Source: Verrucomicrobiota bacterium (GTDB taxonomy: Bacteria; Verrucomicrobiota; Verrucomicrobiia; Limisphaerales; JAKPVM01). From it: 64,000 nucleotides of DNA. The notes under the pieces were generated by a model. The model had not been told where the DNA came from and did no database searches. It saw nothing but the letters and a program-made list of their open reading frames with translations. Location: positions 2,467 through 66,466 of the forward strand of contig JAKPVM010000076.1 of NCBI GenBank assembly GCA_029572555.1, written 5' to 3'. The stretch's first letter is position 1. Each line of letters opens with the position of its first letter. Shown here in pieces: positions 1 through 64,000 of this stretch. Position numbers and translations under genes: made by a program.

Positions 1-1836
1 TGCGCTTGCTGGATTTGTTCCGTGTGCAGATTGCGGGATTAAACAGATGTTCCGGTGCCCTTCATTGCGGCTTTTATGGTAAGCGCGGATTATTAATAAT
101 CCCGTGTATTCACCCTGCGAACCAGCAGTTGGTTGAAAAGTAATTCCTTCAAAACCGGTAATTTTTAATAGCCAATCACCTAATTCTTTAATAAGTTCGG
201 CATATCCGGAAGCCTGTTCTTGCGGGACATAAGGGTGTATCCGATTAAATTCCTGCCACGACATCGGCACCATCCCAGATGACGGGTTCAGTTTCATTGT
301 GCAGGAACCGAGCGGAATCATTGAGGCAGTTAAAGACAAATCCCGCGATTCTAATTTTCGTATATACCGCAACATAGCGGTTTCTGAATGATAGGAATTA
401 AAAACAGAATGTGTAAGATATGCGCTTTTTCTTATTAGGTTTGGCGGAATGGACAGAAAAATCCCTTTCATCAGTTCATCAAAAAAGTCAACAGGTTGGT
501 TGCTATTATAAATTTTAAGCAGGAGACGGACATCGTCAATTGTTGTGGTTTCATCAATAGAAATTGCGGTAGTTTTGTCATCAATCACCCTGATATTTAC
601 CCGATTTTCCCGAGCGATTTTTTGAATCAATTGTGAATTTGTTGTTTTTGACTTAATGCAAATCGTATCAAAGAAATACTCTGAACCTAATGAATATCCA
701 AGTTTCTTAATGCCATTTGCGAAAATCGTGGCAAGTGTGTTGATTCTGGCGGCTATTTTCTTTAATCCATCCGGTCCGTGATAAACTGCATACATTGCGG
801 ACATAATCGCAGGCAATGCCTGTGCAGTGCAAATATTGCTTGTTGCCTTTTCTCTGCGGATATGTTGTTCGCGTGTCCCTAGCGCAAGTCGCAATGCGGG
901 TTTTCCTTGAGAATCTTTTGAAATTCCAACAAGGCGACCTGGCATCTGACGTTTAAAAGCATCCTTCGTTGCAAGGAAACCGGAATGAGGTCCGCCAAAA
1001 CCCATCGGCAAACCGAACCTTTGTGTACTGCCGACGGCGATATCAGCGCCAAATTCTCCGGGAGGTTTAATCAGCAAAAGAGCCATAATATCAGCAGAAA
1101 CTGCTACAAGAACACCGTTATTATGCGCAGTTTGAACGAGTGATTCGTAGTTTATGATGTCGCCATAACTTGAAGGATATTGCAGGAGTATGCCAAAGGT
1201 ATGTTCGTCGACTCTGATTTCTTGTGGCGGGCATATAATCAATTCAACACCAGAGGCTTGAGAATGCGTTTTAACCACGGAAATATTTTGTGGATGGCAG
1301 TCGGCAGCAATAATAAATCGATTAGCCTGCTGATTTTTTCTAATTCTATGGCACATACGGATAGCCTCTGCGCAGGCAGTTGCTTCGTCCAGCATTGAGG
1401 CGTTTGCAATTTCTAACCCGGTAAGTTCGCAAATCATTGTTTGAAATATTAGCAAGGCTTCAAGTCGTCCCTGTGAAATTTCTGCCTGATATGGTGTGTA
1501 TTGCGTGTACCAGCCGGGGTTTTCAAGTATATTACGCAAAATAACAGAAGGCGTATAACAATCGTAAAAACCCATCCCTATATATGATTTGAAAATTTGA
1601 TTTTTAGCCGCAATCTGACGAAGCCGTTCAAGGGCTTTCTGTTCGCCTATTGGAGTCGGCGATTGAATTGGCTCTTTGACTTTAATCTGCGGTGGCAACG
1701 CAAATTCTATTAAATTCTCAAGGTCTTTTGCGCCGATAAATCTCGCCATTTCTTGTATTTCATCTGACCGTGGTCCGATGTGACGGTTTAAAAAACAGTC
1801 AGGGTGTTCAAATTCTTTATATCTATCTTCGTTCAT
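1..1836 (-). CDS. gcvP: Glycine dehydrogenase (decarboxylating), single-chain GcvP. N-terminal ~612 codons; the C-terminal part lies beyond the left window edge.
   Basis: Absent from the supplied track because no stop lies in the window. Minus-strand ATG at 1836-1834. Hand translation reads MNEDRYKEFEHPDCFLNRHIGPRSDEIQEMA, later QTMICELTGLEIANASMLDEATACAEA and QRFGLPMGFGGPHSGFLATKDAFKRQMPGRLVG, which are GcvP signatures. The frame stays open to base 1. Plus-strand ORF 1180..1398 is its antisense shadow. Confidence 0.85.
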   Translation of the reverse strand, partial: MNEDRYKEFEHPDCFLNRHIGPRSDEIQEMARFIGAKDLENLIEFALPPQIKVKEPIQSPTPIGEQKALERLRQIAAKNQIFKSYIGMGFYDCYTPSVILRNILENPGWYTQYTPYQAEISQGRLEALLIFQTMICELTGLEIANASMLDEATACAEAIRMCHRIRKNQQANRFIIAADCHPQNISVVKTHSQASGVELIICPPQEIRVDEHTFGILLQYPSSYGDIINYESLVQTAHNNGVLVAVSADIMALLLIKPPGEFGADIAVGSTQRFGLPMGFGGPHSGFLATKDAFKRQMPGRLVGISKDSQGKPALRLALGTREQHIRREKATSNICTAQALPAIMSAMYAVYHGPDGLKKIAARINTLATIFANGIKKLGYSLGSEYFFDTICIKSKTTNSQLIQKIARENRVNIRVIDDKTTAISIDETTTIDDVRLLLKIYNSNQPVDFFDELMKGIFLSIPPNLIRKSAYLTHSVFNSYHSETAMLRYIRKLESRDLSLTASMIPLGSCTMKLNPSSGMVPMSWQEFNRIHPYVPQEQASGYAELIKELGDWLLKITGFEGITFQPTAGSQGEYTGLLIIRAYHKSRNEGHRNICLIPQSAHGTNPASA

Positions 1837-1941
1837 ATTGAAAATGTCTTCTTTGATAACAACAAAATTATTTATTTCTTATCAAAAATTTAACGGTTGG
1901 CAAATTTATTTACGATAACTGTGCAATGAATTTAAAAAGTT

Positions 1942-1957
1942 AGACTATTTTTAGTCT
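1942..1957 (-). terminator. Weak hairpin just downstream of the GH43 stop; possible intrinsic terminator
   Basis: AGACTA-TTTT-TAGTCT (6-bp stem, 4-nt loop) lies 17 nt past the stop at 1974. On the minus strand it is followed by AACTTTTTAAA. The stem is short and AT-rich and the U-tract is interrupted. Confidence 0.3.
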
Positions 1958-1973
1958 CCTGATGGAATAGAAT

Positions 1974-3608
1974 TTACCTACTTTTTGGACCTATTCGGAA
2001 ATAGTCAAAATCAACAAAGCCTCCTGCGGTTTTGGTTGCGTAGTTGAACAAGGCAAAACGATACCCCATAAAATGCGGAAGCGTATAAACCATCTGCAGA
2101 GGTTTTCCTATCGTAGTCCAATTCTTATTATCCCGACTATAGAAGAAATAGGCTTTGTCGGTTCGGTTATTAAAATCGCATTCTATTTTTAGGAATACGG
2201 TGTTTTGATTTAATGGAACTGTCTCCGTTTCAACCGGAGAATTTGATTCTGCGCTGATCATCACAATGGACTTAGCGCCTTCTGACATTTTTACTCCAAC
2301 AAAACCATATTTCTTTTGAAACATAGCCAACCCGGCATAATCCCCATCTTTCATATTGCTCACGTCAATAGCAACGGCGCCGAAACAATCCGGTCCAAAT
2401 GTGCGTTGTGTAAGCGTATTTCTGGCTTTGGGCAATTCAGAAACTACTTTGCCGGTTGTTAGACGGAGAAAGCCGGGACGTTCGGTGATAGACCAGTATC
2501 TATCATCAGGATTATGGTTCCATTGAAATGCTAACGGTAATGCTGGTTCGCCCGGTTTGCGATTGAACTCATCTGACGCCACGATGTTTCCAAGTCCATT
2601 CGTAGTTGTAGGGATATTTAAAATGTCTGGCACTTTTCCATCAATGCCCAAAACAGGCCAGCCATTTTCCCATTTCGCAGGTACAAGGTAAGGTATACGT
2701 CCAACAGCGCCATAATCCTGAAATAAAAAGGCATACAATTCACCTGTCGGTGTATCTATGAGACATCCCTGTGCGATGCCCTTATACTTCAAAGCTACCT
2801 TGCTTTCATACGGACCCGTTAATTTATCTGAACGAGAAATTAATTGAGTTCTCATATCCCCCTTAGGCCAGGTAATGTTCATAAGATAATATTTTCCGTT
2901 AATCTTGTTCATTTGAGAACCTTCTGCTGGCAAACCGATATTTGCTCCAGCCACACGACTGACGTTAGTAATAATTACCATATTTACCCCAGCCGGCTTG
3001 ATTCCCGATACGTCGGCTGTTAGTTCAATCAGACGAATATCGCCACCCCCATAAATCATATATACCCGATCATCATCGTCAAAAAACAGGGAATGGTCGT
3101 GCAAGGCAGGGCGGAAGGAGGATTCAATCCAATTCCCTTTTTCAATGTCTTTTGTTTTATAAACGTGGGTTTTACCTGTCGTACTGGAAAATGTCGTCAC
3201 ATAAAATGTCCCTTTATGGTATCGCAGGCTGCTTGCCCAAGAACCAGCGCCATAAGCGTTTTTTCCATTTTGCAGAGTCAGAGCGTCATTGTCTCCAAGT
3301 GTTTTGTATGCATAACCGATGATTTCCCAGTTCACTAAATTCTTTGATTTCATAATAGGAAGTCCGGGACTTAAATGCATTGTCGTGCTGCTCATATAAT
3401 ATATATCTCCAACACGGATAACCGAAGGATCAGGGACATCTGCCCAGATAACAGGATTCCGAGCAAACTTATCGGGTTTATCCGTCTGAGCAGATGATTG
3501 TTGCAAAAGCAATAAGCTTATGATGACAGGAACAATACAGCGCTGGCATATTCTAAATAGTTTTAATCGCATATCTTTTAATAATAATAAAATCGATGAA
3601 AAAAACAA
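1974..3608 (-). CDS. Glycoside hydrolase family 43 (beta-xylosidase/alpha-L-arabinofuranosidase type) with a C-terminal beta-sandwich domain; secreted
   Basis: NPVIWADVPDPSVIRVGDIYYMSSTT...PGLPIMKSKNLVNWEIIGYA is the typical GH43 five-bladed propeller N-terminus. The C-terminal ~200 aa resemble the GH43 C-terminal lectin-like domain. A signal peptide follows the internal Met (MRLKLF...AQT), so the true start may be 3572. Confidence 0.85.
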   Translation of the reverse strand: MFFSSILLLLKDMRLKLFRICQRCIVPVIISLLLLQQSSAQTDKPDKFARNPVIWADVPDPSVIRVGDIYYMSSTTMHLSPGLPIMKSKNLVNWEIIGYAYKTLGDNDALTLQNGKNAYGAGSWASSLRYHKGTFYVTTFSSTTGKTHVYKTKDIEKGNWIESSFRPALHDHSLFFDDDDRVYMIYGGGDIRLIELTADVSGIKPAGVNMVIITNVSRVAGANIGLPAEGSQMNKINGKYYLMNITWPKGDMRTQLISRSDKLTGPYESKVALKYKGIAQGCLIDTPTGELYAFLFQDYGAVGRIPYLVPAKWENGWPVLGIDGKVPDILNIPTTTNGLGNIVASDEFNRKPGEPALPLAFQWNHNPDDRYWSITERPGFLRLTTGKVVSELPKARNTLTQRTFGPDCFGAVAIDVSNMKDGDYAGLAMFQKKYGFVGVKMSEGAKSIVMISAESNSPVETETVPLNQNTVFLKIECDFNNRTDKAYFFYSRDNKNWTTIGKPLQMVYTLPHFMGYRFALFNYATKTAGGFVDFDYFRIGPKSR

Positions 3609-3630
3609 TAGGAACGATTGAAATCAATAT

Positions 3631-3722
3631 ATGGGGGAGCGTCCTTGCTTCACTATATTAAAATTGCCAGTAAGGATGCTGGCATCACCTTTGAACCGTC
3701 ATCAAGGACGTCGACTCCACGT
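3631..3722. repeat. Cluster of three copies (one inverted, two direct) of a ~21-nt dispersed motif AGYAAGGAYGC-N3-4-C-N-CCAC
   Basis: ATGGGGGAGCGTCCTTGCT (3631-3649, inverted), AGTAAGGATGCTGGCATCACC (3669-3689), ATCAAGGACGTCGACTCCACGT (3701-3722). The same motif recurs at 10185-10315. Confidence 0.6.
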
Positions 3723-3817
3723 TAAAATTCCAAAGAATTATATTATAATAGCACAGGACTTAAAACAGGGGAGATAGATGGTATGTATGGCAATGATGTA
3801 AAAATCAATTTATATAT

Positions 3818-4405
3818 TTACGCATCGCCAATCACAAATCGGATATGTTTTGAGTCTTCAATACGGTTGCAAAAAAAGTTATTCGCCTTTATTTGATTTA
3901 TTTTTTCAACCGCCGACGCAAGATTGGGGACAAGAAGATCGTGCCTGCAATTTGCAATCCAGGGAGAATTTATCAGAATAGAGAGACAGCAAAGCATTCG
4001 TGCTACTTGAGCATCCTGCCATTTATCGCTGATGATAATTGATTCGTTTATCTTAATTTGCCATTTATATATTGCTTCAACGAATAAACCGATTTTTGGT
4101 TTTCTGCAATTGCAACCGTCGTTTTCATCGTGCGGGCAAATAAATATATCATCTAATAAAAATTCTTCTTTCAATCGTTTATGAATTAAATCAAGGTCTC
4201 TCCAGAACATATAACCACGAGAAATTCCCGGCTGATTTGTTATTACAATAAGTGTAAAACCGCTGGATTTAAGCGAACGGATTAGGGGAATGGCGTCGGT
4301 CTTGATGCGCAATTCCGCCGGGCAGGTTGGCGGGATTGGGTAATTGTTTTTAAACCTGTAATAGTTCAAAATGCCATCGCGTTCTATAAATATCGCCCTT
4401 TTCAT
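3818..4405 (-). CDS. HAD-superfamily phosphatase of the GmhB / histidinol-phosphatase-like subfamily (D,D-heptose 1,7-bisphosphate phosphatase type)
   Basis: FIERDGILN (motif I), VITNQPG (motif II), CPH...CNCRKP (Zn-binding loop plus motif III Lys), SDKWQD (motif IV). Motif I has Glu where the nucleophilic Asp is expected. Confidence 0.7.
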   Translation of the reverse strand: MKRAIFIERDGILNYYRFKNNYPIPPTCPAELRIKTDAIPLIRSLKSSGFTLIVITNQPGISRGYMFWRDLDLIHKRLKEEFLLDDIFICPHDENDGCNCRKPKIGLFVEAIYKWQIKINESIIISDKWQDAQVARMLCCLSILINSPWIANCRHDLLVPNLASAVEKINQIKANNFFCNRIEDSKHIRFVIGDA

Positions 4406-4451
4406 AAAATCTAATTTTTAATATAGCAAGAAGTGTCCCTTCCTATTGGCA

Positions 4452-4481
4452 TTGACATAAAAAGATTAAAATATATATAAC
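4452..4481 (+). promoter_or_regulatory. Sigma70-like promoter candidate for the DUF1080 gene
   Basis: TTGACA (4452-4457), 18-nt spacer, TATAAC (4476-4481). AGGAG lies 8 nt before the ATG at 4599. Prediction by eye only. Confidence 0.3.
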
Positions 4482-4598
4482 TAATTATGGATAAATGTGT
4501 TATGCATTTGCAAATTTGAGAATTTTCGTTTTACAAAATCCAAATTGTTTGAAGAAATTGTTGTTAAATAAAGTCAATTATGGTAGGAGTGTACAGGT

Positions 4599-5285
4599 AT
4601 GAAAAAATTTATTAATAAAAGTTGTATTGCGGCGATAATCGGGATTTCGGTGTTAGCCACCGTTTCAGTTTTCGGCGCTGAAGATGGATGGGTTGACCTT
4701 TTTGACGGTAAGACATTAAAAGGCTGGGTTCAACGTGGTGGAAAGGCTAAATATACGGTTGAAGATGGCGCAATAGTTGGTAGAACTGTAATAAATACAC
4801 CCAACAGTTTTTTATGCACGGAACAGGAGTATGGCGATTTTATTCTTGAACTTGAATTTAAAGTTGACCCGCAACTCAACTCCGGTATCCAAATCCGTAG
4901 CCAATGTTTTGATAAAGCGACGGAGGTTGAGTGGCAGGGGAAAAAGATAAAAATCCCAGCAGGCAGAGTGCATGGCTATCAAGTGGAAATTGATCCCAGC
5001 AAAAGGGGATGGTCAGGCGGGATATATGATGAGGGGCGTAGAGGATGGTTAAATAATCTTGAAAAAAGTCCAGACGCAAAGAAGGCATTCAAACAAAATG
5101 ATTGGAACAAAATTCGCGTTGAAGCCAGAGGGGATTCAATAAAAACCTGGATTAATGGTGTCCCTGCTGCGGATTTAAAGGATTCAATGACGTTGAAAGG
5201 CTTTATTGCATTGCAGGTTCATGGGACTAAACAAGAAGGTCTGGAAGTCCGCTGGCGCAATATAAGACTAAAGAAACTTGATTAA
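4599..5285 (+). CDS. Secreted DUF1080 (3-keto-disaccharide hydrolase-like, concanavalin/LamG fold) protein
   Basis: Signal peptide, then [15 protein letters not shown]...[20 protein letters not shown]...GYQVEIDP...FIALQVHG...VRWRNIRLK, the characteristic DUF1080 pattern. Confidence 0.8.
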
Positions 5286-5305
5286 ACCGTTGCCCGTAAT
5301 ACCTT

Positions 5306-5995
5306 TCATTTAGTCGGTTTTGTTTCTTTAAGCCATTGGATAAAGCTTTTCAGTGCAAGGGCGCGATGGCTGATTTTATTTTTTAACTCTTCTCCTAACT
5401 CGGCAAATGTCCTGTCATAACCGTTTGGGACAAATAAAGGGTCGTACCCAAAACCGCCTGAACCGCGCGGGGCGTTGATAATTCTGCCTTCGCAGATGTT
5501 CTCAAAGAATTTTAAACGATTTGAGAGGGCGTCAATGTTTTCAATAGCAACGTTATTTATTTCTACAACAGCAAGGACGCATTTGAATCGCGCCGTTCGT
5601 TTTTCATCGGGAACCCCATTTAACAATGAAAGCAATTTTTTATTATTTTCTTCGTCTGTGCTGTTATTTGCGCCGCTGACGCTGGCAAATCTTGCCGAAT
5701 TTACACCCGGCGCGCCATTCAAATAGTCGACCTCTAAACCCGAATCGTCTGCCAATATATATATTGGATACGACAAATTGACCTTATGACTTCTTGTCAG
5801 ATGGATTATGTAAAAGGCAAATTGAGTGGCTTTTTTACCCGCATTATCGTAAAATGTCTTTCCATTCTCAACCACATAAGGCGCGTCAGGAAAATCCTTT
5901 GCAGACAATATCCGGAACGAATCATAGCAGCTTAAAATATCGCTGAATTCTTTAACCTTGTTTTTGTTTGCAGTTGCAACTATTAACGTTGGCAT
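5306..5995 (-). CDS. rdgB: Non-canonical purine NTP pyrophosphatase (RdgB/HAM1 family)
   Basis: LIVATANKNKVKEF, DDSGLEVDYLNGAPGVNSARFA, GGFGYDPLF, ISHRALA. Confidence 0.85.
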   Translation of the reverse strand: MPTLIVATANKNKVKEFSDILSCYDSFRILSAKDFPDAPYVVENGKTFYDNAGKKATQFAFYIIHLTRSHKVNLSYPIYILADDSGLEVDYLNGAPGVNSARFASVSGANNSTDEENNKKLLSLLNGVPDEKRTARFKCVLAVVEINNVAIENIDALSNRLKFFENICEGRIINAPRGSGGFGYDPLFVPNGYDRTFAELGEELKNKISHRALALKSFIQWLKETKPTK

Positions 5996-6650
5996 TGATT
6001 GGCTCCTCGACTAAAACTTTGTTAATAAATTTCCTGAACAACGGAATCTCTTGTTCTACTAAAATTGTATGTTCTTTATTGAAAACTTGGTATTCAATGT
6101 TTAATCCCTTAGATTTGAACTTATTTATTTGTTCCTCAACTTTTTCAGCAGATATATACGGGTCTTGTAAACCGTGAGTGATTAAAAACCTTTGCTGTTT
6201 TGAAACCTCTGTAATGCTGTCGTAAATACCATCTTTTTCCAAAGCCCATCCACTAATGCCGATTAAACCGGCAAGCTGTCGCGGGTATCTGACGCCAACC
6301 TCCCAGGTCATAAGACATCCCTGTGAAAAGCCCAACAATACCATCTGTTCTGGTGGGTAGTTGTTATTATGCAAATGTTCAAACAGCTCGAAAAGAAGCG
6401 CCCGACTTCTTGCAACTGTCTTTGGGTCTGCTGCAAGGGTTTGAGTGTCAATGTTAAACCATGAATATCCCGGGTAATAAACATCAGGTGCATTGACGAG
6501 TATGTAGTTTAGATATGGTAGATTCAGTGCCTCTGGCAACCACCGATATCCTTCTGCGCTATCTCCTAACCCGTGTAGCACAACGAGTGTTCGCCTTGAT
6601 TTGCTCTCCTTCGCTGGATAAATTTCCGTTTTTAACATCTGTTTATTCAT
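5952..6650 (-). CDS. Phospholipase/carboxylesterase-family alpha/beta hydrolase
   Basis: LVVLHGLGDS, nucleophile elbow GFSQGC, and HGLQDPYI with the catalytic His region. The 3' end overlaps the rdgB start by 44 nt. Confidence 0.7.
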   Translation of the reverse strand: MNKQMLKTEIYPAKESKSRRTLVVLHGLGDSAEGYRWLPEALNLPYLNYILVNAPDVYYPGYSWFNIDTQTLAADPKTVARSRALLFELFEHLHNNNYPPEQMVLLGFSQGCLMTWEVGVRYPRQLAGLIGISGWALEKDGIYDSITEVSKQQRFLITHGLQDPYISAEKVEEQINKFKSKGLNIEYQVFNKEHTILVEQEIPLFRKFINKVLVEEPINANVNSCNCKQKQG

Positions 6651-6838
6651 TTTAACAATTTTATTATACAGGAATTGTTGTTTTCAGACAAAATTAATTT
6701 AATGGCTACAATGATTTGGTATTAACAATAATTTATTATTTGCCGCTGGTTTTAAACGCAATGCATAATATTAGCTCAAAAATCGAACTCAATCGCCCGT
6801 TCAGATAAAAAATCCGCGTTCGCCCAGAAAAATCAGTA

Positions 6839-8467
6839 TTATTTTTTGTATATCTTAAAAGACCCGACATCGAACCACACCTCGCCAGTCAGCGCCCGTA
6901 GTTCGCATATAAGTTCGACATCTTGCGGAGAATCAATACTGAATTGATATTCAAGTTTTTTCCAGGGCGAGGTATTAATCAATTTATTTTCTCGTTTTAA
7001 TTGGTTGACGGAAGTTCGCAGCCCGGCGCCTTCGCCTTGTTCATCTGAAATCGGTTTCACATTTTCGCATCTCGCCAATGCTTCAAACAAATAATTTCCT
7101 TGCCAGAGTTTCACTGTTGTTTTCCACATTGCGGTAGTGGATGAATTAGCCTTTATGTACAATGCGGTTCTTCCGTCTTTATCTTTCACTATGTCGAATT
7201 GTGCCCCGCTTTCGCCGCCAGCCTTTTTCCAATTTTCAGGCGCAATTATCATATCTGAGGCAGTTTTTAACTTCATCGAGGCAAATTGCCTATCTATCGA
7301 TTGTGCCCGGTTTATGATTCTTTGTTTTAAATCGCGTGAACGATTTTCGAACCCCTGAGCAAAATTTTTGTCTACCTCAGCAATTTTTGGTTTTAGTTTG
7401 CTCACAATTGTATCAATACGATTTGTTAAATCTTCGGGACGAAAATTATTTACAAAAATTTCCTCAAATCTTTCAACATACCGTTTTTTTGTCTCAGGAA
7501 TTCTATAGACTGTTTGGGCGACTAATCCATTAACACCGGGGACAATTGGAACGTTTGAATCATTCATCATCTGGTCTAAGTCGTGAGGTATAAAAGTAAA
7601 TTTGCCGTTTGAAGGGTCGTGATAAAGTCTGTAATTGTGCCTTGCAAATGTGTACCCATCCCAGTGGCATAACATTACTTCAATTGCCATAAAAGAAATA
7701 AACCTATCAACATCAAGAATTGAATTTAACATTGTATAACATTTATTTGTATCCCTTTCGCGGACAGCATTTGCTAATTGTTTCAAGTCCGACCAATCAT
7801 TAGCGCCCTCGCCTTCCATACGGTGCATCGGGGCATCAACGTCTATTCCACCGGATTCGCCATAAGCGTTTCCATCCGGGCTTCCAAAAAATTGCGAGAA
7901 AAATTCTTTTTCAAAACTTTCTTTTAAAACATAAAACTGAGTTGGTCGGTTATTGACCTGAACAAAGGCGTGAGCAACACGAGTGGCTGGAACACCAGCA
8001 GAACGAAAAAGATGTCCACAAATAAATTCGCTCAAAAAAGTTGGGTCCTGAACGCTGTTGTTTAGATGAATTTTTCTTACACCGTGAAATCGCTGTCCGG
8101 GTCTGAAGTATGAAAAATTCAGTGTGAAGCCGGGTTTAGGGTCGTCAAATCCGCGAAAACTTCCAGCCGAACCTTTTAAATGGATAGCAACGTTTGTATA
8201 AACACGGTCTCCTTCGGTAACGACGCAGGGTGCATATTTTTTAGGGTCTTTGCGGAGTGCTGCCGCTGAAGTTTCAGGAACTTCTATTTTAAATTTTAAT
8301 AATACACCATCGCCAGAAAACAGTTGATTCATTTCAGATACATAATTTTCTTTGTTCGTTGCCGCTTTTGTTGTTAATGAAGAACAAAAGAGACAAAGGA
8401 ATAATAAATAGGCTATTTTTTTAAATAGCAAGTTTTGAAACAAAGCAGTATAAAAAATTACTTTCAT
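6839..8467 (-). CDS. CotH-family (atypical kinase fold) secreted protein with a C-terminal jelly-roll/CBM-like module
   Basis: Signal peptide. LNFSYF...IHLNNSVQDPTFLSEFICGHLFRSAGVPATR...YVLKESFEKEFF...HWDGYTFARHNYRLYHDP...FIPHDLDQ matches the CotH pattern. The C-terminus ends ...GEVWFDVGSFKIYKK. Confidence 0.75.
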   Translation of the reverse strand: MKVIFYTALFQNLLFKKIAYLLFLCLFCSSLTTKAATNKENYVSEMNQLFSGDGVLLKFKIEVPETSAAALRKDPKKYAPCVVTEGDRVYTNVAIHLKGSAGSFRGFDDPKPGFTLNFSYFRPGQRFHGVRKIHLNNSVQDPTFLSEFICGHLFRSAGVPATRVAHAFVQVNNRPTQFYVLKESFEKEFFSQFFGSPDGNAYGESGGIDVDAPMHRMEGEGANDWSDLKQLANAVRERDTNKCYTMLNSILDVDRFISFMAIEVMLCHWDGYTFARHNYRLYHDPSNGKFTFIPHDLDQMMNDSNVPIVPGVNGLVAQTVYRIPETKKRYVERFEEIFVNNFRPEDLTNRIDTIVSKLKPKIAEVDKNFAQGFENRSRDLKQRIINRAQSIDRQFASMKLKTASDMIIAPENWKKAGGESGAQFDIVKDKDGRTALYIKANSSTTAMWKTTVKLWQGNYLFEALARCENVKPISDEQGEGAGLRTSVNQLKRENKLINTSPWKKLEYQFSIDSPQDVELICELRALTGEVWFDVGSFKIYKK

Positions 8468-8690
8468 AAAAGTATTCAGTAAAAAATATTCATTGAAAAT
8501 TAGACGGAAAATTCGGGCAAAATCAGAAAAAAAACAAAATTTTTTATAAGAAGATGTGGGTTGTTTTTATAACCCATTGATAATCAAGAAGAAAAAATTT
8601 ATTTTTTTTGTTGCATTTTTATGCGAACAGGTGTAAAAATTATAATAGTTAAGTAAGACAAAATAGATAAAAAAAATTTTAAAAAAGTTG

Positions 8691-8719
8691 TTGACAAAAT
8701 TTTAAATTTTTATCATATT
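8691..8719 (+). promoter_or_regulatory. Sigma70-like promoter candidate within a 283-nt AT-rich intergenic region
   Basis: TTGACA (8691-8696), 17-nt spacer, CATATT (8714-8719), about 30 nt upstream of the ATG at 8751. A GTTGACAAAA string recurs at 9418-9427 before the next gene, but without a convincing -10 element. Confidence 0.3.
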
Positions 8720-8750
8720 TTGTTACGCACAATAAAAAAGAGAAAACACT

Positions 8751-9392
8751 ATGAAAACAAAATTGCTAATATTAACAGCCGCCGTAGCAGTAGCAGGAGC
8801 TATTGCCGTAAAGGCGCAGACAGTTTATTCTGTCAACGTAGTCGGTTACGTGAATGTGACCCTCGCTCCGGGGTTCAACCTAATCGCTAACCCACTAAAT
8901 ACAACGAATAATACTATTGGTTCATTGTTGCCGGGAATACCGGGCTTAACTGTATATAAATATATTTCTGGTTCTTATGCAAACTGGTCGTTTGATGAAT
9001 ATGATCTAGTTTGGTATCCTAATGATAAGGCAACATTAAATCCTGGCGAAGGTGCATTTGTTTTTAATCCCACTGCAACTAATATTGTTGTAACATTTGT
9101 TGGCGAAGTACTCCAAGGTTTGTTGACAAATGATATACCAGTGGGGTATTCAATCAGAAGTTCAATGGTTCCTCAAACAGGAACAATAAATGATATATTG
9201 CAACTTCAGGGTGAACCTGGCGACACCATATATAAATATAAAATAGAAACAAAAAATTATGAAAGTTATACATTTGATGAATTTGAGTTAGTTTGGTATC
9301 CAGATTCGCCTGTTATTAATGTTGGTGAAGCATTCTTTTTAAATCGTTTTACAAAACCAACTCAATGGATTAGAAACTTTACGGTTCAATAA
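8751..9392 (+). CDS. Secreted protein of unknown function with an internal tandem duplication
   Basis: Signal peptide MKTKLLILTAAVAVAGAIAVKAQ. Two ~80-aa units share VYKY...Y..(W/Y)(S/T)FDE(Y/F)(D/E)LVWYP......(G)E(G)AF(V/F)(F/L)N. Confidence 0.6.
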   Translation: MKTKLLILTAAVAVAGAIAVKAQTVYSVNVVGYVNVTLAPGFNLIANPLNTTNNTIGSLLPGIPGLTVYKYISGSYANWSFDEYDLVWYPNDKATLNPGEGAFVFNPTATNIVVTFVGEVLQGLLTNDIPVGYSIRSSMVPQTGTINDILQLQGEPGDTIYKYKIETKNYESYTFDEFELVWYPDSPVINVGEAFFLNRFTKPTQWIRNFTVQ

Positions 9393-9449
9393 ATAAAAGA
9401 ATTTTAATATGTTAGAAGTTGACAAAAATAATAAAAATAAGGCAAAATT

Positions 9450-10112
9450 ATGAAAAAACTAATGATTATTGCTGTTATAGGCGTTTGCGCTGGTTTAGCT
9501 TATGGGCAGGCGCAATTTGAAATGAAATCTAGTATACCCGGCACTCTGCGTGTTCTGGTTTATGGTCCAGAACCAAGTAATCCTACGCAACCGTTGTATG
9601 GTAATCCACCAGAGGGAATTCCGTCGGGAACCACCACTTACTCAGGTCCACTGTTGCAAGGCACAGGATATACTGCTGAAATTTGGTGGGGAACTACTTC
9701 CGATGAAAATAGTTTACAGGCTGTTCCAGGTTCTCAGTGGCATTTTAGAACTGGAGCAGGTGCAGGAATTCTTGATGGGAAATCACCTACTGGTGGACAA
9801 ACTTTGTTGACGGTCCCTGGTTGTAATTTTTCTGGTAATGTATATATGCAGTTAAGGGTCTGGGACAATAATGGAGGTCAGATAACTTCGTGGGCTGATG
9901 CTTTAACTTATTGGAATTCTATCACTGACCCAAACTACGCAATTGGGAAATCTCAGATATTCGAGCAAAAGGTTGTGATTGCACCAGAACCCGCATCTCC
10001 TGGATTACTTAATCTTCGGAGTTTCAGTCTTTACACCAACGTACCTGAGCCGGCAACGATTGCGTTGTTAGGGCTTGGTGGTTTGGGCTTACTGTTCCGT
10101 CGTCGTAAATAA
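9450..10112 (+). CDS. PEP-CTERM sorting-domain protein
   Basis: Signal peptide. The C-terminus VPEPATIALLGLGGLGLLFRRRK (nt 10041-10109) is a textbook PEP motif plus TM helix plus Arg cluster. Confidence 0.85.
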   Translation: MKKLMIIAVIGVCAGLAYGQAQFEMKSSIPGTLRVLVYGPEPSNPTQPLYGNPPEGIPSGTTTYSGPLLQGTGYTAEIWWGTTSDENSLQAVPGSQWHFRTGAGAGILDGKSPTGGQTLLTVPGCNFSGNVYMQLRVWDNNGGQITSWADALTYWNSITDPNYAIGKSQIFEQKVVIAPEPASPGLLNLRSFSLYTNVPEPATIALLGLGGLGLLFRRRK

Positions 10113-10143
10113 TGTAGTTTTAACAATAGTTTAATAACAACAA

Positions 10144-10173
10144 AGAGCCGTCCATAGAGACGGCTCTTTTTTT
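10144..10173 (+). terminator. Rho-independent terminator after the PEP-CTERM gene
   Basis: AGAGCCGTC-CATAGA-GACGGCTCT (9-bp GC-rich stem) followed by TTTTTTT. Confidence 0.8.
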
Positions 10174-10184
10174 GTATTTTGTAA

Positions 10185-10315
10185 TGTGGCGCCGGCATCC
10201 TTGCTATCGGTTTTAATAATTATGTGGCATCGCATCCTTACTGATAAGTTTAATATTTGGGAGCAAAGATGCTCCCACCACATTATATACAGGAGCAGAA
10301 ATGCTCCTGCTACAT
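10185..10315. repeat. Cluster of four copies (two inverted, two direct) of the same ~21-nt motif seen at 3631-3722
   Basis: TGTGGCGCCGGCATCCTTGCT (10185-10205, inverted), TGTGGCATCGCATCCTTACT (10223-10242, inverted), AGCAAAGATGCTCCCACCACAT (10262-10283), AGCAGAAATGCTCCTGCTACAT (10294-10315). The last two carry perfect 7-bp hairpins: GGGAGCA-AAGA-TGCTCCC and AGGAGCA-GAAA-TGCTCCT. Confidence 0.65.
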
Positions 10316-10380
10316 TGTATCTTTTCGCTGCATTGCGAGGAATTATTGCAAAGGAAATTGAATATTGGTAATTTATCTTT

Positions 10381-10809
10381 ATGAAATCTGGTAAGACAGC
10401 TCGTTTTTCGGTCTCAATATCTGCTGAGTTGCTTGAACAGTTTGACAGAATGATATTAAATGTTGCAAATCGCAGTCAGGCAATTGGCGATCTTATTCAG
10501 GATGCACTAATCGAGCACAAAAAGGAAATCGGTAATGAAGAGATGGCAGGAACGATAACCATTGTTTATGACCACCACAAACCGCATATTCAAGAGAACT
10601 TGACTAATATCCAGCACGATTATCAAAAATATATTATCTGTAATTTACACGTTCATTTAGACCACCATAATTGTCTTGAAACGCTTGTAGTAAAGGGGGA
10701 GGCATCAATCCTGAAAAAAATTGCTGATATTTTGATTTCTTCAAAAGGCGTCAAGCACGGTAAGTTGACGATAACGACTACCGGCAAAGAGATATCGAAC
10801 TTCAATTGA
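10381..10809 (+). CDS. nikR: Nickel-responsive regulator NikR (ribbon-helix-helix plus ACT-like metal-binding domain)
   Basis: RFSVSISAELLEQFD...NRSQAIGDLI (RHH domain). TIVYDHHKPH...LHVHLDHHNCLETLVVKG aligns with the E. coli NikR high-affinity Ni site region LHVHINHDDCLE. Confidence 0.8.
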   Translation: MKSGKTARFSVSISAELLEQFDRMILNVANRSQAIGDLIQDALIEHKKEIGNEEMAGTITIVYDHHKPHIQENLTNIQHDYQKYIICNLHVHLDHHNCLETLVVKGEASILKKIADILISSKGVKHGKLTITTTGKEISNFN

Positions 10810-10923
10810 ACAAGTTATTGACCAACCATTTTTAATCCATCAATAGAAAAAAATTTGGAAGTAATCTTTTGACCTTTAATGAAACTTTTTATAGTCTCTG
10901 GTTTATTTTAAACGTATCAAGCA

Positions 10924-12672
10924 ATGGGCGTTGCATCTATAAATAGTATAATTGATGAGGCAGCTGGAATCGATGTGGAAGAGGTTCGTCGGTTAAGCAA
11001 GGCGTGGCAAACGGCTGTTGAGAATGGTTCGCAAGATTCATTTTTAGAATTTGTTTGTCGCGAACGTGGAATTTCATCCGAACAGTTTCTTCGGAATTTG
11101 GCAAAGATTTTAAATTGTCCTTACATTGAGCTTCCCAAAATAACTGTGCCAGCAGAGGCTCGCAACCGAATATCAACAAAAGTCGCTTTTCAATATACAA
11201 TTATGCCAACGGCTATTGAAAACGGTGCGCTTCAGATAGTCACTTCAAATCCATTTGATTCAGGGATGTTGAGCGCTGTTCAATTTGACGCCGCAATGCC
11301 TGTAACACTTGCTCTTGCTACAAAAGAGGAGATAGAAAAAGCCCTTAAAAAGTATTATGGCGTAGGTGCTGAAACATTAGACGAACTTGCTGAGGATGAA
11401 GAGCCATTTGAATTGTTGATACCAGAAGACAAGGAAATTACAGAAACCGACCAGGAGGCAAGCGTAATTAAATTCGTGAACCAGATAATCTGGGAGGCAT
11501 TTAAAGACAGGGCAACGGATATTCATTTTGAACCTTGCGAAGACGAACTACGGATACGCTACCGTATTGACGGTATTTTGCACCAGGCGCCAATGCCACC
11601 GCAATTAAAGCGGTATCAATCGGCAATAATCTCGCGCATAAAAGTTATGTCGGGAATGAATATAGCGGAAAAAAGATTGCCGCAAGATGGTAGAATCAAT
11701 GTAAGAATAAAAGGCGAAGAGCTTGATATTCGTGTTTCCACAGTGCCGACTGTTTATGGGGAGAGTGTCTCGCTCCGGTTGTTGACACGTGGCAAAGTAT
11801 TTCTGGGACTTGAAAGTTTAGGATTTTCTGCCGACCAGGAGTCTGCGATTCGTGAGATAATCGTCAAACCACACGGTATAATGCTTGTGACTGGACCTAC
11901 TGGTTCTGGAAAATCCACATCATTGTATGCATTTTTGAGCACGATTAATTCCGTTCAAAAACGAATCATCACCATTGAGGAACCTGTTGAGTATGAACTG
12001 AAAGGGATTAATCAAATTCCGGTTCGTTCGGACATTGGGCTTACATTTGCCGTAGGGTTAAGGCACATTTTAAGACAGGACCCAAATGTTATAATGGTTG
12101 GAGAAATTCGCGACCTTGAGACGGCAGAAATCGCTATTCGCGCAGCCTTAACTGGGCACCTTGTTTTTAGCACCCTGCACACGAACGACGCCCCGAGCGC
12201 GTTTACTCGTTTGGTTGATATGGGAATTGAGCCGTTCCTTGTGGCGTCATCAGTTGAAGCGGTTATGGCTCAACGACTCGTAAGAACGATTTGTCCACAT
12301 TGTAAAAGCGAACAAATGGTTGAACGTTCTTATCTATTAAAAATAGGATTTCCTGAAGAAGATATTGACAGGGCAAAGTTTTATAAGGGTGTCGGCTGCG
12401 AAAATTGTCGTCAACTTGGCTATCAAGGGCGAACCGGCATTTATGAATTATTAGTGGTTACAGATCCAATCAGGTCTCTTGTGATGAACCGTGCTCCATC
12501 AACAGCGATCTCTCAAAAGGCTATTGAAACTGGAATGAGGACGTTGCGGTACGATGGTTGGCATAAGGTAAAAGCAGGGATTACTACTATTGAAGAGGTA
12601 TTGCGTGTTACTCAAACAGAAGAACACGTTGACCTGATAGAAGATAAACAGATTGAACTTGTGAAACGGTAA
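10924..12672 (+). CDS. GspE/PilB-family type II secretion / type IV pilus assembly ATPase
   Basis: N-terminal T2SSE_N-like domain, Walker A GPTGSGKST, Walker B/His box IMVGEIRD...TGHLVFSTLHTND, tetracysteine CPHC...CENC. Confidence 0.9.
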   Translation: MGVASINSIIDEAAGIDVEEVRRLSKAWQTAVENGSQDSFLEFVCRERGISSEQFLRNLAKILNCPYIELPKITVPAEARNRISTKVAFQYTIMPTAIENGALQIVTSNPFDSGMLSAVQFDAAMPVTLALATKEEIEKALKKYYGVGAETLDELAEDEEPFELLIPEDKEITETDQEASVIKFVNQIIWEAFKDRATDIHFEPCEDELRIRYRIDGILHQAPMPPQLKRYQSAIISRIKVMSGMNIAEKRLPQDGRINVRIKGEELDIRVSTVPTVYGESVSLRLLTRGKVFLGLESLGFSADQESAIREIIVKPHGIMLVTGPTGSGKSTSLYAFLSTINSVQKRIITIEEPVEYELKGINQIPVRSDIGLTFAVGLRHILRQDPNVIMVGEIRDLETAEIAIRAALTGHLVFSTLHTNDAPSAFTRLVDMGIEPFLVASSVEAVMAQRLVRTICPHCKSEQMVERSYLLKIGFPEEDIDRAKFYKGVGCENCRQLGYQGRTGIYELLVVTDPIRSLVMNRAPSTAISQKAIETGMRTLRYDGWHKVKAGITTIEEVLRVTQTEEHVDLIEDKQIELVKR

Positions 12673-12673
12673 A

Positions 12674-14026
12674 ATGGGCGGCTGGCATACCTGTAATATA
12701 ATAAATTTAGACCAAACAACGCAGTTGTGGCGATTTTCGGCTGCCGGGAAAGGAGTGAAGTTTGACGCGGAATTGACTGCTCTGCCATCAGAATCCCTGC
12801 CTACAAGGTTCTTTAAAAAGAGCTGGGGAACCCTATTAAATAAGAAATTTAATGTTGCATATCTTCCTCCTGACCAGGTTTTTTTAAAGGTAATACAACT
12901 GCCGACAACAGATTTTAATGAAACCTTATCAATGGTGGAATTTCAGATGGAAAAACTCTCGCCAATACCAACCACACAAATCGGATGGGCAATCCAGACG
13001 CTTCCATCTTCTAAACCCGATGAACAAACCGTGGTGGTATTTATCGCCCCAAGAAACCTCATAGAAAGTCATCTTGGGAAACTTGAAGAAAATGGATATT
13101 TTGCAGACAGGCTTGAGACACCGCTGTTTGATATGCTGTTTTCATATCCGGTTGAGGGTGATAGCGTCTGGATTTATCCTGTTGATTCTACCAATAAAAC
13201 ATTGTGGATATCGGCATGGTGGTTCAATGGGGCATTAAGGCATCTTGGAATTTTAAACGTAAATGATTTGCAAAATCTAAAAAATCAGTTGCTTCACATC
13301 ATCTGGGGTGGAGAACTTGAAGGCTGGTATAGTGGCAATCCACGTTGGCATATTGTTGTCCCGGAAGATGCTGTGGCGCTATTTGAACCAGTGGTATCGG
13401 AGATTTCTGACGGGAATTATGAAAAACACAAGCCACTTGAAGCCAAACAGATAGCCGAATTGACTGCAAAAAGGCTGCTTGATACCAGAACTCAATCAAC
13501 ACTTGTACCGCCTGAGTATGTTAATAGGTATAAACAGCAATTTATAGATAGGTTATGGATGAGCGGTGTCGCTGCGGTGGTATTGATTTACCTATCCTGT
13601 GTCCTTGTTTATTTTGGATTTTTAGAGGTTTTAAAGTTCAAATATAACCGGCTACAAGCCAAAGCAGCAGCTATAAGTGCTGTCTATACAAACGCCCTTG
13701 CTATAAAGGCGCAAATCCAGGTCCTTGAAGACCAACTTAGTTTAAAAAATGCTGTTCTTGATGCTTACTACTCTGTTGTAATGAACCTGCCAGAAGAGTT
13801 AAGTTTAAACTCGTTAAGTTTTTCTCGTGGAAAAACGGTCACAATTTTTGGAACAGCGCCATCAGACCAAAACGCAAAAGTCACCGAATATAACGGAATT
13901 CTGGGGAGACTTGAACAAAACGGACAAAAATTATTCAGCAAGGTCAGTCCACCAACAATTAGTTTGCGCGGAGAAAAAATAACATGGAGTTTTACCTGCG
14001 AACTTAACAGAACTGAGGTCGAATGA
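12674..14026 (+). CDS. Bitopic assembly protein with GspL-like (or fused PilM-N/PilN-like) topology
   Basis: The ~290-aa cytoplasmic region shows a PilM/GspL-like pattern (VAYLPPDQVFLKVIQLPTTDFNETLSMVEFQMEKLSPIP...VVVFIAPRNLIESHLGKLEENG). One TM helix follows (LWMSGVAAVVLIYLSCVLVYFGFL), then a coiled-coil/periplasmic tail. The start lies 1 nt after the ATPase stop. The call rests on position and topology only. Confidence 0.45.
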   Translation: MGGWHTCNIINLDQTTQLWRFSAAGKGVKFDAELTALPSESLPTRFFKKSWGTLLNKKFNVAYLPPDQVFLKVIQLPTTDFNETLSMVEFQMEKLSPIPTTQIGWAIQTLPSSKPDEQTVVVFIAPRNLIESHLGKLEENGYFADRLETPLFDMLFSYPVEGDSVWIYPVDSTNKTLWISAWWFNGALRHLGILNVNDLQNLKNQLLHIIWGGELEGWYSGNPRWHIVVPEDAVALFEPVVSEISDGNYEKHKPLEAKQIAELTAKRLLDTRTQSTLVPPEYVNRYKQQFIDRLWMSGVAAVVLIYLSCVLVYFGFLEVLKFKYNRLQAKAAAISAVYTNALAIKAQIQVLEDQLSLKNAVLDAYYSVVMNLPEELSLNSLSFSRGKTVTIFGTAPSDQNAKVTEYNGILGRLEQNGQKLFSKVSPPTISLRGEKITWSFTCELNRTEVE

Positions 14027-14628
14027 TTGGCTTATTTAACAAATTAAATCTTAGACCAGTAGAACGTAGATTAGTCGTCGGTGCGGCACTGATATTATTT
14101 GTGGCATTGAACTTTTATTTTGTCGTTCCTCGTTTTGGAGATTGGAAGGATTTGGAAAAGAAAATAAAAGAAACCGAGATAAATATCTCAAAGTATATGA
14201 AGGAAACGAATAACATTCCCGCATATCTTGTGCGACTTGAAGAATTGCAAAGTGCGGGTGAGTTTGTTCCCACAGATGAAACAGCGCTTTCGCTTGCTCA
14301 AACAGTCCTTGGAAAAGCGGCAGAAGCAAACCTTCTTGTTCAACGGCAGACGCCTGCTGGCGGGGGCGATGTTCCAAACAATCCGTTTTTTACCGAACAA
14401 CGGGTCACAATCCATTTTACTTCCGGTGAAAAAGAACTGGTCGATTTTCTAACAAAGCTTGGGTCTGACAGATCGCTTGTCAGGGTTCGCGATATGGATG
14501 TTAAACCGGACCCTCAAAGTTATAAACTCGTCGGTTCGGTAACTGTAATTGGACGGTTTCAAAAAAAACCACTTGCAAAGTCAGATTTGCCTAAAAAAGT
14601 AGCAGAACCTCAAAAACCAGATTCTTAA
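14023..14628 (+). CDS. Bitopic protein with GspM/PilO-like topology
   Basis: N-terminal TM helix (LVVGAALILFVALNFYFVV), coiled coil, ~100-aa periplasmic domain. ATGA start/stop overlap with the upstream gene. No diagnostic motif recognised. Confidence 0.4.
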   Translation: MIGLFNKLNLRPVERRLVVGAALILFVALNFYFVVPRFGDWKDLEKKIKETEINISKYMKETNNIPAYLVRLEELQSAGEFVPTDETALSLAQTVLGKAAEANLLVQRQTPAGGGDVPNNPFFTEQRVTIHFTSGEKELVDFLTKLGSDRSLVRVRDMDVKPDPQSYKLVGSVTVIGRFQKKPLAKSDLPKKVAEPQKPDS

Positions 14629-14629
14629 T

Positions 14630-17086
14630 ATGAAATTCGAAAAAAATGTTAATATTTATAACTGGCTACGTTTTAAACATTTTAACCGAATAGCTAAAAT
14701 GAAATTGCCAATATTGTTTTATGTATTGCTTGCTGCTGGGTGCTGGCAGGCGCTTTCACAAACGACAAATTTACCATCATTGCCGTCAATGCCTGCAAGA
14801 ATCCCAAGAATTAATACGAACGCTCCAACGCCGCGGCAATCAAACACTGTTGGTACTGCGATAAAGCCATCTACAAATGTAACTCTTAATCCGGTTTTGC
14901 CGAGAACGACAACGATGACTAACATTTCTGGGGTACCACAGCCGACTAACGTAATTAAATTGCCTACTGCAACGACAAATCCAGCGGCAAAACCAGTTCG
15001 GATGCCTCTTACCTCTGCTACTCCAACAAATCTTCCACCAACGCGAACTATGCCTGCTGGAGCGCCAACAGCGCCGGGTGTTCCCGGAATTCCTGGACCC
15101 GGAGCGCCGACGGTCTTGCCAACAGTTCCATTAACGTCCACAGCAACTAACCCGGAAACCGCAATGGCTACAAATGTTCCTTCAGGAAAGACAGGACAAG
15201 ACAATCAAACTTTTAAACCCGGTTTGTTACGATTTCAGGCACAGGATCTTAGTGGTGTTCTTGATTTGTATGCTCTACTCGTAAATAAAACAATCTTGCG
15301 CCCAGCCGTCTTGCCGGACGTAAAAATCACAATTAAAAATCAGACCGAACTTAATACTGAAGAGGCAATCAGGGCTATTAATGCTCTGCTTGCGATGAAC
15401 GGTGTAACCTTGATTGATGTAGATGATAAATTCGTGAAAGTTGTCCCTGAAACCGATGTGTTTAAACAAGCCAAACCGTTTTCAAGTAGCGAAGTGGTCA
15501 CAAATATGCCAGACTTAGCGCCTTATGTAACGGTTGTACGACAGGTGACAAATGCTAAACCATCGGAGGTTGTTCAAGCGCTTCAGCCATTTGCAAAAAT
15601 TCAGAACGGGATTATAGGAATAGATAGCAGCCAGATTCTCATTATTCGGGATTATGCGGATAACGTAAAGAGAATGATTGAATTGCTGGATAAAATTGAT
15701 GTTTCAATTCCTCTTGAAATAGAACCTGTTGTAATTCCCATAAAATATGCCAAAGCCGCAGATATGGCGCAGGTGATAAGTTCGCTCACTGCTGGTGGTG
15801 GTGGTGGAACAACTGTTGGTAGTCAGACAGGAGGGAAAAGGGGGACAACCTCCACAAGAGGCCTTGGCTTCGGTTCTCGGACAGGGTTTGGAACATCGGG
15901 TATGACGGGTTATAATCAACCTGGCACAACACCCGGCACGCCATTAGGAACAACTCCTGGCGCTGCTCAAAGTAGCTTTACAGACAGGTTAAAAAGCATC
16001 GTCTCAAAAGCCTCCGCGGTTGGAGAATTACAAATTATTAGCCAGGCAAAAATAATTGCCGATGAACGAACAAACTCGCTTCTCATTTTTGCCGATAAAC
16101 GTGATATGGAAATGATTACAAATATAATAGCAAAACTGGATGTTGTTCTTGCTCAGGTTCTTATTGAATCACTAATTATGGAGGTTCAGTTAAATAATAA
16201 TAGTGATTATGGGTTAAGCTTTCAGCAGAGAAAACCAACCCAAATAGGCAATTTCACCGGTATCGGTTCCATAATAAATGGCACGGTTCTAAATCCGGGT
16301 AGCTTCTCATCAGGGGTTTCAAATGCCGCCGCCTCTTTGAGTGGATTTAGTTATTTTGGCAGATTTAGTCAAGACCTTGATGTAACCGCCACAGCAATAG
16401 CAAACGATAGCAGATACAATGTCATATCAAGACCGCGTATTATGACCACTCACGCAACAGATGCGTATATTTTTGTAGGTGAAACCAGACCTTATATTAC
16501 AGGGAGTTATAATGCACTTTATTACGGTGGTTCAGGTTACTCACAGTATGATATGTTACAAATCGGTATTACTCTTACAGTCACTCCGTATATAACTTCT
16601 GATGGTATAGTGGCAATGGACATTGAACAAGAAATTGCAAACGTTGGTGGCTCGGTTAAAATTGATAATAACGATGTCCCGATAACAGTAAATAGGAATG
16701 CCAAAGCCTATGTGGTTGTAAAAGACCGAGAAACGGTTATTTTAGGTGGCTATATAACCTCTGATATAACCAAAGCAAGTTCCGGAGTACCTATTCTTAA
16801 AGATATTCCACTTTTAGGTATCTTGTTTAAGAACAATAGTTCAAAGAAGAATAGAAGTGAACTAATCGTTTTAATCAAACCTACTGTATTACCAACGCCT
16901 GAGATTGCTGCAAAGGCTACCGAAGAACAAAAAAATCTACTGCCCGGCGTTAAAAGAGCAGAACGAGACGAAGACGCATTGCGAAAACAAGAAGCCGAAA
17001 GATATGAAAGAGAGTATCAGAACAAATTGCTGAAAAAATCAAAGAAAGAAGAATTTAAATCTGAAACACAAGGGAACGATTTCTAA
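14630..17086 (+). CDS. Secretin (GspD/PilQ family) with a long Thr/Pro-rich N-terminal linker and an internal Gly-rich insert
   Basis: Secretin C-domain: SRPRIMTTHATDAYIFVGETRPYITG...SGVPILKDIPLLGILFKNNSSKKNRSELIVLIKPTVL. N-domains are present (IPIKYAKAADMAQVISSL, IIADERTNSLLIFADKRDMEMITNIIAKLD). The signal peptide begins at Met24, giving an alternative start at 14699. Confidence 0.85.
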   Translation: MKFEKNVNIYNWLRFKHFNRIAKMKLPILFYVLLAAGCWQALSQTTNLPSLPSMPARIPRINTNAPTPRQSNTVGTAIKPSTNVTLNPVLPRTTTMTNISGVPQPTNVIKLPTATTNPAAKPVRMPLTSATPTNLPPTRTMPAGAPTAPGVPGIPGPGAPTVLPTVPLTSTATNPETAMATNVPSGKTGQDNQTFKPGLLRFQAQDLSGVLDLYALLVNKTILRPAVLPDVKITIKNQTELNTEEAIRAINALLAMNGVTLIDVDDKFVKVVPETDVFKQAKPFSSSEVVTNMPDLAPYVTVVRQVTNAKPSEVVQALQPFAKIQNGIIGIDSSQILIIRDYADNVKRMIELLDKIDVSIPLEIEPVVIPIKYAKAADMAQVISSLTAGGGGGTTVGSQTGGKRGTTSTRGLGFGSRTGFGTSGMTGYNQPGTTPGTPLGTTPGAAQSSFTDRLKSIVSKASAVGELQIISQAKIIADERTNSLLIFADKRDMEMITNIIAKLDVVLAQVLIESLIMEVQLNNNSDYGLSFQQRKPTQIGNFTGIGSIINGTVLNPGSFSSGVSNAAASLSGFSYFGRFSQDLDVTATAIANDSRYNVISRPRIMTTHATDAYIFVGETRPYITGSYNALYYGGSGYSQYDMLQIGITLTVTPYITSDGIVAMDIEQEIANVGGSVKIDNNDVPITVNRNAKAYVVVKDRETVILGGYITSDITKASSGVPILKDIPLLGILFKNNSSKKNRSELIVLIKPTVLPTPEIAAKATEEQKNLLPGVKRAERDEDALRKQEAERYEREYQNKLLKKSKKEEFKSETQGNDF

Positions 17087-17125
17087 ATACAACAAATCAA
17101 TGCAACAAAACCATTAAACATAAAG

Positions 17126-20100
17126 ATGATAATAAATCATAAAAATAAGCATTTTGCTTGGCGCGGCGTTCATCTTTTTTTGATTGTTACAGTGTGCAAT
17201 TTAATGGGTTTAATGGGCGCAACTGTAAATGAAAATTCCCCGCAAGCCTTGCAAACAGCTATTAATGCCGGTGGAGAAATCAAATTTGGTTTTAGTGGCA
17301 CAATAAATCTGTCTTATCCGCTTATTGTGGCGAATGATGTAATCATTGATGGGGTGGGACAAACAATAACTTTAGATGGTGGTTATACAGAGACAACAAC
17401 AAACCAAACCGGTACGAGGCTTTTTATCATAAATACAGGGGCAACATTAACATTGAATAATTTAACTTTAACAAAAGGTGTAAGCACGAATGGAGGAGCA
17501 ATTTATGTAAAGAACGGCGCTACACTCGTAGTGAGTAATTGTTTATTTAGCGATAATAATGTGATTGGGGCAAATGGCGCAAATGGAGCGAACGGCAATA
17601 ATACCATTAGTGTTGGAGGTGGTGGCGGAAACGGGGTATCAGGTGGTAACGCATTGGGAGGCGCTATATACAACGAAGGCGATATAACTTTAATAACCTG
17701 TTTATTCAGCGATAATATTACTTCGGGGGGAAATGGTGGAAATGGAGGCAATGGCGGCGACGGAGATTTTACTGGTGGCAATGGTGGCAGCGGAGGTAAT
17801 GGCGGATTGGCAAGGGGCGGCGCTCTATTTAGTGTGAACAAGGCAGCGATTACAAATTGTACATTTTATAATAACCAGGCTACTGGTGGTTCGGGTGGTA
17901 ATGGAGGAACAAATGGTGTTGGCGGAGCTTCTAATGGAAGACCGGGACAGGGTGGTTACGGGGCGGAGGCAAGCGGCGCCGCAATTTACAACTCGGGTTA
18001 TTTGAGTATGTATGGCTGCACTATCTACAATAATTTCTGTCAGGGCGGAAACAGTATGCAGGCTGGGACAGGTGAATCAAGTAATGGAAATAATGGTTAT
18101 TCTGGTGGCAGTTCGCTTGGTGGCGGTATAGTAAATACAAGCACCAACGTTTTAATTAATTGCACTTTTTATGCCAATGAAACTTACGGTGGCAAAGGCG
18201 GTGATGGAGGAAATAGCGTTGATATGATTGCGGGAAATGGGGGTAATGGCGGAAATGCAATAGGAGGCAGTTATTTTAATACAGGTTATAGTTATATCAC
18301 GAATTGCACTTTTTCATCAGGCAATGTCGTTGGTGGAACAAATGGAGTAGCTGGACAGGGCAATTTTGCGGGTAGTCCCGGAAATATTGGATTGTCAGCA
18401 GGTGGCAACATAGCCAATCAAGGTTCTCTTATAATTCAAAACTCTATTATCACTGCGGCGATAGCCGGTGGAAATTTTTATGGCTCAATCACCGATGCGG
18501 GACATAACATATCATCAGATTCTACCGGGCTTTATCAATCTTCAAGTTTTAAAAAGACTAATCCACAAATCATCGACCTTGCCGATAATGGAGGTCTAAC
18601 TTATACGATGGCGTTGTTAGCAGATAGTCCAGCTATTGATAATGGATATACCATTTTATCATTAACAAATGACCAGTGCGGCACAGTTAGACCTTATGGC
18701 GACGCAGTTGATATCGGGGCTTATGAATATCCAGCTACGCGAATTAGAGGGAGAATAACTGACGGTTCAAATGGCATACCATCGATAAAAGTAGTAGCAG
18801 GGACAAGATATACTTTCACAGATACACTGGGGTATTATGTGATTTCAAATATGGCAACTGGAAGTTATGTTGTTGCACCGCAGGATGATAGATATTCTTT
18901 TTCGCCTTCTTCTCAAACGGTTAACGCACGTTATACCTCTGTTACAAATATAAATTATGTTGGAAGCAGATTGTATAAACTTGGAGGTAGAATTGTTGAA
19001 AACGGAGTTGGACTTCCAAATGTAGTTATAACTGCTAATAGTTTTTCAGCTAACACAGATATAAATGGCTATTATATTTTTACTAACCTGCCATCCGGGA
19101 ATTATACAGCGACTCCGGGTTTAAATGGTTATAAGTTCTACCCGCAATCGACTAATGTTATACTTCAGAGTGATATTACAAATGTGAACTTTTCAGCTGC
19201 TGCAACTATATTTACTATAACTGGAAAAATCATAGAAGGATCTAATGGAGTTTCTGGGGTAATGATAACAATGGGAAATCTGACAAACTACAGTGATAGT
19301 TCAGGGGTATTTTCTTTTACAAATCTGTCTTCTGGTAATTATCTTATAGTACCATCTAAATCAGGATATAACTTCAACCCGCCGGTTATATCCGTTTCAC
19401 TAAATTCGAACACTAACTTAACCTTTACCGCAAGCGGAATATATAATATTTCTGGAAAAATTACAAAAGGTGGCTTGCCAATACAGGGTATTAAAGTATA
19501 TGCTGGCATTTACTCTGCAACAACAGATAATAGTGGCGATTTTACTATCTTAAATGTTTCTCCTAAAACTTATAATGTTACACCGGTTTTAAGTGGATAT
19601 ACCTTTGACCCGCCTTATTATTCAATAGATGTCTCTCGTGACTATTATGGGCTTGAATATATAGTGTTAAATAGTTTTTCTGTTATTGGGAACGTTTATA
19701 ATATAAATCCGATTACACTGGCGACAAATGGTGTTGTCTCAAATTTAACTATCAACGCAACGAACTTTTATGTATCTATAACAGGACAAACTAATCAAAC
19801 TATAATTACTACAATAACTGATACGAATGGAACTTATATTCTTACTAATATTATTGAAGGCTCAATATTTATAAAACCAGAAACCAATAGGTATTTATTT
19901 TATCCACCAATTACCAATGTATTTTTAACATCAAATACAAACCAGATTAATTTTCTTGCGTCGGAATTATTTAAAGTTAGCGGCAGAATTAAATTTGAAG
20001 ACGGTGGCTTAAGCGGTGTAAAAGTTGCAGCTGGCGGTTTAACCACAACAACATTAAACGATGGATATTTCGAATTTACAAACCTTGAAGCAACTAACAT

Positions 20101-21586
20101 TGTAATTAAACCTGAACTTGACGGATACAGATTTGTTCCATCACAAATAGCGTTGACTCCGAACGACAGTAGCACCAATATCAATTTCACTGCCTATGGA
20201 AGCCTCTCTATAAGCGGTGTTGTTACAAAAGATGGGACCGGATTAAGTGGAGTTTATGTTGCAATTAACCAGTATCTTGTTCAGACACTTAACGATGGCT
20301 CTTATCTCCTTGATGGATTAGTACCGGGAAATTACCAGATTAATCCATACCTCTCTGATTATATCTTTAATCCTCAGTCTATTTCTTTAACACTGTTAAA
20401 TACAAATGCAATAGTCAACTTTACTGCGATACCTATTTATAATGTTAGTGGAAGGGTTACCGATGGCATTAAAGGAATATTAGGGGCAACTGTATCTTCT
20501 GGAACTACTTCGACTCTAACAGATGTTAATGGATATTTTACTTTGATTGGTATACCAAAAGGAACAAATAAAATAACGGTTGCTTTGACGGGGTACCTCT
20601 TTTCTCCCCTTGATGTATATGTTGATTCAGATATGTATGGTATTAATATCGTTGCAACAAGACTACATAATATTAGCGGTAGAATACTTGAAGGAGCCCG
20701 TGGAGTATCTGGTGTACTTGTTTTGGCTGGTGGAGTTTCGACTTTCTCAACTAGTGCTGGATATTATACTTTAACAAATGTTCCAGAAGGAAATGTAATT
20801 ATTATTCCTGAGAGGACAGGTTATAGATTTGTGCCATCGAATATTGTTCTTAATTTGACGGCAGATGCTACAAATATGAACTTTCTTGCTTATGGGATAC
20901 TTTCAATTTCTGGGCATATCACTGATGGAACAAATGGGATAAATGGAATAAGGATAAATGCTTATGGGATTGAAACTGTTACTGATGCAACTGGCTATTA
21001 TATAGTAAGCAATTTACCACCTCGTTCAATTACTGTTATGCCGATTGATGATGGCTATTTGTTTATTCCGGGAAGCACAAATATTACTCTTACAGGCGAA
21101 AATGCGGTCAATGTAAATTTTCTGGCTTTAAAGTTCTCCACAATTTCGGGGCAGGTGCTTAAGTCGGGTAATCCTGAACCAGATGTAAAGATACAATCGT
21201 CTGATGGGCAGGAGGTTTTGACCGACACAAACGGGCAGTTTGTTATTACCGGAATATTGCCCGGCTCTTATATTATAACAGCGTCAAAGATTGGGCATCA
21301 ATTCAAACCGCAAGGTTATATAGTTTCGTTGCCGTCGGACATTACAAACTTAAACTTCACTGCTTATCCGTTATTAATGTCTGCAATGATAACAAATAAT
21401 ATTTTGGTTATTTCTGTTAATGCAAAGCCATCTTGCGATTATATGATAGAAGCGACAGATTCTCTTACAACGGCTATATGGAATGACATAGCGCCTTTTC
21501 AAACAGATACGAATGGCACAATTCAGTTAATTATTCCGACGATTGACAAAACAAAACCGCGGTTTTATAGGTTTAGGAGTCTTTAA
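17126..21586 (+). CDS. 1486-aa secreted repeat protein: Pmp-like right-handed beta-helix, a choice-of-anchor-Q-like segment, ~11 CarboxypepD_reg-like domains, and a C-terminal beta-sandwich ending RFYRFRSL
   Basis: Signal peptide. Repeated GGAIY/GGAL plus C(T/L)F(S/Y)xN motifs (chlamydial Pmp-type GGA(I/L/V)/FxxN repeats). Gly/Asn tract GGNGGNGGNGGDGDFTGGNGGSGGNGG. DAGHNISSD...DNGGLTYTMALLADSPAIDNG...DQCGTVRP...DIGAYEY (nt 18494-18730). Tandem ~78-aa units of the form SGRI.DG..G..GV.V.....T.TD..GYY...NL..G.Y.V.P...GY.F.P. Confidence 0.8.
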   Translation: MIINHKNKHFAWRGVHLFLIVTVCNLMGLMGATVNENSPQALQTAINAGGEIKFGFSGTINLSYPLIVANDVIIDGVGQTITLDGGYTETTTNQTGTRLFIINTGATLTLNNLTLTKGVSTNGGAIYVKNGATLVVSNCLFSDNNVIGANGANGANGNNTISVGGGGGNGVSGGNALGGAIYNEGDITLITCLFSDNITSGGNGGNGGNGGDGDFTGGNGGSGGNGGLARGGALFSVNKAAITNCTFYNNQATGGSGGNGGTNGVGGASNGRPGQGGYGAEASGAAIYNSGYLSMYGCTIYNNFCQGGNSMQAGTGESSNGNNGYSGGSSLGGGIVNTSTNVLINCTFYANETYGGKGGDGGNSVDMIAGNGGNGGNAIGGSYFNTGYSYITNCTFSSGNVVGGTNGVAGQGNFAGSPGNIGLSAGGNIANQGSLIIQNSIITAAIAGGNFYGSITDAGHNISSDSTGLYQSSSFKKTNPQIIDLADNGGLTYTMALLADSPAIDNGYTILSLTNDQCGTVRPYGDAVDIGAYEYPATRIRGRITDGSNGIPSIKVVAGTRYTFTDTLGYYVISNMATGSYVVAPQDDRYSFSPSSQTVNARYTSVTNINYVGSRLYKLGGRIVENGVGLPNVVITANSFSANTDINGYYIFTNLPSGNYTATPGLNGYKFYPQSTNVILQSDITNVNFSAAATIFTITGKIIEGSNGVSGVMITMGNLTNYSDSSGVFSFTNLSSGNYLIVPSKSGYNFNPPVISVSLNSNTNLTFTASGIYNISGKITKGGLPIQGIKVYAGIYSATTDNSGDFTILNVSPKTYNVTPVLSGYTFDPPYYSIDVSRDYYGLEYIVLNSFSVIGNVYNINPITLATNGVVSNLTINATNFYVSITGQTNQTIITTITDTNGTYILTNIIEGSIFIKPETNRYLFYPPITNVFLTSNTNQINFLASELFKVSGRIKFEDGGLSGVKVAAGGLTTTTLNDGYFEFTNLEATNIVIKPELDGYRFVPSQIALTPNDSSTNINFTAYGSLSISGVVTKDGTGLSGVYVAINQYLVQTLNDGSYLLDGLVPGNYQINPYLSDYIFNPQSISLTLLNTNAIVNFTAIPIYNVSGRVTDGIKGILGATVSSGTTSTLTDVNGYFTLIGIPKGTNKITVALTGYLFSPLDVYVDSDMYGINIVATRLHNISGRILEGARGVSGVLVLAGGVSTFSTSAGYYTLTNVPEGNVIIIPERTGYRFVPSNIVLNLTADATNMNFLAYGILSISGHITDGTNGINGIRINAYGIETVTDATGYYIVSNLPPRSITVMPIDDGYLFIPGSTNITLTGENAVNVNFLALKFSTISGQVLKSGNPEPDVKIQSSDGQEVLTDTNGQFVITGILPGSYIITASKIGHQFKPQGYIVSLPSDITNLNFTAYPLLMSAMITNNILVISVNAKPSCDYMIEATDSLTTAIWNDIAPFQTDTNGTIQLIIPTIDKTKPRFYRFRSL
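18734..21366 (+). repeat. About 11 tandem ~78-aa (~235-nt) CarboxypepD_reg-like domain repeats inside the 1486-aa gene
   Basis: Units counted by eye, from ATRIRGRITDGSNG... to ...SDITNLNFTAY. They are divergent at the nucleotide level and conserved as a protein pattern. Confidence 0.7.
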
Positions 21587-21606
21587 CTTATCGTTGAATC
21601 TATACA

Positions 21607-22998
21607 ATGAATGGCTTACGCGATTTTTATAATAAACGGGCAGAACATCGTCCGAGAGAAATCAAAAGACATTATCATAATTTAATTCATAAATATTATC
21701 TTTTTTTCATACCAGGACAATCAACAGTTCTGGAATTAGGTTGCGGTATTGGAGACCTTTTAGCGTCCGTCAATCCTTCACAAGGCGTTGGTGTTGATGT
21801 TAGCAATGCGATGGTTGAAATCGCAAAACGACGCCACCCCGAATTAAAATTCATCGAATCTGACGCCATTGACTTTTGTTGCAATGAAAAGTTTGACTAT
21901 ATTATAGCCTCAGACCTACTCAATGAACTATGGGATGTTCAGTCATTTTTTGATAGTCTGCATAAGTTTTCAACACCAAAAACGAGATTAGTCTTAAACT
22001 TTTATAATTATTTGTGGAGACCTGTTCTGTCTATTGCGGAAAAACTTGGATTTAAATCACCTTCGTATCTTCAAAATTGGTTGTCGGTTAAAGATGTGGA
22101 AAATTTGTTATATCTTTCTAACTGGGAAGTTATACACACAGAGACAAAGATATTGTGTCCCGTCAAAATTCCCGTTATAAGCAACTTTTTAAATCGCTGG
22201 ATTGCTCCGCTATTTAAAAACTTTTGTCTCTCAATATTTATAGTAGCAAGACCGAAGCCCGAACCGAAAAGAGACGAAGAATTTAGCTGTAGCATCGTTG
22301 TCCCTTGCAGAAATGAAGTAGGAAATATTGAAAATGTTTTAAAGGAAACGCCAGAAATTGGGAAATGGACTGAAATAATTTTTGTCGAAGGACATTCTCA
22401 AGACAATACATGGGATGAAATTCAGAGGGTTAAAGCAAAATATCCGGACAAACGGATAACGGCAATCCAACAGACCGGAATAGGCAAGGCAAATGCAGTC
22501 CACGAAGGATTTGAAATTGCATCAGGCGATTTCCTTATGATACTTGATGCCGACTTGACAGTTCGTCCTGAAGATTTGAAGAAATTTTATCAGGCGGCAA
22601 AATCTGGTAGCGGTGAGTTTATAAATGGTGTTCGACTTGTTTATCCGATTGAAAAAGAGGCGATGCGTTTCCTTAATTTGTTAGCCAATAAACTTTTTAG
22701 CATTGCTTTCACCTGGCTTATGGGACAAGCAATCAAAGATACCCTCTGCGGAACTAAGGCATTGTTTAAGTCAGATTATAGTAGAATTTCAAAGAACAGG
22801 CATTACTTTGGTGAATTTGACCCATTTGGCGATTTTGATTTATTATTTGGTGCAAAAAAGTTGAATTTAAAAATTGTGGATATCCCGATTCGCTATCGTC
22901 CAAGAAGTTATGGAACGACAAATATACATAGGTGGCGACACGGATGGCTTTTAATGAAGATGGTTCTATTTGCAGCAAGGAGACTAAAATTTATATGA
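21607..22998 (+). CDS. Fusion protein: N-terminal class I SAM-dependent methyltransferase plus C-terminal family 2 glycosyltransferase
   Basis: MT motif I VLELGCGIGDL with post-I D and ASDLLNE. GT2 part: CSIVVPCRNEVGNIE...IIFVEGHSQDNT...GKANAVHEGF...LMILDADL. Confidence 0.8.
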   Translation: MNGLRDFYNKRAEHRPREIKRHYHNLIHKYYLFFIPGQSTVLELGCGIGDLLASVNPSQGVGVDVSNAMVEIAKRRHPELKFIESDAIDFCCNEKFDYIIASDLLNELWDVQSFFDSLHKFSTPKTRLVLNFYNYLWRPVLSIAEKLGFKSPSYLQNWLSVKDVENLLYLSNWEVIHTETKILCPVKIPVISNFLNRWIAPLFKNFCLSIFIVARPKPEPKRDEEFSCSIVVPCRNEVGNIENVLKETPEIGKWTEIIFVEGHSQDNTWDEIQRVKAKYPDKRITAIQQTGIGKANAVHEGFEIASGDFLMILDADLTVRPEDLKKFYQAAKSGSGEFINGVRLVYPIEKEAMRFLNLLANKLFSIAFTWLMGQAIKDTLCGTKALFKSDYSRISKNRHYFGEFDPFGDFDLLFGAKKLNLKIVDIPIRYRPRSYGTTNIHRWRHGWLLMKMVLFAARRLKFI

Positions 22999-23020
22999 GA
23001 ATTTATCGTCGTGAATTCAA

Positions 23021-23776
23021 ATGAACCAATCTCACAAAAATAAACCGTTAAATAGACATCAAGAAGAGATTTTAAATAACCTGACTTGCTGGAACAAAAA
23101 GGCTTTGCTGCAAAACATTTACGCCGATTATTACAATTTAATTAATGGATATATTAATCGTGAAATTCCCGGACATATCATTGAAATTGGTTCAGGTATC
23201 GGGATTTCAAAGAAGTTCATAAACGGAATAATTACCACCGACTTATTCCCTAATTCCTGGATTGATATTGTTTGTAGCGCTTATAATATTCCATTTAAAA
23301 GCCAGAGTGTTTCTCACATTATTGCATTTGATGTATTCCACCACATCCAATATCCTATCGCTTTTCTAAAAGAAGCTTACAAAGTGCTTATACCAGAAGG
23401 TAGACTTATTATCTTTGAACCTTATATAAGTTTAACAGGATTGCTGGCTTATGGTTTATTTCATCCCGAGCCGATTGGTTGGAAAGCTAAAATTGATTTT
23501 TCAGGTAATCCCGTAGACCCATCGAATTATTATGCGGCTCAAGGAAACGCCACACGGATTTTTTTAAAAAATGAGGCATCTGAATTATTGAATAACTGGA
23601 AAACAATAGCATTGTTGCGATTTGCCGGTTTCAGTTATTTATTATCGGGTGGATATAGCAAACCATCTTTTTATCCAATTTTTCTTTATCCGTTATTAAA
23701 GTATTGCGATGTCTTTTTGTCTAAATTTCCGAATATCTTTGCGGTTCGTTGTCTGGTTGTGTTAGAGAAGGTCTAA
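23021..23776 (+). CDS. Class I SAM-dependent methyltransferase
   Basis: IIEIGSGIGIS (motif I), AFDVFHHI, LIPEGRLIIFEP (Methyltransf_11-like). Confidence 0.7.
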   Translation: MNQSHKNKPLNRHQEEILNNLTCWNKKALLQNIYADYYNLINGYINREIPGHIIEIGSGIGISKKFINGIITTDLFPNSWIDIVCSAYNIPFKSQSVSHIIAFDVFHHIQYPIAFLKEAYKVLIPEGRLIIFEPYISLTGLLAYGLFHPEPIGWKAKIDFSGNPVDPSNYYAAQGNATRIFLKNEASELLNNWKTIALLRFAGFSYLLSGGYSKPSFYPIFLYPLLKYCDVFLSKFPNIFAVRCLVVLEKV

Positions 23777-23804
23777 ATTCTGGAATAATAACAAAATTGT
23801 ATGT

Positions 23805-24374
23805 TTGAATATATATGATATACTAATGATTATGATTAGAATTATTTCTGGAACAAACCGGGACCAGAGCAACACACGTAAAATTTCTAATGAAATTCAA
23901 AATATCTATTTGCAATTAAATACTCCTTGCGAGATAGTAGACTTAAAGGAACTTCCGGGTGAAATATTTACTCCATTGGCATATTCAGAAAAACCAAAGT
24001 CATTTGAAAAATTTTCAACAGCAATAAAAACCGCAGATGGTCTTGTGATTGTGATTCCTGAATATAACGGGAGTTTTCCCGGTGTATTTAAATATTTTAT
24101 TGATATGCTTGATTTTCCGGAGAGTTTGCAAGAGAGACCGTGCTGTTTTGTTGGTGTTGCTGCTGGTATGTGGGGCGCGTTGAGGTCTATTGAACAATTA
24201 ATGGATATCTTTGTATATCGGAATGCTTTCATATTTTCAAAGTCGGTGTTTATAAATAATGTAAATTCTGTTTTGGATTCAAGCGGGCACATTATAAACA
24301 ATGAGGTATTAGAAAGATTGAAAAATCAGGCTACTGATTTTATTGACTTTGTGAACCGTTTTAGGAAAAAATAA
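23805..24374 (+). CDS. NAD(P)H-dependent FMN reductase family protein
   Basis: IISGTNRDQSNTRKIS...ADGLVIVIPEYNGSFPGVFKYFIDML. The likely true start is Met8/Met10 (23826/23832). Confidence 0.75.
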   Translation: MNIYDILMIMIRIISGTNRDQSNTRKISNEIQNIYLQLNTPCEIVDLKELPGEIFTPLAYSEKPKSFEKFSTAIKTADGLVIVIPEYNGSFPGVFKYFIDMLDFPESLQERPCCFVGVAAGMWGALRSIEQLMDIFVYRNAFIFSKSVFINNVNSVLDSSGHIINNEVLERLKNQATDFIDFVNRFRKK

Positions 24375-24390
24375 GCCTGTATCAAGGCTT

Positions 24391-25224
24391 ATGAATATTC
24401 TGAAACAAATCGGAGTTTGCAGCTGGTCATTGCAACCAGAAAATCCGCGGGTTTTGGTTGACTGTCTTAATGGACTTGGAATTAAAAAATTGCAATGCGC
24501 ACTTGACCCGTTAAGAGAACATCCCGATATCTGGTCTGATTTACCCACGCTTTGTAAAGAAAATGGGATTGAAATCGTTTCGGGAATGTTCACCTGTGTT
24601 GGCGAAGATTATTCTACATTGGAAAGAATAAAGAAGACAGGTGGAATTGTGCCAGACGAAACATGGGAGCAAAACAAAAATAACATCAAAAAATCCATTG
24701 AAATTGCATCAAAATTAAATCTAAAACTCGTGACTTTTCACGCAGGCTTTATACCGCATAATAAAAACGATGCATCGTTTAAGAAACTGCTCAATAGGTT
24801 AAGAGAAGTTGCTAACTTATTTGCAGAAGCGGGTATTGAACTTGGGCTTGAGACAGGACAGGAAACCGCTCAAACTTTGAAAGAATTGTTGCAAACATTG
24901 GATTGCAAAAATGTGGTAGTGAATTTTGATCCTGCAAATATGATTCTTTATGACAAGGGAGACCCGGTTGAAGCCCTGCAAGTACTTTACCCATATATTC
25001 GCCAATGTCATTTAAAAGATGCAAAGAGGACAAAAACGGCTGGCGAGTGGGGCGAAGAAGTGCCATTAGGGACTGGCGAGGTAGATTGGGAAAAGTTTTT
25101 AAAGTTTTTAAAGAAGAAAGGTTTTTCAGGCAATTTATGCATTGAAAGGGAAGCCGGTAATCAAAGGCTAAAAGATATAAAAATAGCATATAATTATATA
25201 ATTAATCTGATGAAGGGAGTGTAA
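24391..25224 (+). CDS. Sugar phosphate isomerase/epimerase (xylose isomerase-like TIM barrel)
   Basis: VTFHAGFIP...LGLETGQETAQ...VNFDPANMILY...CHLKD pattern. Confidence 0.75.
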   Translation: MNILKQIGVCSWSLQPENPRVLVDCLNGLGIKKLQCALDPLREHPDIWSDLPTLCKENGIEIVSGMFTCVGEDYSTLERIKKTGGIVPDETWEQNKNNIKKSIEIASKLNLKLVTFHAGFIPHNKNDASFKKLLNRLREVANLFAEAGIELGLETGQETAQTLKELLQTLDCKNVVVNFDPANMILYDKGDPVEALQVLYPYIRQCHLKDAKRTKTAGEWGEEVPLGTGEVDWEKFLKFLKKKGFSGNLCIEREAGNQRLKDIKIAYNYIINLMKGV

Positions 25225-25225
25225 A

Positions 25226-26266
25226 ATGAAAGAAAAACGTACGAAGAAAGTCGGTGTTGGTGTTGTGGGATTGGGTTTTATGGGGGTAACCCATATAAAT
25301 GCTTATCAAAAAATTCAGGGTGCAGAAATTGTGGCAGTGTGCGACGCTATCAGGATACCTGAAAATGGGAATCTAAAAATTGACGGAAACATTGGCACGG
25401 GCACAACGTTAAAACTGGATTTTACAAAGATTAAAGCATATCGCGATTATTCAGAGATGTTGAAAAATCCTGATGTGGAACTTGTTGATATATGCGTACC
25501 GACTGCCGCGCACCCGGAAATTGCAATTGCTGCGATGGAATCTGGCAAAGACGTGGTTTGTGAGAAGCCGATGGCTCGGACATCAGAATTAGCACAAAAA
25601 ATGGTAGAGGTTTCTAAAAGGACAGACAAAATTTTAATGCCGGCTATGTGTATAAGGTTTTGGCCAGAATGGTCGTTTTTAAAAAATGCTGATTCGAAAG
25701 CCGATTTTGGGAAATTGCTCGCTTTGAGGATACAAAGAGTATCGCAACCGCCGGGTTGGAGCAAAGGGACTTATTCTGATGGTGGCAAATCTGGCGGCGC
25801 TTTGCTTGATCTCCATATCCACGATACAGACTTTGTTCAATTCATATTTGGAAAACCAAAGGCTGTTTATTCAACTGGATTTCCATTTTTCAGCGGAGCT
25901 ATCGACCACATCGTAACCCAATATGATTATGGCAACAATTTAGTCGTATGGGCAGAAGGAAGCTGGGCAATGATGGAAGGGTTTGGATTTAATATGTCTT
26001 ATACTGCGATTTTTGAAAATGCAACAGTGGACTATGATTCTTCCCGTGGAAAAGATGCGCTCAAATTATATGAGCGTGGAAAACAACCGCAGACGATTAC
26101 TACCAGTGATGAAGACGGTTATGTTGAAGAATTGAAATATATAGTAAATTGCATCCTCAATGGCGGGAAACCCTCGATTGTTACCGCAGAAGACGGCGCT
26201 ATGGCGATAAAAATTTGCGAAGCAGAAGAGAGGTCTGTATATTCAAAAGAAAAGATTATGTTATGA
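25226..26266 (+). CDS. Gfo/Idh/MocA-family NAD(P)-dependent oxidoreductase
   Basis: Rossmann N-terminus KVGVGVVGLGFMG, DICVPTAAHPEIAIAAMESGKDVVCEKPMA. Confidence 0.85.
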   Translation: MKEKRTKKVGVGVVGLGFMGVTHINAYQKIQGAEIVAVCDAIRIPENGNLKIDGNIGTGTTLKLDFTKIKAYRDYSEMLKNPDVELVDICVPTAAHPEIAIAAMESGKDVVCEKPMARTSELAQKMVEVSKRTDKILMPAMCIRFWPEWSFLKNADSKADFGKLLALRIQRVSQPPGWSKGTYSDGGKSGGALLDLHIHDTDFVQFIFGKPKAVYSTGFPFFSGAIDHIVTQYDYGNNLVVWAEGSWAMMEGFGFNMSYTAIFENATVDYDSSRGKDALKLYERGKQPQTITTSDEDGYVEELKYIVNCILNGGKPSIVTAEDGAMAIKICEAEERSVYSKEKIML

Positions 26267-26820
26267 TGAAAATTGATGTTCTTAATATTAAATCTTTGAT
26301 AACAATTGCAATATTAAACGGGGTAATTATTATGAATGCAACAGCCGATAATTCGTTGAAACCGGGCGATTTAGCGCCAGATTTTGAGGCAAAAGACCAA
26401 AATGGAAAAGAGTGGAAATTGTCCGCGTTTAAAGGGAATAAAAATGTCCTTTTATATTTTTATCCAAAAGACAACACACCCGGTTGCACCAAAGAAGCCT
26501 GTTCTTTTAGAGATAATATGGGGATTTTCAAATCTGCGGATGTTGAGGTCGTTGGCGTTAGTATGGACACTATGGAAAGCCATAAACGATTCATCAGCCA
26601 ACACAAGCTAAACTTTACACTCCTTGCAGACCCGGAAGTGAAGATTGTTGACAAATATGGCGCAAGGATGCCGGGTAAAAAGATGGCGCGTAGGGTTAGT
26701 TTCTTAATTGATAAAGAACAGAAGATAGTCCATATAATTGATAATCCAGATTCACAGGTTCACATAGATGAGATGAAACGCGCTCTAAAAGAATTAAAAA
26801 GTAGTAAATCTTGTTATTGA
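26263..26820 (+). CDS. bcp: Peroxiredoxin, Bcp type, with an N-terminal hydrophobic leader
   Basis: GDLAPDFEAKDQNGKEWKLSAFKGNKNVLLYFYPKDNTPGCTKEACSFRD. The track ORF begins at 26149 inside the upstream gene. The in-frame ATG at 26263 forms an ATGA overlap with that gene's stop and is the plausible start. Confidence 0.85.
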   Translation: MMKIDVLNIKSLITIAILNGVIIMNATADNSLKPGDLAPDFEAKDQNGKEWKLSAFKGNKNVLLYFYPKDNTPGCTKEACSFRDNMGIFKSADVEVVGVSMDTMESHKRFISQHKLNFTLLADPEVKIVDKYGARMPGKKMARRVSFLIDKEQKIVHIIDNPDSQVHIDEMKRALKELKSSKSCY

Positions 26821-26895
26821 CTTTTGTTATAATTTTTTGTTAAATAAATATTGCGATTTTCATAACAGGCTGATATAAATTTTTGGTGTTGTATT

Positions 26896-27156
26896 ATGAG
26901 TGGAATTTTAAATAGGTTTAGTGTTGATGCAATTAAGATGAACACACAGGTTATTGCCTGTATGATTATTATCTGGTTTTTTGTAATTCTTTGCACACTT
27001 TCTAGCATCAATAAACAACCGTTTACTTCAAAACAAAGATTGTTCTGGATAATAGTGGTTACAGCATTTCCATTGGTGGGCGTTTTATTATATTTGCCAT
27101 TTTCTTTCAAAATTGAATCGTATCCATCGCTGGCATTGTTGAGAAAATCAAAATAA
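26896..27156 (+). CDS. Small two-TM membrane protein, PLDc_N (cardiolipin synthase N-terminal-like) family
   Basis: KQRLFWIIVVTAFPLVGVLLYLPF is the family signature. The true start is probably Met15. Confidence 0.55.
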   Translation: MSGILNRFSVDAIKMNTQVIACMIIIWFFVILCTLSSINKQPFTSKQRLFWIIVVTAFPLVGVLLYLPFSFKIESYPSLALLRKSK

Positions 27157-27360
27157 ATTTAATTTTTTTCTCGACATAGTTTAGTAAATTTGTTTCAGTA
27201 GTTTATAAACGGATTTATAATATGGCGATTAGGTATTCACATTTTTGTTGTTGGAGGCGGAATCTGTTTGTACGCCATAGTGGTAGTGCAAGTGACATAG
27301 ACGGTAAAATAATAAAGTTTTATTCTTTCAAATTAGACCTAGATGTATATATAATTATTT

Positions 27361-29034
27361 ATGCTAAATAGGGTAAAAACGTCGAACAACCGTTGGATTT
27401 ATCGTTATATAATAATGGCGGTGCTTTATTGTATCATTATCTTTAATTTCAATTCGTTTGCACAAACAATAAAAGATGGTTATTTACCCGAGCCAGTTGT
27501 TGATGAATCTGGAAGAGGAAAAATCCCGAAGGGGTGGGAACAAGAGGCAGGCGAGACCGGCTATACAGGAGGGACAGGGACAGTTGAACCGGGGGCAATT
27601 AAGGATTTTGAGGCTGGGTATAACCAAGTTTTTAGAACACTCCGATCCGGCATTAGAGACCCGATAACTGTTGGCACTGGCGAGGGTGAAGCCAGTCTTG
27701 GTTTAGGTGTGCGTCCGAGTTATACACTTCCGCTTGTTGAATGGAGGACAAGGCCAGAAGACGCAGATATTAAAGTCGGTAACTTCTACTTAGATTTTAA
27801 GTCATTGTATGGAACCGTTTTATGGAGCGATAACATTTGGCGGGACGATACAAGAAAAGAATCTGATGCAATTGGCATAATTGGGATTGGGGTTGTTGCA
27901 AAGTTACAGATTGAAGAAAACTTCCAACTTTCATTAGGAGGGCGTTTTGCGTATTTACCAGCCGAAGGGAAAATTGCTTATGGCGACCCATTAGAATTAT
28001 TATCTGGTACCGTAACTCCACTGGCAATGGCACAACTTGTTTATGATATACCAGTAGGGGGAACCGATATTCAATTCTTTAATAGGTTTATAATTCGTTC
28101 TGGTGGATACAGAAGAGGTGAAGCCTTTGACCTGTTTGATACAGATAGCTACGGAGTGGATAGAATGGGGCGTTATCAGTTAAGAACACCGGCCGACCCG
28201 GATACGGTAATGAGCCGATACGATCATTTTGATAGTATATGGTATCAAAATAGAGTTGGCGCCACAGTAAGTCGATTATTTCCAACCGAAACCCGACTTA
28301 CGGTTGGTGGATATCACCAAAATAACTGGTATGGTGGCAATATTAGTGATTTAAATGACTCCGACCAAGATGTGATTTTCGTTGCCTTAAAAAATGAACA
28401 CGAAAATATGCGTTTCAAACCATTTGCTGATTATAGAGTAATTTCCAATTCAGGGTGGGAAGATTGGGCTCAAGTGGCTTATATTGGAATTGAGGGACCT
28501 ATCACCAAGCAGATTGATTTTTTAGGAGAATTTGGTTACTACGATTCAGGTGCTTCACCACTTACTACCCAATTATGGACAGTTGGTCTTCGGCACAGAA
28601 TTGGGCCATTCACTTGGCATGAATTAGAATGGACAAGAAGACCGACCGATCCAGAACGATTTATAAGAACCGGATGGTTTTACAGGTTACATCAAATTTT
28701 AACCAAAGATATTGATGCGGAATTTGTTTTTGACTACTCGGATTACGATAAAGAGGACGAAGACATCAGGGATAGTAATCAAATCGAAACAGGCTTAATT
28801 TTTACATACAATATGTCTCCCAAATTGCTCACAAGAATTGGTGGTTATTACAGGCGATTTGAATGTGATAATCCAATTTATAAAGATATAGAAATTTATA
28901 CTGCCAGAGTTGAGTTAAAAATTAATCATACAAAAACCTTTTATACCAGATTACTTTATCAATTTGAGCGGAGAAATTCCAGTTTAAATTACGACGAAAA
29001 TATGATAATGATAACATTGACAAAAGATTTATAA
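27361..29034 (+). CDS. Putative outer-membrane beta-barrel protein at the head of the polysaccharide export locus
   Basis: Signal peptide ending AQT. The long C-terminal region has alternating hydrophobic/aromatic beta-strand-like periodicity (e.g. IEIYTARVELKINHTKTFYTRLLYQFERR). It lies directly upstream of the Wza-like gene. No named family recognised. Confidence 0.4.
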   Translation: MLNRVKTSNNRWIYRYIIMAVLYCIIIFNFNSFAQTIKDGYLPEPVVDESGRGKIPKGWEQEAGETGYTGGTGTVEPGAIKDFEAGYNQVFRTLRSGIRDPITVGTGEGEASLGLGVRPSYTLPLVEWRTRPEDADIKVGNFYLDFKSLYGTVLWSDNIWRDDTRKESDAIGIIGIGVVAKLQIEENFQLSLGGRFAYLPAEGKIAYGDPLELLSGTVTPLAMAQLVYDIPVGGTDIQFFNRFIIRSGGYRRGEAFDLFDTDSYGVDRMGRYQLRTPADPDTVMSRYDHFDSIWYQNRVGATVSRLFPTETRLTVGGYHQNNWYGGNISDLNDSDQDVIFVALKNEHENMRFKPFADYRVISNSGWEDWAQVAYIGIEGPITKQIDFLGEFGYYDSGASPLTTQLWTVGLRHRIGPFTWHELEWTRRPTDPERFIRTGWFYRLHQILTKDIDAEFVFDYSDYDKEDEDIRDSNQIETGLIFTYNMSPKLLTRIGGYYRRFECDNPIYKDIEIYTARVELKINHTKTFYTRLLYQFERRNSSLNYDENMIMITLTKDL

Positions 29035-29200
29035 AAATGACCAACGTATATAAAAAATGTCAAAAAAATATTTTAAAAATTTTTCTTTACAAATTAGGAT
29101 AAATTGTTTTAATTTTATAAAAAGAACAACGGTAGGCGATTTTTTTAAGATTAATTTTTGTATTTAATCAGAAGCCCAAAAATTAAAAACGCGCTAAAAA

Positions 29201-30427
29201 ATGAAAACAAAATCGTTAAGCAAAATCGGAGTTGCTGTTGCGACTGCTTTAGTAGTAATAACAGTGCAAGCACAACAATCAGATAAAAAAGCGAACGAGT
29301 TTATCTCCTCAATAAAGGAGTGGAACGCCGCTTCATCTGCAATTACGGAAACAAAATTTAAAGCCACTCAACTTCAGCAAGAAGTTGATAGGTTAAGCAA
29401 ACAAAAGATTGCCCTCCAACGTCAATTGGATTATGCGAATACATCTTTGGAAACTGCGTTGCGGAACTTAAAGGCTGCGCAGGCAATTACCCCTCCTGAT
29501 AAAGAAACCGTTGATAAGGCCCAAAAGAATGTAGATTATTACCAAACAAGAGCGAAAGAATCACAGGCAGAACTCGACAAATGTGAACAGGAGTTGCGTA
29601 AGACAATTGAAGCCTATCGTAAAGCCCTCCAGGAACCATTAGAATCTAAATTGATATTACCTGGCGAAGTGTTGCAATTGTTTGTTCTTGAAGATGAGGC
29701 ATTTAATGGACTTTATCAGGTCAGGAGTGGTGGTTATATCATACTACCTCGCGTTGGTCGTATCTCAGTTGTTGGCAAAGATTTAAATGAAGCCCAAAAT
29801 CTTATTCGACAGGCTCTTGAAGCTACTCAATTAAAACAAGCCACAGTATTAATTGAACGTTCTCCTGGTGTTTATGGCGAAAGCTGTTCTGATGTAATTT
29901 ATCTTGCTGGTGAATTTAAAACCACCGGTCCATTAAGGATTGCACCTGGTGTAAAACCGACACTGGTTACAACGGTTATCAGGTCTGGCGGATTGACTGA
30001 GAATGCGGATTTAACCCGTGTGAAACTTCTTAGGCTTGAATCCGGTAAAAGCCTTGTTGAAGAGGTAAATGTGCAAGCGATTATGGAGGGCGCTGGATTG
30101 CAATCTGACCTTGATTTAAATCCGGGTGACATTATTGTAGTGCCATCTTATGCGCCTTTAGTTTATGTGACCGGTAATGTTGTCAAACCGGGGGTAATTC
30201 AATTAAGTCCCGATGAGGAGCTGACAGCATATTCAGCGATCCTCCGTTGTGGTGGATTTGCGCGGTTCGCTAAAACTCGTGGAGTATATGTTTTGCGGGA
30301 CCGTGGTAATGGCGAAAAAACAAGAATCCCGGTTGACATAAAACAAGTTCAGTCGGGTAAAATGTCTGATGTTATTCTCCAAGGGAAGGACATTGTGGTT
30401 GTCCCTGAAAAATTCTTTAGCTTCTGA
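29201..30427 (+). CDS. Polysaccharide export protein (Wza/Poly_export plus SLBB domains) with an N-terminal ~120-aa coiled-coil extension
   Basis: Signal peptide. PGEVLQLFVLEDEAFNGLYQVRSGGYIILPRVGRISVVGKDLNEAQNLI (Poly_export). Two SLBB-like units: IYLAGEFKTTGPLRI... and VYVTGNVVKPGVIQL.... Confidence 0.8.
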   Translation: MKTKSLSKIGVAVATALVVITVQAQQSDKKANEFISSIKEWNAASSAITETKFKATQLQQEVDRLSKQKIALQRQLDYANTSLETALRNLKAAQAITPPDKETVDKAQKNVDYYQTRAKESQAELDKCEQELRKTIEAYRKALQEPLESKLILPGEVLQLFVLEDEAFNGLYQVRSGGYIILPRVGRISVVGKDLNEAQNLIRQALEATQLKQATVLIERSPGVYGESCSDVIYLAGEFKTTGPLRIAPGVKPTLVTTVIRSGGLTENADLTRVKLLRLESGKSLVEEVNVQAIMEGAGLQSDLDLNPGDIIVVPSYAPLVYVTGNVVKPGVIQLSPDEELTAYSAILRCGGFARFAKTRGVYVLRDRGNGEKTRIPVDIKQVQSGKMSDVILQGKDIVVVPEKFFSF

Positions 30428-30446
30428 TTAATAGCGTGTTTTTTTA

Positions 30447-30473
30447 AAAGCCAGGGGAAACCCTGGCTTTTTT
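30447..30473 (+). terminator. Strong rho-independent terminator between the wza-like and wzc-like genes
   Basis: AAAA-GCCAGGG-GAAA-CCCTGGC-TTTTTT: 7-bp GC-rich stem, GNRA loop, flanking A- and T-tracts. Confidence 0.8.
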
Positions 30474-30583
30474 ATAATATCTGACATTAATTGAATGATA
30501 GAAACCGATTAATCTTTAGAAATCTTTTCTTCTATTAATACTTGTTAATTTCATATAATCTGTTAATTTAAATCAAATAATTT

Positions 30584-32758
30584 ATGATACCGGGTTTAAA
30601 AAAACGTGGCATAACATTTGGTGATTTAATGCTTTATCTCGCAATTGCGATGAAGCATTTTCGTTTGATGGTATTGTTAATGTGTCTATCATTAACTGTC
30701 GGTCTTTTTTATTATGTATATGCCAGACCCGTTTATTATTCTAAATCACTAATCCGATATTCAACTGTTGAAAGGCCGGTTGACGCTGTTACAGTATTTA
30801 AAGAAGGAACAGAAAGAGATATACTTGCACAGTTTACCGCTCCTCATATTATTCAGCGCACCGCTAAACGTTTTGGTATAATTGCCCCTTATAAAGTCAT
30901 CTATGGAAAATATATAAAATCAGTACAGGTAAAGTTTAATTCAGAAAGGAATCTTGAAGTTGATGTTTACGCTTATGACAAAAACCTTGTACGAAACTGG
31001 GCTGAAGTGATGCTTAATGAATATCTCCAATACAGAGATGAAAAACGGTATCAATACCGCGAATCAATAATTAAATCTTACACAGAGGAAATGAAGGATG
31101 TGAACAGGAGAATGGAAGAAGCACTTAAAGCGAAGTATCAATTCCAGGATGAGAAAAAACGCACCGAGATATTATTAAAACTGGAACAATTAAAAGACCT
31201 GCCTCGTGAAATTACGGATACTTCTAAGCGACTTGCTGAATTAGATAGAATACGGGCAACTCTATCTGACAAAACCCTTGATGCTGTTGAAAAATTATCA
31301 TTACTTTCGACCCTTGAAAAAGAGAGCACAGTTAAAATAGGAGATGTTGTGTCGGGAGGGGATTTTGGTGAAAACAAATCGAAAACAATCATAGTTGTAC
31401 CGGATATGATATCGCATCCTATTAAGCAAGATTGGGAAGAATTGCAAAAGCAACGCGACAGACTTAAACTTGAAATAGCAGAGGCAGAAAAGAAATACCT
31501 GCCAGCGCATCCAAAAATGGCTGAACTACTGCGAAGGCTCGATGATATTAATAAAAATCTTGAAGCTGAATTAACCGTGGCTCAGAACCGATACAATCTT
31601 GAGTACACGAAACTACTTGAAAAACGCAAAGAATTAGTGGCGAAACTTCCTGAATATGAAAAGGCTGTACAGGATAATGAAAAATATTTGCAAGACCTCT
31701 CAGTGAACGAGGCTGGGAAACTTGGTTGGAATACTATTTACACCGAGATGGCAAAAAAAATCAGTATGATAGATTTTGGTGCGGATAAAGAACGAGTTCA
31801 ACTACAATTTCTGCAGCATCTTGAATTAAGAGACGATCTCCCCGTTTCACCTAATAGATTGAGGCTAATTATAACCTGTTCCATTCTTGGATTAATGCTG
31901 GCAATCGGCGTTCCGTTCTTGATTGAATTCTTAGACCATACAGTGAGCGATGTTGAGGAAGTTGAGCAAGTGTATAAAGTCCGTGGGTTAGGGATTGTCC
32001 CTAAAATTGATACCGTAGCTCTTGGGGGTTATCCTGTAATAAGTGTTGACGGAACTGGTGATAGGCATCTTGTTGAGAATTTCAGAGTTATAAGAACAAA
32101 TCTATTATCAGTTGGTTCAAAAACTAAAAATCCGCAAGTAATCTCTGTCGTAAGTGCAATGCCTGAAGAAGGTAAAACGATGGTATCAGTGAACCTTGCT
32201 CTATCCTTTGCACATATGGGCGAAAAAACACTGTTAATTGATTGTGACCTACGAAGGGGAAGAATCCATAGGATATTTGATTTTCGTTCTTCACCCGGAT
32301 TAAGCAATGTTTTAATTGACAAAATACCATGGCAGGAAGCCGTTAAAGAGACCGAGCATGATAACTTAACGATTCTTTCCTGTGGCAAACATATCGATGG
32401 TGCAAGAGAGATGGTTGGAACCCCTATTTTTAATAAATTAATTGAGGACCTACGTAAGAACTTTCAAAGAATTGTAATTGACACTCCACCGGTACTAGGA
32501 TTATCCGAAGTCGCTATGGTACAACACATAATAGATGGCACCGTGTTTGTAATCTGGAGCGGTAGAACACCTATGAGATGTTTAAAATCTGCTTTTGATA
32601 TACTCGCATCAAACAACGCAAATATTTACGGCTTTGTACTGAACAGGTTAGACCTATCAGGATTTTCTAATTATTATAATTACTATAATTATTACTATTA
32701 TTCGTACAATTACTATTATAGTTATAAAGATAAACAAAAAGAACTCAAAAATATATAG
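30584..32758 (+). CDS. Fused polysaccharide co-polymerase / BY-kinase (Wzc/GumC type) with a Tyr-cluster tail
   Basis: Two TM helices flank a long coiled-coil periplasmic domain. Kinase domain: Walker A SAMPEEGKT, Walker A' LLIDCDLRRG, Walker B RIVIDTPP. Tail: NYYNYYNYYYYSYNYYYSY. Confidence 0.85.
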   Translation: MIPGLKKRGITFGDLMLYLAIAMKHFRLMVLLMCLSLTVGLFYYVYARPVYYSKSLIRYSTVERPVDAVTVFKEGTERDILAQFTAPHIIQRTAKRFGIIAPYKVIYGKYIKSVQVKFNSERNLEVDVYAYDKNLVRNWAEVMLNEYLQYRDEKRYQYRESIIKSYTEEMKDVNRRMEEALKAKYQFQDEKKRTEILLKLEQLKDLPREITDTSKRLAELDRIRATLSDKTLDAVEKLSLLSTLEKESTVKIGDVVSGGDFGENKSKTIIVVPDMISHPIKQDWEELQKQRDRLKLEIAEAEKKYLPAHPKMAELLRRLDDINKNLEAELTVAQNRYNLEYTKLLEKRKELVAKLPEYEKAVQDNEKYLQDLSVNEAGKLGWNTIYTEMAKKISMIDFGADKERVQLQFLQHLELRDDLPVSPNRLRLIITCSILGLMLAIGVPFLIEFLDHTVSDVEEVEQVYKVRGLGIVPKIDTVALGGYPVISVDGTGDRHLVENFRVIRTNLLSVGSKTKNPQVISVVSAMPEEGKTMVSVNLALSFAHMGEKTLLIDCDLRRGRIHRIFDFRSSPGLSNVLIDKIPWQEAVKETEHDNLTILSCGKHIDGAREMVGTPIFNKLIEDLRKNFQRIVIDTPPVLGLSEVAMVQHIIDGTVFVIWSGRTPMRCLKSAFDILASNNANIYGFVLNRLDLSGFSNYYNYYNYYYYSYNYYYSYKDKQKELKNI

Positions 32759-32776
32759 TTTAACTTTGTAAAGATA

Positions 32777-33760
32777 ATGAGCCTTGAAAGGCAATCCAAT
32801 ACTGAAGATAAACAGGTATTTTCAAAAGAATTAAATAGCAGGTCGAAATCTTTATCGGGGGTTTCTGTCATCATCCCGGCATATAATTATTCGCAGTATC
32901 TCCCATTTGCAATAGAATCTGCCATCAATCAAACCTATTCTCCGATTGAAATTATAGTGGTTGATGATGGTTCTACTGATGATACAAAAAAAGTTGTTGC
33001 CCAATATGGGGAAAAGGTCAGATATATTTATCAAAAAAATTCCGGGCTCTCGGCAGCAAGAAACACAGGAATACAGGCTGCATCAATGCCGTTTGTTGCA
33101 TTTCTTGATGCTGATGATGTATGGGAACCAGAATTCTTAAAGTCGGGAATGAATAAGTTTTCTGTCCTTTCTGACGAATACGCAATAGTAGCGTGCTATC
33201 CAAAACGGATTGACCGGGATGGACGTCTTCTTCCATCAAATCCTTCTATAAAGAGTTGTCCCGGCGATATTCGGGCGGAAGACATCCTTTTGATGACGCG
33301 ATTTCCGCCGTCGTCTGTGATAGCAAAAAAATTCGTTTTTGACCATTGTGGTTTCTTTGACACGACATTGAGGAGTTCTGAAGATCGTGATATGTGGTTG
33401 CGAATTGCGACCAAATTCAAGATATATTTGAACCCGGAAACATTGGTAATGATTCGCAAACACTCATCGAATATGAGTAGCAACCCAAAAAGGATGAAGG
33501 TTAATATGGCAAAAGTGATTAAAAAATCATGGGAAAATCATGTTATTCCTCATTGCCGTTTCTGGTTCTGGCTAAAAGCCCTTTCAATTCACAGGTATCA
33601 AGTTGCCATTATCTATATCGGAATAAATAAAAGGTTAAATGCAATCATTGAATTGATTATTTCGTTATTGTTATATCCATTCCCGTTTAAATCGAAAAAC
33701 ATAAATAGTTCAGTTTCATTAATTCGGTTAAGGGCGCTAGCCCGTGCAATTCTTAAGTAA
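32777..33760 (+). CDS. Family 2 glycosyltransferase
   Basis: VSVIIPAYNYSQYL...IIVVDDGSTDDT...FLDADD. Confidence 0.85.
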   Translation: MSLERQSNTEDKQVFSKELNSRSKSLSGVSVIIPAYNYSQYLPFAIESAINQTYSPIEIIVVDDGSTDDTKKVVAQYGEKVRYIYQKNSGLSAARNTGIQAASMPFVAFLDADDVWEPEFLKSGMNKFSVLSDEYAIVACYPKRIDRDGRLLPSNPSIKSCPGDIRAEDILLMTRFPPSSVIAKKFVFDHCGFFDTTLRSSEDRDMWLRIATKFKIYLNPETLVMIRKHSSNMSSNPKRMKVNMAKVIKKSWENHVIPHCRFWFWLKALSIHRYQVAIIYIGINKRLNAIIELIISLLLYPFPFKSKNINSSVSLIRLRALARAILK

Positions 33761-33762
33761 AA

Positions 33763-34911
33763 GTGAATAATGTCGATAAATATAATTTTAAGTCAGAAAA
33801 AGGCTCAATCAAAGTTTTGCATATAGTCTTGTCTCTTGAACCGGGTGGAATGGAAAATGGATTAGTAAATGTAGCAAAGCTCTTGCATAATAACGGGTTT
33901 GATTTATATATTTGTTGTCTTGAAAGAATTGGAGATTTCGCAGAGAGGTTTCCGGATAAATCAAAAATCATTTTATTAAACAAGCCTCCGGGAATTTCAT
34001 TCAAAACAGTGTATAATTTATCACGGTTGATTAAAAATATTAAACCCGACATTGTTCATACACATAATTTTGGACCGCTGATTTACACCTCAATGGCAAA
34101 ATTAATTCAATCGGGTTTTAAGCTTCTTCATGGAGAACACGGGATGATTAAGAACGAGGATTCAGGAAAGTTAAAACTATTACTTAGAAAGTTTTGCTAT
34201 GCAAAATGTGATTTAATTCACACTGTTTCAGAAGGTTTAAAAAATCATTTTATTCAGTCCGGATTTCCAGAACAAAAAATAATTGCGATAAAAAATGGCG
34301 TCGATACGCAAAAATTTACTCCCGGGGACAAGTTTGATGTGCGGAAAAAATTATCAATACCTGACAATGCAATCGTACTCGGGATAGTTGGTAGGTTTGA
34401 TTCAGGCAAACGGCATTCTATTTTAATTGAGGTGTTCAATCAGATTGCGTCAAAATCTACGGAATTATACTTATTAATGGTTGGTGAGGGAGGAGACAAC
34501 TGTCAGAAGGTCAAGGAACTGGTTTACGCAAGTCCGTATAAAGACCGTATTCTAACGCCCGGTTTTCAAAAAGATATGCTTCACTATTATCGGGCAATGG
34601 ATTTGCTTGTTATTCCTTCGTTAAAAGAAGGATTTCCCAATGTTCTTTTAGAAAGCATGGCTTGTGGTATTCCTGCGATTGCACATCCCACACCGGGCAC
34701 AATTGAAACAATTAAAAATGGTTACGACGGGGTGATAACTAACCTTGAAAACAAAGAAAATATTAAAATTACAATTGAAAATGCCATAACGAATTTGGCA
34801 AAACTTAAAAGTATGGGGATTAATGCGCGATTAAAAATAGAAAGTATGTTTTCTTTGGAAATAATGGCAGAGAATTATGCAAAAGTCTATAAAATATTAG
34901 TTAATAAGTGA
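33763..34911 (+). CDS. Family 4 (GT-B, GT1-type) glycosyltransferase
   Basis: N-terminal Glyco_trans_4-like region. C-terminal PSLKEGFPNVLLESMACGIPAIA (EX7E motif). Confidence 0.85.
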   Translation: MNNVDKYNFKSEKGSIKVLHIVLSLEPGGMENGLVNVAKLLHNNGFDLYICCLERIGDFAERFPDKSKIILLNKPPGISFKTVYNLSRLIKNIKPDIVHTHNFGPLIYTSMAKLIQSGFKLLHGEHGMIKNEDSGKLKLLLRKFCYAKCDLIHTVSEGLKNHFIQSGFPEQKIIAIKNGVDTQKFTPGDKFDVRKKLSIPDNAIVLGIVGRFDSGKRHSILIEVFNQIASKSTELYLLMVGEGGDNCQKVKELVYASPYKDRILTPGFQKDMLHYYRAMDLLVIPSLKEGFPNVLLESMACGIPAIAHPTPGTIETIKNGYDGVITNLENKENIKITIENAITNLAKLKSMGINARLKIESMFSLEIMAENYAKVYKILVNK

Positions 34912-35010
34912 ACTTTTTATGAAGGTTGTTTACGAGATAAAAACAAATTATAAAATATGGATTATTAATATGGATTGAAATTTTAAGTACAAAATGTAGA
35001 TTTTCTCAAG

Positions 35011-36534
35011 ATGGATTTTATTGCGGTCATATTATTGTTAGCAGTGTTTTATTTAAGGCCTCAAGAGTGGGTTGGTGCACTTTCTACTCTTCGGCCTGCA
35101 ATGTTTGTGCTCGGATTTGCAATCATTACAATGTTTATTAGAGAACGCGGTTTTTCATTTAAGTCTTTATTCAAAACTGCTCATGACTGGCTCATATTCG
35201 CATTTTTTATATGGATAATGTTTACTGCTGATTCGGCAATGGATGCATGGAGCAGAGTTAAAGTTTTTTTTATTAGCTATATTGTGATTGTACAAGCAGT
35301 AAATAATCTTCACAGACTAAATCTTCTTTTGGTTTGGTGGATGTGCTTTCTTACATTCATTGCACTGATATCTATATTAAGTCTATATGGAATAGACCCT
35401 CTCGGTTCAAGTTATGTAACCAACGAAGTAAATAAAGGACGTCTTTCTCTTAATCTTAGTCTATTTGATAATCCAAATGCCCTCGGGCATAACATAGTTC
35501 CACTGCTTTTAATGTGTTATTTCTATTTTATATGGAAACGCCCTTTCTTCATTAAAGAAATCGGCATATTTATAATGTTGATACCTTCTTATTGTTTATA
35601 TTTAACACAATCAAAAGGGGCATTTTTGTCGGGATTCATATCCACAATTATAGGTTTTACATTTGGAAGACCTAAATTTGTTCAGATATTAATTCTTGCC
35701 GGTGCTATGACTTTTGGATGGGCTGGACTACAAATGTTGCCTCGGATGGAACAAATGTCAAGAATGCGGTCAGATCAAGGAGTTATCGTACGGATTCAGG
35801 CATGGGAGACGGGTATTAATATGATGAAGTGGTTGTACCCAAAAGGCACTGGAATTGATACTTTTCCTGCTGTTTTTCAACAATTTCACGGTTATCCAAA
35901 GGCATCGCATAGTAGTTATGTTCAGATTGGAACTGAGCTCGGTTATGGTGGTTTGTTTTTATTTATCGGTATCCTCTATTGTTGTTTTAGGACATTGATA
36001 CGTGTTCGCACTGAATCAGAAACAGAAGAACGTGTCAGACGCGTATTGCTCATAATGCTGGTTTCATACTCAGTTTCTTCATGGCTGATTGGCTGGGGGA
36101 TGAACCTCGTGTTTTATGTAACTGCTGGCTCAATAGCCGCATTTCAAAGGTTAATGGACGAAAAGATTGAAAAGCAAATTGAAGAATTCAATGAAACGGT
36201 TCAATTAGGTATATTAGACCGGTCAGAAACTACATTAATATCCACCCCAATCGGACGAGATTTTGAACCAGATTCAAAACCAGTTGTTCAAACACAGTTG
36301 CAACAGCTTGTTCCTGCGGTTTCAGCTGTCTCATCAACTGCTGATGGCATAGTACCAGTTTCAACAACACCAGTATTTACACTCCAGGGTCCTAAAACAG
36401 AGAGTAGAATAGAAACGGAAAATCAGATTAAAAAGAAAATTTGGCGTCGCCCCAGAATTTTAGACATTATCTTAATCTGGGGTCTGACTTACTTAGTAAT
36501 CTGGTTCTGGCAATATGTAATAAAGAAATTCTGA
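35011..36534 (+). CDS. O-antigen ligase / Wzy_C-family polytopic membrane protein with a ~130-aa soluble C-terminal extension
   Basis: About 10 TM segments. Loop motif KASHSSYVQIGTELGYGGLFLF is typical of the O-antigen ligase/polymerase family. Confidence 0.75.
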   Translation: MDFIAVILLLAVFYLRPQEWVGALSTLRPAMFVLGFAIITMFIRERGFSFKSLFKTAHDWLIFAFFIWIMFTADSAMDAWSRVKVFFISYIVIVQAVNNLHRLNLLLVWWMCFLTFIALISILSLYGIDPLGSSYVTNEVNKGRLSLNLSLFDNPNALGHNIVPLLLMCYFYFIWKRPFFIKEIGIFIMLIPSYCLYLTQSKGAFLSGFISTIIGFTFGRPKFVQILILAGAMTFGWAGLQMLPRMEQMSRMRSDQGVIVRIQAWETGINMMKWLYPKGTGIDTFPAVFQQFHGYPKASHSSYVQIGTELGYGGLFLFIGILYCCFRTLIRVRTESETEERVRRVLLIMLVSYSVSSWLIGWGMNLVFYVTAGSIAAFQRLMDEKIEKQIEEFNETVQLGILDRSETTLISTPIGRDFEPDSKPVVQTQLQQLVPAVSAVSSTADGIVPVSTTPVFTLQGPKTESRIETENQIKKKIWRRPRILDIILIWGLTYLVIWFWQYVIKKF

Positions 36535-36547
36535 TGGTCTAACACCT

Positions 36548-37708
36548 ATGTCATCAGAGAATATTTTAATCTTTTGGACTTGTATAATTCTTCTCACATA
36601 CACCTTTATCGGCTATCCACTATTGATGATTGTTTTATCAAGATTTTGTAAATCAAAAATAGAAAATAAAAATAATATTTTCTTACCCCGTGTTTCAATA
36701 GTGTTAGTGGTTTATAATGAAGCTGCAAAAATTAAACAACGAATTGAAAACCTACTTTCCAGTGATTACCCATCTCAATTACTTGAAATAGTAGTTGTAA
36801 GCGATGGTTCAAACGATGAAACCGAAACTATAGTATCAACCTTTAATCATCAACAAATCAAACTCGTAAAACAGGATAAACGTTCAGGAAAGCCTGCTGG
36901 AATCAATGCCGCAATTGAACATTGTAACGGAGAAATAGTGGTTTTCTGTGATGCGCGACAACAATTCAAACCTGATACAGTCTGCAGATTGGTGAGTCAT
37001 TTTTCCGATGACAAAATCGGTGCTGTAAGTGGTGCGCTTGAAGTTAACAAATCATCAAGTTCAGTCGGTAGCGGGGTTGACCTATACTGGAAGATTGAGA
37101 AAACATTGAGACATAGTGAATCGCTGATTGATTCCTGTATCGGATGCACGGGGGCTGTCTACGCAATTAGAAAGAAACTTTTTGAACCGCTACCCCAAGA
37201 TACAATACTTGATGATGTCGTATGCCCGATGAAGATTGCGCTTAAAGGTTATCGGGTCATTTATGACAATTCAGCAATAGCCTTTGATCCCCAGCCATTA
37301 GAACCGGAAAGTGAAAAAGTTCGTAAACAGCGAACGCTTGCTGGAAACTTTCAAATGCTTTTCAGATATCCGGATTGGTGCTTGCCATTTAAAAATAGAT
37401 TATTCTGGCAATTAATTTCACATAAATATTTGAGACTTGCAGGACCATTATTAATGGCTGGAATTTTTATTTCAAACATCCTATTGCTATCCCATCCATT
37501 TTATAAACTAACTTTTATTGGACAAATCATCTTTTACTTTTTGGCTATTCTGGGCATTATATTCAAAAGAGCTCGTTTAAAGATATTATCCGTACCTGCT
37601 GGATTTTTATTTTTAAATTTTCAGGTAATATCGGGATTTATTTATTATATTAAAAATCGCAATCCGCAAACATGGAAAACAACAAACGATAGTTTAAATC
37701 GTGTTTAA
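36548..37708 (+). CDS. Membrane-embedded processive-type family 2 glycosyltransferase (PgaC/IcaA/cellulose-synthase-like architecture)
   Basis: N-terminal TM, VSIVLVVYNE...VVVSDGSNDET...FCDARQ, a QRTLAGNFQ segment at the QxxRW position, and C-terminal TM helices. Confidence 0.75.
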   Translation: MSSENILIFWTCIILLTYTFIGYPLLMIVLSRFCKSKIENKNNIFLPRVSIVLVVYNEAAKIKQRIENLLSSDYPSQLLEIVVVSDGSNDETETIVSTFNHQQIKLVKQDKRSGKPAGINAAIEHCNGEIVVFCDARQQFKPDTVCRLVSHFSDDKIGAVSGALEVNKSSSSVGSGVDLYWKIEKTLRHSESLIDSCIGCTGAVYAIRKKLFEPLPQDTILDDVVCPMKIALKGYRVIYDNSAIAFDPQPLEPESEKVRKQRTLAGNFQMLFRYPDWCLPFKNRLFWQLISHKYLRLAGPLLMAGIFISNILLLSHPFYKLTFIGQIIFYFLAILGIIFKRARLKILSVPAGFLFLNFQVISGFIYYIKNRNPQTWKTTNDSLNRV

Positions 37709-38798
37709 GGCGTTAAATATATGGTTGCCAGCGTATTTGAGACAGAAAAAAGTACCATTGCCTCAAGATAAGGATATTCATTTAATCATTGCAATCTGCG
37801 ACCATTTTGAGCCGCTTCATAATGCGGATAAATCAAAGGCATTAGAAAGGTTGAATTTCTGGAAAAAGAATTTTCCACTAATCACGGAAAGGTTTTTTGA
37901 TTCTGACGGAATCCCACCTCGCCACACATTTTTCTATCCGATTGAACAAATCGATTCAAACCTGCTTAACGAATTAAAATATATCTGTGATAAAACAGGC
38001 GGCGAGGTTGAGATTCATCTTCATCACAAGTCCGATATTGCTGAGACCTTGAAAGAAAAACTTTTGAATGGAATTTCAGAACTACAAAAATTCGGTTTTT
38101 TATGTTCCGATGAAAATAAAGCAACAAGATATGGATTTATTCACGGCGACTGGGCATTGACAAATTCGCATCCTAAAAAATTATTTTGCGGCGTGGACAA
38201 TGAAATATCGGTTTTAAGACAAACAGGCTGTTATGCAGATTTTACGATGCCATCGGCGCCAGACCCGACACAATCAAAAATTATAAACAGCATTTATTAT
38301 GTCCGCGAGACAGGGCGACCACGCTCTTTTGACGTCGGTGAGATTGTTAAAGTTAATCCACAAAGAAAAAACGATACCGTTTTTTCAAGACCTGCTATTG
38401 ATGAACTTTTACTTGTTCAAGGTCCTCTGGGATTAAACTGGCGTTCGAGAAAATTCGGGATATTACCGAGAATTGAAAATGGGAATCTTACTCGCTTAAA
38501 TCCGCCAACAATTGAACGGTTAAAACTATGGATAAAAATCCACATACATATACAGGGAAAACCGGAATGGATTTTTATTAAGTTGCATACTCATGGTGGG
38601 ATTGAGAGTAATTTTAAAATGTTGTTAGGAGACCCAATGATTCAATTTCACACCGAGTTAAAAAAGTTATGTGATATAAATCCTCATTTCAAATTTCATT
38701 ATGTAACCGCCCGTGAAATGGTGAACATTATTCATTCGGCTGAAGTTGGTCTGTCAGGTGAACCCCATTTATTTAGAAATTCACGATATAAGCGATGA
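37701..38798 (+). CDS. Conserved hypothetical protein with His/Asp clusters; possible metal-dependent polysaccharide-modifying hydrolase
   Basis: The ORF overlaps the upstream GT2 gene by 8 nt and the downstream GT4 gene by 4 nt. Motifs: CDHFEP, EIHLHHKSD, FIHGDWAL, KLHTHGG. No family assignment from memory. Confidence 0.5.
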   Translation: MFKALNIWLPAYLRQKKVPLPQDKDIHLIIAICDHFEPLHNADKSKALERLNFWKKNFPLITERFFDSDGIPPRHTFFYPIEQIDSNLLNELKYICDKTGGEVEIHLHHKSDIAETLKEKLLNGISELQKFGFLCSDENKATRYGFIHGDWALTNSHPKKLFCGVDNEISVLRQTGCYADFTMPSAPDPTQSKIINSIYYVRETGRPRSFDVGEIVKVNPQRKNDTVFSRPAIDELLLVQGPLGLNWRSRKFGILPRIENGNLTRLNPPTIERLKLWIKIHIHIQGKPEWIFIKLHTHGGIESNFKMLLGDPMIQFHTELKKLCDINPHFKFHYVTAREMVNIIHSAEVGLSGEPHLFRNSRYKR

Positions 38799-39964
38799 AC
38801 GTGTTGTATATATCTAACCTTTTTCCTGACAGAACGGAGTTTAATCGCGGTCTGTTCAATGCACGGCTTGTAAGACATCTTGTTCAATATTGTAATATAA
38901 AAGTACTTTCACCACGTCCTGGATTTTTATTCTGGAAAACCTTTACCCCTTGCAATGAAGATATACCAGCTAAACCTGTTTATCAGGTTGTGCCTTATGT
39001 GCCAATATGCGGCAGCAGATGGAATCATATTTTAATGGCGATAGCATTAAAAAGAGCATTCAAAAATATTTATTCGGAATTTAAATTTGATATTGTTCTT
39101 GGTTCATGGATTTTTCCGGATTGTTGTGCAGTTGCCAGACTATCGCGAGAATTCAATATCCCTTTTATATCAACTGCGCTTGGAACAGATGTTCATCAAT
39201 ATATTAAAAATCCGACACGCCGAAGCATTATCATCAAAGAACTAACCCATTGCTCTGCAATAATAACTGTAAGCAATAGCCTTGCCCGGATTTTGCAAAC
39301 TGCTGGATTCCCTGAAAATAAGATTCATACTATTTATTATGGTGTTGAACAAAATATATTTAAGCCCGGAGACAAATCCGATGCTCGTAAAAAACTAAAT
39401 CTTCCACAAACCGCGCCAATAATTCTTTTCGTCGGAAATTTTCTTCCTATAAAAGGCCTTCTGCTTACAATAGAATCTTTCAATACACTTGTTAAAAAAT
39501 ATAGATTAAACAACCCGCTTTTGATTTTAATTGGCTCAGGACCGTTATATAAAAAATTAAAACAAAAGGCATTATCTCTTGGGATTGCAAATAACATCAT
39601 CTTTGCAGGGACAAAAACGCCGCAAGATATTGCAACTTATATGCAATCTGCCGATGCATTATGTCTTACAAGTATAAACGAAGGTGTGCCAAATGTTGTT
39701 CTTGAGGCTCTTTCCACTGGCTTGCCTGTGGTAACTACACGCGTAGGAGGTATTCCAGAAATCATTACTGATGACAATCTTGGTAAAATGATTACGGAAC
39801 GTTCACCAGAATTAATTGCCGATTCAATTTATCAAGTAATCAATAATCCACCTGATAAAAACCATCTAATAAATCATTCAAGAAGATATGATTGGAATAA
39901 AACCGCGCAAGAATACATAAACTTGCTAGGAAAATCCGTTGCAGATTTTCGTTCAGCAAAATGA
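38795..39964 (+). CDS. Family 4 (GT-B) glycosyltransferase
   Basis: TSINEGVPNVVLEALSTGLPVVTTRVGGIPE (EX7E region). Confidence 0.85.
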   Translation: MNVLYISNLFPDRTEFNRGLFNARLVRHLVQYCNIKVLSPRPGFLFWKTFTPCNEDIPAKPVYQVVPYVPICGSRWNHILMAIALKRAFKNIYSEFKFDIVLGSWIFPDCCAVARLSREFNIPFISTALGTDVHQYIKNPTRRSIIIKELTHCSAIITVSNSLARILQTAGFPENKIHTIYYGVEQNIFKPGDKSDARKKLNLPQTAPIILFVGNFLPIKGLLLTIESFNTLVKKYRLNNPLLILIGSGPLYKKLKQKALSLGIANNIIFAGTKTPQDIATYMQSADALCLTSINEGVPNVVLEALSTGLPVVTTRVGGIPEIITDDNLGKMITERSPELIADSIYQVINNPPDKNHLINHSRRYDWNKTAQEYINLLGKSVADFRSAK

Positions 39965-40017
39965 ACCATCACAATTTTTGCTTGTCTTTTTAAGCTCGGG
40001 TGTCAATTTAAGTTTAT

Positions 40018-42660
40018 ATGATAATTTCAAAAATTCCTTTGTTGTTTATTGGCTTCTGCATCCTTAATAGTATTGGAGAATGCGCTACATTGGTTGTTGC
40101 GACTTCTGATATTCAACCAATCCTGAAGCGAATTAAATCTTCCAGTTCAGATAACAATTTATTGATAAACCCCGATTTTGAACAAATAGATAATAATACA
40201 ATCAGTGGCTGGAACAAATATGGAAACGATTATGAAATTGCGCGCAAGGAAGGTAGAAACAACTCTACTGCCATATTTGTGAACAATGATGTTCAAAGCC
40301 GCAGCGCTGGGGCATCTCAAAACCTTACTCTTAATCGGAACGAGATAACACCCATTATTGTTAGTGGATGGAGCAAATCTGAAAATGTAAACGGTGCCCC
40401 TGATAATAATTATTCAATCTATGTTGATTTAATTTACAACGACGATACACCGCTCTGGGGACAAACGGCAAATTTTCGCTGTGGTACTCATAATTGGGAA
40501 AAACGAGAAGTAGTTATAATGCCTGAAAAACCAGTAAAAAAGTTGACCGTTTATTGTCTATTCAGGGGGCATTCAGGAAAAGTCTGGTTTGACGATATAT
40601 CACTCACCGAATTAAAGCCTGATGCAGATTCGTTCCTGTGGCAAGGCGTCCCGCTAATTCTGAACAAAGTAAAACAGGACTCAAAAACTAAATCACAATT
40701 TAATACTAAAGATGGATTGGGATTGGTATTCAAAGATGGTTATGCAAATCTCACACTCGATAAAAAAGATACATATAAATCCAAAAACGGTTTATTAAAA
40801 CCGTTTGGATTCCTTATCCGTGATGTTGCTGATGATAGCGATGTTTATTTGATTAATGACACTGATTGCAAGCCACTGAATTTAAAACTTTCATATATTA
40901 TAACACCAAAAGAGAACTACTTAGAAATCACAGGAAAAATAACAGATTTAAAATCTCAAGACCGCGCAATAACTATTGCTTTTGCGTTGCCTGTTGAAGC
41001 CGATGGTTGGCAATGGTGGGATGACATTCGACGGGGCAGGACTATTAAAGGAAGGGCAGAATTCCAGAACACAGTATCAGTAAGATGCGGAAGCACAGGT
41101 ACAATGTCTCTTTATCCTTTGGCAGCTATCAGCAAGGAAAATTCGGGTATCGCAATCGGAATTGATATATTATCTCCTGCTAACTACCGAATTTGTTATC
41201 ATCCCGGACTAAAACAATTCTTTATCGTCTATGATTTCGGGCTTGTGTCAGAAACGAAGAACTTTCCAGGTTCTGCACCATTCAAATTCGTAATATATCG
41301 GTTCAATGGAGAATACGGATTTAGGGCTGCTTTACAAAAATATATGGAAATTTTCCCACAGTATTTCGAGGTTAGGTCAAAAGATCAGGGCATCTGGATG
41401 CCGTTTGTAGATGTAAACACTGTCAAAGGTTGGCAGGATTTTGGCTTTAAATATCACGAAGGAAATAATAATGTGCTGTTTGACGACGCAAACGGGATTT
41501 TAAGTTTTCGTTATACCGAGCCGATGACGTGGTGGATGCCAATGGATAAAAGCCTTCCACGCACTTTTGAAACCGCTATACAAGTAAGAGACCAGATTCT
41601 TGCATCAAAAAATCCATCTCAAAAGAACCCTGCACAAGTAACATTGACATCCAGTATGTACGATGAAAATGGCAAACCAGCCCTTGCTTTCAGAGATGAA
41701 CCCTGGTGCAACGGCGCAATATGGAGTTTAAATCCTAATCCTTATCTTTCAGATAAACCAAACTTTGTTGATTGGCATTGGAGCGAAGATACGTTGAAAA
41801 AACTTTATGGGGAAAATGCAAAAGGAACTCTTGATGGTGAATACCTTGATTCCCTTGAAGGTTATGTGACAACTGACCTTAATTATCGTCGTGAACATTT
41901 CATCTATACAACCGTTCCCTTAACATTTTCTATGGATACAAAAAAGCCCGCATTATATAAGGGCTTTGCTGTTTTTGAAATAACAAAATGGGTTTCTGAA
42001 AAAATGCGCAGGATGGAAAAGTTGACATTTGCAAATGGCGTGCCTTATCGGTTTTCATTTCTGTGCGCCCTGCTGGATGTAATGGGAACGGAAACTGATT
42101 GGAACCCCGGTGGTAAGTGGAACCCTCCCCCAGATTCAAGACTTTGTTTGTGGCGCTCTATGGCAGGGGCAAAACCTTATCTTTTGTTGATGAACACAAG
42201 GTATGAAAATTTTCCAACAAATTTAGTTGAAAAATATTTTCAACGGTGCGCCTTTTATGGATTTTATCCGAGTATGTTCAGTCATAATGCATCAGAAAAT
42301 GTATATTGGCAGAATCCGGATTGGTATAACCGCGACCGGTATCTGTTTAAAAAATATATACCAATGATAAAACGAATGGCTGAATCTGGTTGGCAACCAA
42401 TTACAAGGGCAAGATGCAAGAATGACAAAGTATTACTTGAACAATTTGGATATCCTAAGAATGGGACTTTTTATATAACTGCCTTTAATAGCAATCCGAT
42501 TAATTTGGATACCGAAATAACTATCGAGGTTAAAAATCCGGTGTCGTCTATAAAAGAACTTATATCAGGCAACCAGATTAAAACCATAGAAAAAAGTAAC
42601 TGGACACATAAATTCTTACCTGAAGAAACGGCAATATTTGAAATATCGGTCGCTCGTTGA
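40018..42660 (+). CDS. 880-aa secreted protein: N-terminal CBM-like jelly roll plus a large uncharacterised domain
   Basis: Signal peptide. NLLINPDFEQ...ISGWNKYGN...VSGWSKSENV...GKVWFDDISLTEL resembles CBM4/9-type modules. The remaining ~680 aa are not recognised. Confidence 0.55.
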   Translation: MIISKIPLLFIGFCILNSIGECATLVVATSDIQPILKRIKSSSSDNNLLINPDFEQIDNNTISGWNKYGNDYEIARKEGRNNSTAIFVNNDVQSRSAGASQNLTLNRNEITPIIVSGWSKSENVNGAPDNNYSIYVDLIYNDDTPLWGQTANFRCGTHNWEKREVVIMPEKPVKKLTVYCLFRGHSGKVWFDDISLTELKPDADSFLWQGVPLILNKVKQDSKTKSQFNTKDGLGLVFKDGYANLTLDKKDTYKSKNGLLKPFGFLIRDVADDSDVYLINDTDCKPLNLKLSYIITPKENYLEITGKITDLKSQDRAITIAFALPVEADGWQWWDDIRRGRTIKGRAEFQNTVSVRCGSTGTMSLYPLAAISKENSGIAIGIDILSPANYRICYHPGLKQFFIVYDFGLVSETKNFPGSAPFKFVIYRFNGEYGFRAALQKYMEIFPQYFEVRSKDQGIWMPFVDVNTVKGWQDFGFKYHEGNNNVLFDDANGILSFRYTEPMTWWMPMDKSLPRTFETAIQVRDQILASKNPSQKNPAQVTLTSSMYDENGKPALAFRDEPWCNGAIWSLNPNPYLSDKPNFVDWHWSEDTLKKLYGENAKGTLDGEYLDSLEGYVTTDLNYRREHFIYTTVPLTFSMDTKKPALYKGFAVFEITKWVSEKMRRMEKLTFANGVPYRFSFLCALLDVMGTETDWNPGGKWNPPPDSRLCLWRSMAGAKPYLLLMNTRYENFPTNLVEKYFQRCAFYGFYPSMFSHNASENVYWQNPDWYNRDRYLFKKYIPMIKRMAESGWQPITRARCKNDKVLLEQFGYPKNGTFYITAFNSNPINLDTEITIEVKNPVSSIKELISGNQIKTIEKSNWTHKFLPEETAIFEISVAR

Positions 42661-42693
42661 ACAACTAATTTAAACCTTTCGGCGCTTAAGAAA

Positions 42694-43131
42694 TTACGAT
42701 TTTTTCTTAAAGCCTTCTAACTTTTTAATGAACGGTTCAGGACCACCTTCGCTATAACCGACCTGTCGTCCAATTTCTTTTCCCTCAGCATTTAGAACGA
42801 CGAATGTTGGAAAACCATTGACCTTATATTTTTCTTTCAATGCCGAATTGGCTTTTTTCAAATCATCGGATAGTTTTTTCTTTGATGGAAAATCAAGTTC
42901 AACAAGGACAAGGTTTTTACTTGCATATTTCTCAAATTCTTCTGTAGATAAAACTTCTTTTTTAAATTTTATGCACCAACCGCACCAGTCTGAACCAGTG
43001 AAATTGATTAACACAATCTTTTTCTCCTTTTTGGCAATTTCAAGAGCCTTATCAAGGTCTGTAAGCCATTCTGCGCAAAAAGATGAAAGAACAAATCCAA
43101 AAAATGCAAGCATTAATAAGTATTTTTTCAT
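42694..43131 (-). CDS. Periplasmic thioredoxin-fold protein
   Basis: Signal peptide. Active site DWCGWC followed by GFPTFVV. Confidence 0.8.
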   Translation of the reverse strand: MKKYLLMLAFFGFVLSSFCAEWLTDLDKALEIAKKEKKIVLINFTGSDWCGWCIKFKKEVLSTEEFEKYASKNLVLVELDFPSKKKLSDDLKKANSALKEKYKVNGFPTFVVLNAEGKEIGRQVGYSEGGPEPFIKKLEGFKKKS

Positions 43132-43188
43132 AATTTAAGTCTATCCATTATAGTCATTAAGTCAAATATTTTATAAAAAAACCGTAGT

Positions 43189-46100
43189 TTATGGTTTTTG
43201 GAGTCTGAAAAATTGCACAGGTTCCGTTGGCAAGATTATATAATATTTTTGATTGTTAGATTCGATAAGTGTGAATGGAACCGGTTCACCCTGTCCAGAT
43301 AACAGCTGGCTAATGTTGGTATAACCGAATACCCGCCAATCGCCATATATTGAAGGCACAGAGAGTTCAATATTAGAGATGTGCTTGACTACGGTAGCTT
43401 CCACTTCTGGCAGCGCCGCAATGATGCCATTGCCATAAACAACCGCCATATTAAATCCAAGGTCTGTGCTTGTTGCTGAACTTTGATGAACTTCTACCGC
43501 AATAATATGGGTTCCTGAATGTAAAATTGTGTCAATTTTTGTAAGATAAAATGTTTGTTCATCAGGTCCGCTAATAGCCGAATTTGCTTGTGTGAGATAA
43601 TTAATCGTTCCCTGTGGCATATTTTGTCTGAAAATCTCTATTCCATCAATATAGACAACGGCGCCATCATCTACGAGTAAATAGAATGAAAGATTAGTCA
43701 AGATTGAATCCGATGGGACTGTGAATGGACAACGGAAATAATAGGTTATGTATTTGTTGTTTGAATTTCCGCCATAACTCAAGACAGTTGCCTCTCCATC
43801 ACCGCCATATCCAAACTTCGCCCTGCCAATTTTCCAAGATGAATCGTTGAATGTAGAATACTTCCAGTTATCTCCTTGATTTGAACCGTTATCAAGGTAT
43901 TTCCATACTGAATTTGAATTTATCAAAGTAAATGCTGTAGATTCTTGACCGACGATAACATTAACTGGTTGCGAATCATAGTGTTTTCCGGAAGCGGTGT
44001 AAGAGCGCGCGCTAATCCAACGTTCGCCCGGAAGCAGTGTTGTCCAATTATATACTGAATTTGTTCCTGCAAGTTCTCCGAGTTTGACGCCATCAACGTA
44101 TAATTCTGTTTTTTGAATTGGATTCAAATAACCAGCCCAGGTGGAAACATAAATTGGCATTGTATTTGTAAGCAAATAAGCCGAGCCAGCAATCGGATTG
44201 GAAATTATCACTCGTCCAGCAGTATCGCCATAAGCAACGAGTTCAAGATCAAAACCAGCATCAGAACTCGTTGAAGATGATTGATGGAGTTCCACAGCTA
44301 CTACATTTGTGCCATTAAGAAGCCCTAATCCTTCTACTGGTAGAATTGTAGTAATCCATGCTGTTTCATCAGGCGTATTTATTGTGGTGCTTGCAAGTGT
44401 AGAGGCTGTTATATTTCCTGATGGCATATTATTTCTGAACACTTCTTTTCCGTTCAAATAAACCACAGCGCCATCATCGCGTTGAAGTCTAAATTCCAAT
44501 TCTGTGAACATCGCGATATTGGTAACAAAGAAAGATTTTCTAAAGTAGTGCGTAATTCTGCCTTCTGTCAGCAATGTTTTTTCTCCGTCATATCCGAAAC
44601 CGAACCGTGCATAGTCAGAGGGCCAACTTGTATCATTAAAATCCAACATTTGCCAACCAGACGAAACCTGCTGCAAATTATCCCAGAATTTCCATTCTGA
44701 CTCTGTGTTAATTAGTTTAACTGCAAGAGGTTCAACTGGGTCGGATGGTGTCAAAACATTTATTGTAATTGGCGCACTTGAAAACGTTCTTCCAGCCCCG
44801 AATATTGCGTTTGCTTTTATAATATAAGTCCCAGGGTTTGTAGGATTCCAGGTCAACTGGTATGGTGGACTAAAGGAGTCGCCAATTTTTGAGTAATTAA
44901 TGTAATAATCAACCTTGTAAACATAGTTGTCTCCACTCACCGCGAATGACTTAATAACAACAGGCTGTTCTATAAACAAATTTGCGCCATTGTAAGGACT
45001 TGTAATGTAAATTCCGTTTGTTGTATTAGTTTCTGTTAAACCGAGCATTTCCATATCAAAACCGATGTCGCTGCTGCTAACGTTTACTTGATGCACTTCT
45101 ACCGCAACTATATTTGTGCCATTAACTAAATTGACAGGAATTATGGATTGAATCGGTGTGTTTTCTTCTGAAGGTTCGATTGTTCTCAACGCAAGAGAAT
45201 TGAATGATACAACTCCGTCCAACATATTATCCCTGAACACTTCGTTCCCATTTATGTAGACGACAATGCCATCATCGCGAATAATGTTGAGAAGTATTGA
45301 GTTATATGGTGATGAATTTGAGACGACAAAGGTCTTTCTGAAATAGGTTGTTACATAATGTAAACTTGAATTTGTGCCGGAGTTCACAACGGTGAGTTCA
45401 CCATCTTTGCCATATCCGAATTTTCCGAAACCGCTTTTCCAGTTTCTATCGTCATAATTAAAATTTCTCCATGCATAATCCTGGTTAGACCCATCATCAA
45501 GGTATTTCCATCTATCACCGAAAGAAACAAAAGCAGTTGGCATTGGAGGGCTATTGATAAATATTTGAACAGGTGCGCTTGTTACAGTCAGTCCTGCTGA
45601 ATCTGTTGCAACAGCGTAAATTTGATGAACACCCGGTAAGAGATTCTGCAAATCAAATGAATATACTGGATTCCTCCCTGTGATTGTATAAATTAGCGAA
45701 TTGTCGCTATAAAAAACAAGATTACTTACTGAAAGTTCGCCGCCGACGACGACATCTGCAGCGATCCTGATGCTGGCTAAGGATGAATACTCCGAATTAT
45801 TTGTAGGCGTTGTTATCCATAAGCCTCTATTGCGGTTTGTAGATGCATAACCAACAAGGGAGAGGTCAAAGCTAAGGTCTGAACTGGTAAGAGAACTTTG
45901 GTGAATTTCCACAGCAAGCGAGTTTGTGCCATTTAAGAGCAGTTGGGGATTTATTAAAAAGCCGTTAAATGTTTGCCCATCATCGGAAGCATTTTCGGAA
46001 GGTGTTGACCATGTTATTTCTCCATCAGGAAGAAGGTCTCTAACAACTTCAACACCATTTAAATAAACTACCGCGCCATCGTCCCGTTTTAAATTCAAAA

Positions 46101-49100
46101 TTAAATTTGTAACAGCCGACGGGTCATTTACGGTAAAGAGCTTGCGGAAATAGGTTGTAACCCATTTATTGTTGCTAGTACCATACGGAACGCGTGTCGC
46201 TTCATCCCCTTCTCCATATCCGAGTTCTGCGCGCCCACTTTGCCACCTTGAATGGTCAAAATTTAGATCATACCAGTTTGAAGGCGCGCTTGCATTTGTG
46301 GCAAGATAATACCAGATTGAACCTGCGGTTATTAATTGAACCTCCACAGGTTGCGGTTGGGAGACAGGGGATGTTATTTGAATTTGAACCGGAGCCGAGG
46401 TATATGTTTTTCCTCCCATTAACCCTACCGCAGTCAAACTGTAAGTTCCTTGTGGCGGATTATTCCATACATATTGATATGGAGCGGTAAAATCTTGACC
46501 GAGTTGACTTACTCCTGATAAAAACGCAACCGCAGTTACTTTTCCTTCCCCTGTCTTTGCCTGCGCTGTTATAGTCAATGTAGATGGATTATAGAAAACT
46601 TGACCGTTCTTTGGTGAATCGATATACACGACCCGAATTGCCGACAGTTCGCTTGCCGACACTCCACTTAGAGCTAAATCAAAATTTAAATCTGAGCTTG
46701 TTCCATTGACTTGATGAACTTCCACGGCAATAATATTTGTGCCGGGTTGTAAAACGGTTTTTGGCAAAATTGCTTGTAAATAATTATCCGGCTCTACAGC
46801 CTCAATGGCATTGGTGTTATAACCGACAACGGCATTTGTCGGCATATTATCTCTAAAGACTTCAACATTATTGATATAAACAATAATGCCATCATCTCTA
46901 AGCACTTCAAGGAGCAGATTGGTATAACCAGCGAGTGCCTGGCTTGTTATAGAAAAGGTTTTACGGAAATAATAAGTGATATATTTATTGTCTGAGTTAG
47001 TACCGTAATTTATGACTGTTGTTTCGTTGCCTTCCCCATAACCAAGAATTCCCGCACCGCTATGCCAACTTGAATCGTCAAAACTTGAATATATCCAGCT
47101 TGTCCCTTGATTTGAACCATCATCAAGATATTTCCATTCCGATTTTTTTGAAATTATTGGTGTATAAATGCTTGAACCATTAATTAAAAAGAAATCTGCA
47201 CCGCTATAATCAGGACCAACAGTAATAGCCGGAGGAGAAATAAAGGTATTACTTCCATACACGGGTTCAAAAGCATTAACCGTATAAGTCCCGCTTGATA
47301 GCATGCTGATAGTATAAAATCCGTCAGACCCGCTAAAAGCGTATTTTCCTGAATCAATATAGACTTTAATACCCGGTACTGGTTTCCCATCAATAGTTAA
47401 CACCCTACCGGATATTGAATAAGTTGTTGAAGAACCTACTTGAATAAGAATTGTATCGTGAGCAATCCCGCCTTTTAAATCGCTGACGGTGCAAGAAACA
47501 CGATACTTGCCGGCTGAATTAAATGTTTTGGTTAATGATGATAAACTTTCAGTGCTATAAGTACCGTTTCCAAAATCCCAGAAATAAGCCAATGCATCAC
47601 CGTTCGGGTCTGTTGCGGTGGCTAAAAATGTAACCGCCTGATTAACTGACGTTGTGGTTGTTGATGAACTTATATAAGCCTGTGGATTCTGGTTGGTTGG
47701 AAACGGACCAAAATTAATTGCTATATCAAGAGATTCTGGATAAGTGTGCGCTTTTCTTAATGGTGTAATGAATAAATTCATAGCCGGGTCTGAAAATGTT
47801 CGCCCGATAGTTAGTGAATGGTCGTCTTTACCGCCGCTTGAACCGGGCGTGGTATCGAAAAGGATTGTACTTCCGGATACCCACCTCATACTAATGCCGT
47901 TCATCATCGCGGTATTTCCAGTCCAGAGTTGACGAAACTCAAGCCAGTAAGGATTTCCCGAGGGACGATTAATTTTAATCCCGCGAACGCCGATAGGGGC
48001 TTGAGCTATATCCTGAGCATAGAGTCTATAAATACCGCTTGCTGTTGCTGTGGGACAATCACTATTAGGTATCCACCCTATTTTATTCTTAAAAAATGAA
48101 CTGTAATGACGTACTCCTCCGCCACTGCCACCCATTGTATCAAAAGGGTCTCCATATTCATCACTCTGCCCATCCCCAATCATCGACTTGTCGCTCGTGT
48201 TCCACCAATTGGCGTGACCAAGACCAAGATTATGTCCAAATTCATGCGCCGTTGTGCGGACATCAAAATAGCTATTTGCAAGATGAAATCCCACACCGCC
48301 CACATAACCAAGACCCGCATAACTGTAAGCAGGTTTTCCCCCGGTAACCACGAAAAAGAAATCGTATTTGTTTAAATCATAACCGTAAATATCGCGGGCT
48401 TTATTTCTCGCCTCGGGATATAGTTTTGAAAGTCCAGCGTTATCATAAGCCGCCACATTTTCCCCCATACGCATAAGAGGTGTTATATCTGAACCTTTAC
48501 CGACCGGCGCTACTACAAATTTGGAGTACGAAACCTGCGCCATAAAGTTGCTTAAATCATTCATTAAAGTTAAGGCTGCATTTGTGGTTAAGGCGTCAAC
48601 TTGATAATCCGGAAAGTCCACGCGCATTACAAGAAATCGCTTTCTTCCTTCGGTATAACTTGATTCTGCAGTTGGATAACTTGGAGAATATGTTGGTGTA
48701 TCAAGGGACTCGTCCTCAATCTTATTCTGCGTCCATTCAATGGCTTGAGCCATTGTTGAAAACGTGAATACTTCCCCTCCGATTTTAATAGATACCGGCG
48801 CGGTGATTCCTGACGCCTCTCCGTTTTCCAGAAGTCTTACCGGTGAGGGGGACATAGCAACCAATTTTACGGGATTCAAACCCATCTTATCGTCCGGGAT
48901 TGATGCTGCGTATTCAGTGGATACAGCAATACCATTTATTGGAAAATTTGGACGGGTAACATAATCAAGCCCTTTATTATAAGTAAAAATGCGGCATTTT
49001 TCTCCGTTAATGATTGCGCTGCGAACAATTGAAAGTTTGCTATGGTCGTCTCCTTCAACTGGAAACACGCACACCGATTCGTAGTTACAACGGGTGTTAA

Positions 49101-49575
49101 TTTGCTGCTCTAAATACGGTTGAATTGATTTAGGAAGACTGGTTTTAATATTTTCAGGTAAGGCAAGTTCAAGGGCACGTTGGGGATCGTTTACTATAAA
49201 TTGCGCCAATGCCTTTATTCTCTTCTGCGCAAGTTCGATTCCTTCTTTCTCAATCTGTTTTTTCAATACGGGGTCGGCTTCCTTGTATTTTAATACCCAA
49301 TCGTTGAATTTCTTAAATTCAGGTTCGTCTTCATTTAATTTTTGGGGAAAAGATTGAGGAGTAAAAATAATTTTATTAATTGCATTAACATTACCAATCT
49401 TTGTTTGGGAAGATTGGCTTTTAAGTCTTCCAACGGCTGAAGAGGTTAAGGAATCTTCAACTCTGTCTGGCTTATGATTAGTATGGTTTTCCGACTGTTT
49501 GAGGTTGGCTAATATAAAGACAGCTAAAAATAATATTGAGATAATTACCCAAACATTACTAAAATATTTTTTCAT
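43189..49575 (-). CDS. 2128-aa secreted multidomain metzincin-type zinc metalloprotease: protease, PKD, CarboxypepD_reg, then 5 x ~160-aa module alternating with Ig-like domains, then a C-terminal domain ending QFFRLQKP
   Basis: Signal/anchor MKKYFSNVWVIISILFLAVFILA. Zinc site TAHEFGHNLGLGHANWW (nt 48214-48246), followed by SDEYGDPFDTMGG (gametolysin/M11-like from memory; low certainty). PKD: FLATATDPNGDALAYFWDFGNGT. The five modules are listed under findings. Confidence 0.8.
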   Translation of the reverse strand: MKKYFSNVWVIISILFLAVFILANLKQSENHTNHKPDRVEDSLTSSAVGRLKSQSSQTKIGNVNAINKIIFTPQSFPQKLNEDEPEFKKFNDWVLKYKEADPVLKKQIEKEGIELAQKRIKALAQFIVNDPQRALELALPENIKTSLPKSIQPYLEQQINTRCNYESVCVFPVEGDDHSKLSIVRSAIINGEKCRIFTYNKGLDYVTRPNFPINGIAVSTEYAASIPDDKMGLNPVKLVAMSPSPVRLLENGEASGITAPVSIKIGGEVFTFSTMAQAIEWTQNKIEDESLDTPTYSPSYPTAESSYTEGRKRFLVMRVDFPDYQVDALTTNAALTLMNDLSNFMAQVSYSKFVVAPVGKGSDITPLMRMGENVAAYDNAGLSKLYPEARNKARDIYGYDLNKYDFFFVVTGGKPAYSYAGLGYVGGVGFHLANSYFDVRTTAHEFGHNLGLGHANWWNTSDKSMIGDGQSDEYGDPFDTMGGSGGGVRHYSSFFKNKIGWIPNSDCPTATASGIYRLYAQDIAQAPIGVRGIKINRPSGNPYWLEFRQLWTGNTAMMNGISMRWVSGSTILFDTTPGSSGGKDDHSLTIGRTFSDPAMNLFITPLRKAHTYPESLDIAINFGPFPTNQNPQAYISSSTTTTSVNQAVTFLATATDPNGDALAYFWDFGNGTYSTESLSSLTKTFNSAGKYRVSCTVSDLKGGIAHDTILIQVGSSTTYSISGRVLTIDGKPVPGIKVYIDSGKYAFSGSDGFYTISMLSSGTYTVNAFEPVYGSNTFISPPAITVGPDYSGADFFLINGSSIYTPIISKKSEWKYLDDGSNQGTSWIYSSFDDSSWHSGAGILGYGEGNETTVINYGTNSDNKYITYYFRKTFSITSQALAGYTNLLLEVLRDDGIIVYINNVEVFRDNMPTNAVVGYNTNAIEAVEPDNYLQAILPKTVLQPGTNIIAVEVHQVNGTSSDLNFDLALSGVSASELSAIRVVYIDSPKNGQVFYNPSTLTITAQAKTGEGKVTAVAFLSGVSQLGQDFTAPYQYVWNNPPQGTYSLTAVGLMGGKTYTSAPVQIQITSPVSQPQPVEVQLITAGSIWYYLATNASAPSNWYDLNFDHSRWQSGRAELGYGEGDEATRVPYGTSNNKWVTTYFRKLFTVNDPSAVTNLILNLKRDDGAVVYLNGVEVVRDLLPDGEITWSTPSENASDDGQTFNGFLINPQLLLNGTNSLAVEIHQSSLTSSDLSFDLSLVGYASTNRNRGLWITTPTNNSEYSSLASIRIAADVVVGGELSVSNLVFYSDNSLIYTITGRNPVYSFDLQNLLPGVHQIYAVATDSAGLTVTSAPVQIFINSPPMPTAFVSFGDRWKYLDDGSNQDYAWRNFNYDDRNWKSGFGKFGYGKDGELTVVNSGTNSSLHYVTTYFRKTFVVSNSSPYNSILLNIIRDDGIVVYINGNEVFRDNMLDGVVSFNSLALRTIEPSEENTPIQSIIPVNLVNGTNIVAVEVHQVNVSSSDIGFDMEMLGLTETNTTNGIYITSPYNGANLFIEQPVVIKSFAVSGDNYVYKVDYYINYSKIGDSFSPPYQLTWNPTNPGTYIIKANAIFGAGRTFSSAPITINVLTPSDPVEPLAVKLINTESEWKFWDNLQQVSSGWQMLDFNDTSWPSDYARFGFGYDGEKTLLTEGRITHYFRKSFFVTNIAMFTELEFRLQRDDGAVVYLNGKEVFRNNMPSGNITASTLASTTINTPDETAWITTILPVEGLGLLNGTNVVAVELHQSSSTSSDAGFDLELVAYGDTAGRVIISNPIAGSAYLLTNTMPIYVSTWAGYLNPIQKTELYVDGVKLGELAGTNSVYNWTTLLPGERWISARSYTASGKHYDSQPVNVIVGQESTAFTLINSNSVWKYLDNGSNQGDNWKYSTFNDSSWKIGRAKFGYGGDGEATVLSYGGNSNNKYITYYFRCPFTVPSDSILTNLSFYLLVDDGAVVYIDGIEIFRQNMPQGTINYLTQANSAISGPDEQTFYLTKIDTILHSGTHIIAVEVHQSSATSTDLGFNMAVVYGNGIIAALPEVEATVVKHISNIELSVPSIYGDWRVFGYTNISQLLSGQGEPVPFTLIESNNQKYYIILPTEPVQFFRLQKP
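43438..47145 (-). repeat. Five ~160-aa modules (aa 811-970, 1081-1241, 1350-1511, 1620-1780, 1882-2046) alternating with four ~100-aa Ig-like spacers
   Basis: Each module reads W(K/Y)(Y/F)LD.GSNQ...W....F(D/N)D..W..G.a.(F/L)GYG..GE.T...YG......(I/V)T.YFRK.F.V......L.L.L.RDDG(A/I)VVY(L/I)NG.EVFR.NMP.G....GTN..AVE(V/I)HQ....SSD..FD(L/M).L. Spacers end ...SAP(V/I)(Q/T)I.I. Confidence 0.75.
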
Positions 49576-49724
49576 TTAACATCATTTTACCTAATTTTAA
49601 ATGGGTATTGCATAATTTACAACAGTTTTGATATTTGAGCAAAAAATATGCCAAAAAATAGGAATTTTAAAAGAAAATTATTAGATTCACAGTTCTAAAC
49701 AAAGTGGTTTTAATGAAATAGAAT

Positions 49725-51587
49725 TTATTCTTTTGTGTCTAAATTGCGTTCCTGAATAATTTTTAAGTAAAGAAAAGAGATTGGGTTATCCCACCAGTTG
49801 AGTTTAATTGAACGGGTGAACATCTCTCGGGCCTTTTTATAATCTTGAATCTGAAAATAATGCCAGCCAAGATGCGCAAGCATATAATAACTATTAGGGT
49901 CAAGTTCAATTGCCCTGTTAAAGTATGTTTTGGCTTCTGCGGTGCGTCCAATCCAATCAAGGCACATACCATATCGCAGGAACGGATAAGGGTCTAAGGG
50001 GTTTAGGTCCATCGACTTACGAAACCAGTCCATTGCTTTTATAGCAAGTTCTTTATAATTGTCATTCCCTTCCCAGCTTTGCATCCGCAGTAATTCGCCA
50101 ATTGTATAACAAGTTTCAGGATTTTGCGGCTCAACTTTATATGCACTTAGTAAATACTGGATTGTATCGTTCTGGTTCAAAGATTCATTTGCGAGTTTCA
50201 AATAATATTCTTCGTTATATCGTTGCAAACCAGTTAACATAATGATTGACGCAACACCGAGTATGCACAATACAGAAACCAATCTCCCAATTCCTTTTAC
50301 TTGAACCCAGCATTTTTTTGTGGAATATCTCCAATAGGAAATTAATAGGGATAAAAAGGTTAAAGCAATAATTGCATTGGCAGGAATGTGCATATTGAAA
50401 TCAAAAAACGAGTGAACCCCGATTCCAATGAGCCCTGCGGAAAACCCCAGAACAAATGCACCTTTTTTGCTTGAATGCCCGGTTTCTAATCTTTTTTTGA
50501 CTCCTTTCCACGCCTCTAAGCCTGTCCACACCGTTGTAGCGATACATAAAAGAACAATGGCAAATCCGACAATTCCATAATCAACAAGTGTATTTAGATA
50601 ATCATTGTGAACCCATCCGGGTCTGCCTTGAGATATGTTAAGTGCTTCACGCACTTGACGATACCTATAATCGTAATGTCCCGGACCAACCCCGAATAAT
50701 GGCGCTTGTTTCCATATCTTTATAGCGCCATTCCAGTATAAGATTCGGCGATTTTCATCGGGTACTAGAAGTCTATTTTCCTGAAGGCGTTTTTTTGCAA
50801 CGATATTTTGGCTATATAAATAAAATCCTACAAATATCAACAAAATAATTGCAATCACGACTGGCAACCAAAATCTTCGTTTATGCAAAAGTACAATAAC
50901 AACGAACAATATACCAACACCTGCCGACAGCCAACCGGCTCGCGAAGCAGTTGTTACAAGCCCACAAGTCATCATCAACACAGAATAGCCGAGTAGAATC
51001 CTGACAAGGTAACTTACCCGCGCTGAAAGCAAAAGAGAGATGCCCAATGGTAATAACATTACCAGCAATCCCGCAAAATGGTTTGGGCAGATATACGTTC
51101 CCGATGCTCGTCCGTCATACTGAAGCGGTTTTGGATAAATCAAAACCCATTCGGAATGTGTTAAATATTGATAGATTGCATAAATTGAAATCAAAGTGCC
51201 CACAGTAAGCAATACCCCGGCAATTATAGAAATTGCTCGCCGACGATGAAGATTGTTAAGGATAGCAAAAAACAGAGCGGTATAAAAAATTATTTGCAAT
51301 AGTTCTGAACGCGCAACGTATTCAATATCAGCAGATAAATACCGAGCAAATGCATAAACTAAAAACGCAAGAACACCCCAGCAGACCGGTGGCCACAACA
51401 ACTTCACTTCTCTTGCGACAAAAATTCTTATTACCCATAGTAAAAGGATTCCTAATAGCATTGATTCCAATAACAGAAAGTCCAAGGGAAGTACTGCCCC
51501 GATTGCAATCGGAGCATAAATCAAAATCCCGAGCGTTAGCCCAAGAATTCCCGCCTCAAGAAATTGGTCAATCCGTTCGCGAACCAT
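49725..51587 (-). CDS. O-antigen ligase-family polytopic membrane protein fused to a C-terminal TPR domain
   Basis: About 12 TM segments. Loop motif GWVHNDYLNTLVDYGIVGFAIVL. The C-terminal ~170 aa carry TPR-like repeats (AIKAMDWFRKSMDLNPLDPYPF, AKTYFNRAIELDPNSYY, AREMFTRSIKLN). Confidence 0.8.
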   Translation of the reverse strand: MVRERIDQFLEAGILGLTLGILIYAPIAIGAVLPLDFLLLESMLLGILLLWVIRIFVAREVKLLWPPVCWGVLAFLVYAFARYLSADIEYVARSELLQIIFYTALFFAILNNLHRRRAISIIAGVLLTVGTLISIYAIYQYLTHSEWVLIYPKPLQYDGRASGTYICPNHFAGLLVMLLPLGISLLLSARVSYLVRILLGYSVLMMTCGLVTTASRAGWLSAGVGILFVVIVLLHKRRFWLPVVIAIILLIFVGFYLYSQNIVAKKRLQENRLLVPDENRRILYWNGAIKIWKQAPLFGVGPGHYDYRYRQVREALNISQGRPGWVHNDYLNTLVDYGIVGFAIVLLCIATTVWTGLEAWKGVKKRLETGHSSKKGAFVLGFSAGLIGIGVHSFFDFNMHIPANAIIALTFLSLLISYWRYSTKKCWVQVKGIGRLVSVLCILGVASIIMLTGLQRYNEEYYLKLANESLNQNDTIQYLLSAYKVEPQNPETCYTIGELLRMQSWEGNDNYKELAIKAMDWFRKSMDLNPLDPYPFLRYGMCLDWIGRTAEAKTYFNRAIELDPNSYYMLAHLGWHYFQIQDYKKAREMFTRSIKLNWWDNPISFLYLKIIQERNLDTKE

Positions 51588-51671
51588 TTGCAGATTAGAT
51601 TACAATTTTAAGACAGATACGGCAAGTGACGTTTATTAAATAAAAAAGAAAAGCAAAAAGGTGAAGTTATG

Positions 51672-52403
51672 TTATTTTTGTTGGTTAGAAGATTTAGAAC
51701 GGAGCGAATCTGTAAATTCTGCCCACAATTCCTCAACGGTTTTACCCGTTATATCCTTGAATAAATCAATCTTGAATTGTCTTTCTCGTAGCGGTTTGTT
51801 AAGTTTTTTTACTAATTCCTTATCATATTTTTTCTCTGCCCATTCTAAAAATATGGCTGTTGTCTTGTAAGAATCGCGATAACTCGCCCTGTCAGGGTTA
51901 ATTCTTGGTCTTCGGGCTTGCGGTTCAAAATGCACGAGACGAATATAATCTGCTATACCTTCAACAAGCCAGCCGGGTTTTGAAAAACCTTCAAGAGGCT
52001 CCGGGTAAGCCTGAACAACGTGCGTTAACTCGTGAACTACCATCCCAAAGTCATTGGTGTTTTGACGAACATAGTTCGCGGCAAAACTAATTGAACTGCG
52101 GCCTGTGGCTGCAACGCCTCGCATATCTTTTTTGAAACGGAGTTTCACAGAATTGTAAGGCTTAAAACCTTCACTATCCAGAAGTCTACAAATCTTTGGA
52201 TACCATTGGGCGCACAACTCGCCGGATTTATAAGCCCAATCTTTCAAATCTGGTGTTTCATTAGCATCAACTGAAATGGTTGCAATAACTTCACCCTGAT
52301 CGTTTGTTGCTGAAAATGTCCACGTCAATTGATTTGTGTCCACCTCTGCCCCATATAAAAATGAAGCAAATAAAACCGTAACAAATGTACTTTTTATCCA
52401 CAT
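51672..52403 (-). CDS. Secreted basic-secretory-protein (BSP, PF04450-like) putative metallopeptidase
   Basis: Signal peptide. VVHELTHVVQ plus GWLVEGIADYIR, the two BSP family signatures. Confidence 0.65.
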   Translation of the reverse strand: MWIKSTFVTVLFASFLYGAEVDTNQLTWTFSATNDQGEVIATISVDANETPDLKDWAYKSGELCAQWYPKICRLLDSEGFKPYNSVKLRFKKDMRGVAATGRSSISFAANYVRQNTNDFGMVVHELTHVVQAYPEPLEGFSKPGWLVEGIADYIRLVHFEPQARRPRINPDRASYRDSYKTTAIFLEWAEKKYDKELVKKLNKPLRERQFKIDLFKDITGKTVEELWAEFTDSLRSKSSNQQK

Positions 52404-52519
52404 AATAATCCTTATTTTCTAATTAGATTCAAAATGTTCTTTTCTGTTTAACAGAATTTAAAAATATTTTAAATAGATTTTTTTAAGGTAAAGTCTTATA
52501 TATTAAGTAATTTAAAAAT

Positions 52520-53161
52520 ATGAAAGAACTATTTACTAACATAAGTTGGTTTGATTTTGTTGTAATTATCTTTTTTGTATTCGGGATAATACGCGGAAGA
52601 AAAAGAGGGATGTCTCAGGAATTTCTTGATTTTCTTATGTGGCTGGGGATTGTTTTCGGAGCCGCTCTGGGATATAAACCTATATCTTCCTTCCTTGTTA
52701 AAACAACCGGTCTTTCACTACTATGGGCTCAGGTGCTTGGGTATTTTGCAATTATTCTTGTTTGCTTAATCGTTAAATCAATCCTTGATAGATTAATTCA
52801 AGATAAAATTACAGAATGGGACCTGTTCGGCGGGTTGGAATATCCCCTTGGTATGGTGTCTGGCGCCATAAGGTTCTTGTGTATGCTGCTAATGGTTCTT
52901 GCATTGCTGAACGCTAAACTCATACCTGAACAAGAACGGCAGGCTGAACTTAAAAAACAGGAACAAGAACTTGGTTCTATCTATTTCCCAACATTAGGAC
53001 AGGTTCAGTACACTGTTTTTAATGATTCTTTTTTTGGAAGGCTCGTAAAAAAGCATCTTTCTTGGATGCTCATAGAAGGCGTTCCTTCCGGGGAAAAACA
53101 GAAAACCGAAGACCTTAAATCTAAAAAGCAGGAGACCATTGATAAAATAATCGGTAAATAA
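52520..53161 (+). CDS. cvpA: CvpA-family membrane protein
   Basis: N-terminal WFDFVVIIFFVFGIIRGRKRGMSQEF plus three further TM helices, as in colicin V production protein family members. Confidence 0.65.
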   Translation: MKELFTNISWFDFVVIIFFVFGIIRGRKRGMSQEFLDFLMWLGIVFGAALGYKPISSFLVKTTGLSLLWAQVLGYFAIILVCLIVKSILDRLIQDKITEWDLFGGLEYPLGMVSGAIRFLCMLLMVLALLNAKLIPEQERQAELKKQEQELGSIYFPTLGQVQYTVFNDSFFGRLVKKHLSWMLIEGVPSGEKQKTEDLKSKKQETIDKIIGK

Positions 53162-53214
53162 TCGGACATAAGTTTACAATAAATTTATTGTGATTTTTTT
53201 AGAAAATAGGCTTA

Positions 53215-54987
53215 ATGATATCACCCTCTTTAATTGAACAGATTCGTTTGGCTAATGATATTGTGGAAGTAATTGAAAGTTACCTTCCATTAAAAAAGTC
53301 GGGTGGCGGATTTTTTGCGTTGTGTCCTTTTCACAAAGAGAAAACGCCGAGCTTTTATGTTAACCCCCAGCGGCAGATATTCCACTGCTTCGGTTGTCAT
53401 AAGGGAGGGAATGTTTTCACTTTTTTGATGGAATATGAAAATTTGACGTTCATCGAGGCTGTTAAACAACTTGCAGAACGCGTTCATATTCAGATCCAAT
53501 TTGACGCCGCTTCAATTCCACAGAAGCGAGAAAAAGATTTGCTTTATGAGATTCACGAACAAATTACTCAGCGGTGGCATAACTGCCTGTTAAATGAATC
53601 AAGCGGCGAAGTTGCCCGCGAATATCTAAAAAAACGAGGTGTCAGCGAAGAGGCAATCAAGATATTTCGTCTTGGATATGCCCCTGATTTATGGGATGAT
53701 ACATTAAATTGGGGCGTCTCAAAAGGTTATTCTGCAGAAGTTCTTGAAAAGGCTGGTATTGTAAAAAAATCCGATGACAACAAAAAATATTATGATAAAT
53801 TTCGTGGTCGGTTGATTTTTCCAATTTGTGATGAACAAGGCAAAGTGATTGCATTTAGCGGACGAACTCTGGTAGAAGGGGAAAACACTGCAAAATATTT
53901 AAACTCTCCCGAGACGCCAATCTTTATTAAAAGCAAAATCTTCTACGGTCTTGATAAATCAAAAAAGGCAATTCTTAATGAAAAATTTGCAATTATATGC
54001 GAAGGACAATTGGATTTGATTTCCTGTTATATGGCAGGAATTAGAAATGTTGTTGCGCCGCAGGGCACAGCATTTACTCATCAACACGCCGCAATTTTAA
54101 AACGATATACAGATGAGGCGGTTTTATGTTTTGATTCAGATGACCCCGGCCAGGAGGCTACAATAAGGGCCGCGCCAATTCTATTTTCAAACAACATTGC
54201 CGTTAGAGTAGCTGTCGTGCCTGACCCCGATGACCCGGATAGTTTTATAAAAAATTATGGCGCAGAAAAATTCAAAGAGATAATTCAAAAGGCAAACGGG
54301 TTTTATGATTATTTCCTTGAAAGATTATGCAATCTAAATAATCCAGCTACGGATAAAGGGAAAATGACAATCATCAAGGAATTCGGTGTTGCCTTAAAAA
54401 GGTCTAACAATGCCGTAATTGTGGACACTTATAAAAACAGACTTGCTGGTCGTTTAGCAGTCAATCCTATCGCTATGGAAGAAGAATTAAAAAAACTCCC
54501 ATCTCAAATACAACCCGGCGATTTTTCAGAAGATACACTGCAAAGGAAAGAAACCTCATTAAATAATGATGAACTATGGCTTTTAAAAATTATACTGCAA
54601 TACGAAGAGACCGTATCTATCTTAAATGAATATTTAAATACGGAGTGGCTTCAGGACGATAGAATAAGGAAGATAATTGAAAAAAGATTGTCAACTGAGA
54701 TTGAGTGGATGGGCATATCGCAATTCATTGAAAATTTTGAAGAACCAGAACTTGCTGGCTTGATAACAGGAATTGCCATTGAATCGGAAAGCATCCCGCT
54801 GCCAGAAAAACAGGTTTTTGACATTCTCCTGAAATTAAGAAACAAATTCATTGAACAGAAAATTGTTCAAATAAAGATGAAATTGAACAACAACGCAATT
54901 GATGATAATACGCGCGACGAATTGATTTATGAAAAAATAAAACTGGACAAACAAAAAAAATTGTCTCTTGAGAAAATAGAAAAATGA
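53215..54987 (+). CDS. dnaG: DNA primase
   Basis: CHC2 zinc finger CPFHKEKTPSFYVNPQRQIFHCFGCHKGGNVFTFLM. TOPRIM: IICEGQLDLIS...LCFDSDDPGQEA. Confidence 0.9.
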   Translation: MISPSLIEQIRLANDIVEVIESYLPLKKSGGGFFALCPFHKEKTPSFYVNPQRQIFHCFGCHKGGNVFTFLMEYENLTFIEAVKQLAERVHIQIQFDAASIPQKREKDLLYEIHEQITQRWHNCLLNESSGEVAREYLKKRGVSEEAIKIFRLGYAPDLWDDTLNWGVSKGYSAEVLEKAGIVKKSDDNKKYYDKFRGRLIFPICDEQGKVIAFSGRTLVEGENTAKYLNSPETPIFIKSKIFYGLDKSKKAILNEKFAIICEGQLDLISCYMAGIRNVVAPQGTAFTHQHAAILKRYTDEAVLCFDSDDPGQEATIRAAPILFSNNIAVRVAVVPDPDDPDSFIKNYGAEKFKEIIQKANGFYDYFLERLCNLNNPATDKGKMTIIKEFGVALKRSNNAVIVDTYKNRLAGRLAVNPIAMEEELKKLPSQIQPGDFSEDTLQRKETSLNNDELWLLKIILQYEETVSILNEYLNTEWLQDDRIRKIIEKRLSTEIEWMGISQFIENFEEPELAGLITGIAIESESIPLPEKQVFDILLKLRNKFIEQKIVQIKMKLNNNAIDDNTRDELIYEKIKLDKQKKLSLEKIEK

Positions 54988-55043
54988 TAGTTGCGATGAT
55001 ATAAATTGACTTTGTATCTCCTATCCAAAGAAAATATGAATTT

Positions 55044-55580
55044 ATGTCAATAACGACAAAAAAAGGCGATGACGGAACAACTGGTTTGATGTTCAACAGG
55101 AAAGTTCGGAAATATCATCCCAATGTTGAAGCCTGCGGGAGCGTGGATGAACTTAATGCAGCGCTTGGCATAGTCAGGGCTTACTGCAAAAATAAAAACA
55201 TCAATGAACAAATTTATTCTATCCAAAATGATTTAATCGGTTTAATGGGCGAACTTGCAACTCTTGCTGAGGACGTTGAACTTTATCGGTCTTCGGGATT
55301 CAGGACATTGAAAAACGAGGACGCTGATAGACTGCACAAGTGTATTGATGAGTACTCGGGAGAAATTAAAAAGATGCAGGGCTGGGCTATCCCCGGAGAA
55401 TCAAAGTCGTCAGCTTTTCTTGACCTTGCACGGACAATATGCAGAAGGGCAGAACGTCGGGTATGTCTTTTACAAAAGGAGACAAAATATCTTAACCCAT
55501 CTATTATTATTTACCTTAATAGGTTGGGCGATTTGCTATGGTTAATGGCGCGAACTGTTGAAAAAGGCGCAGAAAAATAG
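55044..55580 (+). CDS. ATP:cob(I)alamin adenosyltransferase, PduO/MMAB type
   Basis: TKKGDDGTTGL...VEACGSVDELNAALG...RTICRRAERR. Confidence 0.85.
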   Translation: MSITTKKGDDGTTGLMFNRKVRKYHPNVEACGSVDELNAALGIVRAYCKNKNINEQIYSIQNDLIGLMGELATLAEDVELYRSSGFRTLKNEDADRLHKCIDEYSGEIKKMQGWAIPGESKSSAFLDLARTICRRAERRVCLLQKETKYLNPSIIIYLNRLGDLLWLMARTVEKGAEK

Positions 55581-55584
55581 CAGA

Positions 55585-57024
55585 TTAAAAACTCAACAGT
55601 ATCTGCCAGATATACATATTAGCCATAGATTCAATATCTTCCCAGACTTTCCTGACTAATTCGACATTGCCAGTAATTTCTGGTAGTTCTTTTGCCTTTT
55701 CCCCAAATGGAAAACAGATGCCCGGTTTAATTCTTGTCTCGATATTTTTTGGCAAACCATCGAGTTGTCTTCTTTCGGTTATTGAAGAAGGCAATTCAGA
55801 CGGCGGGATAATATCAGAATTGTAAGAAGGAGAAGAATAGACGCCATATTGGCGCGTAAATTCAGTCATAGCTTTTAGGTTTTCAATATTGACATCGTTT
55901 TGCATTATGGCGCCAGCGTCCATAATATAACCGCCATCGACAGCCACTTCATCAATAACACGTTTGCAGAATTCCTTTACTTCCTCCGGTTTTCCATAAC
56001 TCAATAAGACATTAGGGATACCACCACTTATGCAGAATTTATTACCAAGTTTCTTGCGGACTTCGAATACGTTGTCGCGGTCAACGTGGAAGACTATGCT
56101 ACGTTCTGGCAGTTCGGCAAATCTTTCAAGATGCGCAGCCCATTTGCCTTCGGCATAGAAAAGCGTCTGATGTCCATTTTTCCAAAATTCCTCAATTATC
56201 GGTTTCAACGTCGGCCAGTAATGAGATTCAAATTGCGATGGTTTAATAAGAGGCACACAACCACGATGCATCCAGAAACCTATGGGTACAAGTTTATCCG
56301 GATCGGCAGTGGAAAGCCCTATATGACAAAGGTGCGGCATCAATGCCTCGCAGGCTTTTAGAACCTTTTCCGGTTGAGTGTGCATATCCATCGTTAGACC
56401 GATATACCCCCGTAACTTGTCAGCAATAATATCAAACGGGGCTTTAAAAATGCCTGAAATGGCTGACACAGTCCCACATTCGCGTCTTAACCTTTCCACC
56501 TGAGGTCCAAAAGCATTAAAATAAGAAAGCATTGCCATTGCCCCTTTTACAAAGGATAAATTATTTCGGTAAGTTACAGGCTCGCCGATTTTGCGAACCT
56601 CCGTTGACACCCTTGGCAACCATATATTGTATAAAAAACCAGTTGGATCTTTGATTAATTCATCGTACTCATCTGCCTTCATAAACGCCTCCTCTTCGGA
56701 AGGCTCAATGTAATTGAAACCTACATCATAAGGGATTCCAACGCCGGGTATTCCATAATATTTCAAACCGATAGCCTGAACCAAACCTGTCCATACATAA
56801 ACCATATTTGGCACAACAGCGTCCCAATCAAAATCCTTTGCGCATTTAACAGCGGCATCAAATGCCTTTGTGTAATCGTGAACAACTTCCTGACAGGTAT
56901 AGCCTGCATATTTTGCGGTAAATTCAGCCACAAATGGTCTTATGGGAATGCAATCAGGCTTTTCATTACGCATTGCCGCAACATACCTGCTTAACCTCTG
57001 TTGATATAGTTCTTCAGTATTCAT
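55585..57024 (-). CDS. Uroporphyrinogen decarboxylase (URO-D)-like family protein, function unclear
   Basis: The N-terminal pattern RLSRYVAAMRNEKPDCIPIRPFVAEFTAKYAGYTCQEV and overall TIM-barrel-like organisation recall URO-D/MtaA-like proteins. At 479 aa it is longer than typical members. Confidence 0.45.
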   Translation of the reverse strand: MNTEELYQQRLSRYVAAMRNEKPDCIPIRPFVAEFTAKYAGYTCQEVVHDYTKAFDAAVKCAKDFDWDAVVPNMVYVWTGLVQAIGLKYYGIPGVGIPYDVGFNYIEPSEEEAFMKADEYDELIKDPTGFLYNIWLPRVSTEVRKIGEPVTYRNNLSFVKGAMAMLSYFNAFGPQVERLRRECGTVSAISGIFKAPFDIIADKLRGYIGLTMDMHTQPEKVLKACEALMPHLCHIGLSTADPDKLVPIGFWMHRGCVPLIKPSQFESHYWPTLKPIIEEFWKNGHQTLFYAEGKWAAHLERFAELPERSIVFHVDRDNVFEVRKKLGNKFCISGGIPNVLLSYGKPEEVKEFCKRVIDEVAVDGGYIMDAGAIMQNDVNIENLKAMTEFTRQYGVYSSPSYNSDIIPPSELPSSITERRQLDGLPKNIETRIKPGICFPFGEKAKELPEITGNVELVRKVWEDIESMANMYIWQILLSF

Positions 57025-57136
57025 ATCGGCGTTTAAAAAATGTTATAAGTATTCCCGAAATAAACCAGAAAATTTTTAGATTTTTGACAAAATATTTTTC
57101 AAAAGTTGGATAGGTCTGCTAATATTTTTCAACAAT

Positions 57137-58627
57137 ATGAAGAAGATAATCTCATTTTTTGTTCTGCTTGTTGCTGCATTATCTTGTTTTGCCGAAGACA
57201 AACCGAATATTATTATAATACTTGCAGATGACCTTGGTTACGGGGACGTTAGTTGTTATGGCGCCACTAAAATTAAAACACCAAACATTGATAAACTTGC
57301 ATCAGACGGTCTGCGGTTTATAAATGTCCACGCTACCTCTGCAACCTGCACTCCTTCAAGATATGCTTTACTGACAGGCGAATATCCCTGGCGGAAAAAA
57401 GGCACTGGCGTCCTGCCGGGAAATGCAAGTTTGATTATACCTACAAATAAATCAACCATCGCAACAATGTTTAAAAAGGCAGGATATGCAACTGCCGTTG
57501 TTGGTAAATGGCATTTAGGACTTGGTAATGGCAATCTTGATTGGAATAGGGAAATAAAACCCGGTCCATTAGAAATCGGCTTTGATTATTGCTTCATAAT
57601 GCCCGCTACCGGTGACAGAGTGCCTTGTGTGTTTGTAGAAGACCATAAAGTTGTAGGGCTTGACCCAAACGACCCAATACAAGTTAGTTACGACAAACCA
57701 ATCGGAAATGAACCCACAGGGAAAAATAATCCTGAACTGCTTAAATTGCATCCAAGTCACGGACACGACCAGACAATCATAAACGGGATTAGCCGAATCG
57801 GCTATATGTCCGGCGGCAAATCAGCCCGATGGATTGACGAAGATATTGCTGATACCATCACAGGCAAGGCGATAGATTTTATAAAAAAGAACAAATCAAA
57901 ACCTTTCTTTTTATATTTTGCAACACACGATATTCACGTTCCGCGTGTGCCACATCCACGCTTTGCCGGTAAAACCGTTATGGGTGCAAGAGGCGATGTG
58001 ATATTACAATTGGATTGGTCTGTCGGCGCAATTGTAAAAACACTTGAAGAACAAAAATTGATGGAAAATACGCTTATAATTTTTACGTGCGATAACGGAC
58101 CTGTATTAGATGATGGTTACAAAGATAGGGCTGTTGAACTTGCGGATGGACATAAACCAGCCGGCGAATTGCGCGGTGGAAAATATAGCAATTTTGAAGG
58201 CGGTACGCGCATCCCGTTCATAGTAATGTGGCGAGGAAAAATCAAGTCCGCTAATTCCGATGCGTGGGTCAGTCAAATAGATTTGTTCGCTTCTTTTGCA
58301 GCGCTCACTGGACAGAGTTTAAATAAAGGCGATGCGCCGGATAGCATTAATGTTCTTCCCGCGTTGCTTGGAAATTCACAAAAAGGCAGAGACCACATTG
58401 TTGAACACGCGGGCAGTATTTCAATTCGTAGGAATGAATGGAAATATATTACACCGAACAAAGGCGCTAAATTTAATAAAGCAACCGGCACCGAACTTGG
58501 CAACGACCCTCAACCGCAACTCTACAATCTAAAAGAAGACATTGGGGAACAGAGAAACCTTGCAGACAAATATCCCGACATTGTAAAAGAACTCTCAGAT
58601 TATTTACAAAAGTTGCGCGGTTTATAA
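57137..58627 (+). CDS. Arylsulfatase (formylglycine-dependent sulfatase family)
   Basis: Signal peptide. NIIIILADDLGYGDVSCYG and the FGly motif CTPSRYALLTG. Confidence 0.9.
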   Translation: MKKIISFFVLLVAALSCFAEDKPNIIIILADDLGYGDVSCYGATKIKTPNIDKLASDGLRFINVHATSATCTPSRYALLTGEYPWRKKGTGVLPGNASLIIPTNKSTIATMFKKAGYATAVVGKWHLGLGNGNLDWNREIKPGPLEIGFDYCFIMPATGDRVPCVFVEDHKVVGLDPNDPIQVSYDKPIGNEPTGKNNPELLKLHPSHGHDQTIINGISRIGYMSGGKSARWIDEDIADTITGKAIDFIKKNKSKPFFLYFATHDIHVPRVPHPRFAGKTVMGARGDVILQLDWSVGAIVKTLEEQKLMENTLIIFTCDNGPVLDDGYKDRAVELADGHKPAGELRGGKYSNFEGGTRIPFIVMWRGKIKSANSDAWVSQIDLFASFAALTGQSLNKGDAPDSINVLPALLGNSQKGRDHIVEHAGSISIRRNEWKYITPNKGAKFNKATGTELGNDPQPQLYNLKEDIGEQRNLADKYPDIVKELSDYLQKLRGL

Positions 58628-58705
58628 GACACGATTTAATTGCGATTACAATCACAAGACATAAAACAAGGGACTAATTTAACTGGTTCAGAATTATATT
58701 AAACA

Positions 58706-60283
58706 TTATGGCTTTATGTTTTTTGAGTACCAGTATTTTAACAATTCTTCTCGTTTTGTAGGTTTAGGGCTTTTTGTGTGAATATTTTTGTCTGAACCGT
58801 GTTCAACGCTCCATCCATCCCATTCTCGGAAGGCGTGGTAAGCCCAGTCCCAATTATATTCTTCAAAGATATCAATTAAATCTTTCAAATAATTATAGGT
58901 GCTATCGCCAGGCGCCCATCTGATTGCGCTGAATTCACCGATGTAAATATGCATATTGAACTTTTTCTGAAAATCAAGTACTGGTTGAAGTTCCTGACGC
59001 AAAGCGGATTTGTCCCAGTATTTGCCATCAATCACACCCGGATAAGCTATGTTTGAGTTGGTATCATAAACCCCTTGATGAGTAAATTTATGAGGTCTAT
59101 ACATATGCGCGCTATAGACAATGCCGGGAAGCTGAAATGGCGCTAAATTCACAATTGATTTAACATCGCCCCACGGTTCAGGTTCAATGATAATTGCATG
59201 GTCAGGATCAATTGCGCACACTCTTTTTGCGGTTTCAAGCGCAAGGTCATTCCAATCAAGACAGTCCTTGCCAATACTTACGCCGCATACCGGTTCGTTC
59301 ATCAAATCATAACCCCAAACCGTCTTGTTCCCTTTGTATCGCCTGGCAATATGTTCCCACCACTTGATAAAGTTGTCCTGAAACCGCTTTTCTTGAAAAA
59401 TCATGCAATCTGATGATTTATTGCGTCCGCCGGGCGGTGTATGCAAATCAATTAAGACAAGTAATCCTGCTTCTTTGCAGACTGGCAACATTTCATCTAT
59501 CCGTTTCAATTCTCCGCTCAACCAATTATCGTAAGCGGCAAGGTCTCCATTATCTGCTGGGCTATGTGGAAAACCGTTCCATGTAAGTTGCCATCGGATA
59601 TGATTGGCATTCCATTCCTTGCCAAAGGTAATAAAATCCTCTTTTGTAAGACGCGTCCCTATCATTGCGCCGCGAAGTCTCGGGAGGTTATGCCCTTTAT
59701 ACATCGTTTTCGGCACAGGAAAATTAGCAACTTGAACCGGCGTTTTGCGAACGGTTATTTTTATGTCATCAAACCACACATCGCCAGAGGCAAGTTCAAG
59801 ACCAAGCACTAACGAACAAGATTTAACATCGTTTGGGATTGCAGCCAAATACTGAAACCGCTGCCATCCAAAAGAGCCTGATGGGGCATTTTTTTGAGGA
59901 TATTCTGTCCCATTGGTTTTGTTAATAATGAGCATAAACTTTACACCATTCCATGGGTTTGGAGGTTGGCTAACTTTTTCCGCCTTTACCATAGCCTCGC
60001 ATAACAAGACCATCCCCTTGAATTTCTCCACATCCAATTTAACCAGGCTAACCACATTGCTTTTTCCATTTTTATCCGGCGATTTGATATGCAATGAATG
60101 GGCGCTTTGATACCCTTCATCAATAGAAATAGAACTGCTATTATTTGGGTTCCAAACCTTTAGGACATCTTGTTCCTCAAATCCAGTTTGAAAAACTACA
60201 TCGCCAACAGCCCCTTGCATTTTTGAAGAAACAAACAAATTGATGGCGGTAACCATCAGTATAGTAATTAATTTATTTTTCAT
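58706..60283 (-). CDS. Glycoside hydrolase family 5 enzyme with an N-terminal CBM-like jelly roll
   Basis: Signal peptide. N-module ends GDVWFDDIKITV. Catalytic region: WGYDLMNEP (acid/base Glu) and HIYIGEFSA (nucleophile Glu). Confidence 0.8.
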   Translation of the reverse strand: MKNKLITILMVTAINLFVSSKMQGAVGDVVFQTGFEEQDVLKVWNPNNSSSISIDEGYQSAHSLHIKSPDKNGKSNVVSLVKLDVEKFKGMVLLCEAMVKAEKVSQPPNPWNGVKFMLIINKTNGTEYPQKNAPSGSFGWQRFQYLAAIPNDVKSCSLVLGLELASGDVWFDDIKITVRKTPVQVANFPVPKTMYKGHNLPRLRGAMIGTRLTKEDFITFGKEWNANHIRWQLTWNGFPHSPADNGDLAAYDNWLSGELKRIDEMLPVCKEAGLLVLIDLHTPPGGRNKSSDCMIFQEKRFQDNFIKWWEHIARRYKGNKTVWGYDLMNEPVCGVSIGKDCLDWNDLALETAKRVCAIDPDHAIIIEPEPWGDVKSIVNLAPFQLPGIVYSAHMYRPHKFTHQGVYDTNSNIAYPGVIDGKYWDKSALRQELQPVLDFQKKFNMHIYIGEFSAIRWAPGDSTYNYLKDLIDIFEEYNWDWAYHAFREWDGWSVEHGSDKNIHTKSPKPTKREELLKYWYSKNIKP

Positions 60284-60286
60284 TTT

Positions 60287-60850
60287 TTATTCCTCTTCTG
60301 GTTTGTTCATCCATCTACGAACAAGATTATGCGAAATCCCTAAATGATCTAACACCCTAGCTACGACTGTATCAGCGACCTGTTCAACAGTTTGCGGCAG
60401 GCTATAAAATGATGGATTTGCAGGGATAATTGTTGCGCCGGCAAGAATGAGTAGTTCCATATTTTTAATATGAATTAGATTAAATGGGGTCTCTCGCGGG
60501 ACGAGAATTAGTTTCTTTTTTTCTTTAAGCATAACATCTGCCGCGCGAAGAACAGCATTATCGCTCACACCATTGGCAATTCTGCCAAGTGTTCCCATAC
60601 TGCAAGGGATAATGACCATAGCGTCAAATGGGTTGCTGCCGCTTACATACGGGACGTTCATATCATCGGGATTGTGCATTATGACACCTTCTTTTAACCT
60701 TAATTCTCCACGTAGTTCCTGTTCAATAATTTGCCGTGCATACTTACTATAAGCAACGTGCACCTCACAATCTTTAGGATCTAAATTATCCAGCAATCGC
60801 TGAGCATATATAATCCCGCTCGCGCCAGTTATTAAAATAAGAATTCTCAA
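60287..60850 (-). CDS. ubiX: Flavin prenyltransferase UbiX
   Basis: ITGASGIIYAQRLL...IIPCSMGTLGRIANGVSDNAVLRAADVMLKEKKKLILVPRETP. Confidence 0.9.
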   Translation of the reverse strand: MRILILITGASGIIYAQRLLDNLDPKDCEVHVAYSKYARQIIEQELRGELRLKEGVIMHNPDDMNVPYVSGSNPFDAMVIIPCSMGTLGRIANGVSDNAVLRAADVMLKEKKKLILVPRETPFNLIHIKNMELLILAGATIIPANPSFYSLPQTVEQVADTVVARVLDHLGISHNLVRRWMNKPEEE

Positions 60851-60965
60851 AATGCTACCTTTAATTTTTTTTAATACTGCACCAATTAAATAGACGACAA
60901 CCTAATTTATAACTTGATGAAATGAAGTTCAAACCAATAATAGATACAAATGCCGTTATAATTAA

Positions 60966-61736
60966 ATGGTGAGAATCAAAATAATTATTTTATTCGTACT
61001 GGGGATTCTTGTAGGGATTTGCCTTTGTATTTTATATGCATTCCTGATTGAACCGAAATGGGTGAAAATCAAAAATGTAGATTTATCAAACAACTCTCCT
61101 TCTATTCGACTGATTCACATAAGCGATATTCATTACAAAGGGGATAAACCGTATCTGGAAAAAGTGGTTAAACTAATAAATAAAATTGATGCGGATTTTG
61201 TATGTTTCACCGGCGACTTAATTGAAGAAGAACAATTCCAAAAAGAGTCCCTTGAAATTTTGAGTAATGTAAATAAACCAATCTTTAGTATTCCCGGTAA
61301 CCACGATTATTGGAGCAAAGCGCCAATTAACTTAATGGATGTTTATTTTAAAAAAACTGGTGGGAGATTGTTATTAAATGAAATAGTTGAGTTAAAAGAA
61401 AAAAATGCCCTTATTATTGGTGTAAATGAATTTAGTTCTTCATTCGTAAACAATATTCAACCCGATTTAATCAATAATAAAAAAACCATCCTGCTCGTGC
61501 ATTATCCCGACTTTGCAAATGAAATAAAAAATAAAAAGTTTAGCATTATTCTTGCAGGTCATTCTCATGGAGGACAGGTCAACATTCCTTTTCTAAATCC
61601 ATACATCCCTCGATATTACCAGAAAGGCTTGTATAAGACAGAGTCAGGTTATTTATATGTGAACCCCGGTTTAGGGACTTTTCTTTATCCAATAAGATTC
61701 AACTGTCGACCTGAAATTACGGTAATATCTCTGTAA
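60966..61736 (+). CDS. Membrane-anchored metallophosphoesterase
   Basis: N-terminal TM. IHISDIHY, TGDL, GNHD, GHSHGG motifs. Confidence 0.8.
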   Translation: MVRIKIIILFVLGILVGICLCILYAFLIEPKWVKIKNVDLSNNSPSIRLIHISDIHYKGDKPYLEKVVKLINKIDADFVCFTGDLIEEEQFQKESLEILSNVNKPIFSIPGNHDYWSKAPINLMDVYFKKTGGRLLLNEIVELKEKNALIIGVNEFSSSFVNNIQPDLINNKKTILLVHYPDFANEIKNKKFSIILAGHSHGGQVNIPFLNPYIPRYYQKGLYKTESGYLYVNPGLGTFLYPIRFNCRPEITVISL

Positions 61737-61768
61737 CATTTAGTTTATCCTGATTTGTTTTTTTCGGT

Positions 61769-62182
61769 TTAAACTATATTGGAATAATTATCCCGTATTT
61801 TACATTTAGACAACAACATTGTGTTGATGCCCGCACCATAAACATAATAAGTTGTTATCCCGTTCTTAATCCGCATCAGAACTTGAAACAGTTTTGTGTT
61901 AGGATTGACAACATAGATAACCGAATTAGTTCCATAACTTTACGCAATCCTATTATTTGCCGCATCATAAAAATTAGTTACACCGCCAGAACTGACCAAT
62001 CTATTTCTGCCGTCATAAGTTTGTGCGACAAAACTCCCATTTGTCAACGGCGACCAGGTCAGGTTTCAATTGGCATCGTTTGTTACCGACGAACCATTCA
62101 CCGTCATCAACCTATTATCATCATCATAAGTCATTGTCCGTGTTGGCACAATACTGTTATGCGGCAAATTATAAACTGATTC
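61769..62182 (-). pseudogene. RHS/YD-repeat protein remnant (138 codons, one frame, two internal stops, truncated at both ends)
   Basis: Hand translation of the minus strand: ESVYNLPHNSIVPTRTMTYDDDNRLMTVNGSSVTNDAN*NLTWSPLTNGSFVAQTYDGRNRLVSSGGVTNFYDAANNRIA*SYGTNSVIYVVNPNTKLFQVLMRIKNGITTYYVYGAGINTMLLSKCKIRDNYSNIV*. In-frame TGA at 62068-62066 and TAA at 61942-61940. YD-repeat signatures: TYDxxNRL, TYDGRNRL, FYDAANNRI, YYVYG. Confidence 0.65.
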
Positions 62183-62380
62183 TTATTGAATATGAAAGTG
62201 TTTTTCCTGAGTTTTGATGATTAGTGCGGTAAAAGAAGTCCATAGACCATACATAATTTATTGCTACCAATCAGCAAAAGGTTGGCATTACACAGTGGAG
62301 GGAATGGAACGCTGATTACGCAGATGAAACAGATAAATGACAAAGAAAAGAAATTAACAAGGATATACGGGATAAAAAAT

Positions 62381-62410
62381 TGTATCTTGTATCTTGTATC
62401 TTGTATCTTG
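62381..62410. repeat. Heptamer tandem repeat (TGTATCT) x 4.3
   Basis: tgtatct tgtatct tgtatct tgtatct tg, read directly. It is preceded by GGATATACGGGATAAAAAAT, which matches the core of the element at 63372-63483. Confidence 0.8.
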
Positions 62411-62611
62411 TTTATCATTGTGTTAATTAAACAAATATTCACAAATAGATTCAATTGTTATCGGTTTGCTAATGATTGAAAATTGAGGAAATGTTTTCGT
62501 TAAACTCTTGAAATAATTGGCAAACTTATTATATTAACTGCCGTCTGCTCGTTATTCGGGGTTTGTCTGATACCATAAAATTTCCCCTCGGGCATTTAAA
62601 GTATATTTAAT

Positions 62612-63313
62612 ATGAAAGTTTGTTTGTTTGGAATTAGCGGTATTCCGATTGGTAGACATAATGTAAAAGATGTAAGGCTTGATGAGGCTGATAAACTCGT
62701 TGAAGCCGATAAAAAGACTTATATCCAGGTGGAAGTAACAGAGCAAAAGGAAATTGCTAACGCCGAAGCGATTGTCGTAAGCGAAGATAGTCTTGCTGAT
62801 TTGCTTTTGTCCGACCTTGAATTTATAGAAAACCGCCTTTCAAAAAATCCGCCACAAGAAGAAGCGACCGTCTTAAATAAGGTTCGGGAACACCTTGAAT
62901 CGGGCAAACCAATCTCGGCAAATGTATTGTCCCCTGACGAACTTAAAATCATCTCAATCCATTCTCTTTACACCTTAAAGCCCGTAGTTATTGCTACAAA
63001 AGAGGAGTTGGAAAATTTTGATGCCTTTCTTGTTCGCGTTCTTAAAGAAAGTGGGTATTCCTGTTTCTTTACCGTAGGTGGCAAGGAAAATCGCGCCTGG
63101 TTAATAAAAAAAGGAATGACCGCTTATGACGCAGCAGGCGCTATTCATTCTGATATTCAGAAAGGTTTTATTCGCGCTGAAATTATTAGCTACGACGACC
63201 TTATTCAGAATTGCGGTGAAACGGGAGCAAAACGCGCCGGCAAACTACGGCTTGAAACTAAAAACTATGTGATTCAGGATTGTGACATAGTCCACTTTAG
63301 GTTCAATAAATAG
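62612..63313 (+). CDS. Short YchF-like protein (DUF933/TGS-like C-terminal domain) with a degenerate G domain
   Basis: The C-terminus FFTVGGKENRAWLIKKGMTAYDAAGAIHSDIQKGFIRAEIISYDDL...GAKRAGKLRLETKNYVIQDCDIVHFRFN aligns to the YchF C-terminal domain. The N-terminus MKVCLFGISGIPIGRHNV occupies the P-loop position but lacks GKS/T. The protein is 233 aa, versus about 363 aa for E. coli YchF. Confidence 0.7.
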   Translation: MKVCLFGISGIPIGRHNVKDVRLDEADKLVEADKKTYIQVEVTEQKEIANAEAIVVSEDSLADLLLSDLEFIENRLSKNPPQEEATVLNKVREHLESGKPISANVLSPDELKIISIHSLYTLKPVVIATKEELENFDAFLVRVLKESGYSCFFTVGGKENRAWLIKKGMTAYDAAGAIHSDIQKGFIRAEIISYDDLIQNCGETGAKRAGKLRLETKNYVIQDCDIVHFRFNK

Positions 63314-63371
63314 GAGAACCTAATCTTGTTGGCGAAAAAGAGTTGCAAATGTTTTATATATCCGCGTGTAA

Positions 63372-63483
63372 GAGCCTGTTGCACAAATACTAAAGATTAA
63401 CAAAGATAGATAGGATATACAGGATAAAAAATCCTGTAGATCCTTTATTTATTTATGGTTGAATTTATTTGTGCAACAGACTC
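63372..63483. repeat. 112-nt nested inverted-repeat element (MITE-like or bidirectional terminator) between convergent genes
   Basis: Outer arms GAGCCTGTTGCACAAATA (63372-63389) and TATTTGTGCAACAGACTC (63466-63483) are complementary at 17/18. Inner hairpin GGATATACAGGAT-AAAAA-ATCCTGTAGATCC (63413-63443) pairs at 12/13. Confidence 0.65.
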
Positions 63484-63525
63484 ATAAATAAAATCAAAAC
63501 CAATTAAGGTGATTTGGTTTCTTGA

Positions 63526-64000
63526 TTATTTTTCCGCATGAGCCTTTTCTTTACGGGCTTTGGCTTCTTCAATGACCTTTTGTTCAAGTTCGCGCGGCAT
63601 TTCCTCGTAGTGGCTGAATTCCTCCTGATGAATGCCACGACCGCCAGTTAGCGATCGCAGTGTCGAAGAGTATCGGTAAAGTTCTTTTGCTGGAACCTGC
63701 GCCTTAATCACCTGCAAATTGCCATCGGTGTCCATACCGATAATCTTACCGCGTCGGCTTGAAAGATCGCCCATTACCTTTCCCATACAGTCTTCCGGGA
63801 TACGGATTTCGACATTATAAATTGGTTCAAGCAAACAAGGTTTTGCGTTCAAAAATGCCTCTTTGAAGGCAAAATAACCAGCAATCTGGAAGCTGATATC
63901 GTTTGAATCAACAGGGTGCATCTTGCCATCGTAGAAATCAATCTTGACATCTACAACCCGATACCCTGCGAGTATACCCTCCTGACAGGCGCGCATAACG
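63526..64000 (-). CDS. fusA: Elongation factor G, C-terminal ~158 codons; the N-terminal part lies beyond the right window edge
   Basis: GYRVVDVKIDFYDGKMHPVDSNDISFQIAGYFAFKEAF...EPIYNVEIRIPEDCMGKVMGDLSSRRGKI...YSSTLRSLTGGRG...F.HYEEMP matches EF-G domains IV-V. Confidence 0.9.
   Translation of the reverse strand, partial: VMRACQEGILAGYRVVDVKIDFYDGKMHPVDSNDISFQIAGYFAFKEAFLNAKPCLLEPIYNVEIRIPEDCMGKVMGDLSSRRGKIIGMDTDGNLQVIKAQVPAKELYRYSSTLRSLTGGRGIHQEEFSHYEEMPRELEQKVIEEAKARKEKAHAEK

What the first reader, a model, noticed from the sequence alone, without database searches (positions are those of the whole stretch)
10924..17086. Stripped-down ATPase/secretin operon with no platform protein, pilins or prepilin peptidase in cis
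Four translationally coupled genes have stop/start spacings of 1 nt, a 4-nt ATGA overlap, and 1 nt. They encode a GspE/PilB ATPase with Walker A and a tetracysteine motif, a 450-aa bitopic protein with GspL or PilM-PilN-fusion topology, a 201-aa GspM/PilO-like bitopic protein, and a secretin. Known T2SS and T4P machines also need a polytopic GspF/PilC platform, major and minor (pseudo)pilins and a prepilin peptidase. I see none of these anywhere in the 64 kb. Either the missing parts are encoded elsewhere, or this is a reduced or variant secretin-dependent machine.
Basis: partly seen in the sequence, partly recalled or inferred. Interest (0 to 1): 0.6.

Follow-up and report, generated by a model that had tools for sequence, protein, structure and literature searches.

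The report
Split type II secretion gene block
This is a real four-gene operon from a Verrucomicrobial type II protein-secretion machine (motor ATPase, two inner-membrane scaffold proteins, outer-membrane pore). The parts it lacks are most likely encoded elsewhere in the genome, so it is an ordinary split system rather than a stripped-down new machine.

Summary
Four tightly packed + strand genes (10924-17086) encode:
- a GspE-type ATPase with Walker A and a CxxC...CxxC motif;
- a 450-aa bitopic protein whose model has GspL architecture (PilM/GspL-like cytoplasmic domain, one TM helix, PilN-like periplasmic domain);
- a 201-aa bitopic GspM/PilO-fold protein;
- a GspD-type secretin.

No GspF, pilin or prepilin peptidase lies anywhere in the 64 kb.

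The block is not peculiar to this genome. The 450-aa protein has relatives in 413 species genomes, nearly all Verrucomicrobiota (Limisphaerales/Pedosphaera). In every locus read (about 85), the order E-L-M-D is kept and housekeeping genes flank it. None of these loci (1.25 Mb) has F or a peptidase in cis.

Solitary prepilin-type genes do occur in the flanks of three relatives. An Opitutales isolate has proteins of matching size (449 aa and 173 aa, one TM each) next to a secretin inside a full cluster with GspE, GspF and GspJ/K. Legionella is a known split T2SS.

Best reading (about 0.8): one sub-operon of a dispersed T2SS. I could not check whether GspF exists in this genome.

One addition: a secreted beta-helix / choice-of-anchor-Q protein directly follows the secretin in 21 of 46 relatives and may be cargo.

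Interest is low to moderate.

The parts
10924..12672 (+). GspE-type secretion ATPase (582 aa): N-terminal MshEN/T2SSE_N domain, Walker A, Asp, Walker B and His boxes, tetracysteine motif
   Evidence: Pfam T2SSE 463.9 bits and MshEN 53 bits. NCBIfam GspE TIGR02533 621.4 bits (cutoff 630.25); PilB TIGR02538 606.5 bits (cutoff 675.65). Motif positions. 72-79% identical across relatives; 41% identical to E. coli GspE.
12674..14026 (+). GspL-like bitopic protein (450 aa): actin-like cytoplasmic domain (about 1-270), TM at 293-322 followed by a long helix, ferredoxin-like periplasmic domain (377-444)
   Evidence: AF2 model, pLDDT 84. Foldseek: PilM 2.5e-11; GspL/EpsL cytoplasmic domains 1.8e-9, TM-score (target) 0.51-0.60. 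Weak per-member Pfam hits: PilN 11/34, T2SSL 10/34, PilM_2 3/34. PDB profile hit to Thermus PilM, E 1.9e-4. No Pfam or NCBIfam hit for the protein itself.
14023..14628 (+). GspM/PilO-like bitopic protein (201 aa): TM at 15-39, coiled coil, alpha-beta-beta x2 ferredoxin-like periplasmic domain
   Evidence: NCBIfam GspM_XpsM E 3.6e-9, 36.5 bits, below the cutoff of 60. Pfam T2SSM in 13/18 family members, PilO in 7/18, all below threshold. AF2 pLDDT 71. Foldseek: PilO 9e-7; EpsM TM-score (target) 0.74; PulM 0.62; Amuc_1100 1e-4.
14630..17086 (+). GspD-type secretin (818 aa from ATG 14630; alternative start ATG 14699): signal peptide, Pro/Thr-rich linker (about 45-200), N0, two Secretin_N domains split by a Gly/Thr-rich insert, secretin domain, Lys/Glu-rich tail
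   Evidence: Pfam Secretin 143.3 bits, Secretin_N 71 bits, N0 22.2 bits. NCBIfam GspD 321.8 bits (cutoff 351.35), against PilQ 162.7 and MshL 141.1. Composition and start context.
17126..21586 (+). Secreted 1486-aa protein, 39 nt downstream of the secretin: signal peptide, Gly-rich beta-helix-like head with a choice-of-anchor Q domain, then CarboxypepD_reg repeats. Candidate cis-encoded cargo.
   Evidence: NCBIfam choice_anch_Q 73.7 bits (cutoff 25). Pfam CarboxypepD_reg, 8 stretches. No terminator-like site between 17086 and 17126. A homologue of the N-terminal ~540 aa is the next gene on the same strand in 21 of 46 relatives. The role as cargo is inferred.
10142..10169 (.). Strong bidirectional terminator-like hairpin. 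Likely upstream limit of the transcription unit; nikR (10381-10809) lies between it and the ATPase gene.
   Evidence: Stem of 11-12 pairs with T runs on both strands. nikR is not conserved upstream in relatives.

Best explanation
The four genes are one sub-operon of a dispersed type II secretion system of a Verrucomicrobium (Limisphaerales/Pedosphaera lineage). They encode the motor ATPase (GspE), the two bitopic inner-membrane assembly-platform proteins (divergent GspL and GspM) and the outer-membrane secretin (GspD).

Inferred mechanism, by analogy with studied T2SS: the GspE hexamer docks through its N-terminal domain on the actin-like cytoplasmic domain of the GspL-like protein. GspL and GspM pair through their TM and ferredoxin-like periplasmic domains. 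A polytopic GspF platform, a prepilin peptidase and pseudopilins, all encoded elsewhere, use ATP hydrolysis to build a short pseudopilus. The pseudopilus pushes folded periplasmic proteins out through the secretin.

The large secreted beta-helix protein encoded just downstream is a likely substrate.

Shown here: gene content, folds, and conservation of the block. Inferred: the partners encoded elsewhere, the protein contacts, and the cargo.
For: ATPase and secretin score highest against the GspE and GspD equivalog models, just under their cutoffs.

The 450-aa protein has the fused PilM-like, TM and PilN-like architecture that defines GspL. Its cytoplasmic domain fits GspL/EpsL (TM-score 0.51-0.60) better than PilM (0.34-0.48). 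No conserved nucleotide-binding loop appears in the family alignment: the first invariant residue is P77.

The 201-aa protein has the GspM/PilO fold and a near full-length GspM HMM match.

The E-L-M-D order is conserved in all loci from 413 species genomes that could be read, with housekeeping flanks. It is therefore a stable module under selection, not a decaying remnant.

Three relatives carry solitary genes in their flanks that pass the prepilin-type N-terminal domain cutoff; one also has H-X9-DG-CTERM. Class III signal peptides, and hence a peptidase, exist in genomes that carry the block.

The gene table of the Opitutales isolate Verruconatronum alginivorum lists GspJ, a FimT-family protein, GspK, a 449-aa 1-TM hypothetical, a 173-aa 1-TM hypothetical, a secretin, a 216-aa protein, GspE/PulE and an F-family protein as adjacent genes. 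It also lists a lone prepilin peptidase, and the paper reports 67 PulG-like genes (PMC13274419).

Legionella keeps its T2SS in five clusters, including lspDE apart from lspFGHIJK (PMC6617341).
Against: No GspF, prepilin peptidase, GspC or GspG-K gene was seen in the window or in 1.25 Mb of related loci. I could not search the rest of this genome or of a close relative.

None of the four proteins reaches the curated NCBIfam equivalog cutoff. GspL and GspM homology rests on fold and sub-threshold HMM hits. hhalign against single E. coli GspL and GspM sequences is not significant.

The ATPase scores nearly as well against PilB as against GspE.

Homology of the Opitutales 449-aa and 173-aa proteins to the window proteins is inferred from size, topology and position only.
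Confidence: 0.8

Rival explanations
1. The block is part of a pilus machine (type IVa or MSHA-like) rather than a secretion system. It would be the extension ATPase, a fused PilM-PilN (MshI-like) protein, a PilO (MshJ-like) protein and the secretin, working with pilins and a PilC platform encoded elsewhere.
For: The ATPase scores 606.5 bits against PilB, close to its 621.4 against GspE, and has a PilB-like N-terminal extension. Top fold hits are PilM and PilO. Some sources name M-like homologues 'Tfp pilus assembly protein PilO'. The flanking prepilin-type genes could equally be pilins.
Against: The secretin scores 321.8 bits against GspD, against 162.7 for PilQ and 141.1 for MshL, and no AMIN domain was reported. 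PilM and PilN are fused as in GspL, with no conserved ATP-binding loop. No PilP or PilT is nearby. The M-like protein matches a GspM model over nearly its full length. The Opitutales gene table lists a separate PilM...PulD-type cluster beside its T2SS cluster.
Confidence: 0.08
2. The block is a reduced secretin machine that works without a GspF platform, pseudopilins or a peptidase.
For: No F, pilin or peptidase lies in cis in any of about 85 loci. The block is conserved as a self-contained unit.
Against: From established knowledge of the type IV filament superfamily, no member is known to work without the platform protein and pilins. Zero F genes in 1.25 Mb is what chance predicts if a genome holds only 2-3 F genes. 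Prepilin-type genes are present in these genomes. The Opitutales cluster places matching components beside F and pseudopilins.
Confidence: 0.04
3. Refinement, not exclusive of the best explanation: the machine is a dedicated exporter for the beta-helix / choice-of-anchor-Q protein encoded just downstream. The parallels, recalled from general knowledge, are Pul with PulA and Hxc with LapA.
For: The gene lies 39 nt after the secretin with no terminator between them. A homologous N-terminal head is the next gene on the same strand in 21 of 46 relatives, at a median gap of 27 nt. The protein has a signal peptide and a domain typical of surface-anchored proteins.
Against: It is absent downstream in more than half of the relatives. 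The genomes encode many secreted glycoside hydrolases and sulfatases that also need an exporter. No experimental link exists.
Confidence: 0.3

Closest known systems
Legionella pneumophila Lsp type II secretion system (lspC | lspDE | lspFGHIJK | lspLM | pilBCD)
   Same: The T2SS core genes are spread over several chromosomal clusters. Secretin and ATPase sit together, away from the platform and pseudopilin genes, and the peptidase is elsewhere (PMC6617341).
   Different: Here L and M are joined to E and D in one operon, in the order E-L-M-D. The L and M proteins are too divergent for the Pfam and NCBIfam models. No GspC has been recognised.
T2SS cluster of Verruconatronum alginivorum AB-alg1 (Opitutales), pgaptmp_000080-000088
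   Same: Same phylum. The run 449-aa 1-TM protein, 173-aa 1-TM protein, secretin mirrors the L-M-D order and sizes here. NCBI also annotates both bitopic proteins as hypothetical.
   Different: There the ATPase follows the secretin, and GspF and GspJ/H/K lie in the same cluster. Sequence homology to the window proteins was not checked because no sequences were available.
Canonical Gsp/Eps/Pul T2SS of Proteobacteria (E. coli gspC-O, Vibrio eps, Klebsiella pul)
   Same: GspE with a tetracysteine motif. GspL architecture and cytoplasmic fold (4pht, 1yf5, 5tkw). GspM periplasmic fold (1uv7, 5hl8). GspD with N0 and N1-type domains.
   Different: Those systems form a single 12-15 gene operon that includes C, F, G-K and O. 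Here the ATPase has about 80 extra N-terminal residues, and the secretin has a long Pro/Thr-rich linker and a Gly/Thr insert.
Type IVa pilus alignment complex PilMNOPQ; Akkermansia Amuc_1098-1102 cluster
   Same: PilM-like, PilN-like and PilO-like folds next to a secretin. The M-like model also resembles Amuc_1100.
   Different: Here PilM and PilN are fused, there is no PilP, and the secretin is GspD-like rather than PilQ-like or Amuc_1098-like (47.8 bits against a cutoff of 750).

Membership tests
Type II secretion system (T2SS) | GspE-family hexameric ATPase with zinc-binding tetracysteine motif | tested here: inconclusive
   TIGR02533 621.4 bits, E 1e-186, over the full model, but below the cutoff of 630.25. 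PilB scores 606.5. All motifs are present.
Type II secretion system (T2SS) | GspD secretin (N0, N1-N3, secretin domain) | tested here: inconclusive
   Pfam Secretin and Secretin_N are above cutoff; N0 scores 22.2 against 27. TIGR02517 scores 321.8 against a cutoff of 351.35, twice the PilQ score.
Type II secretion system (T2SS) | GspL: bitopic, actin-like cytoplasmic domain, TM, ferredoxin-like periplasmic domain | tested here: met
   Met at the level of architecture and fold. Sequence models are not met: no T2SSL hit for the window protein, 10/34 relatives sub-threshold, and hhalign against E. coli GspL is not significant.
Type II secretion system (T2SS) | GspM: small bitopic protein with alpha-beta-beta x2 periplasmic domain | tested here: met
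   Fold matches PilO, EpsM and PulM. NF040576 E 3.6e-9 over profile positions 1-156 of 180, but 36.5 bits against a cutoff of 60.
Type II secretion system (T2SS) | GspF polytopic platform protein | tested here: not met
   Absent from the window and from 1.25 Mb of related loci. Presence elsewhere in the genome could not be tested with the remaining caps.
Type II secretion system (T2SS) | Pseudopilins GspG-K with a class III signal peptide | tested here: not met
   None in the window. Three solitary prepilin-type genes in the flanks of relatives pass the TIGR02532 cutoff. A G-K set belonging to this system has not been identified.
Type II secretion system (T2SS) | Prepilin peptidase (GspO/PilD, A24) | tested here: not met
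   None in the window or in related loci. It is often a lone gene, as in the Opitutales isolate. The whole genome could not be tested.
Type II secretion system (T2SS) | GspC (or PilP-like) link between the inner-membrane platform and the secretin | tested here: not met
   No hit with E. coli GspC. A Pro-rich 282-aa protein near the secretin in 6 relatives has no Pfam hit.
Type II secretion system (T2SS) | Secretes folded periplasmic proteins across the outer membrane | not testable with these tools
   Needs a mutant and secretome analysis.
Type IVa pilus machine | Separate PilM and PilN, PilP, PilQ with AMIN domains, PilB plus PilT | tested here: not met
   The PilM-like and PilN-like parts are fused. 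No PilP or PilT lies in the window. PilQ model 162.7 bits against a cutoff of 284.35; PilB 606.5 against 675.65.
MSHA-type pilus | MshL secretin next to MshI/J and MshE/G | tested here: not met
   MshL model 141.1 bits against a cutoff of 250.2. No platform (MshG) or pilins in cis.

The most novel reading that the evidence does not exclude
In Limisphaerales the E-L-M-D module, often with its downstream beta-helix protein, has no dedicated GspF partner. Either it drives the secretin without a classical platform, or it is a constant core shared by the many scattered, PUL-linked PulG-like pseudopilins of these bacteria, so that the filament part of the machine is swapped according to substrate.
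Probability: 0.05. Interest if true: 0.75.

Novelty: new member of a known kind. Interest (0 to 1): 0.25.

Why it matters
The practical value is in annotation. Two protein families that public records call 'hypothetical' can now be read as the GspL and GspM of Verrucomicrobial T2SS. The L-like family has 261 representatives at E <= 1e-30 in a 50%-clustered library and occurs in 413 species genomes. Together with the ATPase and secretin, these families form a recognisable E-L-M-D marker block.

These bacteria are major degraders of sulfated and complex polysaccharides, and their exoenzymes need an export route. The conserved downstream beta-helix protein gives one concrete candidate substrate to test.

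The finding does not change the picture of how such machines work, unless the genome-wide search for GspF comes back empty.

Tried and rejected
GspF in the same or a close genome. This was the key open test and every route failed:
- The profile search with A1 returned only the same 31 proteins.
- Scans of viral contigs with the ATPase, an ATPase alignment and a GspF alignment gave nothing related or nothing at all.
- tblastn of the ATPase against plasmids found only Proteobacteria, Nitrospirota and similar, none from the PVC group (Planctomycetes-Verrucomicrobia-Chlamydiae).
- No Verrucomicrobial GspF seed could be obtained, so the name-based check in the MAGs of P0003 and P0005 (locus-tag prefixes ACP5T0_, ACP5MG_) was not possible.

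Sequence-level links. hhalign of the L and M family alignments against single E. coli GspL and GspM sequences was not significant.

Rejected ideas:
- The secretin as a lipoprotein: 'LAAGC' is present here but no Cys is seen in the two relatives' secretin N-termini inspected.
- nikR as part of the system: it is not conserved upstream.
- The long antisense ORFs within the block (for example 14051-14377 and 14719-15204) as genes: they overlap conserved coding sequence.

Literature. Searches for a description of T2SS organisation in Limisphaerales or Pedosphaera found nothing specific.


Full report
**What is there**

Four + strand ORFs occupy 10924-12672, 12674-14026, 14023-14628 and 14630-17086. 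The junctions are TAA-A-ATG, an ATGA overlap and TAA-T-ATG.

The first protein is a T2SSE-family ATPase: Pfam T2SSE 463.9 bits and MshEN 53 bits. It has Walker A at 324-331, an Asp box, Walker B, a His box, and CPHC and CENC at 457 and 492.

Among NCBIfam models it scores highest on GspE (621.4 bits, cutoff 630.25). PilB follows closely (606.5 bits, cutoff 675.65).

The fourth protein is a secretin: Pfam Secretin 143 bits, Secretin_N 71 bits and a weak N0. It scores 321.8 bits on GspD (cutoff 351.35), against 162.7 on PilQ and 141.1 on MshL.

The secretin has a Pro/Thr-rich stretch of about 155 residues after the signal peptide, and a Gly/Thr-rich insert. Its true start may be ATG 14699, where the signal peptide begins. 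In that case the last 1-nt spacing is an artefact of ORF extension.

**The two bitopic proteins**

The 450-aa protein has no Pfam or NCBIfam hit.

With an alignment of 34 homologues, AlphaFold gave a confident model with pLDDT 84. The model has three parts:
- an actin-like cytoplasmic domain, about residues 1-270;
- one TM (293-322) that continues as a long helix;
- a ferredoxin-like C-terminal domain, residues 377-444.

Foldseek against the PDB returns three groups:
- PilM, E 2.5e-11;
- GspL/EpsL/PulL cytoplasmic domains, E about 2e-9, with the better target-normalised TM-scores (0.51-0.60 against 0.34-0.48 for PilM);
- FtsA.

Fusion of a PilM-like domain to a PilN-like domain through one TM is the GspL architecture. 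The family alignment has no invariant residue before P77, so no conserved nucleotide-binding loop of the PilM type is apparent.

Sequence-level support is marginal:
- Some family members hit PilN (11/34), T2SSL (10/34) or PilM_2 (3/34), all below threshold.
- The family profile hits Thermus PilM in the PDB at E 1.9e-4.
- hhalign against single E. coli GspL is not significant.

The 201-aa protein matches the NCBIfam GspM_XpsM model over nearly its whole length (E 3.6e-9), but below the cutoff. Relatives hit T2SSM (13/18), T2SSM_b (8/18) and PilO (7/18) weakly.

Its model (pLDDT 71) is a TM, a coiled coil and an alpha-beta-beta x2 domain. It matches PilO (E 9e-7), Amuc_1100, EpsM (TM-score 0.74) and PulM.

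**What is missing**

Four checks on the window found no GspF, pilin, A24 peptidase or GspC:
- Pfam scans of all sizeable ORFs;
- a six-frame prepilin-motif regex;
- phmmer with the E. coli K-12 Gsp proteins;
- small F, A24 and GspG HMMs built from three phyla.

The rest of the window is ordinary chromosome. It holds glycoside hydrolases, a sulfatase, an exopolysaccharide locus, dnaG and cofactor genes.

**Comparative evidence**

The organism is a Verrucomicrobium. The exact 450-aa protein lies on a JGI metagenome contig, and the nearest named homologues are Verrucomicrobiia MAGs.

A scan of one genome per species found relatives of the 450-aa protein in 413 genomes. The best 80 are almost all Verrucomicrobiota (Limisphaerales, Pedosphaera).

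In every locus where the contig allows, the order is ATPase, L-like, M-like, secretin. Median maximal-ORF gaps are 1, -4 and -1 nt.

The most divergent family members I could reach (33-35% identity) have the same four-gene block between unrelated housekeeping genes.

The ATPase is 72-79% identical across these lineages, while the L-like protein is only 37-43% identical.

A full-library profile search finds 261 representatives at E <= 1e-30 and 3042 at E <= 1e-3.

None of about 85 loci (1.25 Mb) contains GspF or an A24 peptidase. With only a few F genes expected per genome, zero in 1.25 Mb is what chance predicts. It shows 'not linked', not 'absent'.

**Evidence that the partners exist elsewhere**

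[quoted passage not shown] One of them also has H-X9-DG-CTERM. Genomes that carry the block therefore make class III signal-peptide proteins, which require a prepilin peptidase.

The gene table of the cultured Opitutales bacterium Verruconatronum alginivorum (PMC13274419) lists these adjacent genes:
- PulJ/GspJ;
- a FimT-family protein;
- GspK;
- a 449-aa one-TM hypothetical;
- a 173-aa one-TM hypothetical;
- a secretin;
- a 216-aa protein;
- GspE/PulE;
- an F-family protein.

The same table lists a lone prepilin peptidase, and the paper reports 67 PulG-like genes. The sizes, topologies and L-M-D order match the window. I could not align the sequences.

Legionella shows that T2SS genes can be split into five clusters, with lspDE apart from lspFGHIJK (PMC6617341).

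A 1486-aa secreted protein starts 39 nt after the secretin, with no terminator-like site between them. It has a Gly-rich head containing a choice-of-anchor Q domain and CarboxypepD_reg repeats.

A homologue of the ~540-aa head is the next gene on the same strand in 21 of 46 relatives, at a median gap of 27 nt. The stalk behind the head varies, and is made of Ig domains in L075. It is a reasonable candidate for a cis-encoded substrate.

**Verdict**

This is most likely (about 0.8) one sub-operon of a dispersed type II secretion system with divergent, unannotated GspL and GspM. It is a new member of a known kind.

A pilus-type reading (about 0.08) is disfavoured by the GspD-like secretin and the fused L architecture. 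A platform-free reduced machine (about 0.04) has no positive support.

The one test that would settle the matter is a whole-genome search for an orphan gspF/gspG-K cluster and peptidase.

Noticed in passing
window 17126-21586 (+): 1486-aa secreted protein with a choice-of-anchor Q domain and CarboxypepD_reg repeats, directly downstream of the secretin. Its ~540-aa head is conserved in that position in 21 of 46 relatives, while the C-terminal stalk varies. Possible dedicated cargo.
   Followed up: partly
window 14630-15200: The secretin start is ambiguous (ATG 14630 or 14699). The Pro/Thr-rich N-terminal region was left uncalled by the JGI gene caller on the identical contig, which instead called a 140-aa antisense ORF there (L001 9813-10235).
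   Followed up: partly
L004-L083: The ATPase is 72-79% identical across lineages in which its presumed partner, the L-like protein, is only 37-43% identical. This is an unusually large difference in constraint within one operon.
   Followed up: no
L017 14403-15251 (-), L019 14262-15068 (-) and 4 other loci: A roughly 280-aa Pro-rich protein with an N-terminal hydrophobic segment and a 'DRNVF' motif lies just downstream of the secretin on the opposite strand. It has no Pfam hit. It could be a GspC/PilP-like connector; this is untested, and no counterpart is seen in the window.
   Followed up: partly
P0016, P0024, P0031 (L086 10001-11779), P0038, P0042, P0050: A subset of L-like proteins carries an extra N-terminal extension of about 115-195 residues. 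The 592-aa ORF in L086/L087 still overlaps the ATPase stop by 4 nt, so the extension looks real.
   Followed up: no
L086 8253-10004 compared with L087 855-2606: In one metagenome contig the ATPase is split into two ORFs (303 and 263 aa), while the near-identical contig has it intact. This is a frameshift, from either assembly error or a pseudogene.
   Followed up: no
window 8751-10169: A 213-aa secreted protein of unknown family and a 220-aa PEP-CTERM protein, followed by a strong bidirectional terminator (10142-10169). Then nikR (10381-10809) sits directly upstream of the ATPase gene. nikR is not conserved there in relatives.
   Followed up: partly
window 27361-42660: Exopolysaccharide locus: a weakly PEP-CTERM-associated outer-membrane protein, a Wza-like Poly_export/SLBB protein, a Wzc-like P-loop protein, GT2 and GT4 transferases, Wzy-like proteins, and two proteins with no family hit (365 aa and 880 aa).
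   Followed up: no
window 43189-49575 (-): 2128-aa protein with PKD, Big_7 and CarboxypepD_reg domains and weak metalloprotease (M6/reprolysin-like) hits. Another very large, probably secreted protein.
   Followed up: no
L023, L035, L037, L048, L053, L057, L072, L079, L082 (record titles): Contigs that carry this Verrucomicrobial block are labelled Klebsiella, Bifidobacterium, Haliangiales, Omnitrophota, Acidoferrum and so on in their MAG records. The likely cause is mis-binning or wrong taxonomic labels.
   Followed up: no
searches compared: The word-indexed protein search returned only 31-37 homologues of the L-like protein. The genome scan found 413 species and the exhaustive profile search found 261 or more core representatives. 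Family size is badly underestimated by the first tool.
   Followed up: yes
M-like model: The M-like protein's periplasmic domain resembles Akkermansia Amuc_1100 (E 1e-4). This fits Amuc_1100 being a PilO-type protein of a separate Verrucomicrobial pilus-like cluster.
   Followed up: no
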